Assembly: GCA_030248215.1 (NCBI GenBank)
Contig: JASANG010001107.1
Span: 124,001 to 188,000, forward strand
Length of the DNA stretch: 64,000 nt
From: Enoplolaimus lenunculus
Lineage: Eukaryota
Direction of reading: 5' to 3'
The notes beneath the pieces are model-generated. The model saw only the letters and a list, made by a program, of their open reading frames with translations. It did not search any database and was not told the origin of the DNA. The stretch's first letter is position 1; the number at the start of each line of letters is the position of its first letter. The translations under genes and the position numbers were made by a program. Of the stretch, positions 1 through 64,000 are shown one piece after another.

Positions 1-655
1 CATGACAGCGGAATTTTCAGTCTTAACGAGAATCACTACGAAACTTTGAGCGAATCGTCGGGGTGAAAATTCGGCCTGCCACAGCTAATTTGTTACATTC
101 TATAGAGTTTTTTTAGTTTTGACAACTGTTATTTTTGATGGTGCAGTTATGATCTGTTGAGTTTGCCGTAGTCGGTATGTTTGTTCTGTTTGATGTTTAA
201 TATAAGTAATCCTAGAATTAGTGGCTCTTTTATATAAGTTGCAATACAAAATTAAATTTGACTCAAATTTCTCACACGTTTTTCACGGGCCAACATTGTC
301 GAAAACCGTTTATATCGCAAAAACTTTTCAAAACATAATAAAAGCACGAATAATATTTGTTTCACTTTAAAAGGGATATTTTTAAGAAAAACAGTGTTAT
401 TTTGCCATAGATGTTTTATTTTGGCAAGCGCAAGGGTTAAGAGTTCTCATTTTCTCATTCGTGGTGTTAGCTTTTCAAGTGTTCTATATGCACTTTTCAC
501 AGTGGTACATAAAAGTTCCAGTGGAACCGTTTTAAAATTTGAGCGTGGGAAAATCGTCTAGATTATATATTTGCTGACTAAAACATCAGTTTTCAATTGT
601 TTAGAACCATATTCTTGCGCCACTTTCAGGAGCGAATATGTATGATGTAAAGAAG

Positions 656-805
656 GGTCCATGTTACTGTAAGGTGCGTCCATGTTTTCGGTAGGTCCAC
701 AAAAGAGTAGGTTTAGATTCTAGGTTACATTTTTTGCTTAGGCTTAGGCGTAGGTTTAGGCTTAGGCTTAGGAACACATTTTTGCAACGCTTAGCTTAGG
801 CTTAA
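656..805 (+). repeat. Degenerate copy of the TTAGGC-carrying element; interstitial telomere-like repeats
   Basis: ggtccatgttactgtaaggtgcgtcc...(ttaggc)n...atttttgcaacgct is shared with 7118-7282. Confidence 0.7.
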
Positions 806-3800
806 GAAGTGTATCCCCTTGTGAAATTTCTGAAGAGCCAAGAAAAAGCACATTTAACAAGCTTCAGCAGAATATAAAATGTTCAGAAATGTTTCTAATC
901 GATATGCCGCAATAGAACGAAACCTTACAGCCATTTAACTTTTGAAGCTTGACAGCGTCTTGTATAAAATGTAAACTTTTATAAGCCTTTTAAAATCACC
1001 GACCTAAGTGTTCAGCCGTATAAATCAAATGCCAGAGGCTTACTGAATTGTAGATGACGTATATGGCCAAATTAGGGCTGGGAGCTCTAGAGCTGTCGCT
1101 GAAAGTTAGGTTTCTTTGCTATTTTCAACTTTACCCCGATATAGAGTGCAACAAAAATGTTCGCTGTGCCACAAGTATGCTTTCCATTTTAACCTTCGTA
1201 TAACGCTTTTGATTCATAAAATAATGTCAGGTGCTCTATTAATAGCTATAGGCCAATGTAAACAATAAGGGCCGAACGTTTTTCAGGGGCACCAATAGAG
1301 TAAGCTTAGTTTTCGAGTAATTTTCTTCTCAGGCATAGTCGCGAATTTGAATTTTAAACAATCTCGCCAGCTTCGCCACCCCTTTAGGTGTCGTTTGCTT
1401 TAGTTGTTGCTTAATTTTTGATGATCCAATGTCAAGTGCATTATAAATTCAATCGAGCAGCTTCGATGTTTAACATTCCCGAGATAAGCTTGGATGTGAT
1501 TTATCATCGCCTTGCCGTATGAACAAGAAGACTATGCACTGCAGTCCACTTCACTTTTAGGCAACGTATGGGGCGTCATGTAGACAGGGTCGTGTGAAAA
1601 ATCGAGCTGACACCGGGGCTAATGTTTCGGGTTTGCGGGCTCGAATTAACTACCTAGTCACGACACTGACATTTTCTGCTCCAGTCTTAGGAATAAACTG
1701 GGGTTAAAGGAATTTCAGCAGAGGCGTGCAAGAGTTTACGATGACTAAACACGCAAAGTTCAAATTACTCCTGCGTGTACCAAAATTCTTCAAATGGGGC
1801 TGAGTCCCCCTGACCCCGTCTCTACGGGCCCTTTCTCGAGTTTATTCCAACGAATCTAGAACGAGGCAAACCCATTAAATAGGAAGGAACGGCGGGTATT
1901 GCTAACCCAGAAAGGGCTGCAGCTACGAGAAGCGGGTCGGGGTGGGAAAGAGGATTTCTACAAACGTCGCTTACCACACTTGGTGGTAAAAGTAAGTGAC
2001 AGCATTGATATACTTCGATCTAATTTATCTTGCCAACACTCCAAATCTCCTGTCGTGTATATCAACAATAATTCCTGCTTACGCGTTTAGTCTGACCTCG
2101 TCACAGTTAAAAAAGCCAGCACGAAATGTCTGGCGCTGAGTGTTTTTCCGAAAAAAACCGGAAATTTTTTTAACTTTTTCTGTTATTAACAGCGTTCCGC
2201 TAAAACATATTAACATTGTTGGAAAACAACTGCGTAAATTGCCAAAAAATTGCACTCAAACAACAGCGCATAGCGCGTCATATGCCGTTTTTGTTTTGTT
2301 TTACGTCTCTGGTTTTATCCTTATGAGGCCTGTTGTCAGCTTGAATGTAAGCTTATTTGTAGCCTATGTAGCCAATCATAAATTCAACTTAGTATATTAA
2401 ACTAGCTAAACGGTCTATGGTATAAAAGATTTTAATTCACATACTTGTATCTTTCTGTCGTTGAATGAAATGCGATACGCTGACAGAACGAGTTAACAAT
2501 TTTGTTTGTCCAAGTTATGCTTGTTCTTTGCTCATATTGTATCACTTGATTCATGACTTGTACTGGTTTCTGTTATCAGATGAAGCAACGCATTTCATAT
2601 TCATTTATTCTTTATAAATTCAAGTTTTAAAATATTGACAGAGTTTCCGAAACCCTACTTAAGCACGACTTAGTACTTAAATGCGGGCTAAGTAATTGCT
2701 TAACAATTTTGTCAGCGTACTTAAAGTAAGTAAATATTTAAGTCGCTGACTAAATTTGATGTACTACATATTAACCGCTCAGCATACTAACCTTGGTGTC
2801 ATTGAAATAGTAGACTCATTATGCCTCCTTAAGGAAAACTCTTTGTTTATTGTCATGACAATTTCCGTTAAAGTGAATACTTTTCTTTGAGTAAGATTTC
2901 AGAAACCCAGCCAATAACTTTATAATAGGAAAAAGTGTATGGATTAATGTTGTTGGTTTAAAATGCAACAAGTTTGGGTCTTACCACAATGCCCAATATA
3001 TAGTGCACAAACAGGCGAGCTAAAATTTTCATTGGATTTAGTAGTTTGTTTCAGTAGAAACACCGTGCAGCTGTTTGCAATCAATATGTTCTGTGGGTTT
3101 ATTTGTTAATGGTCTGGTTAAACTAAAATTTTCAGGCCAAATATTGGCAAATTTTTGCACTTATATTTTTGTCATATATCATTTGCGCGTAATTGTTCAG
3201 TTTTTAAACCTGATAGCTATTGCCAGTTTTAGAGAATAAATGTAAAATTTGATTTGAAGAAAACGTAATACTCATCCTTACCATGACTAAATTTCGGCAA
3301 AATTAACGTCGCTCATGCTATTTCTCCAGCATTAAACACTGTTTCTTGGAACGTGTTTGAAACTGGCTACATTCAGTGTTCAAATGTGTCCATCGCATTT
3401 TTTGGTTCACATGCTTTACTCTACCTCATTTATGAAGGTAGATATTTTGTGTAAAGCAAAAATGAAATTCCAGTCGATACAAATATATACATGGTGCCAC
3501 TAGAAATTGAGTGGAGCAGGGGTAAAGCACAATGCATGCTGCTTTTGTACCACAATAAATGTGGTTCTGCCAGTACTACATGACCGGAACAAGCATTCTG
3601 ACCAAAATAACATGATCATAACAACAGGCTCCTAGCCTGCTTTAAAAATATCACTGGGGGTGGTATAAACTTTCGAGGAGGGCACGCAAGGATTTTGCTT
3701 AACGACGCTAAAATTTTTTTCTGGGTGCCAAAATTTGTCTAAGGGCTGAGTCTGCTCGGTTAGTTCTGACTACAAGTCCACATAACACACGCCAACCTAA

Positions 3801-6593
3801 CATACGGCTATTTTTCACTGTGTGTATTCATTTGGCCGTATGAATCAAAGACCGAAGACCATCTATTCTATTTTTTGCGCTTTATCGCTGTTTATGTTTT
3901 TTTTTATTTTTATCATATTCCAGAGTCTGTACAGCGCTTCAGACAGGTGTTACAGCCTGTATCAGAGGCGGCACCAGACAACATTTGAATGAGGGATCAA
4001 AGGTTGATGCGTCCACCGTACAATCTGAATTAAAATAGAAGGAATATTCGATGTGAGCAAACATGCCCGTAACCAGGTCGCCTTGCTTTGGGAGCCAAAC
4101 GTTTTCAGGATGAGCATATACAAGGTCTATAACTTACAAACAAGGTTGACAAATTTCAAGGCGGTGTCAAAATGTTTCAAAGGGCCTGAGAGCTTACCCA
4201 GGACCTCTACTCACGCCGTAATATGATGGAGATTTACAGGCGCCACTAAATGATCCCCCTGGATCCGCTCCTCGGCTTGTTATCAGCCGCAGCCAGAGTG
4301 ATTATATGCGTCCATTCACTTGTTTCGTTGTGATTTTGGTTCTATGGTTTACCAACGTTTTCACTTGATGGCACGCGATCCCACCCATTCGAAAGGTTCA
4401 AACACCCTATCTACACCCCAGCGGTCCGTCATCACTAGCACTGAATGGTCTTAACGGTTCATAAATAACTGATATATTAGCTACCTACAGCGAATAATAT
4501 ATATGCCATTTATAATTTGTTGAATTTTTGCTAAAATGGTAAAGGCGACCAATGAAATGGTTCTGAGTGAGTGCAATGCAAAATTAACGGGATTTTAAAT
4601 CCTAAGTCATTGCGATAGTTTCTATTTGGTGATGTTATGCTTGAACAATTATAAAATAACATATTTCATGTCCACTATAGACGTTAAGCATGTTGGTATT
4701 TGCCGACGAGCTGATTTAAACCACAATTCAGAAATGAAACAGACTGCGGTGTTTGCAAAGTATTGACTGCGGGTATGTTTTTGCTTTCTAAAATGATTTG
4801 GTAGATATATGTGCGTGTATCGGAGAAGTAGTCAGAAGCAGTCATGGGGCTCAGCTAAAAGAAGAAAAATTTTGACGCTCTGGAAAATTTTTAAACTCGG
4901 ATGTGAATTATGTGAACTCGTTTCATATTTCACTTCAATTTTTAGCTCTTCTGGTAAGTTAAGTAGGCTATGGGACTATAGGTGGGGTTGTCTTGCCAAT
5001 TCAACTCAACGACCCCTGGGATTAGTATTTGCATAATTTTGCCGGCGAAACTGAGTAGCATTCGCTATTAATCACATAATTTAGAAATCACATAAAGTAA
5101 CAACCGCCGACTTCAAATTGCTTATACCCGAAGCAAAATGGTTATAGCGAGTGTTTTTAGTTTGTTTACAGACATTTGTTTAATTCTCAAAATGTATAAT
5201 GGCTACCATGGTGCCGCAGATGCCTACTCGAATTTGTGCACCAGATAAATGCAAAGTAGTACGCAGGACCTTTGGGAGCTACAACATGCGACTGGACTGA
5301 TCAAAATTTCAGTAGTGCATACAACTATTCAGATGCCGTATACATGTAATATTGAAACTTTTCTTGGGGGAAGATATAAATTTTTCAAGACTAGCTGAGT
5401 ACCCCTGGGTCACTTTGACAATGGTGTCGACAAGAGTAAACTAGTACGCAGTATATATGTTGATCGTGCATTGCATTGTAATGTCAGACTGTAAACATAG
5501 TTTTCTTGTGTTTAGTAGTGCGTTTAGTTGAGATAATAACTGTTTTGAATTAATATATCAGAACACACAGCTTTAGCAGATTCAAAATCTATTCAAAGTG
5601 TGCTTATCTTGATCGATATACCGCAATTTTCATAAGAATTCGTAATTTTGCTGCGTAAATGATTAATAATATTTAAAAATGTAACCAGATATTCGTTTCC
5701 GTTTTCGGCAAAAATCGCTAATTGTTCGATCTGCGATAAAGCGAAAAAATGTAACCAAAATCTCCGTATATTCTAGCGGAGTTTTTGCAAACTTTTTGGG
5801 GCTCCTATTTTGTTGACCTGGTGACGGACCTATTACACCATAGAGACACTGCTTTTAAAGATCTCCAGCTCAATGTAGTGCATAAATCTCAAACTTATTA
5901 AAACATCAGTCACAATGCGTGCCAAAATAGCAAAGAGCCACAAAACAGTACAGATACGGCCAGTCCATCGTTTTTCTATAGGGGCGCCTTTTTGGAACCT
6001 AAAATCATGAAACTGCTTATTTTCGACAATTGTCAAATTTCTGGCTAGCGGCTAGTCAGTCATCTTTGTCATACATCCTCATCATGCAACAACCGTTTGC
6101 ATTTAATTACGAAAACCGTACGCATTGCTTACTATATATGATATAAAATAAAGTAAAATCGTTTACCCGTTACCATAGAAATGTTTATGATGAACATATT
6201 TTAATTGAATATTCTTAAAACCCTTAAGCTGAATCGTGCTTTTTTCATATTAAAATAGAGTTTTTTAATATTTGGTTGTTTCGTTTCGAAAAATGTTTTC
6301 TATTAAGTCGCCGATGACAGAAGCCATTAAAAACGGATAAGACCATGCAACCTTAAAACCGTAATAGAATAATAGCCAGAACGGTAAAGCAGGATGTAAA
6401 ATATAGCTGCGAACGGTGACATCAAAAAAACTTTGAGTTGCGTTAAACGTGAAAAAGTATAAACTTGTTTTGTTCAAATGCTATGGATTTGATTATTTAG
6501 GTTTAAATAAAGGATTTGATTACAATTCTGGTCACATCAGTCACTCGCTATGAGTTTATTCTCGCTGGTTTGAAAGTTGTCAACGATAATTAA

Positions 6594-6855
6594 CCGTTTC
6601 TCACATGAATATTTTGTATTTTTCCTGAGACCTACTTTTACGCTTGGATTCGAACTCCAGTGACTGGAGTGGGAGGCGTATACCATCACCACTCAGCTAT
6701 AGGAGCTTGACGCTCGAGCCCGATGGGGCTCTCACGTCTTTGGTGATTTAGTACTATGTATACGTGTTGCAATTGTTCAACACGGTGCGATATATATTAT
6801 TTAACGTATATACACTGCGCTAAGTTGCCTATAGGCAACTCAATGTGAGAAGGGG
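6594..6855 (-). mobile_element. Non-autonomous piggyBac-like MITE (262 bp) carrying a tRNA-like Pol III A/B-box segment, copy 1
   Basis: TTAA on both flanks (6590-93, 6856-59); TIRs CCGTTTCTCACAT / ATGTGAGAAGGGG; closely similar inverted copy at 23470-23731. Confidence 0.85.
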
Positions 6856-7117
6856 TTAAGGTAGCAATTATTTAGAACAAAGAAAACCGCTAAAGACACA
6901 TTGATCTGAATAAAGCTATATATTTATAATAGAGACGGGACATTACGGATTTTCATGATGTTCTTTCAAACTGTATCTTTCAGTTTATGCAATAAACCAG
7001 AAATTTTAAAGAGAAATAATTATTTCGCTATTTTCTATATACCCACTATTTTTTGCGTAAACGGACCACGTAAACTGTTATATAATGCATAAAATAAAAT
7101 GGGTCGTTTCAAACTTT

Positions 7118-7282
7118 GACCCATGTTATTTTAAGGGGCGTCCAGGTTTCTGTTGGGTCCATAAAACAGTAGGCTTAGGCTTAGGCTTAGGCTTACGAAC
7201 CCATTTTTGCAACGCTAAGGCTTAGGCTTAGGCTTAGGAATACGCTTAATCTACTGTTACGCCCCTTAAAGTAACATTGGTC
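7118..7282. mobile_element. MITE with internal TTAGGC arrays and 8-bp target-site duplication
   Basis: TIRs gacccatgttattttaaggggcgt / acgccccttaaagtaacattggtc; CAAACTTT at 7110-7117 and 7283-7290; internal (GCTTAG)n. Confidence 0.8.
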
Positions 7283-7389
7283 CAAACTTTTATACTTTAT
7301 ACTGTTTCTTATCCCAAAATAGTTACCTCTGCTTGTATGCTTAAACATTATAGCAATCAAAATTAACAGGGTTATGACGTAAAATTAGT

Positions 7390-10300
7390 ATGAATCTAGA
7401 CGATATTCTTGTCAACCATATAGGTGATTTTGGCCGCTACCAAATAGTGCAACTTGGGTTATTGATTTTACCATGCATTTACATTTCAATGCAGTCCGTA
7501 TCGTGGACGTTCACCGGTGCAAAAGTTGATTATCGATGTCGCTTGGGTCATTTCGACGTTGTGTACGAGTTGCCCCCTTCACTGAAAAAACCAACAACTT
7601 ATGGCGAAGCGATTGACAACAGCTCAAAAACATCTCAACCACAATCTCAATTGGATACAAACAAAACGAAAGTTGATTTTAAAAGCTACAAATGCTACGT
7701 TCCTATACAACGTATGTTAAATGTTCAATTTGAAAACAAAACAGGGTACACGCAAAACATTATTAAAAAATATGCTGCTATGAATCCAGAAGACGAAATT
7801 CTCGCTATAACATCAGGCGCAACACCAGAGAACGTCGAAAATATTGCATTCGCCGAGGAAAATTCAACAATTTCAGATGAAGAAGCGAAAATTATTGCTC
7901 ACAACGTGTTGCGCACGAAATGTCGTCATTGGTTGTACGACGCGAGCGAAATTTCGTATTCAGCAATAATGCGCTGGAATATCGTGTGCGACCGCAGTCA
8001 TTTTCGTGCACTGGTACAATCGATGTATTATGTTGGACAAGGAATCGGGTCGTTAGCGTTTGGGTATATTGGCGACCGGTTTGGACGAAAAACTGCGTTT
8101 ATTACAGCCGCGTGGATGTTGTGCTTTTCGAGTAAGTTTTTTTTAAAATATAGAAGCAACGTTTTAAATTAGTAAAACTTTGAGCTTAGCAGTGGTCGTA
8201 GGTTACAGATTAGGGTTTTTTATACACTTTCTTTATATTTACTATTAAAATGTTATTTGCTAATAAATTTTTACAATTGAAAACATCGCCTTTTAGCGGA
8301 AGCTGTGAAATTATTTAAAATGCGCTTAACAAAGCATTTTAAATTTCTTAAAATACAGCCCAGGGACGTAACCAAAGCATCGGCCAAAGAACCACAAGGC
8401 TCTATGAGAGAAATAGGCTTAAAAACATAACCACATTCAGGGCATAACCGGATGTCTGCATATGGCTTCGGTTCCGGCAGAAAATCGACCTCCGACTCCG
8501 ATACAACTTTTGCCGGTGGTTCCGGTAATTTCGGTAGTAAAAATTTTGCACAGGTCTGCAAAATTTATCTGTGTGGCGCGTTTCGTTTTAACTTTTGACA
8601 TAATTTTGAAAAAAGGATTGCCGAGATTTCGAAAAATATAACCGTAAAACTAAACGATTTGACAACACATTACAGCTATTTGCGAAAATTAACAAATTAA
8701 ACATCATTTTAACTACCTAATTTCGCCTCACCGCCGGCTTTACCCACGGCTCCAGCAAATTTTGCTGACCTCCGGCTCCGGCTCCGGTATTTTTCACCTC
8801 CGGTTGTATCCTGCCGCATATACTCAAGAATCCGACGAATTTAAAACACATACAAATTTAATACATGTGTGATTCATATTGCTTATTGCTTGTATAAGAG
8901 TGAGTGATTGGCACTTGAACAAGAGTATACAACTAGGTATATTCTGTGTCGATAAGAGTATAATACCTCTTTTGTTTATCGGGAGACACCGATCCAGTTT
9001 TTCAGTTTTAAGCTGTTGCATTTAAATTCCGAACGCTATCGAATGGCTTCGGTAATATATTCCTAGATGCTGTGTTCATTGTGCGTTAGTAGGAACGTCA
9101 CACCAAAAAAATGGAGTGGGATAAGTAGGTCCAACATCCAACGCGCCCCGGTAGATTTTGTATCACGCAAACAAAGGTAAGTTGAGTAAATATTCTTCAA
9201 AGAGTCATCGAAATCAATTGCCAAACACAAATCAAATTTCAGGTATCGCAATGGCGATTGTTCCATGGATTGAACTGTTCGCAATTTTGCGTCTCGTTGC
9301 GGGTTTTGCACATCCGGGTATATTTGTAGTCGCAATCGTTATCGGAATGGAACTGGTCGGTCCATCAAAACGTGCTATTGGCTCAATTTCGGCAAATCTT
9401 GCGTTTTCAATCGGTCAAATTGGTCTAGTTTCAACAGCGGTTTTGATTCGGAACTATCAACATTTACAACTTGCGCTCTCGCTGCCGTGCATTGTTTTCT
9501 TGACCTATTATTGGCTAATGCCAGGCTCAGTACGATGGTTAATTTCGCAACGCCGCTATTCAGAAGCGGATCACATTTTGCGTCGAGTTGCTAAAATCAA
9601 TGGACGCTCATTGCCCGATGGTTGGTACCATGAGCTAGAAAATCATAGTTCTTTGCAGTCAAAGCAAGCGACCAATGATCTTGCATCAACACATAACGAA
9701 CAGCGCCGCATTAACCAATCGTTATGGGTTAAAATTAAACATCTTCCACAAATTATCTGCAGTGGTGGAAATCGCACGACTGACGCGATCGCCACAGAAC
9801 AACATAGGTTAAATTTTTTCGATCTATTTCGTACTCCATATTTGCGGAAATGTTCGTTAGTTCAGTTTGTAAGCTGGCCCACAGTCAGTATGGTCTACTA
9901 CGGGATATCAATGGATCCATCATTTTTAGGCGGTGATCGATATATGACCTTTTTCCTGTCGGCAATTATCGAAATCCCTGGCGTATTTCTGGCTGCGGGT
10001 TTGATTAATCGTGTGGGTAGAAAAGCGCTCATGATAGCATCGTTTGCGCTGTCAGGCGTATTCATGATGGGTGCGCTGTTTTTGAACCACGGCTCGACAA
10101 CACGGTTAGCAATCGGTTGTGTGGTATGCGCTAAAATGACCATTACTGCTGCGTATACGGTGATATACGCGTGGGCACCAGAGCTGTTTCCGACTACGCT
10201 CCGAAATCAAGCAATGGGAGCGTGTTCGATGACAGCTCGGATTGGCGGTGTAGTTGCGTCGTATTTGATAATGTTGGTTGCGGAACACTCGAAAAATACG

Positions 10301-10621
10301 GTTTCGTTAATTTTCGGCGTGCTTTCGTTGATCGCCGCAACGCTTTCATTGTTGCAACCGGAAACTGCAGGTGCAGTGACACTAGAAGGCGTTGGTGATG
10401 CAGAACAATTTGGTGCCGCGTCTCGGGTGTTCACGTTTCGCCCCCCAACAGCGTTTAGGGCACAATGTGATAGTTATGATAAAAGTCGACATCAAATGAA
10501 CAGTATGACAAGAGGGGCGGAAGAAAATAGCGACGCGTACCGTCGAGTTGAAGAGACTGACGAAGAAGTGGTCAGTAGTCGAACTACTGAATCGGCTGTT
10601 TTGATGAATGATACCGGATAA
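7390..10621 (+). CDS. SLC22-family (organic cation/anion/zwitterion) MFS transporter, 2 exons: 7390-8131 + 9243-10621, ~706 aa
   Basis: SLC22 motifs GDFGRYQ, WNIVCDR, GDRFGRK, ELVGP, PGSVRWL (PESPRWL-like), NRVGRK, ELFPTTLRN and PETAG. A phase-1 intron (gtaagt at 8132, tttcag ending 9242) joins the two ORF-track fragments in frame. Confidence 0.93.
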
Positions 10622-12521
10622 AATATGAGCGTCAGGATGCGGAGGTGAAAAATACCAAAGCATAGGGTCAACAAAACTTTCCGGCGCCAGAGGAGAAACA
10701 TGAAGTCAAACGAAGTTAGGTAAATTAAAGGTTAATTTGTTAATTTTTAGCAAACCGTTTTGCACGCTGTATTTTTTAACGAAACCTCGTCAATTCTTTC
10801 CTCAAGATTGTGCCAAATGTTAGAACAAAATGCGCCAAACAGATAAATTTTGTAAAAGAATGCAAAATTTCACTATAAAAGGTGCCGGAACCTCCGGCAA
10901 AAATTTCACCTGAGCCGAAAGTCGATTTTATCCGGAGTCGGAGGTCAATTTGCTGCACTAAATAAATTGCAGGGTAACCCCAACACACGTTGTGCTCTAA
11001 AACTCAACCATATAATGTTTATTTGTGGAATTAGTTAAACCTACTTTATTGTTAATTAATTGATGTTGAAATAAACATAGCGTATATTAATTATATCTTT
11101 GCAAATTTGGCTTAAACTTAGTTGTAAGCCTAACACATCTATCTACAATCATTAAATCTGTATTCAGAGTACTAATAAATTTGCCTTTGTTACTCTAAGA
11201 ATTACATATCTGTTGGATCGTGAGAATACCTACTTGTTCCAGGTATATAAAATCTGAGGTATTATTTCATCATGTGCCAAATATGATTTAAGGATATCAA
11301 CGATTGTAACGCAAATTAATTATGCATGAGAATACAAAATCGTATGGTATGGGAAAATACAAAGCAGTTTGAAATCGCTATCAATCCAGAAAATGGTCGG
11401 TCAATAAAACAGATTTTTTTATTAATTCTGCATAATAGAATGCAACAACAAGCCTGACCATATACAAATTCCGGCTTTTGCTTCAGGTTACAGCAAATTC
11501 GCTGGCGAAAGTTTTCGGCTTGTTCATTCAATTAGTTTGTTTATATCATTTATTGGTTAATTTTAAGTTTTTATTGTTATCTTTTTGTTGTAAAAGTTGT
11601 GTTTTCAACGAGTTTGCTTACAACTTTCGGAGTGAATTTTTGAAGTTTTTGATTTAATCTATTGCTGAGGTAATTTTCACGTCTATCTTGTACCCTGATG
11701 CATTTACAGTTGAAATGCCTACAAAAGCTGCCAGCGGATGTCAACAATCTTGCCATCAGATTTGTTTTGCGTTCCAACGTTCTGGCTCAATTCTTGTACA
11801 ATAAATTCAACCGGACGGCAGAAAGCATACTTAAATGTACACCAACCCTTTGTATCTGCAGGTTTAGTTGTCATGATTCAAAATTTTAAAATGCTATCTG
11901 GTTTACACAGTATTGAACAATTCGTTTTAGTAAAAAAGATCATCAGCATACACAAGTATAGATTAAGTATTAAGCAATTTTTCTATAAGCCTCATTTTGA
12001 AAATAAATTAATGGATCATGGGACCAAAGGTTAACTCATTACCCCCATAGTGTGTAGAACTTGTGGTTCAGGGGTGTATTTCGCGATTTTGAACATGACT
12101 TTTGCGCAATCAATGAATATTATAAAACCACAGCATAATCGGATAGATCCGGATAAAATTCCGGCTTTGATTTTTTGCAGTGGCAAATCCAGGAACGATT
12201 TTAAGTATACAAAAGATAAAAACGTCGTGAACGTAAAAAAATTAAACTTGTAAGGTGATCTTACAATTTTTCGCCAAAAAATTTCAAAACAATTCAATTC
12301 TAAACCCCTAAGAATTTAACGAAAACCACTCAAAATAATATTTCTAATATTTAAGAAAAAATTTCTTACATTTGAGAAATATGATTAGCAAGGTGCACTT
12401 GAAAAGTATTTCTGTTATAACAGAAATGTTTTCAAAACACGTTTGAAATACAATCTGAAAATAAACGTTTTCCAGTTATTTTAAGAAAAATTGTCTTAAA
12501 TATCAGCAAAACTTTTCAGAT

Positions 12522-12619
12522 TTGCCACAGAAAACACTTTTCTGAATAAATTTAGAAATACTTTTTTGTGTTGCCACAGAAAACACTTTTCTGAATAAAT
12601 TCAGAAATACTTTTTTGTG
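12522..12619. repeat. 49-bp tandem duplication
   Basis: ttgccacagaaaacacttttctgaataaat(t/c)agaaatacttttttgtg x2. Confidence 0.9.
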
Positions 12620-13160
12620 TGACCGATCTATTGTATACCTCTCGACAAGTTGAGCATAACATAAAATCCGTATCAATTTTAAACCGGTTCGAAAGTTATG
12701 GCGCACAAAGATCAGTACAAACAGTGCCTATTTGAAGGTATACCATCTATACACTTCATATTTGCAAAATAAAGCCACAACACCTGTTTGCTGTGCATAT
12801 TTAGTTGGCGGTTTACCTATCATTGTTTAGTATAGCAAAAACGTAAAGAGTGTTAACTTTTGACCAAAGACAATGCATGCTAAACTTAGTTCCGTTGAAC
12901 TCGGCCGTCTATGAACCTACTAAATAAGGCACTTCAGTGTAAATTCCTAGGTATCATATTCCGTTCCTCCGCCACGAATTTTTTAAAATATTCGTCTCTT
13001 GACGGAAATCTATCATAATGAAAACAAGAATAATAATATGTAATATATAATATATGCACATTACGTTTCTACTTATGTGAGAAGTCTTAAACACAAGGAG
13101 ATAAAAAATAGAGACGGCCTCCAGGCCGTCTCCAAAAGCGTAGGAACGCAAACGCATGGT

Positions 13161-13340
13161 GACCAAGGCTCAGGTTACTTTTAGGGCAGTCTCGTTTTCA
13201 TGTACGACTGCAATAAAGTATCCGATAATAGACTTTTGTACTTAGCTTAGGCTTAGGATTAGTATTGAAATTTATTTTTACGCTTAAACTTTGGAATATG
13301 CTTAAACTTGAGTTACAGCCCTAAAAATAACATTGGCCGT
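13161..13340. mobile_element. Diverged member of the TTAGGC-carrying MITE family
   Basis: gttacttttagggc ... gccctaaaaataacattggcc inverted ends; internal cttagcttaggcttagg. Confidence 0.55.
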
Positions 13341-13682
13341 AATCAAAACAACGGAAACAGAAAACGGATACTGACGTATAAAAGTTGCAAAGATTCTCCA
13401 TATCTTTGCTAGTATAAAACTGAGGCATGCGAGTAGCCACCGGGCTTTCTAAAATTTTGAATAAAAAAATAGCGTATGCACGTAAAAATTTTATTGGATC
13501 AAACAATTACAATGTGTCTATAATGACAAATTGACTAATTTATAGATGATTTACAACTATCGATTTTTACCGGATACGAATATTCGATTGCACCCGTGTT
13601 TTATACGCAAGACCCGTGAGTTGACAAAATAATAATTTTGGCATATAAAATCTAATGAAATAGGAGCTATTGAACTTTAACG

Positions 13683-13951
13683 TACGCGACTGATAAAACA
13701 TATTTAGGGTGGTGCTATAACATACGCGACTGATAAATCATATTTAGGGTGGTGCTATAACATACGCGACTAATAAAACATATTTAGGGTGGTGCTATAC
13801 TTGTCGTGCGGTGCCGTTCGTCACCGTACAGTATAATGTGCGAGTTGCCGTACGGCGACGGCTGAAACATCGCATACGACGATGCGCGATTAAGCATAGT
13901 GACGAATAGCACGAATGACAATAGAATCATTAAAAAGTATAGCACCACTCT
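13683..13951. mobile_element. MITE (13786-13951) whose left end is amplified as a 40-bp x3 tandem repeat
   Basis: TIR agggtggtgctatactt / aagtatagcaccactct; unit tacgcgactgataaaacatatttagggtggtgctataaca at 13683, 13723 and 13763. Confidence 0.7.
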
Positions 13952-14051
13952 TATACTCCACAATGATGATCAATAAAAAATAAGGCAGTTGGTTTTTGTC
14001 CAGTATGGAGATCTGCCCATTGTGAGGCAGGCGGACATGGGAGTGAATAGA

Positions 14052-14335
14052 AGCTTATGTTCAGGCTTATGTTTAGGGATTAGGCTTATATTTAGGGTTA
14101 TACTTTATGTTTAGAGTTCTGCTTATGTTTAGGCTTAGGCCTACACTGAGTAGACATGGTCTTATAGTTTACATGTAATAGTTGTTGCAGTGCGTGCACG
14201 AGAGCATCGGGTTATATTTAGGGTTATGCTTATGTTTAGAGTTAGGCTTATGTTTAGGCTTAGGCCTACACTGAGTAGACATGGTCTAATAGTTTGCATG
14301 TAATAGTTGTAGCAGTGTGTGCACGAGAACATCGC
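14052..14335 (+). repeat. Degenerate telomere-like minisatellite (ggcttatgtttagggtta-type 18-mers, TTAGGC/TTAGGG) with 125-bp duplication
   Basis: gcttatgtttaggcttaggcctacactgagtagacatggtct occurs at ~14121 and ~14246. Confidence 0.8.
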
Positions 14336-15310
14336 TATCTTGCTGTGCATGTTAATAAAGAACGAGTGTACGCACAAGTGTGGAACGAGTGCGATAGCGC
14401 GAGTTCTGCGCAACGTTTGCTGCGCGAGTTCTTGAGTCACGTGCAAAGCACTAGAGCGATGCCGGAGCGCCCCGTACGCTTGAAGCAAGCTCTAGCAGCG
14501 CAGGTTTATATATCGGAATTACAATAAGCCGTGCTGTGCTACATCTGATTTGTACCACGGTCCCAGAACAAACAATCTTTGGTTTCGTTAATAAACTGAC
14601 TAACTAGCACGGGCCCGTAGCTGAGAGGGGAAGGGTTTACTCAGACCTACCAAAAAACTTCGTCAACCTAGAACAATTTTAGACCGCTTGCAATACCAGA
14701 GAACTTTCGACACGCCACTTCTAAAATGGTTTTATAAGTACCACTCTCTTGCATACCGAGACTGCGGACCAAGTGAAGTTTTCCGCCCTTCAACTAAGAG
14801 GAAAACTTTCCTTGTTACATTAAGGAGGAATATCAATCGAGACTACTCTAGAAAATTTAGTAGTTTCTTTGTAGCTTTTTCATAGAATCATCAGAGGGCT
14901 AAAAATTTGAGTTTTAACCGTTAGGGAAAACTTTACTGGATGTCTTAGGGGGATTTTACTTGATCCGAGCTGGTTACAGACCTGAACTAGCATTAAAAAA
15001 CTGTGGAGCCTGAAAAAACCTGCACACGGTGTGTCAAAATTTTATAAACTATAAACCTAACGTGGTTTATATTTTAATGTTATGTTTAATTTGTTTGTTG
15101 TTGTTGTCATTCGTATACAGCCATGCTGTACGGTATACGCATACTACCGTTCGAATCATTCGAGGTGCAGTTAAGGTGTACGTTAACCGTGTCTCAAGTG
15201 TCCCGAACAGTTATGCACTAAAGATACGGTGGTTAAAACAGGGCTCTTAACTATACAAGCCGTGGTACAAGATCCAACATTATATAAACCAAACACCTGA
15301 CATTTGCATG

Positions 15311-18097
15311 TCAAACACAATAACAGTATTTCCTGAGTAAAGCGGAATGTACGCAGATCGATTGATTGCCATACTTGTTTATTCGGTCCACATCACCAAT
15401 GACCGCGGTTCTGGCATTAGGATCCGAGTCTTGTAAACTAGAAGATGTTGTCGTATAGCGTACCGTTCCTTCTAGTACACCGTCACTTGGCGAAACAACA
15501 ATGGTCACCCGAAATTTTACAGATATGGCTGGCGACAAAGAACCGCTTACGTTAGTGAAATACGAAAATATTGACGCTAGCATTCGCGACAAAAACGCAC
15601 CAGCGTGTTCGTACCATTTCCGTTGTGGACTAGCGGCAACCGAACGGCTAGGCAGTACAATTTGAGCATATTTGACAGATTTTAGCGTGAGATGAGCACA
15701 TTTTGTGGCTTCTGACTGTAATAGTATGTTTGTATGTGCGACAATGACGTTAGCTGCGGTTTGAACCAGACTGTCTGAGATTGGTACATCGACTGCGCGC
15801 TCGCAAATACAAAATTCTTCTGGAATCCCAGCATCCGAACAAGTCCTGTTAGACGGAATGGGACGAAACAGGCTAATGCCAAGTCGTTTGCCATCAGAAG
15901 GTTGCCGAAGTGCTGTAGAAAAGCGTGACTCAATCCTAGAGGAACGCCAGTTCTCGCCCAAAGTCAGCACATCGGCCAGCGTGGCGTAAACATCAAACGG
16001 CGACGTAAGACGGTGCGCTGCGTTTTCGGCCAAATTCTGCAAGGCAATGGGATGGCTTTTGGCCCATTCTTTTGGAGGTATAACGGCCAAAAATGGCATG
16101 CGTTCTTCTAGACGTCCAATCACCGATTCACGAATCGCGTCAAAACGATGTCCATGATCTGACATCACAAACAATAGTGTGTGGTTCAAATATGGCGCTA
16201 AAACATCACCGAAAAAACTAGCTATGTCATCGTCGCCAACGCGTACTGAATTTATGAAATCGTGTGATAGCTCAGTAAACCATGCAAGACCAAATTTTGG
16301 AACACGGACAACGCGTCGAATGCTGTTTGCTGTCGGAACTGATTCGCCATCAGTTGTTGAGAATAAATTCAATTTTCGGTTTGAGCCAAACTCAGCTGAA
16401 ATACTACTGTACCGAGTCCAAAACCTCCTCAAATAATCAAGTTGTAGCAAGTGTTTTCGACGGTTTCCGTAACATAAATGAGTTGACCGGCGATGCAAAA
16501 ACGATCCCCACAGCGCGAGCCAGTACGGTCGAAAATAATGTGTCGTTGGACGCCACTGAAATCCTTGCGATAAGTAATTGAACAAATTATAATGCGGATA
16601 GTCTTCGGCATAGAATGTTGCATACCCGGCGTCGGAGAAATTTTTCCATATCAGCGGCCACGAATCAAAAAACGAACGGGACATATCGTCAGGAAAAGTC
16701 GACGGAAATCCAGCAATCGCTTGTCGAACACCGAGTAAAAACGCGGCTGCGTTTGGAAACGAATTGTCACCAACTTTCGAGTAACCGTTAAATACGATTG
16801 CGTGGAGTTGATCATTGAGCACTTTGAGAGTTTTCGGAAGAGTTCGTTCAAAGTTCAGACGAGACATTGAATCGATCACGAACAATAGGACGTCTGGTCG
16901 TTGTGACAACTGATGGGAAGGTATGTTATTAAGCATATCATTCTTTGCGAAACGTTTGACATGAGATTCAAGATACCCTGTTGACGATTTTGCATTGACA
17001 TCGGCGGACGAATAAATTTTGCGATGTGGATGCAAGTGTCGTGAAAATATTTCTACGAGCCGAGTGAAATTAACGGCAACATTTGCGTGAAGATTGTAAT
17101 AGAACGGAAGCGGGATTAAACTGTCACGCCAGCGGCATTCAACCGCAATAAAATCTGAGCGACACTTTAGGCGAACACTCACAAGAGTAGTTGAGCTCTG
17201 CTTGTGCCCATGATTTGAGTCGTTTTTCAAATTTTCCGGCATTGGCACAGCTATTTTGGGCCCGTACTTAATATCGATGTCATTTTTACCGTTTATCCTG
17301 TCAAAGCATTGATACACGCATTCAAGTTGACTAGATATTGACGAATATTGTCTGCTGCTAACTAGCAACGATTGATCATCTAAAAGTGCACTAATGTTCA
17401 CTATTAATTGCCCTGTATCGGTTAAATATGTTAATTCCGGTTGTAGCCGTTTGCAGATTAGCGGTTTCGGTTCGAAAATATATTGTCTAATCGAAGGATC
17501 CCACGGATCTGGACGAGGTATGTTACACGAAAGTGATGAATTATCATCAGCGTTTCCCTCAGTTGTAGCATCTTTGTTTGATCGCACTATGCTTTGAACC
17601 GTAGGAAATGCTGTACCGGTTGAAGTTTGTGCAGAAATCGAACGTTGAGGTGAGTGAATAAATAAATTATTAGAACTTTTCGAATAAACATCGTTCGAGA
17701 ATACAATACGAACGGTTCGTTCTGATGTCGAGCATAGCTTTGACCACCAAATAGCAATAATAAAAAATATAATTATCAAAATTATACATTGTCGTTTACG
17801 CAACAACAAAAATGGACATTTATACAGCCGCCGGCACGACGAATTGTACTCGAACGATGAAAAAGAAAGCGAATGAAAACGCGATGTATCAGCTACAGAT
17901 ACGGAGGCATTGTATTTTTTCGGCGAACCGTAATTTTTGGAACTTAGAATATGCCCATTTTGTATGACTGCGTTATTGTGGTTTTCAGTATTCCATCCGT
18001 TCACACTGTTCTGGTTATGTGCTGTCCTCGCATTGCAATGCGTATTAAACACCGGTGAATATTTATTATTAGTGGCAGTATCAGATCTGTGTGTCAT
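15311..18097 (-). CDS. DUF229-family protein (alkaline phosphatase/sulfatase-like fold), type II membrane protein, intronless CDS, 928 aa
   Basis: Single long ORF with an N-proximal TM segment (IILIIIFFIIAIWW). Motifs C-IP-PDPWDP, VIDSMSR, GYSKVGDNSFPN, ELSHD, MSDHG-RF, EERMPF, TSPFDVYATL, RTCSDAGIPEEFCIC and C-terminal RINKYGNQSIC..RKYCYC are typical of DUF229. Upstream acceptor tttttcaag at ~18130. Confidence 0.9.
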   Translation of the reverse strand: MTHRSDTATNNKYSPVFNTHCNARTAHNQNSVNGWNTENHNNAVIQNGHILSSKNYGSPKKYNASVSVADTSRFHSLSFSSFEYNSSCRRLYKCPFLLLRKRQCIILIIIFFIIAIWWSKLCSTSERTVRIVFSNDVYSKSSNNLFIHSPQRSISAQTSTGTAFPTVQSIVRSNKDATTEGNADDNSSLSCNIPRPDPWDPSIRQYIFEPKPLICKRLQPELTYLTDTGQLIVNISALLDDQSLLVSSRQYSSISSQLECVYQCFDRINGKNDIDIKYGPKIAVPMPENLKNDSNHGHKQSSTTLVSVRLKCRSDFIAVECRWRDSLIPLPFYYNLHANVAVNFTRLVEIFSRHLHPHRKIYSSADVNAKSSTGYLESHVKRFAKNDMLNNIPSHQLSQRPDVLLFVIDSMSRLNFERTLPKTLKVLNDQLHAIVFNGYSKVGDNSFPNAAAFLLGVRQAIAGFPSTFPDDMSRSFFDSWPLIWKNFSDAGYATFYAEDYPHYNLFNYLSQGFQWRPTTHYFRPYWLALWGSFLHRRSTHLCYGNRRKHLLQLDYLRRFWTRYSSISAEFGSNRKLNLFSTTDGESVPTANSIRRVVRVPKFGLAWFTELSHDFINSVRVGDDDIASFFGDVLAPYLNHTLLFVMSDHGHRFDAIRESVIGRLEERMPFLAVIPPKEWAKSHPIALQNLAENAAHRLTSPFDVYATLADVLTLGENWRSSRIESRFSTALRQPSDGKRLGISLFRPIPSNRTCSDAGIPEEFCICERAVDVPISDSLVQTAANVIVAHTNILLQSEATKCAHLTLKSVKYAQIVLPSRSVAASPQRKWYEHAGAFLSRMLASIFSYFTNVSGSLSPAISVKFRVTIVVSPSDGVLEGTVRYTTTSSSLQDSDPNARTAVIGDVDRINKYGNQSICVHSALLRKYCYCV

Positions 18098-18265
18098 TTG
18101 AACGCTCGGATATGGATTTAGAACATAGGCTTGAAAAATTAATAAGCATTTAGATTATATTAAAGAGTGTTTGCGGCAAATGTATGATTAATATGAAAAC
18201 TAAAATAAATATAGCTCATAAGACGAATTTCTTTTTCGACGGACTATATTTTGTCGCGTGATAAG

Positions 18266-18689
18266 CAGTGTGCAACCGGAATTCCGGTTCCGGTACGGAA
18301 ATCCGGCATTTTCCCAATCCGGTTCCGGTAATAAATCCGGAATCTTTTCACCGGAATTTTCCGGAATTTTCGGTATTTAAAATTTTTCTCATTCGTATAT
18401 TTAACAAAACTTGGCATAGGTATTATTCGAATTTACTCATTCTACAATTGTCTGAACGTGACTGGAAAATTTTAATTAGTGCTATACTACATAATTTATC
18501 AATCATTGGTTTCCATATACTACATTTGTTCCAGGATTTTGGCACGTGTATTTACGCAATTAAAAGCGATTAAATTGCGTTAAAAATAAATGTTTCGACA
18601 CAAGTATTTTTTGATTTCCGGTTCCGGCTTCGGTTCCGGTATTTATTAGCTTTCCGGTTCTGGTGTGTTATAAATCCGGTTGCGCCCTG
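18266..18689. mobile_element. hAT-like MITE (CAGGGTGCAACCGG family)
   Basis: cagtgtgcaaccgga ... tccggttgcgccctg; degenerate 8-bp TSD gtgataag/gtgacaac; many TTCCGG subterminal motifs. Confidence 0.7.
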
Positions 18690-19265
18690 GTGACAACATA
18701 AGCTTCACAAATTTACGTAATGCTAAATATGCGGAAAGCAACTTACAGAGCGAAAAAAATACGTGATGGTTTTCTGCTATCCAGTGACGCATCTCCCATC
18801 TATTTAAATGCCGAATTTTTAGATCTTCCCTAAATTGCTTAGCTAAACAGCCAGCTACACAATTTCTTGCTTCATGAATGCATATTAATATATGTGCAAT
18901 TGGCACAATTTAAAACTCCAGTAACATGGCAATATCTTATGGATTATAGTGGTATTCCCACTGTCCTTCTACTGGACAAATTTCCTCAGTAAACTCTATA
19001 TGAAGTCCTACGAGCGTTAAATTACACCCGTAGTTTCAACCTGACAATTTTTGCTCAAAAATTTATAACAGTGAAAAAATCTGTTGACAAAAGTAAGCGA
19101 GAAGTTAGACGTAAACTTCACTCCAACGAGATTTTATTGTTTGTGCAAAAAGCCAAAAACTGTCCAGAGTTTGCCAGTAATAAAATTTGCATTTGCAAAC
19201 GCAGTTCTTTTATTTTAAAGTTTTTAGACACGCAGCAAACGAAAGAAGATTGTTATTTAGTATTG

Positions 19266-19748
19266 CGACAATTCGTCATCAGACAACTCGTCGACTGACA
19301 ACTCTTCGACCTGACGACTCGTCGACCAAACAACTCGTCGACGCGACAGCTCGTCGACCCCGACAACTTATCGCCCGGCAACTCGCAGACCCTGACAACT
19401 TGTCGACCCCCACAACTTGTTGGCCATACAACTCGTCGGCCAGAAGAGCTAGCTGTATCTACTGGTAGGCGACAAGTTGACGGGTCGACGAGTTGCCGGG
19501 TCAAAGAGTAGTATATGCGACAAGTTGTGTAGGTCGACGAGCTGTCAGGGTCGACAAGTTGTCGGTGTCAGCAAGTTGTCGGTGTCGACAAGTTGTCAAG
19601 GTCGACGAGTTGTAGGGTCGACAAGTTGTCGGGTCGACGAGTTGCCGGGTCGACAAATTGGCGAGTCGACGAGTTGTTGGGGCGCAGAGTTGTGGTCCAC
19701 GACGTGTCAGGTGACGAGGTCGACAACCAGTCGGCCGACGAATTGTCG
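19266..19748. mobile_element. Foldback-type element built from ~15-bp GTCGAC-core subrepeats in inverted arms
   Basis: Ends cgacaattcgtc / gacgaattgtcg. The left arm has acaactcgtcgac units and the right arm has gtcgacgagttgt units. It explains the spurious ORFs at 19187-19911. Confidence 0.8.
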
Positions 19749-22700
19749 TAGAATCATTTTAATTTATACTATGCTGAGGAATTTTGTTTTGAAGACTAAT
19801 TTAATTTTTAAAATAATAAAAAATAAGATTTATGGCATCGTTTTACGCATTTTCGTCACTGTCTACAATAAACAGTGTTTACCAACCGACAAATCTGTAC
19901 GCAATTGGTAAACAAAACTTAACCCAGCCAGCAAATATTTACAATTTTACCTGTTAAAATTATGGCTGGCAACCGCCTGCACAGCCATCACCGAACATTT
20001 AATGCCAGTAAGTAAAATAAACAAATATATTTAGTAATTAAATACTTAAAAAACAAACGCACACGCAGAGCAGGAAGAATGTTGGCATTAATTTTTTTGT
20101 GTCTCGTAGTTAAAACTGCCGAAGCCACAAAATTTTAAAAGAAAATTTTTAACCATAACAATGGTTTATGTAATCTTGAACCAGACAATGGCAAGCTTCG
20201 ATTTTTCAAATTTGGCACATTTTTTGCCATTCCGTGGCTACTGTAAACTGGGCGCGGCACCGCTCCGAATAAATAAACTCTGAGCCTTTTAGATTAAAAA
20301 TGGCTTTCTTATAAACTGTAAACGCTGTACGGGTGCTAAAAACATTTTCATGAGCGAAGCGAGCGAGACGCATATTTTTGCATTCAAAGTATAGAGTAAA
20401 CTCTTAAGCTTTGGTTCTAGTGTGGGTTTTTAAGCTGAATTTGTCCTTCAGTCCGGCCCATCTCAGGGCAACCTCCTGACCGAGGATCTATCCCAAACCA
20501 CGGCTCTGGTCATGATTGGTGCTACTTGTGAGCCGAGTTTGATATTTGAAGTTGTTTTTGTTATATGCTATAACTGTCGATAAGTGCTACACACGCTTTA
20601 GAATACAGTACACGACTGAATTATTTAAGCAATTGCTCTGTAAGGAGCCACAACGCAACCATTGCAGCATTATAATGTCTTCCGCTATAAGTAGGCCATC
20701 ATATATTATTTACAGGTGTCTGGAAAGTAGTCTTATCAAACATCTCAAGCATAAACTCCCTTGGCAAAGCATAAAATTCAGTGAGCTTTTGAGTCAAAGA
20801 CGCTAAAATTGCATCAGTACCAATTATATACGCAAGAATGAAGCGATCAGGTGGCCAGGGAAGAACTGCAACCTCCTATCACTGTTTTTGCTATAGGTAC
20901 TAGTCACTGACTGTTGTATAATCGATATTAACGGTCTGTTAAATTGTCAACTTTTATAAATGAATAATTTTTGACTACGCCACCGTGTAATTAGTAAAAC
21001 GTTCTGGAATAAATTCTCATATTTTGCTCAAAAGAAGCCATTTCACATGAAATGTTTATTAAAAATCAGTTTCTGTGGCTGTATATATCATAACACGGAA
21101 ACAAACAAAACAACATGCGCTGTTTAGTAAAAATATTAGTCTAATTATTACTAAAAGATAAAATAAACGTAACCTAAGACCGTGGTAACATTAGTTGAGA
21201 ATACAACCGTGTCACCCTGTAACCTGGTACGGTATCAAACTTGTGTTTATGAATCGATGACCACTTTCAAAATGCTTAACTTCAGTGCAGATCAACTGTT
21301 GTACTGTTTCCCCCAACATGAAAGGTTAAGAATTTAGGTGACAAGGCTTGTCTAAGTCTCTGTTTTAATCTGAAATGTGTACAAAACGTATTAGAACCCC
21401 ACAAGGAGATTAAGTTCACTTCGTAGACAATAGCTTGAGCGACACAGGACACAGTCAGTGCCAGGTTTACGCTGACGGAAACAGGTATATATTTAACCCT
21501 GTTGCCATGGAGTGATTTTTAAACCGGTGCCAGGAGTTGCATGTCGCGTGTTTACTAAAGCTGACGCCTGGCTCAGCAAATTTCAATAGAAGAAGCCAAT
21601 GACAATAAACAAGATACGTTCGAGCAATTTTATTTATAACAAAAACTGAGTGCTTTCAATTGGCGACGCTAGAAGTATAAAAGAATTATTTAGCTATACG
21701 CTAAGCAACTTGTCTCAGCTAAGATATCTATATTATTAATGCTGGAACGCCTCACATACCTATTTCGGACAAGTTTCCAGCATTACTTCGATTACAATAT
21801 TCTCTTAGAATGGAAACGGCATTGTTCTTGAAATGAAAATTTGCATGCAGATTGTTGTGCATTCGCTAACTTTTGCGCATTGCGCAAGCAAAACCGGATG
21901 ACTAGTATTTAATCTATATAGTATTAAATCTGGAACACCCCACATACGGATTTTGGTCAACGTTCCAACCAATTTTATGCAAACTAATTGTAAATTAGTA
22001 TAGTTTGTTAACACTTAGCATAGTTGCACGGAGAAAATTGTTCAGATTTTGTTTATATACTGTTCTATAAGGCTATGCTTCTATTAGTTTACGCTTATTG
22101 CTTATATTTTGTTAAGATATATGCATGTTGTTTCAATGGGTTTCAAGTAGTAACGCGAACCTAAATATAGCAAGCAGGGTTGCAAATGTTGTAACCAGCT
22201 TAACTAGTATGAAAGAATTTATTAAAACCACAATGCAACTCACGTGTCGATCACGGTTAACGGTTCAAGTAAACACACTTGTACGACTATCCTGTCAGCA
22301 TCAACTTAAATATATACTATAGTGTTGGTACTAGGAATTTGAAGCGGCTTGGGCCGTTGCCGAAAAGCGGCTAAAATGTTTGGCCTTTGATCACAACATT
22401 GGCAGATTGCTATTGATGTTTCAGCAAGGCAGCATCATTACCAAGCAGAAATAAATTCGGATTCGGACGCAGCTTCCCTGGAACCCTTCGCGGCACGCCT
22501 CTGTCGAAGCATAACGAAATTTTCATCAGGGCGCGTGCTATTGTCAACGCGAAAAAATATCTACTTTTACTAATAGCAACTAAATTTTTCAACAGTCACA
22601 AAAATAAATCTTCAGCTACAAAATAGCGTATACAACCGCGTTCTTTATATAAATACAGTAAAAAAAATGCACGTTCAATTGACACATTTTGACTATCAAA

Positions 22701-23469
22701 ATTTTTACAGATAATAAACATTAGCCAGAAAAAACATCTCATGGTGTTAAACTTTGCTTAGCTAAGATATACTATGCTGTTGTGAAATTTATCTCATATT
22801 CGGTTCGTTTCACAACTCTTAAAACTGCAATAATCGCCGCCTTAGAGCGTCACAGACTTCGACCTATGTACTGATCAGGGCCGGACCGTTTTTCCTCTTG
22901 ATCACTATGGATGAAGTACGTTTAAGCTTAAGTTGCTTAAGATTAGGTTTTGGCTTAGGTATAGGCTTATCTTTAGGCTTAGGCTAACGCTGACTGCTTA
23001 GAAATATGCAATTATACTGCTGTTATGGTCTGGTTCACACATTAGCCCGAACGGTCAAGCGTCATTTCAGAATCAAAATAGAATATTTCTTGATTTACTA
23101 AGTCCCCTCATTCAACCAGGACTTGAATGTGCTAGAAAAAATTCTGTAGGGCGAAAGGAGCATTTTCCCAATATTGAAATTCGTTTAGTACTGCTGAACG
23201 AAGTTTGGGCCAAACAAGCTAATATATCCGTAGGGTAGGTGGTGCCCTTCATCGCCCCTTTTCTGGTTGTTAAGGCTGTGATTTTTACTTTTAAAATATT
23301 TCACAAGCCACGGATCCAACATGACACAGTATTGGGGATGTGAGGTTGACAGAACTTCCCTCCGCCGAGGAAACGCTTCCGGAAAAGGTAATTTCAGTGA
23401 GAACGAAGAACTGTTAGGCCGAAATGTCTGAACGAAGCGCAAAATATTTTACTGATGTTTTATCTTTAA

Positions 23470-23731
23470 CCCATTCTCAAACTGAGTTGCCTGTAGGCAA
23501 CTCAGCGCAGTGTATATACGTTAAATAGTATATATCGCACCGTGTTTAACAATTGCAACACATATACATAGTACTGAATCACCACAAGACGTGAGAGCCT
23601 CTCGGGCTCGAGCGTCAAGCTCTCATAGCTGAGTGGTGATGGTATACGCCTCCCACTCCAGTCCCTGGAGTTCGAATCCTAGCATAAAAGTAGGTCTCAG
23701 GGGAAATAGAAAATATTCATGTGAGAAAGGG
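23470..23731 (+). mobile_element. Non-autonomous piggyBac-like MITE (262 bp), copy 2
   Basis: TTAA|CCCATTCTCA ... TGAGAAAGGG|TTAA. A box TAGCTGAGTGG at 23626-23636 and B box GAGTTCGAATCC at 23668-23679. Confidence 0.85.
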
Positions 23732-24726
23732 TTAAAGTTGCTAAACGAAACAAACACATTTGATATCGTTAAAAAGCTTTTACATGAGAAGATCACCGTT
23801 TCGAGGGAATAAATATTTTTTGCTAGGAAGCGTAGCGAGCGAGAAGTTTTTACACCTATACAGCAGCGGATGATTTAAAATCCCGTACAAAGGTAAAACG
23901 GTGAAACAAAGAAAACTCGCCAGCGAAGTGAACGAAAGTCCACCGGGCTCGTAGCCAAGGGGGCCAGGGTGGCTCAGCCCCCCCGGGGAAAAATTTTGGC
24001 CCCGCTACAAAGTTTTCAACCTTCCTCGTACGTCACCGAAAATCCTTGTTTGTTCCTCCTGAAAATCTTTTAGTTCCCCCCATTATGGTGAGCTGGCTAC
24101 GGGTCTGAAGTCCACACACAGATTTAGCGTATTGGGCGATGCAATTTTTTAGTTTTGTATTGCTCTACTTATATCCGCTCGTGTATATAACTTTGATTTA
24201 AACAATTTGATGTGTATAGTCAGTAGTGTGAAAGGCTTTAACTGTAAATAAAAACTTTATATTTAAACAACAAAGTTAAAACAGACTAAAAATTGAACAA
24301 CTTACTGCATTGATAGATAAACAAATCTGTCCATCTCTGTATTACAGCTCCGTGTTGTGTATATAGAGTATTTACTGAAAAGTAGTATGTAAAATTTTTG
24401 TAGCGAGTATATAATTATAAACCCCCTGTCCAATGTTAATACTTTAAGGGACGTAACAGTAGATTGTGTAACGACGGGAGGTGAAAAAGCCGGAGGTCAA
24501 CAAAATTTGCCGGAGCCAGAGATGAGGCGAAATAAAGTAGTTAAATTGATGATGTTTACTTTGCTAATATAAGAAAATACCTTTAAGATGTCAAATCTTA
24601 TAGTTTGGGGCTTGTTTTTTACGAAATTTCGGCAAATTTTTCCTTAAAATTCTGCCAAAAGTTAAAACGAAACATATCAAACAAATAAATTTTTATAAAC
24701 AATTTAACATTTTATTATCAAAATTG

Positions 24727-26625
24727 CCGGTGTCACGAAAAAGTTTGCCCCCGAGGAAATATACCCACCGGGCATATGTTCATATAAAAATGTGCCCCCC
24801 AGGAAATTTAAGCTTCGTCACAGAAAGTTACACTAGGATCCGTGGCCGTTTTATAGTTGTGTATTTCCATGTCAGACCAGAGTTTGAAGTGGGTAAGGGT
24901 TTTTACCCGACCCATGCTTTACCCACGCAAATATGATTTTTATACCCGCGGGTATACCCGCGCTAAAAAGTTCTAGCCGCGACCCACCTTTTACCCGCGA
25001 CTGAAGTTAAAATTGAATTTTAAAGATTGCTGGTGACTTACTATTTAATGAAGTTTTCAGGGTGCAACCGGATATCTGTTTCTGTTTAAGAAAATATCGG
25101 TGTCCGTTTCCGTTAGTTGCAATACTGGATATGTATCAGTAACGAAGGGCGGCGGAGGGCGGGTTAAAAATAAATAGTCCGTAACCGAATAACAGGGGGT
25201 ACCGTCTGGAGAGGCCAAATAAATGTCAGTTCCCCCGCTTATTCGGGCCATTACATTAGTTGCTAGGGTATGTTTTGCACGTTAACACATAAAAAGTTGG
25301 TGCGGGTAAGAACTGCCAATTCTTCACCTTCGTGATACAACTCTTTACCCGCGGGTATACCCGCGCCTGAAATTCTTTACCCGACCCGCGATTACCCGCA
25401 GGTAATGTCCAATTCTGTGTCAGAGTCGTCGAATAAGTTTTTCAAATGCACCGTTATTTATAGTGTTTTTTGTAGTTATATTTAAATATTCCGAGTACTT
25501 TGCTGACGATACGCTTGAAGCTTTCGCTGGGAAGTTTAGACACACTTCTGGTGATTCCATTTTATTCATAATATGGTCTCTAATATGTTGATGAATAGTT
25601 CGGTCCATGTGAAGATAAGGGGCGGACAATTTTTTTCACGGGACTGCAATCCAGCAAGCTTAAGCTTTAGATTAGTTATTTGAATTAGGCATGGCTTAGG
25701 CTCAGGAATATGCTTATACTTCTGTTCTTGCCATGTTCTATACACTGCACAAAAGTTTCTTTTCCTATGAAGCAGTATGAGAGAGTCCGAAAATAACAGT
25801 TACAGTCGCCCATTATTTTCCTAATTTCACCGCATCGGGTTTTTTGCAGCAAGCAGTGCTAAGTAATCCTGCGCAAGGACATGAGACCTTTTGTGCCAAC
25901 TTGGCGAGCCGTGCTGTGCGACTCATGTTGAAAAGGGGCCTATAATAAACGCTGTACTGTATTGACCCGAATAAGAGGGGGAGGGGGTCCCATTTTGAGT
26001 CCGAATCAATACGAGTCCGTATCCCTAATAAGTGCCCGTAAGCGGCTAGGACCCCAGAACACTAACTAGAGTCCATAAATGTTAATTACCCTAACTGTAG
26101 CAAATAAATGACTCCAGGATCAAATAATTTGAGTTAGAAACTTTAAAGCGTACTTAAATTTTGAAAGTACATTCCTAAGTAAACCTTGTCGCAAGACAAA
26201 TAAACGTTTAATTCAACGGATAATTGCAGTACCGGATATATATCAGTAACGAAGGCCGCCGGATCGTGGGTTAAAAATAAATAACACTCCGTAATCGAAT
26301 AACAAGGGGGTTCCCTCTGAAGAGACCAAATAAATATCAGCCCCCCTCTTATTCGGGTCACTACTGTAACAGCAATAACAGTGCGCTTCAAAACCTTATT
26401 CGACGAATCTCACATGGAAATACGCAAGTGTGAAACCGCCACTGGTCGTTGTGCTGCTTTGTCATAAAAAGTTTAAGTGGACGGGGGGGGGGGGGCAAAT
26501 TTTTATAAAGGCGGATTTTTTCATTGAGGTTCTCTATAAAAACTTGCCCGGGTGGAGGCCCATTTTTGTATGAATATTTGCCCGAGGCATATTTTCATGG
26601 GGGGCAAAATTTTTCGAGACACTGG
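24727..26625. mobile_element. Long-TIR non-autonomous element containing nested insertions
   Basis: ccggtgtcacgaaaaagtttgccccc... / ...ggggggcaaaatttttcgagacactgg. Homology between the arms continues across the nested insert. Confidence 0.65.
24878..25417. mobile_element. hAT-like MITE nested in the 24727-26625 element
   Basis: 8-bp TSD tgtcagac/tgtcagag; CAGAG...TCTG ends; tacccgcgggtatacccgcg subterminal repeats; contains a further cagggtgcaaccgg fragment at 25058. Confidence 0.7.
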
Positions 26626-27467
26626 AACCTCCGATAGAAATTTTGGCTGAGCCAGAGGTCGACTTCTGCCGAAGGCAAACCTCGGGTTGTCCCCTGGCTA
26701 GAGGTGAGAGTCTTCGCCCAGTTTTTACGGCCGACAATGTAGGAAAGAATAAAAAACCCAGAAACCTGCCGCGGACCCATAATTACTTGGCCGCACATCC
26801 CCTACGGACATCTTCGTCTCACCTGGCCGAAAGAATTTATTAAAATTTAATGAAATTTTTTTGCAATCTTCATAAACCGTTCTGCCCCCTCTAGATTATT
26901 TCCCCACTGAAATTCAACCAGTCAATGCGATGCACAGATTTAAAACTTGACATTTGTAAAATTAAACTATTTCGCTAAATTAATGTGCGGTGAGCAACAC
27001 AGTAATTGCTAAGCGCTGACTACTTCTCAACCTCCTTGACATAAATGTACTTAAGAGATACCCACAATAATATACAGAACTGTACGCTGTATTTCGCAAA
27101 TTGCCGAGCATAACATGACTTTACTACAACTCGTATTACTAGAGCGCGTGCAAACGATTTTAAGATGCAAAACAACATCAATGTATGAATAACCAGGGGC
27201 GTAAACAAGGAATATAGCACCCTAAAATTTTTGCAGAAACGAGAAAAAGTGCTTATTCTACAGTTTGGTGGATCATAGACGCCAAAAATATTTTATCGCT
27301 CGCTCGAGAGAAACTTTGACATACAATTGCTTATCCCTTTCCAGTCCCGACATAAAATCTTGGAAACGCCCCTGAGAAAAAATGTCATATGTTTTCCAAA
27401 TTTCAAAGCGTGCGTTAAAGACGCAAGAAATGAGCACAAAACTTGAATGAATTTGTTATTTTAAACA

Positions 27468-27630
27468 GGGCCGGATCGTTTTCCTGTGGGGCTGTAAAAC
27501 AGTCGGTTTAAGCTTAAACCAACTTTTTTTGCTTACGCTTAGGAATAGGCTCATGCTTACGCTTAGGCTTAGGGTTAGACTTAGGCATAGGAATATGCTT
27601 ATACTACTGTTCTGGCGCTGTTCTATACTT
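27468..27630 (+). repeat. Dispersed repeat with TTAGGC-type core (related copies ~22879-23035 and ~25620-25743)
   Basis: Shared gggccgga-cgtttt start, ttaagcttaa, TTAGGC-like hexamers and an aatatgcttatact-ctgtt tail. Confidence 0.6.
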
Positions 27631-28847
27631 AGGCCAAGTGATTTATCATCAAAACACTGAATTTGTTTTATAGCTACTAACCAATTTAGTTTCACCTTCG
27701 GCTTTGTGACTCCGAAAGCAAGTCTACCACCGGTTGTAGTAATTTTTTGGCAGAGGTGTATGCAATTTTGCTGAATTGTTAGTATGTTTCAAAAGCTGTG
27801 CCGGCCGCTCATTGAGTTTGTAAATTTTCGAGAAATTGTCGAGGTAGTCACAAGCGAACGATCGAAATAAATTTCACACGGTATATGTAACGTTGAAAAT
27901 TAAGCAAATTTACAAACATTTTCGCAATCTGCTTTTGTTTAAACCCACAGCGATGCAAAACTTCTTTAAACGTAAATAAATACACTTCATCGGTATGCCG
28001 CGGAAAAGTTTTTGCATAATGCTGTTCAGTTTGCGGGAATAGCGAGAGTCAAAATAGAGAGTTTAATTTCGCCAGCGCCGAATTCAGCTTCTCAAGGCCG
28101 GAGACGACATTTCACGTGGATCCAAAGGGGACACCTCAACCTGGCCTTAGTTCCAATTAGACTCATACGAAATTAATGTCATGTACCTCGTATCTTTAAA
28201 GAAAGCCATGGTAGCAATAACAACCGTTACAGTTTAGCAGACTGTCAAAAATCGCTTTTCAAAGCCGTCTATACAGTATCAGGAGATACTGCGGTAACAA
28301 ATTCCAAAACTAACCAAGATAAGTAACGATTCAAAAACATAAAAACTTTATAAAAATCTAAACTATTCTTCAATACTTTTGTTTGCGACGACACCGCAAC
28401 ACAGCTTCAGCAGCGAATTTTCTTTCGATTCAAACTCAAGCAAATCCACTTTGATCATCATGAACAATTTCTCAAGTTTCAATTCGATCAGTCGGCATTT
28501 CAAAGTGCTCAAACCGTCGTGTCCGTATAACTTTAATACTTGTGTACATTGAATTGTGTCTAAAAATAAAACAAAACCGCATCAACAGCAAATAGTGCAC
28601 CTAAACATAAAAATTAATTAAAACAATATAGCTCTCAGCGTCGTTTCGCAGTATATTATACTATATTTTACAATGTGAAACATTTGCCATATTTTATCAA
28701 TTACTAGGTTTGCAATACACAGTGCAACAGAATCTATGACAAATGCAAGAGTAGTAGGAAATGCTGCTTTCCGGCACTATTGCTGTCCCGCGGGAAAAGG
28801 GAACGCCTCTAAAAGTAACATGGGCCAAGCAATGCATACAAAATATT

Positions 28848-29586
28848 CGGTCTCCCGCTTGTTTTCGGTATTTTTGCTATGTGTAACCGGCAGGGTACAA
28901 CCGGAGCTATTGCTCCGGCAGAAAACCGGCCTCTGGCTCCAGTACAATTTTTGGCGGAGGTTCCGACAATTTATAATTTATCTGTTTAGCGCGTTCCGTT
29001 TTACCTTTGTCACAATTTTTAGGGAAGAATTTCCTAAATTTCGCAGAAAAGTAGCGTAAAACCAAACAACTTAACATATTGCAGATATTAGCTAAAATTA
29101 ACAAATTATCCGACATTTTTACTACCTAATTTCGCCTGACCTCCGGCTCCAGCTCCAGCAAGTTTCGTTGACATCCGGCTCTGCTGTTTTCCACTTCCAA
29201 TTGCACCTTGGTACGGTCTCCCGCTTATTTTCGGTATTTTTGCTATGTGTAACCGGCAGGTTACAACCGGAGGTATTGCTCCGGCAGAAAACCGGCCTTC
29301 GGCTCCAGTACAATTTTTGGCGGAGGTTCCGACAATTTATAATTTATCTGTTTAGTGCGTTCCGTTTTACCTTTGTCACAATTTTTAGAGAAGAATTTCC
29401 TAAATTTCGCAGAAAAGTAGCGCAAAACCAAAAAACTTAACAACATATCGCAGATATTAGCTAAAATTAACAAATTATCCGACATTTTTACTACTTAATT
29501 TCGCCTGACCTCCGGCTCCAGCTCCAGCAAGTTTCGTTGACATCCAGCTCCGCTATTTTCTTTCCACTTCCAATTGCACCTTGGTA
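28848..29586. repeat. ~366-bp tandem duplication containing a CAGGGT(G/A)CAACCGG-family MITE
   Basis: Units start with cggtctcccgctt at 28848 and 29214 and end with ttgcaccttggta. This explains the paired ORFs at 28736/29168 and 28907/29261. Confidence 0.9.
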
Positions 29587-32500
29587 ACCGGATAGTAAAA
29601 ATATCGGAAACGGGTAGTGATGAAATAACGAAAACGGATAATGAAGTGTAAAAGTTTCAAAGATGTTTCATGTTTTTGCTAAAACAGAAATGAAGATCGT
29701 AAATATTCACTGAGCATTCCAAAACTTTAAAGAAAAATGGCGAATGCACTGAATTTTAAAATTTTCGATAAATTTTGTAGTTTCACATCACTTCAAATAG
29801 TTGCAGCAAGTCTGTAGTGAAAAATTGCGATATACATTCGTTGTTTATAACTACTAATTTTGAGCGTAAAACTAACCGAATTTCCGGCATTTCTATAACG
29901 GAAATGAGCACGGATTTCAACAATTTACTTACATTTTGAACTCTTATATATATTTTCTTCTGGAAAATCGACCAAAACAAGAACTGCTATGAAAACGTTT
30001 CCGGATCATAGTCGCGCTGGAAAACGAATCAAAATGACGGCAAGGTAAATTGAAGTAAAAAAGCTTTACAGTTTACTTTCCTACGAACATAATTGAGGCA
30101 TGCAAACATTCAACGGGAGCGGAAACACTGATATTTTTTAGGTTTGATAAAAATTTCGTAATTTGTGCTTCACATTGAACAATTCCATGCACCGAGTTTT
30201 GCCGGATACGCATATCCGGCTACACCCTGCTTTCCGATAAACTAGTACTTATTGAGAAAGTATTAATGCTCTTATTGAGAAACAAAGGATAACATTTATT
30301 TAAAATATTCGATAAACCCGAAGCAAAACAGTAAACAGTGTTCATAAAACCAAATAATATGGCGACAAAATATGCAATACAGGGAAATTCACGTTCTGCA
30401 ACGTAATGTTCTTAGTTGTGTGTGAGATAGAAACGTTTACTGTCCAATATTAAACACAATAAACCAGATCCTGAAATAGCTATTCCATCATCAAAATATT
30501 GATTCTAATACATCACTCACACCACATTATCTTTTGCATGAATCCTATGAATAAAACAGAACGCCAGCATATTTCGCTCATTTAGAAAGAATCTTGACGA
30601 TCGTCATGCGACTCCCGAAACTCCAGATAACCAATTCAACAATAACTAGGTGTTGGCCATTACAGAATGTATTCACTACGTCAACAGATGACAGTGTGGC
30701 TCTTGTACCTACAAGCACGCTTTAGGTTTACGCTTTTAGGAACAGGCTTACCTATTGCACTTAATTAACTGCGAGAGTACAAGAATCGACACTGTTCTGA
30801 GTAGTGCGCACAGTTTGCAAGAAATATGCGATATATTAATCATAGCCAAGCACTAGACTTGCGCATGAGGCCAAAACTTGTGCAGTATGGATGCCTTCGT
30901 CAAACAGCGTTTCCGTTCCCGATAAAATTTCAGCTTACATAGGGCCAAATTTTCACGAATTCATGCAAATTGACTGACTTGTATTTTATACAATACTGAG
31001 CCCACGAGTTATCACAGCATCATTCATTATTAAAGAAGTAAAACGCAAATAACACTTCGACTACCAAGAGTTGAAATGACACCGTAGTAAGACTACCACG
31101 CTATTCTCTAAAGGAAACATCACTGAGTAATGAATGATACTGCTATCTGTTAAAATAAACTACTCTAGCTACATTATAAATGCTAATACGTTACCGTGTA
31201 AGCATTTCCGTTCAAAAATTCTCTAGCTAATTTTTATAATTAACTAGTCATACCGTGCAATGCTGGCAGAGCCAGGCAACAATAAGATATTTTCCACAAC
31301 GTATTTATAAAAAACATATATCCGTAATATTCACAAAATAGCATGTCCATGCGAAGCGGGATATAAAAACACCCAAACCACAAAAATAATTTAGATATAT
31401 ACGTAACGTATACAGAAGCACAACAGGCAGTGGCGAAATTTAACTCTGTCATTACAAGTTTCGAGTTTGTCAAATATGTTTGGTTTTAAAATTGACTTTC
31501 ATGACAACAATCATTGCCTAAAACTTTGTTATATGCACGTCAGTTCATTCGCTTATTTGCAGCAAACTTTCACAGTTTACAAATGTTCGGAGCTCATTTG
31601 ATAATGTTTAATACGCCCTCGTGGCAGGGAACACAAAGCGCTGCGGAAAAAATAGCTGCATTTTGTCACTGCTTGACATTATGCAATCAAAATAGGAACA
31701 GCAACAGCTTTTAACTCGAATCAACCGAAAACCAATGCATGTGTATAATAAATTGTGTCAACCAAAAACGTTTACAAGCGAAATAATGGAATGAAGGCCT
31801 TAGAATGATATAATATTTAAATATCTTTGCTTCAATAATCTTTCAGCGTAAAATCATTCAACTTTCTGTTGTAATCGTAATACCCAGCGCTGACTGAAAT
31901 AGTTGTACACTAATTGCAATAAAATCTATAAAGCAAAATGGCTGCAAAACTATTGAAATCTTAGAGAAAATAATTATACTGCAATCTTAGGATGTAAAGC
32001 GGAACTGGATTATACCGGAACGAAACTAGAAATTTTGTGACTTGAGGATAATTTGTATTAACAATATAATATTGATTTAGGTTGTCCGTTGGCCGGCATC
32101 AATTTGTAAAAACATCGCATGAACAAATTGGTGATGATTTTTGGTTATATAAAGCTGAACTGCAATCAATTATTGATAAGTTAACTCATAGAAAGCAATT
32201 TAACAGGATAAAGAAATGTCATGCAACGTATCACAAGTCGGATTAAAGTTAAAATTTCAAAATTCAAATTACGATTGAGTGTCACGGTTTAATTACTCCC
32301 TCAGTTTAATTTTTCACCACATGCCGATTTAAATTCCCCCAATAAAGTCGCGGTTTAATTCCTTTTCCTGCATAATTTTACCCAGATAGAATTACACCAG
32401 ACGAACCCTTCCCCAACGTTTGGTTTAATGGCTTATATGTTCAGCACCGTTGTATTTGTAACATACTTTATATACGCATATATACTGAGATTTTCGGCAA

Positions 32501-33252
32501 CATTTGTGTGCAATGTTGTGCGCAATTCCAATCTGAATTTTGATTTAAGTAGAATAATAATCCTATATTTATACGCAAAAAAAATAAGAAAACGGGGTTT
32601 TAACCGAATTTTTAGAATAACACGTATAATTTGAGAAAATTCCATTTCGCTAAAACTACAAACAAATGATTTGTTCCGCAAACGGTCATGACCAGGGTGA
32701 GAATAAAAGTTCGGACTCGACAAAAACTTGCGGTTCAGAATTGGCTGTGAAAAAGCCAAATGCAAAAGCCGAATCTAACAACATTCTGTAGTATATTTTT
32801 CATTTTTACAATAAAAATTTTAAATAACTTGTTATATAAAAATCAATATTTTTTGTTTCAGATCACAAATTTCAGAACTGAGGTCGGGCATGAAAAAATT
32901 GAGTTTGCGAAAAAAGTAGACTTCCTGGAGTAACAAATTTTATTAGTTTTGCAGGTCGAAAGGAAGCACTCAAATTTTGTTGAGTTGGTATTCTGAAACA
33001 AATTGTATAACTATTGGGAATATGTCGGTTCGAAGTGATCGAATTCAAGAGAGGAAAAAATTCTAACATGACTGGCGTCCTTGAAGACATACGGGGAAGA
33101 ATCATATCGTGAGCAGGGAAAAATTAAACTAGTTTAATTCTTTCGGGGGAAAGAATTTAACGGGGGAAATACCGCGATACCGGAACAAAAATTTCGCGAC
33201 GAAATAAAGTAATAAATAAAGTAATAATACGAACCAAAACCAATGTATTGTA

Positions 33253-33258
33253 TTTATT
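33253..33258 (-). promoter_or_regulatory. Candidate polyadenylation signal (AATAAA) of RRBP1-like long isoform
   Basis: tttatt on the + strand, about 220-260 nt downstream of the candidate stop codons. A second candidate lies at 30295-30300. Confidence 0.35.
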
Positions 33259-33515
33259 TGCTTGAACTATTGATCGGGATAAGACACAACCAGATCTTGT
33301 TTCGAAAAGGAAACGAAACGGAATCAGAATTGAATTTCAGTTTGCACACAGCTATGATGCATATTCTTGCCTAGAGTCGTCTTCGACTCTTGGTTATACC
33401 ATAATACAATTATGTTAAGGATGTACTGGAGTTGCGCGTTTGCGATCACGTTATTGCTCCAGTTTTCATGGTCTTAGTCTCTCAGCTGTGTTAGAAGAAG
33501 CAACACAATCTGTAT

Positions 33516-36500
33516 CTATGTATTCTGGTTACGAACCGCCGGTGAAGACTGCAAACAATAAAACCTTACCAATTTTTGGGTTAGTTGCTTGTTGACCATT
33601 AGTTCTTTTTCTAGTTTTTGCTGTGTTTCTTGAAGTCGCAACTTCAACTAAAACAATATAAAACTGGCATTCTGGCTTTATGCTCAGAGATCTGCACATT
33701 TAAGCGAAGGACCAGTTACATACTTAATTATAACACGCTAAATAAATTACGTACTTATCGCACTAGAATCTGTAATACATAGCAACGAAAGACTTATGTA
33801 CTTACTAAGCAGTTCCCGCAACAAAGTTTTGAAGCTGAGCCAAAACTATGGATCTGCTCTTTTCAACACGAAGTATCACAAAAAGTTGTTGGTTTTTATC
33901 ATTAGGACACAACTGCTTGTACTTTGTGTAAAAGTTTCGTAGCGACGATTGATTCACTACGCACTTCCCATAAACGGGTTACCTTGTAACTTTTCGTCAA
34001 AACGGACAACATCAGAAAATAAAAACTGGAAAAATGTTAATACCTCAATCGCATCTTCAGAAATATTGCCGCTCTATAACAAAAACTTTACATATTAAGT
34101 ATTATATCAACCAAGCACTCAAGAATCAAAATTCATAATATCCTCATTATGCACTCTGTAATCTGAGTTGCAAACAAAACACAACCAAATCGTTAAGTCA
34201 TTTAAAATTTCTTGTTCCTTCAATAGTTTTGAGACCAAAACATAACAGGCAGAAATGCCAGCGCAATGATAGTATTTCAGGCAGTAAACATTTTTATTTT
34301 ATGCTACCATTAAAACAAAACATTTCAACCAATATTACGTGACAAAAACACCAATGCTGACAAAACCCTTTCGAAATACCACACTTACAAAAGCAATGTA
34401 GCATGCTTATAAATTAAAGGAAGCGCGTTAATTACGGATACCTGTTTTCTGTAAATGGGGAATAACAGCCTTGGATTCGGCGTACGCTAATTTTAGACCC
34501 ACGCTTAGTAAGCAGACCACTACAACAGCTACACGGGCCTACTAGGCAATAAGTTATTATATAATATAATATATTATGCACGTAGCTTCAAGAGTTTTGG
34601 AAGTTGGAAGTTAATACGTAGAATTAGGCTTAGGCTTAGCAAGCAGACTTCTAGTTACACACATGGTAACTAAAAACATACAGCACTGACTGATCGTATG
34701 TATAAATGGAACAGTACTTTCAGTACAGCAGATTTGTGTTGCATGTTTACAGCAAACACCTCATTCAATACTGTCTAACTGACTAACTTGGTATTCCTTT
34801 AGTTGTGCTTGCAGTAGTTTTACATTCTCTTGTTCTTGCTTCAAAGCGTCTTGACCAGTTTTCAACATTCCACGCAACTTAACCGCTTGCGTCGATAAAT
34901 CTTGACCAGTCTTGCGTTCATTTGCCAGTTGAACTTCCAGATCTCGCACTTTCTTTAAAATCATGCACATTCACACATATAAAATACTTTTCAGTCTAGC
35001 ACAAATCTCAAACACTATATTTATACCGTCATTACCGTTTCGCTTGCGCTATCAGAAAATGTTAAAATACCCTAAAATATTTCATATGCAATTGTATTTT
35101 AGACGCACTGAGATGCAGTTTTCAGTTTCTTCATCATCATACCCACATGAAATACCTTTTCAAAATCGTGTCGTTCACTTGTTTGTTTTTCTAGTTCCGT
35201 CCCCAATTCAGCAAGTTTAGTTTGTGTCTAAAATGCAACAGAATTTTCTACAAAAATAATACTTCGGAGCAATTACAAAGAAAATTCTTATGCTGGCATC
35301 TAAACATTCACTTTGAACAATGACTTAGAACGTTGCAACCTTAAGCTATCGTGAGACAAATACTATAACCTAAATGTGCGCAAGACTAACAGTTTGTAAA
35401 AACAAAGTTAATAACGAGTAGGTTAAGTGACCATGCTCGTAGTGTTCACGTAGCGAAATACGTTCATCAATAAAAGTAAAAAAAACTTATACGCTTCAAT
35501 AACATACAATAACAAGCTTATTAACGCCTTCTTACATTCTAAACCTAAAGTAGTTTTCTGATGGGTTACGCACACAAAACTACGGAACTACTACTTTTAG
35601 TGTTCGCCTAAAATAACTTACATGCTCCATAGAATGCGTGCATCGCGCTTCTGCAACGCTGCGCCTTGATGCTTCAGACTGCAGCTATAATATTAAACAA
35701 AACGAATTCAATAATTATAGTTTAAAATTCTGTTTCTTAACATAACATCATTGGTCACTATAACACAGTCCACTATGGTCACGTTTAGAATCGATGTGTT
35801 ACTAACAATTGCACTAACAAGTGTTTTAAGTAAAACAAACCATCGCGAGGCCTAAAAATTACAAAGTAAATGAAAAATATTCTATAAAGCATAAATAAAA
35901 CCGATTTGGACAATTAAAACCTACACAAAATAGAGTCCAATCAATCTCTATTGACAACAATTCTCCATAGTCTTTATCCATATTTCGGGCTTGAATTAAT
36001 CTGGTTAAGCACCACAAACTAGATCAAAAACTATTAAATGCCAAAAATCACTGCGAGTTCATTATTTTACAATTTAAATTTAAATGAAGGTATCATACAC
36101 ATACGCATGCTTACCTTTTCAATTTGGCGTTCAAGCACAAGTATTTTGTTGCGCGAATGGGACCGTTCGACTTCTTGCTGCTCAGTTTCTGCTGCAACAG
36201 AACTTTCAAGTGCACGTAGGACAGAATCTGTATGAGCGAGCACGGACTTGTAGTTTTCCAACTGCGATTCTAGCGATTCGTTCGTTGCACACAACGTTTC
36301 GATTCGAGCCGCCAAATGCTGTGCGTCCTGTAATAAGTGAGTGATAGCATTTCAACTCAAGATATTTTTCAGCTCTTTTGAATTTTGTAGAAAATCAGAC
36401 TCATCTTACAACATTAGTAATTTTTCAGAGCATTCTCCGTATATAGAAGTTAAAATTTAAATAAAAAATGGGTAAGTGTAATTAAAAATTTGAAGCGCTC

Positions 36501-38821
36501 CTTACCATGTCCGTCGTATTACATTTGAGCTCTTTTAAATTATTTTAAACAAAATCAATCATCCCCGTCGGTGGTCTAAGGGGTACTGTTTTTGGTAAAT
36601 CTGGAACTACAATGGCGTTTAGACTTACAGATCCCGTCTCCGTAGAAAGCGTATTTGCTATCACAGCAGTGTTTTTCAGAACACCCGTACTAACTTTCTG
36701 AACTTGTTTTTCAAATTCGTGCAGCCATTCTCGATAGCTCTGAAATTTGGTAGATGAACATGAACTGATTTTGATAAACTAAATGGTTTTTCCATAACAA
36801 GCCATAACTTACTGAACGGAGAGTTCAGCTTGGCGGTTACAGGGAAACAACTGAACTTATACAATATCGTTTTCTGCAAAAAACAAGCAGCATAATAAAC
36901 AATATAATGTTCAGGGCGCTATTTTACAGTAGAAGATTAAAAGGAAAAAAAACAATTTGCTATCTATACAATAACAAACAATACCAGTGAACCAGCATTA
37001 GAAATAATAATATTTGGAAATGTAGCCAGCAGAAGTTCTTGTGTCAAATTTCGCTGTTCGTCCCATTCCAAGCGATATTTTTCCTAAAACAACAGTCTCC
37101 GTACTAGCACTGTCGGTAGTAAACAAATACTGTTGATGTAAGTCCTGACCCTTTCATCTTCCAATTTTTGTGGAGGGCTTCCCCCAACTGGAAACTGGAG
37201 GAAAACCTGGTGGCATTTGAAAAGTGAGGGGTCAATTAACCCAGGTTCAACTTGTGAGTATTTTGATACATTTCTACACATACGCTCGCTTTTAATATAC
37301 AAGATTCACTTCTTAGATTATTTAGACATTTTCGACTGATAATACGCCCACAGAAGCGGTGTATTTCGTTATATTTTAGTTTTTCAAACCGTGAAAAACA
37401 TTTTCAAAGAGGTTATATGGTGCCAACACTATGAAAAAGTGGGGACATCAACCTTGAGTAGTCGGAAAGGGACGCTAAGGTGGATTAAAATCAAACATAG
37501 AACAATTTCAGTGGCACCGCAAGGGTTTACTAAAACAACGCGATAACCTTTGTAACTACATTGCAAAACAAACCTCAATGTCTTTGGTTGCTTTTTTGGC
37601 AACTTCTTGTGCTACCTTATCCACTTGATTTGCTGCTTGCACGGCTTTGTAATTTTTTTCGCGAAGTTCCTAATAACATAACACGACAAAAGATTACGTA
37701 CAGAAAACAATTAACCGGACAGGTAAGTCAAACATACGTTCCAGTCACGGTGCAACCGGAATTACAATTTACCGAACCGGAATTTGAAAATTTTACCGGA
37801 ACCGGAAAGTGAAAAATGCGTTTCACCAAAAATTTCATTTTAATCGTATTTTTTGCTCTATCATTTGTGAAACAACCTTAGTCGAACATAGGTATTTATT
37901 TTATTTGTTGTATTTTAGATTTTCATCGTCGACTGAAGTGAAATCCACCATCAATGGCTTATATTCGGAGTACAAGTGGCTTTCAAAAGAGATTCTTAAA
38001 AATTAGCAAAGTTAAGAAAACGGCGAAACTATAACACCGGAATTTTTAAATCCGGTAAAAATTTACCGGAACCGAAACCGGAAGGTGAAAAAATGCCGGA
38101 ACCGGAATTCCGGTTGCACCCTGGTTCCAGCGTATGATTTAAAAAACAGTTTTCACACAAGTTTCAGCTGAGTTTTTAGATATGTACTAGTATCACTTAC
38201 ACAAACATGCCCTCCACTTACTTGCAAAATGCGCTGAGACAGCTCATACAACAACGCTAAATAAATCTTGGCGACGTATCCCAACTTACATTATTTTTGT
38301 CTTGTTGTTTCTTTAAATCAGCTTGAAGTTTATCAATTTCAGCTTGTTTATTAGAGATTTGAGAACGCAGCTGCTTTAACGTTTCAGTCTGGTTTTCGTC
38401 GCTGATGGTACCGTTTCTAAAATAGCATAAATACTGCGAGAAAATTTACTTTATTATAGAAACTGAATTTGAACAAATAAAAAACCACTATGTAATAACG
38501 TTTTTCTATATCTAAATAAAACCCGAGAAGATCGTAAAATTAGTTTCAGCAACATAAGAGTTGCGGTACATCATCAGTAAATGAGAAATAAAAACTTACA
38601 TTGTTGTGTGACTACTCTCAACAATGGTTTTTGTTGTAATGTCTTGAGACTTCTGCAAACAAATAGCATTAATTTCCAGTTGACAAGAGAGTTACGCGTA
38701 GCGTTATATACTTTGTGCTCGGGGATCGAAAGGTGGATGTCCGTCTGTCCGAAAGCTTAATTGCTTAAGTCTGTCCGAGGTTCGCTAATATAGTCTCACC
38801 GCGACTGGTTATTATTATTAT

Positions 38822-38856
<35 letters not shown>

Positions 38857-41800
38857 ATTATTATCATGGCAATCATGAACAGCTAAACTCTGTTTTCGCA
38901 GTTTCAACAGAAGCAGCTCAGACGGCAAGGTGGCACCGAATCCACTATTTGATCGAATCCGAATCCAAATCCTACATGTTGCAATTTTCAGATATCTATA
39001 ATTTGTATCAGAATATCAGCGCAATGATATAGCATAACTGTTAAACGTTAATATATTTCTTACTCGACCTAAGTTCTGAGATTTGTGACTTGAAACTAAA
39101 AGTACTGATTTATGTAACAAGTTATTTAAAATTTTTATTGTTTAAAAATGAAAAAACATTGCCGAGCACTGTTGGATTGGCCTTTTCCACAACCGAATCC
39201 GAATCCGAACCATATATTTTACTGAATCTGAATACGAACCTTTGTTGCCACCCTGTCAGATAGATGTCAATATTATTAAGATGCCCTATGTTAATGCGCG
39301 AGACAGTGATGATCACTAAACAATGAACGAAAAAAACTTACGAAACAATAATAAAACACAATGCTTAAAATTTGCAACGTTCACCTGCGTTGACTCGGTA
39401 GCTCCAGTCATAGCTCTCAAAAATTCGGGCCACTCAATCGTTCCTGAGCCTAAAAATGTAAAAGTAATAGTTAATTACAAATTGATGTAATGTGACGGAT
39501 GAATAACAGAAAAACTAGTCTTACAGATTTACCACGTGTTGTTCTATTGCAAGCAGTATCGAACACCAGTACATTTCCACAGTGCTCAAAATCCATTGAT
39601 AATAATTTATCAATAAACAAGAAAGGAAAAACGTGTATGGCAGCAAAGTTGATGAAACCGTTTTAACAGTTAGCACATTGACAATTCTCCCTCTGAGTTA
39701 TACTTCATTTGAAAATTAAAAGACACATAACGTACACCGTCCTTGCATGCTCTTAGTTTATTTCTCGTTGTTAAACATAACAAGCTTACCATCGAAATCC
39801 GCTTCGGCAATCAAATCTTTTACCCATCTTTGAGATGGCTTCATCCCGCATGCTTTAATGGCTTCATGAATTTCAGCTAGCGTTATGCATCCGTCACCAT
39901 CTTTGTCAAAAAGCTTGAAGGCCATTCGATATCCTGCACAAAAATTAAATACTAAATAACCTACAACCCAACCAGCTCAATAGGGCTTGCCTTTTATGCA
40001 AAACCATTGAAAATTATTTGCATTAAGCTATGCTAATAAAAACAAATTGATCTCTAGTTCGCAAGAGACCAGTCTTAATGACCCCTGGGCCCCGTGACAT
40101 AGCCAAACGTTTACCTGGAGTTTAAAGCATCCAAACAAATTCTGGTCATGTTCTGTTTCACGAAACAGATCTTTAAAGGCGCCTAGACAGTAACTTCGAT
40201 TCACTAAAATTATTTCAAATAAATATTGCACACATATTTCTATAGTTTATTACCAATTACACTTTCAATGTAACTTACGATCTATTGTGTCTTGTGATAA
40301 AGCGTAAGTCTAAAAATACCAAGTAAATTGATTATATCATTATATGTATGTAACAAAATAAATCAGATTTGCTCATGGTAACGTCAACACACAAACTCAC
40401 TTTTTAGATTTATATAGCGTAAACAAGATATATACTTATTTTAAGTTGGAAGCTGCATTGGGGACATAAGTTTTGCCATAACATTTAAAAATGCATATTA
40501 AACTGGCACAAAAGCTTAAGAGGGACTAAAACGTTAAGAATATTACATTATTCTTAGCGGCAACTAAGTATTTTACATACCGTTTTAGCGTAAATATCCA
40601 TGTACTGGCTTAGCTGCGTTTCCAGACGGAAATTTTTCGTTTGTAGCAATTCTAGTTCTGCTGCACTAGATTCCTACAATTAATTCTTGCACAAATACAA
40701 TCACTGTTTCGGCTTCACAAAACTACTATTAACATACATTATTTTAATTTCGTGGTAAACCTAATTTGCAATGTTTCATAACTTTAAAATTTTTGCATTT
40801 CAAACTCTGCTATTGCAAAACGCAGGTGAACGGACCTGGTTAGAAAACTGAAACCTCGGAGTAAAGCATTTCATGTATTTTGTCAGATATGGATACGAAC
40901 ACGAAAAATCTAGGTTTTAACAGCGTTTTTTTAATCCTAATTGTTGACAATAATTATTTTGTTATCGAAATAATTTTAATTGTAGTTCCAGTCTCGAAAA
41001 GAACTGATTTCGGAAAACTACTTTCACAAGCCATGAGGACGAAAATACAGTGTTTATTATTGGGACATGAATGGATATTTTTAAAAGCAAAAATCCCAGC
41101 AAGAAGTTCGTGCTATTACAACGCTTAATGAATTTCTTTGTGGGATATTTCACTCTGCATACTTTATTTTCGTCACTATTGTTAGTTGCTGCCGAAGCCA
41201 GCCGTTGCTGGAGTTCCTGAACATTGCGCTCAGCGTTCATCAAATTTTCACTCAATGTCATTATTGTTCGCTCCTTTTCTTTTAAACTAAACAAAAAAAG
41301 AAAAACACACTACACCGATATAACGCTGAAGCAAAGATTCGTTTCTTACTTAGCGTATGTCGGCTGTCAAACTGACGGTCAATACCTATAACCTACCCGT
41401 AGCCAAGTAGGACTCAGCCTCACAAGAAATAAATTGGACCCATTGGAAGTTTAGCTTTGCATCGTTATACGTATGTATTTAATAAACTTGATTCTTATTA
41501 TTAATCCACTCATTAAGCGTAAAAAAATAATGCGTTTGCACATTTAATACAAGATGTAAATTTCAGAACGGAAAACGCGCAACTTGATAACTACGCGCTA
41601 AAATCAGATTTACACAATTATAACAAAATAAAAATCAAGCCAAAATTGCAGTGAACAGCCAGAAATATCTCAAACGCAGTCATTTTTCTTAATCGCAACA
41701 ACTGCTATCGATTTAAATGAAACCCGAATGAGCTACTGCTCACCAAGCAATATCAGGCATAGACGAAGGAGAAGATTGCTGAGCACCAGCTTCAGTAAGG

Positions 41801-44800
41801 GTGACAAAATTCACCTCCTAGAAATAAACGTATCGTTAATTTATTACAATGCTGCAGCAGTAACAGTAGAATCCACTAAAATCTTCATGGTATATACCAG
41901 TTCAAAATTTTTTTGGCTTAAAATCCGATAACAAAACCTGACATTGATTTTCAGTTCCGAGAATATGCGAACACCGTTTAACCGTTGCCGCATGTCAACG
42001 ACAAAATTAATTTAATTTGCATTTTACAACGAATGGCATCGGTTTAAATTTCATTTTCAAGCGACTGACGTCAAATGGACGGACAATCGCATCCCAATTA
42101 CCAGGATGCAAAACGGAACTGAATTATACCGGAATCGGAAGAGCAAATTTATACCGGAATCGGAATCGAAACTACAAATTTTGTGACGATATACGGATTT
42201 GTATTAACAGGTATAATTTTGATTTAGGGCATCTGTTGACTGGCAACAATTCTCAAAAACATGGCAAGAACAAATTGGCAACCTAAATTACATTCAAAAA
42301 CTGATAGGTTAACTCATCGAAAACAATTTAATAGATAAATGATGCAAAAAATTTGTGCAACATATAGCAATAGGACTAAAATTAAAATGCCAAAATTCCG
42401 ATTCCGATTGATTGTGCATTCGGAATCGGAACTAATTTTAAATCGGAACAGAAATCGAAATCGAAATTCCGGTTGCAGCCGGACAATTACTGCACACAAT
42501 TTTGGCATTTTTTTAGCTCAATCTCGAGTGGCGTGGCTTTTTAGAAGGCACACAAGATAAAAAGCATTGGTAAAAAAAATTTTGGAATGTTTCGTTATCA
42601 CCCTCGGGACTCGGGTAGTGACTTTTGGAAACGTACCTCAATAGTAGACTTTAACCGTGCGATTTCAGCATCGCGGGAACTTAACGTCTCCTTTAAAAGC
42701 GATATCTCATCATTCAAAGCACTGTATTCGGTTTTCAGTTGAGCAAACTGATTTCTATAATGATTAAAAGCACGTACTGTTCCGCAGTTTAAAAAAACCA
42801 TAGCCGTGTATCAGGGTAAACCAGAAATTATCATCCATTTAACGATGCAAGTATTTTGTTGCAAAATTTTAAGCTGATCTCTACCAAAGTTCATATTTAG
42901 ATGTTTTCAAGTTAGTCATCCGCTTTATGAAACAAATTTTGCTACAAAAACGTATGTTGCCACTTATTGAACGTGTCGAATTTTCTATAATTTTCATACA
43001 AACCAATCATACAGTTATTTTTCACAATTCTTAACGCAAATAAGTCAACAAACACATAATTCTGAATTTCAAACATTCTATTTCGCAAATAATTGTCACA
43101 TGCCGCTAAATATATAATTAATTAATAGATTAAAGTACACCGAGACACTTCCTACATATTTGTAACGTCGGACATTGCTACCGCAGATGCAGAAAATTTT
43201 AATTCCATGAAATAACTTAGCTACTAAGCCTGCTATATAATGTATATACGTACAGCGCCGACTTATTGCGTGTCCAAATGAACTAGTGACTGTTCCTGTG
43301 AACGAGCTCCTAAACATTCTCAATACGCACTGCAGTATTTTTTGCCATTTATGGTTATTAATGTATTTTGATAGTTTTTCAATTCATTTTTCAAAGGTTT
43401 ATATTTATTAATACAATCCGCGTAGACTGTAGCTACCAATAATAGAATTAATACCACAAATACGCAGATACTGAATTAAAATCAACAACAATAATAACTA
43501 AAAGCAAAAACAAAAACGGGTATATTCAGATGGGTAGCAGGAATTTTACAGCACACTACTTACTACTATTTACACTTGTTGTCTCAGAATAACATTCAAC
43601 AAGGTTTGGAATGAAAACCATCAGGAGCAGGCTACCAATAGATACCGATTCCAGCTCCGACAACAAACGAACATGTTGAACTACCTGCTCCGGCAATTTT
43701 TGGCATCCGGTTGCAGGGTGTGAATTATCGGATATTTACTTTTGTGGCCCCGAATACCATAAAACTGCTTTTATACACCGGATATAGTATCTTAGTTTGT
43801 GCACATTATTTCTGTTTACTGAATTTAAGTTAATTGGTAACTTGGATTTTTCATTTTTACTTCAGTGTGGAAAACTTGCGCTTTTGACTTGTCCGCAAAT
43901 GTAATCGTAGCACTTCAATATGCCAACTTATACAAAGTAATCGCATGAAATTCGGCACCACAACCGTGAATATCCAGTATTCGGCAGGTTTATACTGGAT
44001 ACCGGAACCGCATCCGATTGTACTCTGAATTCTTCAATTAGCGTAATATAAACGTTTAGTATCAAAATGCAAGCATGTGTGTGCGCGTAAAGAAATAAGG
44101 CATAATGTTATCAAAAGACAAAAAACTACGATTGCGAAATAATTACCCGTCACCAGGAAAACAAAACTCTGCACTACAGAAGTAGCAAATTGCATCTCAC
44201 GAGTAATGCAAGAGGCATAGTAGGTTCCGGCTTTACGGGCTACCACCACAGCTACCAGTAATTTAACAGCATGAGTAAACAGATAATCTTATTAGTGTTT
44301 CGACTATTTTACGCCGCAAGAGAGACGACGTTCCAGACGATGAGAAGCAAACAAAGCATTTATATGTAATATATCTAAGCAAGCACCGCTGGGCATCTGT
44401 AAAACAAAACTGAAGGAAAATGTGTATATTTATGCTTATTTACTGAACTCATATCTGCTAACGTTAACACTAAAACCCTATGGTGAATATCGCTACAAAA
44501 GTACTGGAAAGATTTGCAGTTAGAAATTTGTGTAAAATTTGGTCTATATACTTGAGATTTTGCGAAGCCTTTTCTAGTTCTACATGATAGTATTATGGTT
44601 TAGATTGCATTCAAGGATCTATACAAGCCGTATATGCATCGTCGCACACTAATAGTTTAAATATTCTCATCGCTGTTTTCTCATCGCAAATCGTCATGCT
44701 GTGCTTTCTGAACAAAAAACAACCTTTCTATTCCAAACTAAAAATAATCTAAACAGGAAACTATAATTAAATATTATATTAAAGACGAAAATTTGGATCG

Positions 44801-47800
44801 TATGAGGCAAATGAAAGACGCGGAAATGTTTAAGTTTTCACAGAATCACACATCAATAAAGTTGTTTTGTTGAACCACTGTCCCATCTGTCGTTGGGTAG
44901 TACCGGGACAGTGTCCAAATTCCATCGACAACAAACTTAAATTCATGCCGACCACGAGGTAAATCAACGATAACCGACCTGCTTCCTTGCTTTGAAAAAT
45001 TACACCTGCTGCTGTTATTAGCATCCGAACGGTCATCAACACGTAAATCACTCATTTCCAGAAAACGATCCCAGTTACAAAAGCCACCAGTCAGCTTGAC
45101 ACTGTTACCCCACGCCTCATGCCAATAAATTGTAGTCGGCTTTAACCCCAAGAACGAAGAAGACTTATTGAGGTTATCCCACTCCATAACGCCGCTCTGT
45201 GTTGTTTTTAACAACGGCATGTCAGACTTCTGATTCTCAACAGCACAGTTACAGCCACCTTTGATTTGCGCAAGCGTGGATTCAGCAGTCATTTCTTCAT
45301 TAGTGTGCAGGTTCGTTGAATTATCAATACTGGGTGAAGTATCTCGATATTCAATTTCTACCTTCTCATCATCAGTTAATAAGGTTTCGCTCCATGTCGC
45401 TTTCTCCAAAGTTTCAGGAACCACGTCCCTCTCAACGCGTCTTGCATCTGCAGTTTTCGGCGAACAGACCCCACTAAAAATAAGAAGTAAAAACATTATC
45501 CGGCCTCAAAACTTCACCAAAACAATGCAGATGCTCAGCAAACAAAAACCATAAAAATAGTTCATAAAAATAGTTCGCGGAAATATATACACAAAAAAAT
45601 ACACTTTACAGCTTATAACAAAAAAAGTTAGCTTATCAGTAATTTATCTCATAAATGGGTTTAATCAGTCACCTTCTTTAGGTTACGCTAAAAATGACCA
45701 TGACCTCAACTTATGTTTCACACTTCTGGTTAGCAGTTTTTCAGAATGCATAAAAGTCTCAAGCTGTAGATAGGGAGATAACAGAACTCCTAAGTGACTT
45801 ATTACGATAATTGTTTAAAGTGATCAAATCGCTACCTCTGAAATGTATTTTTCCATAGTAGCCCAATAATTCAGGGTTCAACCAAATACCAAAATATCAG
45901 AGCTGAATACTTCAATATAGGGCTTTAATAATTTTGCCCCTGCGAGGGTCTTGGTAATAACTGTGTTTCTTATTCTTGGTATACCTATACACCGCAGCAG
46001 GTGGATGTCAATTTTTTGCGGTAGTCAGATATTAGGGTGCGCCCTATCTGCAGCACATTAATATACGTATAATAAAAAGAGTAAACAGGTTAAAAATGAA
46101 AAAGTTCTACGAGGGTCAAAATAAAGGTGCCAAAAACGAAAGCCACAAAAACAAATCCCAAACTAAAATAATGTGCGTTACGTAATAAAAACTATACGTG
46201 CTTGAAAGTTTAAGTGTTTAGAAGAACTCAAGAAGTTGTTTAAAGTACAATTCGGGACGTTCGCGTAGGCGAGTGTATTGAACAATTTATGCACTATGAC
46301 ATATAAAAATTATTCTGGCTTGCCCGAACGTTTCCACAGCAGATTTCGTTTGGAAAAAATCGACGAATAAGATTACTTTACTGGTTACCGAACTTCCGTG
46401 GTTACCGAACTTCCGAAGGTAAGTACGTAGTCAATTTTGTGTATTTAGCAGAGCTCAGCTCACTGATTAAAAGTTTTCAGTATGCATCCACAACCAGTTC
46501 GCAGCGATAAGTAACCGGTTAACCGGGTGTATTGAGCAGAGCTCACTGATTAAAAGGTTTGACAATGCATCCAGGACCAGTTTGCGAGTCTAAATTCAAC
46601 GTTTGAGTATCTAAAAATTTCCCTGTTTTAACGAGATGTCATTGTCCGCCCCACAAAAAGTGTAAAAATTGAGCCATTTTTGATACATTGTTATACAAAA
46701 ACAGCTTGCGAATATTTGTAAGTAACAACTGGTGCGAGTAGTATCTTACAAAAAATGTCGATTTCAAGAACTGTCATAATACTTCCGACTTGTTCGTTAA
46801 TTTTGAATGAGAAACAATGAGTGACCAATATCACACCCAAGCATTATAATATTATGCGCCGTTCACAATAATTTTGTCAACGGTGCCACAAAATATGCCA
46901 TAGCCCAAGGCTATCACGAGGTCATTTTTAAAATGACCTCGTGATAGCCTTGGGCTATGGCATATTTTGTGACACCGTTGACAAAATTATTCTGAACGGC
47001 GCATAATATTATAATGCTTGGGTGTGATATTGGTCACTCATTGTTTCTCATTCAAAATTAACGAACAAGTCGGAAGTATTATGACAGTTCTTGAATGAGA
47101 AACAATGAGTGACCAATATCACACCCAAGCATTATAATATTTTGCGCCGTTCACAATAATTTTGTCAACGGTGCCACAAAATATGCCATAGCCCAAGGCT
47201 ATCACGAGGTCATTTTTAAAATGACCTCGTGATAGCCTTGGGCTATAAGCGAAATCGCTTATAGCTCAGGGCTATCACGTGTCAGCACCGTCCTCGAAAC
47301 TCGTGATAGCCCTGAGCTATCACAAAATTTCCTCTTCTATATATATTTATATTCATAACACACATATGTTTATGTGTGTTATGAAACGTGATACCAGCAA
47401 ATTCATTTTTAAAATTTTAATCCTCTGCTCTGCACGATAGCTCAATGCTATGAGGAGTTTTGTGGCAAACCTTAAATTTTGAAACACTGAGTGGACTTGG
47501 AAAAATTTTCACGCTTTACAGACTGAAAAATTTTTAGGCGTAAGGTGTCTAGAAATATTTTGAACAAAGTGGAAAAAATTTTCAGGCGTAAGGGTGTCTA
47601 GAAATATTTTCAGGCGTTTTATGGAGTGTCTACAAACTTTGCTGAAAGTCGTGCACTGCTCTTTATACATGGGCCTTTTATTTTCAGAACGCGTGATCCA
47701 AATCAATTGTGGGCGACTGACACGCAGTCAGAATTGATCAGAATGGCATTCAACAATACGCTTTTTACGGCAACTGATATTTTGTCAGACACTTTTTTGG

Positions 47801-50800
47801 CCAATGTAAACAACAGGGGCGAAACAAAACCATATAAGCCTTGGGCTAAGCCTATACAAGCAAAAAAATTTAATCTATAAAGCCTAAGCTACTCTAATGA
47901 GTCGTAAAATATGTAGTATTCAAGTGTTTTATGTATAGTATATAAAAATATAGAAGTTACGGCCCATGTAAACATCAGGGGCGCAGAGTTTTTCTGTTTG
48001 ACTAGAATAGAGTATATAAGCTTTAAGCGCTCGCCTCTGTTCTTTACATTATCCGAGGTTATACTAGCGACGAACCCAAGTACCCAAAATCTCCAATAAC
48101 GAAACATTTTAATCCGCATCAGGTGTTGGATTTCTCTTAATACTTGGCACTCAAGCCATAGTCGAACCTATGAATTTATATTGGAATTTATCGTTTATCA
48201 AATTATAAAACAGTTAGCAATAAAAAACTAATACGTTCTCGAAATGTACCGTAGTACTCGTTTTCACAATATAAAATTAAACTTTCAACGGCGATTATTT
48301 TTGTTTCTGTAAAATGCTGACTTTTGCTTTTGTAATGCTAAACTACAATCAACTGATTTGACTCTGAGTCTACACAAATGTCGGGACGGGCTCTTTTATA
48401 CCATAAAATTTGAGTATCATTGGCTCCCTCTCTTTCATATCTTTAGCAGTAAAACTAGCTGACCGGCTAACTGACCTAGCAGTAAAGGGTAAATGGACTA
48501 GGTATATCTTTCGTACCATAAAATTTTCCATCTTCCTCAAAATTTTAAAAATCGAACGGTGCCACAAAATTTGCCCTAGTTCAGGGCTAAAACGAATATT
48601 TGCAAATTTTAAGATGTGTAACTTGATAGCTTTGTGTGTTGTTTGTGTGTTAATTTGCGTTGTGTGCGTTTGTATTGTGTTTGTGTATGTGGTGTGAGTG
48701 GCTAAATTCGAGGTGGTTTGTGATAGCTCAGGGCTATCACGAGTTTCGAGGACGGTGCTGACACGTGATAGCCCTGAGCTATAAGCGATTTCGCTTATAG
48801 CCCAAGGCTATCACGAGGTCATTTTAAAAATGACCTCGTGATAGCCTTGGGCTATGGCATATTTTGTGGCACCGTTGACAAAATTATTGTGAACGGCGCA
48901 TTAAAAGCAATTTTACAATGAAAAGGTTAAAAGCGTAACACTACTCCACTTGGCTTCGAGCCAACCAAGCTACCAGAAATTTAATCGCTGCACCTATTTT
49001 AAAAATTGAACATTACATATCAATCTTATTCGCTCGCACAATGAAATTCAGTTTTTCTCATGCACGCCCTCAAGCAGTTTAAAGATAGAACGAAAGTAAT
49101 GGATGAACTTAATCGTTGCGTATTTGCAGTATAAGAACTTGGTAGTTTCAAGTGGTTAACGCGATCAAATTTTATTCCCAACACGTTATTTACGACTTTA
49201 TGGCAATGAGTAGATTAATCAAAGTCTGTAATAAAAGTGGAAGAATTATTACTCTTACCATTGGTTTAATTGAACGAAGTGACAAGCAGGGTGCAGTACA
49301 TCGTTAATTATACCGGATTCGAAGCAGGATATTTATACCGAAATCGGAATTAGATATTTTCAAAGCCAATATTTTTTACATACGGAGTCTTATTATATGC
49401 AATTACATAGTATGCGACAGATAAGCATAATGTACCTGATTTAGCATGCATATTATTTATGCTTTTGTAATAATTTATATGTTTATATAAGAAATGTGCG
49501 CTGAAAACGGATATACGCACCGGTTATGCAACTTAAAAGTACTACACTATTTTAAATGATACAGGTTAGAAACTACGTATAATTTTACGATATCAATTAA
49601 TTATATATACCTGCAATCTGAATCGGAAGTTAGTTTCAGTCAGAATTCTAATTGGAATCAGAATCTCGTTTGCACCTTGGCAATAAGTAAAGTTGTACTG
49701 AAAAATGTGTAGCATCACACAAAGGTTAGCCACTCAACACCAATATTCACGAAACAATGTGCCAGGGAAGGGCCGTTTTATGTCAAGCATGCTCGTGTGC
49801 TCTACTAACTTTATTTTCACTTCTTCACCACTGGCTGAGACAACATTAGACATTTCCATTTGTAGATTCGCACACTGCGCTTCTGCATTCTTTTGCGCAA
49901 GTTTCGCATCATGTAAATCAGTTTCCAAATGGGTTATGCTGAAACTAGACGCCATAGTTCAATTAAATAATAAAACAAAAAACGAGTAGAATTAACAAAC
50001 AGTGCATTGGGCTTTCCGACAGTAACCTATTGGTTCAAATTGGTGTAACATAGGTACAGTAAAATTAATTCGTTGGTGAAATTATTTTTACTTCTACTGG
50101 GGGTCCTGGATTTAACCATCGAAGTCACAATAACACAAGCAAAATACAGCTATCAAATTACGTTGCTTTCATTTCGTCAACTTGACTTTTAAGCGACGCA
50201 GATTCCGCTTGTGACAACTGCAGTGACATTGTCGTTTCTCCAATTTGAGCTTTCATTACTGCGACATCAGCTTCCAACGAGTTTTTGGCGTTTCGAGCAT
50301 TTTCCAATTCTTTGTATCTGAAATATTGATTACGTATTGTCGTGCTGGACACACCATGGTCTTTTGAAGCTTGACATAAAGCATGTATATATGTTCGCCT
50401 TGCATATGGTAATATTCCTTATTTTTGCCAACTCTAGTGGTAATAAGCTCTAGTTTATGAGTAACAGCCAACTCACCAGTCTGTGCTTGCGCTCCGCGGC
50501 GACAGGACATTGATGAAGCGCTGGCGGTAGAATATGTAAAGGGCCCACCAGGGTTCCACCGGAATTCCTGTAAAAATTCGATTCCTGTTCCGGCACTGAA
50601 AGACAGAGGAAATCGAATGTTTACGATTTCGCTGCTAATAATGAAGAACCAGGTAAAAAACAAAAACTTACGCCTCAAAATTTAATAGAAACACAGCTTC
50701 TTTTCACAACTTACGTTCCGTGCTCATATTCCTCATTTTTAGTTATCTGACGCATGTTTCTGTGGAACTTGCAAGACTGGCTATGAAAACCCAAAATAGG

Positions 50801-52155
50801 TGAGGAGCAGGGATTTTTATCTCCTCACAATTGCCCTTAAATTCAAACAATTAAACTAAGAAATCGCCTCCGAAACTTATTTTTTTTTACTTTATTCATT
50901 ACTTAGGAATAATGGTACAAACGCAACGATTGAAAATATTCACAAAACTACCACCAGCTCCAATTATAACAGACGTAGCACAAATATGAAAATTTGCTGA
51001 TCAACTGTGTAAAACCTCATTCACTTTGCTTGTATTGCGCAATTTTAATTTTACTTGTTTACTTCACCACGCCCACGACATATCCATTTTAAAGTTGTAT
51101 CAGGCATTACGTGACCTTTAATGCAACAGCTGGCTGCTTAGGTTTCTCCCAATTTAAATTCCTGGCAACGCTCCTAGCCAAAGTACGAACCTAGCTTCGT
51201 CAACACTATTTTCATGACTTGATATTTCATCTCTTTGACGCCTTGCTTCATCCAAGGCGAGTTTAAGGTTATTAATTTCGACAGCCGTTTGTTTGTCCTG
51301 AAAGGAGAGGCAAATTTTTGCAAAGTATTTGATGCAGTACAACAAGGATAATTTTCAGAAAACACCCAATGTTAAACACATCCATAACTATCTGTTGCAT
51401 ATCATGGTAACCACAGTATGGTACCTTCATCTGAAACAATGGCCTCAGCAGTCAATTCATATATCACCGCGCATTTCTGAGCAGGAAAATGCAGAGTCAA
51501 ATAAGATCAAAGCGATGTGTGTAGTTTAGTGAAGTATCAACATGCATCATAGACCATTAGCCTTCGTTCAAGGAATATAAATTTACCGGATACCGGATAG
51601 CAAATTTTCTGTGGAACCGGAACCGGTTAGCAAATTTTCTGTGGAACATCATAGACCATTAGCCTTCGTTCAAGGAATATAAATTTACCGGATACCGGAT
51701 AGCAAATTTTCTGTGGAACCGGAACCGGTTAGCAAATTTTCTGTGGAACCGGAACCGGTTAGCAAATTTTCTGTGGAACCGGAACCTACAACGGTAAATA
51801 TCCGTAAATTTGTACCAGACACCGACACCGGTATCGGTTTTTCACCACATATTAAAATTAATCGAATCCGCACACTGCATTATTGCACTTTACTTTTGCA
51901 TTGCATCATTGCACCTTATTTTTCACTGCATTACTGCACCTTACTTTTGCATTGCATTATTGCACCTTACTTTTGCATCGATTTCACGCTCTAGGGCAGT
52001 CAACCGTGCTTGAGTTGCTGTTTTTTGAGCTGCCCACATTTCCAAATCTTGACGATACTTCAGTAGTTCAGCGACGTTATCATTTCGCATCGTTTCAAGT
52101 TCTGTTGTTAACTGATCAATTCGACTTTGCTGAGATTCATTCTCCGCCGAAAAAA

Positions 52156-52213
<58 letters not shown>

Positions 52214-55200
52214 AGCTTTTAAAGCAGCGCCGCTCAAGTTAACAAAGTTACGGCTGCCTCAATAAAAATGAAAGTCATGTTAATATATGGTATGCTTAAA
52301 CAGAATATGGGTACGCATCAAGCAACAGAGGCTATGAAAATAAAAAACCCTGATTTTGCCGATTACGATAATATTCAATTCTTAATAATTCAAAAACGAA
52401 ATGCTTGTCAATGTGAACCAGTTAAACTGAAAAGCGCCTTCCCCACCCCAGATAAAAACAATATTGTTTTAGAATCGCAAAATCTGACAACTGAATACCT
52501 TAACTTTTGTAATATCATTTTTCAGAGTTTTGTTTTCATTTTCGACAGCAGTCATATTTGCTACTGCCGCTGTAGACTGCTCTAGTGTGCTTAACGTTGT
52601 GTTAAGTTGACTCAACGTTTGACCACTTTGATCAAGTTCGTTGTTCAATTGAGTGACTCGGCTTTCAGCATTTGCTTTTAACTGCTCCAACGCAGTCACC
52701 TCACTAGCAAGCCTCGTGTTTGTTGCTTTCAGTTCCGACAGTTCGTTACGTAACGCAACAATAACTTTCTGAAGCAAACGCAACAAAAACGTTAGTTAGC
52801 TAAAACACCATATAAGTACGATAACCAGCGATAATTATTTCACGAAAACATAAATGTTAAGTATAGAATAGTGATCATAACCCTTGGAACACTGAATATT
52901 AATTGTTAATGCTGGTAAAAATTGGCTTCAACAACTGTGCCAATCATAGGTATAGCACAGATTTTGAAAAAAGACCACGGTCAATAAAAAAATTCGAAGC
53001 GAGTTGTTGTCTTACCAACTGTAAATGGTGCTAAAAATCCCTGTACAAAGATCCGCTATGTGGAGGGGCGAACCTTATCTACCGTAGCTTGCATTCGCTT
53101 GACAAAAATTTTAAACGCAAGCTAGTTGGCGCCTAAACGACCTAAACTTTGCCATTCTAAAAATACCTCATCCTCCGCAGTTGATGAAGCAGCCGCTTTG
53201 ACCACATCAATATGTTGAACTCGAATTTGTTGTTCTGATTTCAAAGCATCCATTTCAGACAATGCCTTATCTTTCGCTGCAGCAATCTCGGATATTTGAT
53301 GCTCAGCTTGCTTCAACTTGTTCTGCAGGTCTTTAACAGTAGCTGCATGTTTCTGAAATTGCATGTCGCAGTGAACAGTAGAATAATATAAACAGTTTGA
53401 TTTTAAGTCGGTTTAAACAGCTAAAGAAAACGCGCACATGTTCAAAGGTGTGCAAACTGTCAATTTTGTATTCATTTCGTATTCCACAGTTAAGGTTTTC
53501 CTAGTAACGTTAAAGCGACTCCCTTCAATTTTTTGCACCCTTGCAAAAAAATTTACAATTTGCAGACTTTTAGTTTATAACTCACACAAAGTTTCACTTC
53601 GCGTAAGAATTGTGAGACTATGCATGCACGGTACCTGCATTTTAATTTCTTGCGCAATTTAAGTACACATAAAGTGCGCAGAACCATCATCAATTATAAG
53701 CCGAAAGTAACTTTCCTTCTTCTTCCACCCACATCACGAATCACAAGTTTATACTTCCTTGTAGCGGGAGGCATATGTTCACTCGCCAGCAGTCTAGAGA
53801 AACCGCGGTACAGTGTGTTTCTTAACACACCAGAAAAATATTTAGAAGCCAACGATGTTCTTTAAAAAAGATGAATTCAAAGAATTTTGACCTCTCTAAA
53901 TACTCAAAAATATACCTCAGACGCTTTAGCTTGACTTCGAAGGCGGTTATCACGTTGTGCAAGCTCAGACTGAAGCTGTGTTAACTCCGTTGATACGCGG
54001 TTTTTCTCATTACTGCAACATAATAAGGTCAGAATACGAAAACCGATATTGTGCCACAAACATACGTCCAAATATATTTTCGCTTTATATTAGTTTTACG
54101 TCAATACTAAGATTTTTGCTGATGTTGATGCTCTTATTTAAAAACTTGCCGATATCTATTAATATAAGTAGTTATACCCCCATGATACCCCACCTAAGTG
54201 GCTGTCACAAGGGTCGGTGGTATGAGGAGGGTGACTAATAATAAAAACGCACGAAGCCGGAGACCATGTAGCTAACAGTAAAAGACACACGGGGACCATT
54301 TATGAATCCAAAATGCTGAAAATTTACTATAAAAGTCGCTATTACTGACACTAATTTAGTTATGTTTTATTGTTTTATTTTAGGCATTTGTTTCTGCAAT
54401 TTTTTTGTCACTACGTACACTTTATCAAATAAAAAAGATTTCGAACAGTTTAATTTGTTATTCCAATACACTTTAATTGCTTACGTACGAGTGTTCGAGC
54501 TTCGCTCAATAAATGTAGTCCCACTACGACTGGTGAGCTAGTTTTTCAAGACTTAGATTGTGTATAGAATCTGATATTTAATTTTTACCGGAACAGCAAC
54601 CGGATACCGGAACAGCAACCGGATAGTGGATATTGTATATGTTTAAATAATTTATTTTTTCGCTGTATTTTTATCGTGCTCAAATTTTCCGTTCGTTATT
54701 AAATTCATAATCGCTGCTGAAAAACTAAAATAATACAAAAATGCGTTTAACTATCGTTCGTTTAAGTTAAAAATAGCATAAACGTCCTGAAACTTTAATT
54801 TCTTGACTTGTAAAGAAATGTAATCGCAGCCATTTAATAAAGACGCTTACTTGTAAAAAGCAATTTTATGATATTCGGCATCACAACCGTAAATATCCGA
54901 TATCCGATGCAGGATACCAAAACCGGATATGGATATCAGTTTTTGCCGGAAAATAAACCGGAACCGGATATCTGGTCGCACCTTGTCCATGGGGGTTATA
55001 ACTACTAATACATGATGCTTAATTAATAACTCGGATTAGTACATTAATTAATTATAAATGAAAATACTTAAAACCTAACAACGATAAACAAAACAAACGC
55101 GATAAACATCAGTTTCAAGTTCAGACACACATACGGCTGCAAGTAAAATTAAAAGCATTTTAACTTAATGCTAAATGCAAAAAAAGTATCGGCAAAAATC

Positions 55201-58200
55201 GATCATTTCTTTATAGTGCTTATGCGGATACTCACGAAAGTGTGTCGATTATTACCGAATAATAATATGCAGATTTTTGTTCTACATGTCGCAAAACATA
55301 TGAGTAACTTACTCGATACGATTCAGCTGATCTTTCAGTCGCTGACTCTCCTGAACCAATATGGAAAGTGCAAGTTTTTCTCACAACATGAGTATATACA
55401 AGAAGCACAGAACCACTAGCGTTCTACTTTGAAATGCACAACCAAGATATTCAAATTTTTAAGTACAATTCCATCGCCATAAGCTACATTCGTGTTTATC
55501 GTAGTCAAAAACATAATTTGAGTCCGTATATAAAGCACGACTACGCTTACCTCACGCAACTGTTTCACAACTTGAGGGCCAGACGCAGCGTTTTGAACCG
55601 CCGTTTCGGCTTGTTGTTTTGCTTGCGACTCCATAATCTTTTGATAATTCATGATTTTAGTGTTATATTCTTGAATCTGCTGATTAAATTTCGTATTCAT
55701 TTCCTAAAATCGAAATATAACGAGCTAAAACTGTACGCCAATTCATGGTACACTACATTACAGAACAATTATACCACTGTTGCATGCACGATCCATATAT
55801 AGTATATATGGCGTAAGCAAAAATTGAAATAAAATTTGCGCGAAGTTTGCAAATCTATACACTGAAATACTGAAATAAAATTGCTTATAAAAAACCAAAA
55901 GAATTTTCAAAATGACCAATAGTCCAGTCACGGTTTGATAGGGCAGCCATACAATCAATTAAAGTAGCATAAAACATTTCCCAGCATTGAGCTTCGTTTA
56001 ATCCCTTCAAAGAATTTGACTTTAAGTGAAGCGAGGCACTTCGTTCAATATTTGAAGCCCGCTGCGTTTTAAGGATCAAGACCATACGCCCAAATTTTTC
56101 TTAAAAAACACGACCGAAACTTGATGTATTGTCTAGCAAAAATAATTGTAATTTTAATCCCACTTTGAACAAAGCTGATCAGGTACGTTAATTTGAATAG
56201 AATTGCCCAATATCCATGTTTAAAAATCGCCTTAACACACCTGGATTTTGTCTTGGTACCTACGCTCAGTAGTCTGTTTCTGCTGCATAAGGTCCGAAAA
56301 CTGACGCTCAAACGTTGAATATCGAGTTATCGTTTGTTTAAGTTCATCCCTAAAAGAGTAAATAGTCAGCATGTACCAGCAATATCAATTGTACTGTCAA
56401 GTGTAAATACTTTCTAACTGACACCATCAACAATTAATACAGCAAGTTTTAGATAATTTTCAAACAAAATTACAGGCCAAAGTTTAGGAACTAGTTACAA
56501 TCAGCATAAAACATCGCGTGTTCTATTTACATTAAATGGAACTAAATGGACGAAAAATTTTTTGTGACTCTCAAAACAATTTATATACCCCTTTCACACG
56601 CTTTGTTTCAGGCCGAATTTCTATTGCTTCGTTAAAGCAGAAGCCGTCTGCGACCTACAATCTGTATATTAACTAAATTGACAAAAATAGAGCAATAAGT
56701 AAAATAAAACCTAACAATGTATATACCCCATATCACGAATTTTATTGTTAGCATCTTGAAGCATTGCATCTTTGCGGCTAAGTTGTTCATCTTTATCTGC
56801 CAGCTGCTTGTAAACATCAGAGGCGTTATTACTTGTCGTTTGAACACTTAACACGTTCTGTAGTATTAAAAATTCAAAATTAAATATGCGCCCTTAAACA
56901 CCAATGACAATTTGTATAGTACCGGCCAGGGATGAGCGGTCTTGGTCAAAAATGGTGACTCTGTCTTCCGGGACCGAGATTGCTGGCCTCAGTCTCGGTC
57001 AATTTTTAACAGTTACAGAAAATAAAAAATTTCTAGCGAAATCTTTCAATGCTTTTTCGAACCTTACCACCAATTACGATAGACTCGTCACCTATATGAA
57101 CCTGTAAACCAAACCTAAACACAACAATACCTTGTTATCTGAACTTTAGCGACTCGTAAACGAGCATACTATTTTCAAATCATGGTTTCTTATGTGAAAT
57201 ATGAAGTATTCACCCACTTTCTTTCAAAGAAACCCAGCGATATTCAAAAAACCCACCAGAAATCCCACAAGCACTTCTACTTGTTTTTCACATAAAATCA
57301 AACTCAGACAAATATATTTTTGCTACCTTTGTTGTGTTGCGTGCTAGCATGCTTTTCTCATCACCACTTTGCTATAAGAGCTTAACGCGAGACCACATAG
57401 GGCTCTCATGTCTTGTGGAGATTTTGTGCTACAGAATGCATATAATACTAATAGTGAACAATAATTAACATTCACCTTTAGTTTCTCTAACACGACTTCG
57501 ACATTACAATTAGCAAACATCAGCAAACGTAGCTCAAAACAGATCAATTAAATATATTCTAAGAAAATATTATATTAATATAAACCTACTTTAATACAGT
57601 TTGTTGCGTGTATATTGTGTTCAGTTAAAATGCGCACGATTTGCTTAATTTCGCTTTCGTCAAACTCGATGGCTTTTAGCTGAGCCAAGATCTCCTTCGA
57701 CTGAGCTTAAATTTAATAAATATGCCATATTTACGGTATGAAAATGTAAACTCGATGCAAGATATTTATCTGATAATGAAAATAATTATGATAGCATGTC
57801 TTCGATAAGAAATTGCTCCAATCTCTGCAAATGTGCCGATTTTTCGTAATCCAGAAAGTACAAACAGCTCATATATCGGCTACCTGCTGGCTTCTTTCTA
57901 TCGTCCCGGGGTTCTGTAATAGAAGTCGGTTTTGGTTCTTCAGGCACCACATGCTGCATGTCAATATGCTGAGTGTGTGCCGGCTCTAATAAACTTTGTT
58001 TGTGATTTTTCACAACAATTTCGTGCGCAGCAATTTCAGCACTTGGTGTATCCAATTGCGACGTGTTTTCTACAACCAACATTACGATACACTAAACACC
58101 ACTAAGCTTGCTGTCAAGATTACTCCACTAAACTTATGGCGGGTTGAACAATTAAGCGGTGACACGAGACTTCCGCTGTAAAATTAGTTTTGCTATTGTG

Positions 58201-61027
58201 CAAAAAAATACAGCGGAACGGAAACCGCAAAAAACCTGTATTGAATCCTAAGCCAGTTACTGTCATTTGACAAATCCTAACTTTTGCTACAATCGTATAT
58301 TCAGCATTTTTCAATAAACTTACAATTTGAAACTGATCCAGCTGTAAGAAAATGGCTAAAGCAAACAAAGAATGAATAGTATACAGCTTACGTTTCGACT
58401 GTTTTTGCTTTTTCGCACGTTTCCTTAATTCTCCGCTAAACGATCCTTGTATCTTCTGATCAGTTAAAAGAGCGGGGTCTAAAACAAATGGTGGTAATTT
58501 TAATTTTTAAACATGAATCTTATTTCTGGAGTCGCTGAAGTAATAAACCAATCTGATAACAATCCCACAACTAATTTTTAAAAGTTGAGGTTTGTAAATT
58601 TCAACTCTCTTTCGAAGCTTCTCGTATGAACCAAATTTTGAAACGCTAGCCAGTCCGTTATCAAGAAATCTAATATCCGGAAAATTAATTCAATTAATAC
58701 TAGATTAGTGATGCCCCGGGGCCTAAGCCGTCGGGGCCAACAGGGACCAATTTTTTATGATTAACTGCCTTGCCTGGCACGAACAACAATCTGTTCACCT
58801 CGATTCTCGTTTCAAAGATATGAAAATCACAAGCAATGACTGTACACAGTATTTTTTAGCCTCCCACGGTTTTCTGTACACTACAAGATATACAGATTCC
58901 CACTGAGTGTTAAACATTTAGTTGGTTGCTCCGATAATATATACTTTTAAACGCTATCTATAAAGCATGTTTCCGATCATATCTACCTCAAAATGAGGGA
59001 GGTAGTCAAAGATCATTCACTATTGGGAAAGGTATTGCATAAATCGAAACTATATGTAGGTATTTGCCATTTCAACTTAAAATTGAATCTCACTCAGATA
59101 ATTAGAAACGTAATATTTGAGCTGTTACGGCTGCTAGACATGTTCTTTCTACGTAACTTCATTCATGTCAAACCAGAAGCAGGAGCAGCTTGCTAGCTTC
59201 GGCTTTCACAAAACCTAATCCTAATACAATTCGGAAAACTAACCCTACAAAAGCAAGTAGAAGACATGCTTCAAGTAATACAGGAAAAAGGAACTGAGAT
59301 AATTAGTTAATAATATGTATAAATAACTGTGCAACCTTCGATAAACACACCACAAAACACCAAAGCGTATCAAATTAAGACGTACCCGAAAACCACAGGG
59401 AGCCCAATTTTGCTATAAATTTGAGAAACTAAGAATGAGTTTTGACGCTACTTTTATACCCCGTTTGAAACAGAATAAAGCGTACGTCTGGAAAAGCAGT
59501 GCGACCCACCTTGTGACTCACCAACCACGACTTCTGCACCAGACACATTAACACACCCAGATGAGCTATTAAAAGTATTCTGTTGCTCATCTTGATGTTG
59601 TTGATGAATTCGTGGCTTTTGCAGCTGTTTCTGGGTTGATACTTCAAGATTATTCACTACCCCACTCGTTTGTTTGGCATAACCAGAACTTTCATCTGTT
59701 TTGCTCCTTTCAGATGTGTCAGGATCAGTTGCATTGGTTTTTGCGTTGAGTACTTGATATTCAATTGTGGTTGATTCAGAGTTAACGGCATTATTACTGC
59801 CCTTGCGTTGAGCGACCGACGCATCAATTTCGTTAGAAATACGAAGATTTCGCTTGTTTGCACTCCGTTTCCGCAGATGTTGATCCATATTGATGAACTA
59901 CAGAAAAAAAACAATTGTTCTCGATATTGAAAACAGCTTCTTAAATAATCAGTAATTACTTTAACGCTTGAGTAAACACAAGGGTTTTGTAACTCTAAGA
60001 AGTTTTCTTATGATAAAAGCCTACATATGTCATAGATACATACATACGTACGTAACTTCTATTTCATGACATCGATTTTACCTAGCAAAATACATGACAA
60101 AAAAGAAAAAACTAGTATATATATATGAAAACAATGGTACATATATATGAACGCCGCAACGAGCATAAATCGGAATCGAACCAAGATATTTATAGCAGAA
60201 GCAAAATTACATACCACTAAAAATTTAGTGACTGTATATAAAATAACATTCAAGAATGAACAGCATGTCCATTATTAACTTCAGAATTGCATGGTTTAGG
60301 CTTTCTGAGTACTTACGCTTGCCAAATATACGTATAGAATTCCAACAATAAAATATGACGCACATGTTACACTTACTTCCTCCGAATGCGAACTAGCGTC
60401 TTCAGAAATAGATTCCTGTCTACGAAGAACAGTGTGCTCCACCTTCTTCCCGATACCATTGATTGTTTTACTTGCTTTAACCTGCAGGAAATGCTAGACT
60501 AAGAATAACAAAATTATATTCAGTTTCGTGTCCTAACTCATACTAATGGTTTTGACAAAGTTTGATCATAAGTCACACCTTGTAATGATTTAAACGATGT
60601 CTCAAACTCGTTTCGCATAACTAACAACAATCCAACGAAACAGAACATTGCAACCAGTTTATCCTAACTTTACACTGTCCGTACGTCCGTCGTCCAACAC
60701 TCGACACAACATACAACCATGTGTGACCAATTGTATAGGGCCTGAGCACCGGTCACAAATAAATCCTGCCCCAAAGCATGCCCACTTTGTACCAACCTCG
60801 TCCGCTTTGGTCTTCTTTTTCTTTTCCTTTTTGTTTTCCCCTTTGCCACCAGATCCACCTTTCCTGGATGTCGAATGGTGACTGCTATCGAGCAGCAAAT
60901 GCATACCTCGTCGTTCTTGCATTATTTCTTCGAACGACTTTTCCCGCATTGTTAACAAAAAACATGACAACACAGCAAGAATAAGAACTATAAACACAAT
61001 AGCTAACAACAGCGCAGATAATTCCAT
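33516..61027 (-). CDS. RRBP1: RRBP1 (p180 ribosome receptor)/kinectin-family ER membrane coiled-coil protein, long isoform ~1450-1470 aa, ~35 exons
   Basis: N-terminal TM followed by MREKSFEEIM and a Lys-rich segment; family-like blocks FDESEIKQIVRILTE, KNNELREKNYKAV, YREWLHEF, YKSVLAHTDSVLRALESSV and LKTGQDALKQEQENVKLLQAQL. Phase-consistent exons: 60797-61027, 60377-60481, 59522-59897, 58392-58478, 57884-58069, 57590-57705, 56727-56857, 56241-56349, 55551-55703, 55313-55350, 53916-54012, 53167-53352, 52499-52768, 51971-52141, 51191-51297, 50162-50317, 49810-49938, 42637-42754, 41744-41817, 41163-41286, 40581-40673, 40279-40309, 39790-39933, 39385-39449, 38600-38652, 38290-38416, 37574-37669, 36985-37083, 36695-36739, (36506-36529/36544?), 36115-36327, 35622-35684, 35156-35227, 34788-34952, 34044-34073, 33570-33647. 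The final exon is ambiguous (stop at 33516 or 33474). RRBP1 versus KTN1 orthology cannot be resolved; it is probably a co-ortholog. Confidence 0.85.
37574..38416 (-). CDS. RRBP1: RRBP1/kinectin hallmark exons (38290-38416, 37574-37669)
   Basis: They splice to ...KKQQDKNN|ELREKNYKAVQAA..., compared with KNNDLREKNWKAM in vertebrate RRBP1. Confidence 0.88.
37746..38123. mobile_element. hAT-like MITE in RRBP1-like intron
   Basis: cacggtgcaaccgga ... tccggttgcaccctg with 8-bp TSD gttccagt/gttccagc. Confidence 0.85.
38809..38864. repeat. (TTA)n microsatellite, imperfect
   Basis: Read directly from the sequence. Confidence 0.9.
38926..39255. mobile_element. hAT-like MITE in RRBP1-like intron
   Basis: caaggtggca ... 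tgccaccctg; TSD tcagacgg/tcagatag; gaatcc subrepeats. Confidence 0.65.
39385..40309 (-). CDS. Calmodulin N-lobe-like module (2 EF-hands) on three exons 40279-40309, 39790-39933 and 39385-39449, in frame within the RRBP1-like gene
   Basis: Spliced translation TYALSQDTIDRYRMAFKLFDKDGDGCITLAEIHEAIKACGMKPSQRWVKDLIAEADFDGSGTIEWPEFLRAMTGATESTQ, with canonical GT-AG sites. It is absent from the ORF track because the exons are short. Confidence 0.88.
42102..42482. mobile_element. Degenerate hAT-like MITE (CAGGGTGCAA family)
   Basis: caggatgcaaaacgg ... tccggttgcagccgg; cggaat subrepeats; similar to 49268-49679. Confidence 0.5.
44846..45473 (-). CDS. Alternative terminal exon encoding an acidic linker plus AMPK-beta-like CBM48 glycogen-binding domain
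   Basis: PTTIYW..GNSVKLTGGFCNW..VIVDLPRGRHEFKFVVDGIW..QQNNFIDV* matches the AMPK-beta CBM pattern. The acceptor tttttag| is phase 2, matching the AA|gttagt donor at 49810. Confidence 0.85.
46763..47217. repeat. 333-bp near-perfect palindrome (46763-47095, centre 46929) forming an inverted triplication
   Basis: Forward copy 46763-46929, inverted copy 46929-47095, second forward copy 47091-47217 (288-bp offset). Confidence 0.92.
47143..48900. mobile_element. Non-autonomous TIR element with ~185-bp essentially perfect, internally palindromic TIRs
   Basis: 47143-47327 is the reverse complement of 48716-48900. The TIRs consist of gtgatagccc-tgagctat palindromic modules. No transposase ORF inside. 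Confidence 0.85.
49268..49679. mobile_element. Degenerate hAT-like MITE (CAGGGTGCAA family)
   Basis: cagggtgca ... ttgcaccttg ends. Confidence 0.5.
51545..51790. repeat. 102-bp duplication plus 30-bp tandem units (tagcaaattttctgtggaaccggaaccggt)
   Basis: catcatagaccattagcc occurs at 51545 and 51647; the 30-mer is repeated about 5 times. Confidence 0.9.
51875..51978. repeat. 26-bp tandem repeat (~4 units) overlapping a 5' splice site
   Basis: Unit ~ttacttttgcattgcattattgcacc; on the - strand it contains GCAAAA|GTAAGG. Confidence 0.85.
52157..52211. repeat. (TAA)n microsatellite, ~18 units, directly upstream of an exon on the - strand
   Basis: Read directly from the sequence; it produces the poly-L and poly-I ORF artefacts. 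Confidence 0.95.
59522..59897 (-). CDS. RRBP1: Exon 3 of RRBP1/kinectin-like gene (low-complexity polar linker)
   Basis: ttctgtag| acceptor in phase 0 and G|gtgagt donor in phase 1. It overlaps ORF 59454-59888 and is phase-compatible with both neighbouring exons. Confidence 0.75.
60797..61027 (-). CDS. RRBP1: First coding exon of RRBP1/kinectin-like gene: signal-anchor TM helix plus Lys-rich segment
   Basis: MELSALLLAIVFIVLILAVLSCFLLTMREKSFEEIMQERR resembles the TM + M-K-E-x-x-Y/F-E/D-E N-terminus of RRBP1/KTN1. Donor GAG|gttggt; upstream acceptor tttcag at ~61086. Confidence 0.88.
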
Positions 61028-63271
61028 ACTGGATATTCCAAATCAGTCGTTCATCAATTTAAATATTATATAAGCCCAAATAGATCTGAAATTTATAAGT
61101 ACGTAACTTAGGTACTCAATTGTTAACTACTTTTTACAGTGAGCGTGTTTAACATGTTTTACTAAGGAATCTTAATTTAGAAATTATATATTTCGCGCTG
61201 CTTAAATTCATCAAACAGTGCTCGACTTAGATGCTATATCCGGTGCATATCCGGCTCCAGCAAAAAATTCACTATCTGACTCCAGGTGCTAGCGCTCTCG
61301 GTTAAAAATCGAAACCGACACCTGACTCGTGACTACCGAGACAAGCGATGAAAAATCTCGGTCTCGGTCAATTTTTGGACATCACCGAAAAAAAATAAAA
61401 TTTTTAAACAAAAATAGTTCTAATGCTCTGCTTATAATTGTAATGTAGCTATGAAAATTCATAGATTCACAGTAAAATTTTATTTATAATGGATCATTTA
61501 TACTTCAACAATACAGGTTCCATCAAAAATTCGTTTGCAAGTCACTGTTTCATATACATATGTCATAGACCCATGTGCTATTTAGAAAACTACCAATTTA
61601 CATATGACTATCTGGAATTCAAATAACAGTGATTTAAAACCAACGCTGATTGGTTAACGGCATTGTGTCTGCCCAAATAATGAAATCATTCAAATCCGAT
61701 TGGTCTATATGTTTGATAGCAGTTTATCACAGGTCAAACTGCTATAACATAAAATAGCAGATTGCCCTCGGCCAATTAGTAATTGGCCTGAATAGCATAT
61801 TGCTCTACAGGCTACCACATACGTATATAGGATCCGCTTGTTTTTACAAGTTGTGTTTATATCTACAAAGATGTTACATTAAATTCTCTGACGCGAACGC
61901 CTGCATTTTATCAGCAGCAGAATGCGCAGAAGACGCCACATTTTGACACCCCTCCCGGGATTTTTTGATATTTTTGGTAATAACTCCTTAACGGGTGGAT
62001 GAAATGAGACGATCTTGGTCTCATTTTACTCCCCCCAACACGGCAAAAAATGTGCTTATCCGTTCTAACGTCTCCGTTTTTTGAACAGATTTAGTGCTGT
62101 GCTCTTTTGTAATGTTTTGTAAAATGTCATTTTTTTAAAAAATTGAATGCGGTTAAAATGTGGAGAATTGTATGCTCTGTATATCATGTAACCAGCAATA
62201 AGTGTTATATACGTACTATTATTAATAAGCTTAGTGCATGTACGCTCAATCATCTATATTACTGCTCCACTTTTTCCTTAAAGTTATTTCAATAACTGGT
62301 TGTAGCTATATTAACATGCTACCTTTAGTTTTAAAACGCTGACTATGTATAACACACAGAGTGTAAAAATATGCCCCAATATTAAGCATGCATTAGATCA
62401 GGCCATCGTTAGAAACAGTAGTAAAAATGTGGAATGTAGTATGACCCCACCCCCGGGACCCCCAGAAAATATAATCGTCACTTTTTAATATTTATACGTT
62501 GTTGGCAACAAAACCAAAATTAATCTGTTATTTTATTAAGCGGGTTAACCTAGCTCACGCAACTGGGATATAGATGTGGATACGTATGATCTCCCAGAAA
62601 CATTTTTATCACCGCCCGGAAATTTAATTTCACAGTGTTTTTAGTTGTAATCCACAGATTTGCGCAGTTTTCGAACGTTGGATAACTAGTGTCTAGGATA
62701 GCCAGTGTCTAACGTGTTGTTTCTGTTGATTGTTGCAATGAGCGATATTTTTCTAAAAAATTGCGTTCTTCCGGTGAGGAGATCAAATTTAGGTTTTCGC
62801 CGGAAAATCACTTTTTTAAAAATTCAGCACCTTTTAAACATAAACCAAAGATTGTGGGGGTGATCATAATCATCTGCCGGAATCACCACACGTTTCGAAA
62901 TGTGACACAAGATATGCGTTGATTCTATTCCTCAAACTGCCTGTATGATGCAATAGCTGTGCACTTTCACTATTCGTATATATTTTGTCTTAGAACAAAA
63001 TCTAGTCGTTTAGGCAATAACAAAAATTTTCACAAACCACAACGTTCTTTATACCAACTTCTTGAGTGAGATGAGCCAGCGACGGATGAATAAAAGAATC
63101 TTTGTTTGGGCTCTAGTTTGAAAGCTTATGTTAATGTAGCGTCCACAAAAAACCACATTGCAGGAAAACCAACCATTAGTTGTAAAACTTGTAAACATGT
63201 AAAATTCCGAGGGGAACAATATTTGAGTTTTTACTCCATAACTTTTTATCTAATTGCAAAACCATATTCCA

Positions 63272-63387
63272 CAATCGTTTCAATTCAAATTCCTGTTGCT
63301 GTTTCCGACTATTTAATATAGTTCGTGTTCAATCGTTTCAATTCAAATTCCTGTTGCTGTTTCCGACTATTTAATATAGTTCGTGTT
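63272..63387. repeat. 58-bp perfect tandem duplication
   Basis: caatcgtttcaattcaaattcctgttgctgtttccgactatttaatatagttcgtgtt x2. Confidence 0.92.
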
Positions 63388-64000
63388 AGAACCCTGCGAA
63401 TAACAATACTATTGTATATGTCGTAAAACAATCTCGAATCAAACTGCTTTACATTTCCTTTAAAAAAGGAGTTTTTACAATCGTTGCGGCATCATTCTGT
63501 TTCGCATGTCGCTGCACAGCCAAGTTGCTGTGCTCCATTTAAATAGTCGCTCACTATACTTAGTAAAATGGAGTATGCATCTCTCGCAAAGGCGCACACC
63601 TAAGTTTGCGAGACCAAAACCTGCCAAATACTGAAATCCCCAACCCTGTCCGGCTCCAGGTCCGGTAAATTACAATCCGTTTGCACAATCGCTCCACATG
63701 AGAATACCAAAAATATAAACGCACGTATGTATAGAAGAGAAAATAATTCAAGACAAAGTTTTAGACTTTTAGCGAAGGGTACTCCCTCATGAAGATTACC
63801 GAAGTAAAGTAGGCATAAATAACTACACTGCAAAGCTCAACGAATTCCCAATAAATACCGGTGCCGTATAGTTCGATATACAGTTCAGAAAGTTGCCACA
63901 ACACGATATTAAAGTAGTACCTGTTTCATCAAAAAGTTAAACTAAATCACGCTAATTTATTTCACACTACTGCAACAATACCTTATACATACTTTGTTTC

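Follow-up and report, generated by a model that had tools for sequence, protein, structure and literature searches.

A calmodulin-family EF-hand lobe carried in frame within the coiled-coil rod of an RRBP1/kinectin-like gene of Enoplolaimus lenunculus

Kinectin (KTN1) and p180 (RRBP1) space and position the sheets of the endoplasmic reticulum (ER) and recruit kinesin-1, dynein adaptors and translation factors. In the sections cited here, p180 is described with a membrane anchor at residues 6-33 and a microtubule-binding basic segment at residues 51-80 (PMC3206573, PMC8732269), and KTN1 with an N-terminal anchor and a 1000-residue parallel dimeric coil (bioRxiv 2024.11.06.622207). The portion of that preprint on which we draw also reports a single KTN1/RRBP1 homologue in invertebrates, and binding of KIF5 (kinesin-1) and CDR2/dynein by the C-terminal rod of human KTN1 and p180. 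No Ca2+-binding part of kinectin or p180 is given in the RRBP1/KTN1 literature examined, and the term 'EF-hand' is absent (0 occurrences) from the main text of three papers (PMC8230838, PMC9804665, PMC12491259). The author of the initial annotation of the present locus likewise knew of no EF-hands in these proteins. Nor is the fusion of an EF-hand lobe to such a protein described in the titles and abstract openings that our literature searches covered, mostly those of papers available outside subscription; automatic annotations may already contain the architecture without comment. Here we report such an in-frame fusion in a host gene of this type, and we consider it almost certainly real.

The window (the whole 64-kb stretch of E. 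lenunculus DNA that was analysed) contains a long gene for a coiled-coil protein, the features of which are collected in the table. The gene model was built by hand and its 5' exons are the least certain. It reads through 1479 residues without a stop, and all 35 introns (178-7055 nt) are GT-AG, 23 of them being in phase 0. A last exon at 33548 was rejected, as it implied a 21-nt intron, and 31893-31858 was chosen, matching the tail of a related protein, P0001, which is described below. The predicted protein opens with one hydrophobic stretch (windows 1-13, peak 3.35), has 11 Lys/Arg residues across positions 51-80 and shows heptad character over about 80% of the residues from 370 to the end, by a crude score; Pfam returns many weak coiled-coil matches. 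The single N-terminal membrane helix, the basic patch at about 51-80 and the cytosolic coiled coil of about 1000 residues are common to this protein, RRBP1/p180 and KTN1. It differs from them by the two-EF-hand lobe within its rod and by the absence of tandem decapeptide ribosome-binding repeats from the model. The short form of p180, p180s, also lacks most of these repeats according to the cited sections of PMC3206573/PMC8732269, so that their absence bars the 'vertebrate long p180' alone.

The initial annotation had named the host RRBP1/KTN1; the architecture fits this proposal, but no tool named it. Searches of Pfam, NCBIfam and PDB gave no match naming the host RRBP1/KTN1, and exon 1 alone, compared with Pfam at E 0.1, matched no family, including PF05104, which we take to be the Pfam N-terminal Lys/Pro-rich domain of RRBP1/KTN1 (P0001 has no corresponding part). 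The matches in the ESM Atlas were unnamed throughout and all below 0.9. Host exon 36327-36115 yielded one PDB row of no use (E 0.52), 0 matches among 144 candidates in a protein search and 0 among 599 metagenome stretches, while two protein searches with host exons returned P0001 and a second protein, P0002, alone, neither being a named RRBP1/KTN1. The silence of exon 1, the ESM Atlas and the protein searches, together with the missing decapeptides, would suit another membrane-anchored coiled-coil protein of similar build rather than an RRBP1/KTN1 orthologue. We hold this to be improbable, since the best-conserved C-terminal blocks of the host resemble RRBP1/KTN1 motifs, which we treat as a lead and not as a test. 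Moreover, in its topology, in the position of its basic segment (51-80) and in the length of its rod the protein fits p180/KTN1 as given in the cited sections of PMC3206573, PMC8732269 and PMC8230838, and invertebrates have one KTN1/RRBP1 homologue according to the part of bioRxiv 2024.11.06.622207 cited above. The host is very probably a true RRBP1/KTN1 protein; as this link is drawn from architecture and motif resemblance, we label it 'RRBP1/kinectin-like'.

Table. Features of the host gene and of its EF-hand cassette, in window coordinates
Feature	Position	Strand	Description
Host gene, RRBP1/kinectin-like	61027-31858	minus	36 exons, 1479 aa, collinear with P0001
First coding exon	61027-60797	minus	Single hydrophobic helix then basic segment; outside P0001 coverage
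Candidate alternative last exon	45473-44845	minus	629 nt; acidic Ser/Thr-rich spacer, AMPK-beta-type glycogen-binding module, stop
Upstream host exon	40673-40581	minus	Coiled coil, phase 0 to 0
Cassette exon A	40309-40279	minus	31 nt, phase 0 to 1; AG/GT edges
Cassette exon B	39933-39790	minus	144 nt, phase 1 to 1; EF-hand 1, helix C, start of loop 2
Cassette exon C	39449-39385	minus	65 nt, phase 1 to 0; remainder of EF-hand 2
Downstream host exon	38652-38600	minus	Thr/Ser-rich linker, phase 0 to 2

The cassette was described at the outset as three phase-0-flanked exons encoding 80 residues with two canonical EF loops, and our analysis bears out this description. Exons A, B and C together form 80 codons without a stop, have AG/GT edges and run through phases 0-1-1-0, and both flanking host exons join them in phase 0, at 40581 and at 38652. 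Exon B matches both EF-hand_1 (E 2.4e-8) and EF-hand_7 above the Pfam cut-off. The cassette contains two Ca2+ loops, each of 12 residues and with its ligand residues spaced as in calmodulin, and both fit a PROSITE-style EF-loop pattern that has no other match in the modelled 1479-aa protein. True full-length calmodulin is a free protein of 149 aa with four EF hands; in contrast, the cassette has no C-lobe, no start and no stop of its own, as the initial annotation also stated. The codon preceding exon A is an in-frame TAG that is part of its acceptor, and an in-frame ATG is missing from all 3 GT-purine-purine sites that were listed for the preceding intron (40580-40310). There is no C-lobe in the 64-kb window, because a tblastn search with a fetched calmodulin matches exons B and C alone; a C-lobe remnant or a second lobe in the window was rejected on this search, a survey of exons and frames and the comparison with P0001. 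A protein search with exon B gave 0 matches among 5 candidates, and Rfam gave 0 matches in the window.

The fusion is not confined to the window. A protein search with host exon 34952-34788 gave two matches among 50 candidates, P0001 and P0002. P0001 has 1518 residues, and since its coding sequence requires 4557 nt of a contig of 4856 nt, it must be intron-free; it is probably an assembled transcript. Its source labels it merely an EF-hand protein. P0001 and the window gene are collinear from about exon 3 through the last exon. As the N-terminal membrane segment is missing from P0001, this protein is 5'-partial or represents a different isoform. The lobe is present in frame, as the initial annotation had proposed for the host coiled coil, and occurs twice: lobe 1 lies at residue 802, immediately behind the rod motif that ends the upstream host exon, and lobe 2 is an in-frame second copy from residue 968, also preceded by the rod motif. 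Residues ~775-1046 of P0001 form a tandem duplication of the rod motif together with the EF lobe. Lobe 2 is degenerate, having lost its loop 2, and three of the four P0001 loops match the EF pattern; the persistence of lobe 2 indicates that the lobe can be kept without full Ca2+ chemistry.

The window lobe is identical to P0001 lobe 1 at 46 of 80 positions and to lobe 2 at 36 of 78, exon C being 74% identical to P0001 over 23 aa. The host without its lobes matches P0001 at 436 of 1184 positions (36.8%), and 73 of 1105 host windows of 80 columns reach 46 identities. The pairing of the window lobe with either P0001 lobe was not rejected (p-AU 0.48 and 0.17), and the preferred P0001 lobe differs between local and global alignments. 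P0002 is a 102-aa C-terminal fragment outside the lobe region, and P0001 and P0002 are each a single-member cluster, so that the comparison of lobes rests on one relative. A protein whose host part is 37% identical carries the same lobe in frame, and the lobes form one clade (see below), which argues that the fusion is old and under selection.

A simulation of neutral decay points in the same direction. Substitutions were introduced down to the 46/80 identity of the window lobe with P0001, which is a rough scheme without indels and with all change on one branch. Among 5000 runs, the frame was kept in 525, the splice dinucleotides in 333, both loops in 6, and all three in 0. This last figure bears on the reading in which the exons belong to a separate nested gene, or are pseudo-exons in decay that the host transcript always leaves out. 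The joining of exons is read from DNA alone in this species, and a strong donor-like site (7.7 bits) lies unused at 40400 on the minus strand, in the intron before exon A, as a nested gene might have it. Yet this site has no in-frame ATG, no C-lobe exists in the window, and P0001 holds both host-to-lobe junctions in one continuous frame. The nested-gene or pseudo-exon reading is largely refuted by P0001, and we give it hardly any credence.

We then asked where the lobe came from. PDB alignments place exon B residues 2-47 on calmodulin residues 14-59, from which it follows that the cassette begins at chain residue 2, just past the start Met. The window lobe is identical to five fetched calmodulins at 31-34 of 79 positions, with no indels. 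Of 246 PDB matches for P0001, the best 60 all pair its lobe with the N-terminal lobe either of calmodulin itself or of a calmodulin fusion construct. A tree was computed from 28 lobes; in it, the lobe of the window and the two of P0001 (the three host lobes) form one clade (100/100) on the N-lobe side (95/97), at the end of a long branch; the clade keeps 100/100 without the rows of L028, a many-lobed calmodulin-like gene, and of L049 (18 rows). Joining the host lobes with calmodulin C-lobes was rejected (p-AU 0.013). As to troponin C, centrin or myosin light chains as donor, the best 60 PDB rows are calmodulin or calmodulin-like, and the tree was made without those proteins. The N-lobe origin claimed at the outset is upheld by these comparisons.

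The intron positions add to this picture. A metagenome scan with exon B found 68 loci, of which 50 were examined. The arrangement AG/144 nt/GT in the exact register of exon B was present at 27 of the 50, with 21 distinct exon sequences, these 27 having been chosen after their flanks were seen; the remaining 23 had no introns at the exon B edges. All 27 (L010, L019-L022, L024-L027, L029-L046) resemble the first lobe of L028, and they therefore count as about one independent gene. L028 itself holds, at 113-3361, an intron-free frame of 1083 aa with many tandem calmodulin-like lobes and 19 EF-pattern matches. These sequences show the 144-nt exon to be common to the calmodulin family and not proper to calmodulin alone, and the donor may be a calmodulin-like paralogue, because the same exon is found in a many-lobed calmodulin-like gene. 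The initial proposal of half a calmodulin-like gene as donor holds for the N-lobe, with such a paralogue possibly taking the place of calmodulin itself. The 31 nt of exon A are the length of calmodulin exon 2; as the flanking exons of the 27 loci were not found, this match is drawn from the alignment register and from the usual structure of animal calmodulin genes.

The 5' edge of the cassette and the two phase-1 introns around the 144-nt exon occupy calmodulin-family gene positions, as first claimed. The claim does not extend to the 3' edge, which lies at chain residue 81, in the central linker, a position without an intron in the calmodulin genes cited here. In the cited section of PMC6171432, the first exon of abalone calmodulin genes codes the start codon alone, exon 4 has no intron, and the sea-squirt gene has the same structure; since the central linker is without an intron in both animals, the donor at 39385 should be new or host-derived. 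Retroposition was rejected, as the introns were kept, and the match of two phase-1 introns and the 5' edge to calmodulin-family genes supports the DNA-level shuffling that the initial annotation had invoked. We propose that genomic DNA of a calmodulin-family gene, reaching from its first intron into its fourth exon, would have been inserted into a phase-0 intron of the host. The phase-0 acceptor that came with it, together with a phase-0 donor in the central linker that was either new or supplied by the host, would have made the cassette frame-neutral. The product shares with the calmodulin N-lobe (residues 2-81 of the 149-aa chain) the two canonical loops, their spacing, the 5' edge and the phase-1 introns; it differs by having neither C-lobe nor start, by a remodelled, less acidic pocket with two new Trp, and by being tethered to a rod.

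The cassette had also been called symmetric and skippable. The frame is indeed kept when all three exons are lost (1399 aa), but the splice sites are of host strength and P0001 includes the lobe. A regulated alternative module, included or skipped according to tissue, would be compatible with the Ca2+ switch that we discuss below. In its favour, human KTN1 has alternative rod exons that add a partner-binding domain (PMC12768868, section cited). Scores from a host-trained matrix show that the donors of exons A, B and C outrank 11, 27 and 6 of 32 host donors, and their acceptors 16, 19 and 25 of 32 host acceptors, all sites being inside the host range. Among the three cassette donors, that at 39385 scores lowest, with weaker host donors in only 6 of 32 cases, as regulated skipping might require, whereas the other five cassette sites rank mid to high. 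Furthermore, five of the six partial skips shift the frame (exon B alone can be skipped in frame), and P0001, the sole relative covering the lobe, includes it. Since 23 of 35 host introns are in phase 0, the symmetry of the cassette is weak evidence for regulated skipping, and we regard such regulation as possible but on balance not likely.

What the lobe does may be approached through its surface. The window lobe and P0001 lobe 1 agree with calmodulin L003 at 24 positions, whereas at 22 others the two host lobes agree with each other and differ from this fetched calmodulin, among them E11R, F12Y, L32I, V35A, M36I, L39C, E47W, M51L, V55A, F65W and M71A. In calmodulin, many of these 22 positions line the target pocket. 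The net charge of the host lobes is -5 and -7 (the window lobe having -5), against -11 for calmodulin; with fewer Met and acidic residues and two new Trp, they do not present the Met-rich, acidic pocket of calmodulin. The new Trp residues are kept even in the degenerate lobe 2 of P0001.

Our preferred reading, which we consider somewhat more probable than not, is that the lobe would give the protein a calcium switch of its own, facing the cytosol at the ER. On binding Ca2+ in both loops, the lobe would expose its hydrophobic pocket. Loops that are intact, next to a pocket that has been rebuilt and conserved, point to a sensor that has a single fixed partner in place of the many targets of calmodulin. 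This partner would most likely belong to the dimer itself, as an adjacent helix of the rod or as the lobe on the second chain, and a Ca2+-dependent clamp might then bend or gate the C-terminal rod segment just downstream, both steps being pure conjecture. We favour gating of the C-terminal rod because the lobe lies about 60 residues upstream of its best-conserved blocks and because the human counterpart binds KIF5/CDR2. A genuine lobe with a structural role, serving the rod as a hinge, as a spacer or as a clamp between the two chains (or else buffering Ca2+ locally), without any switch, would accord with the erosion of the Met-rich, acidic target surface, with the conservation of the new Trp in lobe 2 and with the survival of that lobe despite its broken loop. 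This alternative has to explain why the EF pattern is matched by both loops in each of two species, with host parts of 37% identity, and why neutral decay kept both so rarely (6 of 5000 runs); we judge it unlikely, and retain the calcium switch.

The same gene may have captured a second module. The candidate alternative last exon lies within the 7-kb host intron 49809-42755 and matches Pfam PF16561 (E 1.1e-14); its PDB matches, 15 of 15, are AMPK beta. Splicing from the host donor at 49810 would enter the exon in frame and yield a 1091-aa isoform without the EF lobe, and its acceptor is typical, being stronger than 17 of 32 host acceptors. The exon is absent from P0001, none of 4 hexamers serving as poly(A) signal was found within 445 nt downstream of 44845, and four possible ATG-bearing exons lie upstream of it. 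It is a candidate for the last exon of a membrane-anchored glycogen-binding isoform or for a part of a nested gene, and on sequence grounds we take it as a lead only. STBD1 and plant PTST are analogues of such an isoform, which, if true, would tether glycogen to the ER. The 7-kb intron also holds, upstream of this exon, a nest of palindromic and inverted repeats (46763-48901; arms of 105-184 nt, 97-100% complementary) that is transposon-like. Elsewhere in the window there are a gene for an SLC22-type cation transporter with few long frames (7378-10618, plus strand; TIGR00898, E 2.5e-80) and an open frame of 947 codons, apparently with few or no introns, that matches DUF229 (18154-15314, minus strand; E 1.2e-108). 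One could imagine that a single gene forms a modular ER sensor, in which one or two lobes per chain pair as a membrane-tethered pseudo-calmodulin switching the binding of motors or translation factors, with a shorter glycogen-tethering isoform beside it; we regard this combined scheme as doubtful.

The domain architecture is new for a kinectin/p180-like protein, and the process behind it is known. The cassette is a clean, intron-documented case of phase-0 exon shuffling of an intracellular domain, in which half a gene was made frame-neutral by a new donor. A lineage whose rod contains a sensor, duplicated and retained through deep divergence, would allow cytosolic Ca2+ control over ER-sheet scaffolds to be tested directly and would reveal the part of the rod at which it is exerted. 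Plant CDPKs, alpha-actinin, spectrin and Rab11-FIP3/4 also carry a calmodulin-like or EF domain on a tether; in these proteins, as would hold for the host protein, a Ca2+-sensing lobe is built into the chain that it presumably regulates. Their domain is ancient and stands at the end of the chain or beside an enzyme, whereas the host protein carries one lobe in the middle of a membrane-anchored rod, with calmodulin-gene introns still present. A likeness within the family is the V2 alternative exon of KTN1, which, in the cited section of PMC12768868, is also inserted in the rod, where it breaks the coil and brings in a binding function. V2 is short, native to its gene and binds the tRNA-synthetase complex, while the cassette described here is a folded domain from another gene.

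Follow-up and report, generated by a model that had tools for sequence, protein, structure and literature searches.

The locus lies on the reverse strand of a 64-kb window (the whole stretch of DNA analysed), within a gene that, judged from its sequence, is a homologue of KTN1/RRBP1. Its first coding exon (60797..61027) encodes an N-terminal transmembrane segment (aa about 5 to 25) and then a lysine-rich stretch, the single anchor followed by a basic stretch that is seen in KTN1/RRBP1. Hydropathy of the anchor is 3.35, and all other segments of the 1066-aa form described below reach 1.3 or less, in agreement with the one membrane segment proposed in a preliminary description of this DNA. Exons 2 to 16 (49810..60481), common to both predicted forms, encode a disordered region (aa about 111 to 305) followed by a helical, coiled-coil-like stretch (aa about 306 to 857), the coiled coil being tentatively assigned from composition and from non-specific Pfam coiled-coil matches. 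A few of the upstream exon boundaries are uncertain; the acceptors used at 57705 and 52141 are weak. The last shared exon (49810..49938) is 129 nt long, is in phase 2 at both ends, and carries the donor gttagt at 49810, which scores 8.4 with this site itself in the training set. From there, the full-length kinectin form continues into a competing phase-2 exon (42637..42754) and on to C-terminal coiled-coil exons found in the long form only (33570..38652). The provisional long-form model comprises 28 exons and 1267 aa without a stop; a further in-frame exon lies at 33647-33570.

Identity of the host gene was upheld by a downstream exon matching the published CDR2/eEF1B-beta binding site of KTN1/RRBP1 (36193..36264; long form only, aa 1108 to 1131), where comparison by eye with published Fig. 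S2H gave identities of 12/24 residues to human KTN1, 13/24 to amphioxus, and 11/24 to Lingula. Besides the single N-terminal anchor and basic stretch, the family shares with this gene a long coiled-coil-like body and a CDR2/eEF1B-beta site about 160 to 200 aa from the C terminus. Single kinectin exons used as queries returned no family match in Pfam, the protein search, PDB or Atlas. The tandem decapeptide ribosome-binding repeat, which the portions of the literature available describe as a feature of RRBP1/p180, was not seen by eye in the translated exon model, in which a skipped exon is possible, and in this respect the gene would differ from RRBP1/p180. Because that repeat was not seen and the eEF1B-beta site would be lost from the shorter isoform, the earlier placement of the product at the rough ER is unsupported.

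This gene departs from known KTN1/RRBP1 genes in having a candidate CBM48 terminal exon, in frame within an intron, and also an EF-hand cassette; published accounts of the family, in the portions available, mention neither a CBM nor an EF hand. The cassette (39385..40309) encodes a calmodulin-N-lobe-like EF-hand pair in three exons (40309-40279, 39933-39790 and 39449-39385) that total 240 nt, begin and end in phase 0, keep the frame of the kinectin exons on either side, and are intact with good splice sites. The CBM48 exon and the EF-hand pair sit in the two longest of 27 introns. Neither the cassette nor the loss of the CDR2/eEF1B-beta site and kinesin-binding tail was part of the preliminary description. 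Located 1.3 kb upstream of the CBM exon, in the same intron, is a foldback/MITE-like repeat (46763..48901, no strand assigned) whose inverted arms measure 184 nt (100%) and 166 nt (99%); blastn printed no other copies within the window. By its sequence, this near-perfect repeat shows recent mobile-DNA activity, which we counted against splicing of the CBM exon, while the presence of a second foreign module in frame was counted in its favour.

The candidate alternative last exon (44846..45473) is 628 nt long and encodes an acidic linker, a CBM48 and a terminal TGA. Its coordinates, phases and domain were all confirmed, as was the earlier statement that exon 49938-49810 ends in phase 2 and continues in frame from either of two acceptors, 45473 and 42754, both frames being open. 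The length of the resulting isoform was revised from about 1091 aa to 1066 aa, the sum of 16 shared exons and the CBM exon, with one stop, at its end. The 7055-nt intron has 343 AG sites, and none of the others opens a phase-2 frame as long as the 208 codons that follow 45473, a length reached in 0 of 500 intron shuffles (maximum, 180). This frame is open for 11 codons upstream of the acceptor and then ends, and GC content jumps from 0.22-0.38 to 0.53 at the acceptor. In a codon test, the 60 codons preceding the first internal in-frame ATG (45292) scored 0.24, which none of 322 overlapping intron windows attained (maximum, 0.13), and the other two frames of the same codons scored -0.06 and -0.11. 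Because codons ahead of the internal methionine score as coding, the exon behaves like a spliced terminal exon.

Other properties of the exon were mixed. The acceptor scored 5.8, higher than 10 of the 27 acceptors of the gene itself when these were scored leave-one-out, but it ranked only 19th among the intron AG sites, and the CBM stretch itself scored only 0.03 in the codon test; both were counted against splicing. The phase match alone is weak evidence, since 7 of the 27 modelled introns are phase 2. In 49780-45520, scanned for a first exon belonging to the CBM exon itself, just 4 of 241 GT sites scored at least 3 and closed a phase-2 frame that begins with ATG; their frames span 13 to 18 codons and their scores 3.8 to 4.8, so none is convincing. 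The exon has a phase-compatible acceptor, a stop and no start of its own, with one in-frame ATG upstream (45496) remaining. AATAAA was absent within 1436 nt of the stop, an absence with a chance probability of 0.31, and AATATA at 44780, ahead of a T-rich tract, may be a non-canonical poly(A) signal (44760..44785). Use as an internal cassette was considered and is unlikely, as the two best phase-2 donors (5.9 and 5.7) cut within the domain.

Assignment of the domain (44849..45142) to AMPK1_CBM (PF16561) held up under HMMER (E = 2.8e-15; 56.7 bits against a cut-off of 26.8). Pfam gives PF16561 as the sole domain of this region, with the stop immediately after and no AMPKBI. An AlphaFold model built from a 27-row alignment had a pLDDT of 84.6, compared with 41 for a single-sequence fold, and its best structural matches were AMPK/SNF1 beta CBMs (Z, 12.7 to 13.5; rmsd, about 2); Foldseek returned 4yee at E = 1.7e-8, and a structural alignment to the AMPK CBM fold gave Z 13.4 and rmsd 2.1 over 84 aligned residues. 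The domain is thus predicted by the model to have the AMPK CBM beta-sandwich fold. Equivalents of W100, K126, W133 and N150 lie at 45073, 44938, 44917 and 44866. Of five AMPK sugar contacts tested, W100, K126 and W133 are kept and L146 and T148 are lost; the preliminary description listed retained positions only. In the ungapped HMMER register, L146, G147 and T148 are replaced by V, V and Q. Binding in AMPK and PTST depends on the two tryptophans at positions W100 and W133, which correspond to W992 and W1044 of the 1066-aa isoform, and mutation of L146 or T148 reduces AMPK binding; positions 146 to 148 also vary in other C-terminal CBM48s. The domain further differs from AMPK beta in a loop insertion of roughly 17 residues. 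An acidic W-x-x-L motif directly precedes the CBM (exon aa 98-101).

Relatives of the CBM were searched for a comparable fusion. None of 121 representative CBM hits resembled the kinectin part (best blastp E, 0.26). Word-index protein searches, a weak test, gave 0 of 1131 candidates for the CBM exon against proteins of 365 to 2000 aa and 0 of 22 at E 10 for the CBM part alone. A kinectin exon likewise gave 0 of 144, so the species and its close kin are probably absent from the collection and these blanks say little. A metagenome scan yielded 43 loci, all distant CBM48s. Two long proteins with late CBMs (P0041 and P0102) and the plant protein P0105 were inspected and are not kinectins, and a hydrophobic N terminus occurred in 30 of the 121 hits, which by eye resemble secreted bacterial proteins. 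A tree built with a quick method from 120 rows and 93 columns, which omitted 2 of the 121 hits because they offered no 60-residue match, placed the CBM in no strongly supported group. The domain is intact, although none of its 119 relatives in the tree exceeds 45% identity to it. Similar CBM48 sequences are found at the C terminus of proteins with other bodies, namely a coiled coil (P0083) and a B-box-like/coiled coil (P0205). A literature search that took in few subscription journals found no publication linking kinectin with CBM48, none on RRBP1 with glycogen and a carbohydrate-binding module, and none pairing any of ribosome-binding protein, alternative last exon and glycogen-binding.

Overall, the sequence evidence points, with reasonable confidence, to splicing of the CBM exon onto kinectin rather than to a nested gene or silent insert. 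It is unlikely that the exon is an independent same-strand nested gene making a small soluble glycogen-binding protein, which might start at ATG 45496 (216 aa, as a single-exon gene), in a first exon that escaped recognition, or at ATG 45292 (149 aa) after a leader is trans-spliced to 45473. The first of these starts has A at -3 and was counted against splicing, but the eight codons that follow it are a T-rich tract ending in a TAG acceptor; the last must contend with five out-of-frame ATGs and 60 coding-like codons upstream, and the 241 GT sites offered no good first exon. Short proteins with a disordered N terminus and a C-terminal CBM48 do exist (P0023, P0056 and P0052), Atlas has AMPK1_CBM clusters of 119 to 127 aa, and the phase would match by chance about 1 time in 4 to 1 in 3. 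Least probable among the readings weighed is a chance in-frame arrangement, in which the last exon of some other gene was copied into the intron recently, for example by the foldback element nearby, and is not expressed, or in which the insertion arose in the assembly. The near-identical repeat arms, the middling acceptor, the lack of a canonical poly(A) signal and the lack of an orthologous fusion among the CBM hits would fit such an origin, and a young copy would stay intact without selection; against it, the exon lies outside the repeat arms, the window holds no second CBM copy, and the intact EF-hand module, with three well-spliced exons, is likewise in frame.

Splicing could also be correct and the tether function wrong, the product being instead a glycophagy or ER-phagy receptor in the manner of STBD1 or Atg45, a PTST-like scaffold that brings enzymes to glycogen or a poor glycogen binder; we regard this as improbable, if slightly less so than a silent insert. 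In favour of this reading, an acidic W-x-x-L motif stands just before the CBM, STBD1 and yeast Atg45 both combine a glycogen-binding domain with an autophagy function, PTST couples a coiled coil and CBM48 to place GBSS on starch, and the hairpin contacts differ from those of AMPK. However, four core W-x-x-L-type motifs occur in the exon's 208 aa, so a single one is unremarkable, and the 146-148 positions are not constant elsewhere either.

We put the balance somewhat in favour of the CBM48 exon being an alternative last exon of kinectin/p180; its product would be a coiled-coil rod anchored in the ER, with a tip predicted to hold glycogen. The exon structure, open frames, CBM48 sequence and downstream kinectin motif are read directly from the DNA and form the basis of this proposal. 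Donor 49810 would join 45473 in some cells, with the RNA ending at an intronic poly(A) site, and the 1066-aa product, like KTN1, would be anchored in the ER by its N terminus and form dimers, displaying two CBM48s about 850 residues out. The two tryptophans and the lysine may then bind glycogen, avidity offsetting the changed hairpin. Because the CDR2/eEF1B-beta and kinesin region is encoded downstream of the CBM exon, ending at that exon would remove both sites from the product, and exon choice could turn the rod from a motor/translation-factor dock into a glycogen dock.

Glycogen particles have been observed on the ER and sarcoplasmic reticulum, and STBD1 (genethonin-1), the anchor named in the literature covered, clusters glycogen at the ER, a precedent for an ER tether. 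Like the predicted isoform, this vertebrate protein joins an N-terminal membrane segment to a glycogen-binding module; it has CBM20, a proven Atg8-binding motif and its own gene, whereas here PF16561 would sit on a kinectin rod with only a core W-x-x-L. The likeness is one of analogy, not homology. To our knowledge, STBD1 is without a long coiled coil. Plant PTST1 has a coiled coil, which is predicted here, and a C-terminal CBM48 keeping the W100/W133 pair, but PTST is soluble and plastidial, targets GBSS, and is without an ER anchor or kinectin ancestry. PTST proteins are shorter than 300 aa. Yeast Atg45, Crp1 and Mdg1 use PF16561 outside a kinase for glycogen handling; Atg45, however, is described as a soluble receptor of Saccharomycetaceae and Candida only, with no ER rod.

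Should the 49810-45473 junction be absent, the locus would hold merely an ordinary nested CBM gene. If the junction is used, the gene likely encodes a new kinectin variant working like STBD1. The CBM48-tipped isoform would be a separately evolved glycogen anchor and a direct handle on glycogen placement in an invertebrate, and it would show last-exon choice switching a membrane scaffold between the docking of motors and that of a metabolite. More tentatively, kinectin here may be a splice-controlled ER multi-tool, with a motor/eEF1B ending, a glycogen ending acquired with a captured CBM48, and a calmodulin lobe, also captured, that, just upstream of the motor-binding region, would make the long form calcium-sensitive. 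In that case, a glycogen anchor of the ER/sarcoplasmic reticulum would have been invented independently, through exon capture.

The minus-strand host gene was rebuilt from sequence as 16 exons running from 61027 to 49810 (857 codons), with phase 2 at the end. Joined to an acceptor at 45473, these exons stay open through a 628-nt exon (45473–44846, the CBM exon) to a stop at 44846, giving a 1066-aa product (the CBM form); joined to the acceptor at 42754, they continue stop-free through 12 more exons, giving a long form of 1267 aa, which has a further in-frame exon at 33647–33570 (−). No other of the intron's 343 AG sites leads into as long a phase-2 frame as 45473, and the 208 codons of this frame were never reached when the intron was shuffled 500 times. 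The rebuilt gene reproduces the coordinates and phases of the preliminary description, whose product length of about 1091 aa differs from the 1066 aa of a model in which some upstream exon boundaries are uncertain. A TAT trinucleotide microsatellite (about 52150–52210, −) closely precedes a weak GAG acceptor (52141), and the true acceptor there may lie a few codons further on. Elsewhere, the window carries an intronless DUF229 gene (18097–15314, −; 928 codons; Pfam E = 1.1e-108) and, in two large exons, an SLC22-like MFS transporter (7378–10621, +) with Pfam matches to Sugar_tr and MFS_1.

Single exons of the host gene were not recognized in Pfam, protein search, PDB or Atlas. The CDR2/eEF1B-beta site, printed for 12 KTN1/RRBP1 proteins in the supplement of a CDR2 preprint (PMC11580933), aligns by eye and gap-free to 36264–36193 (−), with identities of 12/24 to human KTN1, 13/24 to amphioxus and 11/24 to Lingula; five of its eight invariant columns are retained and two are conservatively changed. 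Because the host protein also carries a basic stretch and a single hydrophobic segment, at its N-terminus, we conclude from its sequence that the gene is a KTN1/RRBP1 homologue, in agreement with the kinectin-type host proposed earlier. The same preprint gives invertebrates, to which the animal studied here presumably belongs, a single KTN1/RRBP1 homologue and places the KIF5 region of KTN1 after the CDR2/eEF1B-beta site. As both lie downstream of the CBM exon, the CBM form would be without either. The origin of p180 is placed before Drosophila in PMC9804665, in contrast to PMC12491259, where p180 is vertebrate-specific.

Pfam assigned the CBM exon to AMPK1_CBM as the sole family matched (E = 2.8e-15), and all 16 sequences from a PDB sequence search were AMPK-beta or Sip2. 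An AlphaFold model built on an alignment with 26 distant relatives reached a pLDDT of 84.6, low in an inserted loop only, and the top structural matches of this predicted fold were AMPK/SNF1 beta CBMs (Foldseek E = 1.7e-8; VIA-align Z = 13.4–13.5, rmsd 2.1), which upholds the proposed CBM48 identity. In McBride et al. (PMC2642990), W100, K126, W133, L146 and T148 are contacts whose mutation reduces binding. Of these, the equivalents of W100, K126 and W133 are retained here, together with that of N150, and positions 146–148 carry V-V-Q. Since positions 146–148 vary in related C-terminal CBM48s also, and PTST relies on the same pair of tryptophans (PMC4339375), glycogen binding by this domain is likely, though not certain.

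Whether the CBM exon is spliced to the kinectin gene or belongs to an independent gene was weighed on several features. For splicing, the open frame runs out 11 codons above the acceptor, where GC also goes up, and the 60-codon stretch ahead of the exon's first internal Met scores as coding, higher than all 322 overlapping intron windows and both other frames, on a model that was trained on genes of the window itself and is in part a measure of GC. Ahead of the same Met there are five ATGs in other frames, and none of 241 GT sites offered a good first exon of its own. Against splicing, an in-frame ATG occurs at 45496 within a T-rich tract, the acceptor is middling (score 5.8, rank 19 of 343), AATAAA is absent for 1436 nt (unremarkable in this sequence; P = 0.31), and a foldback repeat whose arms are almost identical is found 1.3 kb upstream of the exon; the phase match is weakened in that 7 of 27 host-gene introns are phase 2 in any case. 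The foldback element (46763–48901) is MITE-like, with inverted arms of 184 nt (perfect) and 166 nt (99%) and nested palindromes. On balance, this sequence evidence makes splicing of the CBM exon to the kinectin gene fairly probable.

Upstream of the CDR2/eEF1B-beta site, the phase-0 intron 40581–38652 contains three exons of 31, 144 and 65 nt (40309–39385, −) that form a symmetric cassette sharing its frame with the kinectin exon on either side. The encoded peptide is an EF-hand pair resembling the calmodulin N-lobe (EF-hand_1, Pfam E = 2.4e-8), with both calcium loops canonical-looking by eye; the 144-nt exon matches calmodulin residues 13–58, and the 31- and 144-nt sizes equal those of calmodulin exons 2 and 3. 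Because neither a C-lobe exon nor a strong ATG-only first exon (three sites, best 4.0) was found, the module, if used, would most simply be spliced into kinectin; reading on past 39385 would yield a 22-codon ending in place of the cassette splice. An 89-nt candidate exon at 40203–40115 (−) has fair splice sites (6.4 and 7.0) and, placed after the 31-nt exon, keeps the frame open from phase 0 to phase 0 while skipping the EF hands; this candidate may be chance. The CBM exon and EF-hand module occupy the two longest of the 27 introns (7055 and 1928 nt), and foreign modules at these places lend circumstantial support to exon capture.

HMMER retrieved 121 matches to the CBM48 among 1.84 billion representatives, at most 45% identical to the window's domain, which was unplaced in a quick tree. 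None of the 121 resembled either kinectin half (best E = 0.26), and Pfam scans of 19 and 9 matched proteins found no kinectin family; the lack of a kinectin-CBM48 fusion among the matches is a weak test, as a protein search also missed the relatives of kinectin itself. A similar C-terminal CBM48 follows a coiled coil in P0083, a B-box-like and coiled-coil region in P0205 and a disordered stretch in P0084, indicating from sequence that such domains have been appended to varied proteins. P0205 and P0026 are TRIM-like B-box-like/coiled-coil proteins ending in a CBM48, which suggests a glycogen-targeted TRIM-type protein. P0041 and P0102 (1260–1575 aa; one from an MMETSP transcriptome) have an N-terminal coiled coil, a Pfam-blank centre and two C-terminal CBM48s. 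No publication on a kinectin or p180 with a CBM was found in a search that left out most subscription journals, and invertebrate isoform annotations could already contain one.

The anatomy, frames, domain identity and host family of the gene carrying the CBM exon are shown at the level of sequence. Splicing to 45473 would be coupled with intronic polyadenylation, the CBM form would be anchored in the ER and dimeric, as KTN1 is, and the two CBM48s of the dimer would bind glycogen. It would act like STBD1, which gathers glycogen at the ER and joins a CBM20 to a membrane segment and an Atg8 motif (PMC11145338, PMC3622581, PMC7648618), but it is no member of the STBD1 family. The rough ER site suggested in the preliminary description is unsupported because no p180 repeat was seen and the CBM form would lose the eEF1B-beta site. 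Known from one genome, the reading of a CBM-tipped kinectin is striking, and in it exon choice would turn a motor/eEF1B dock into a glycogen dock.
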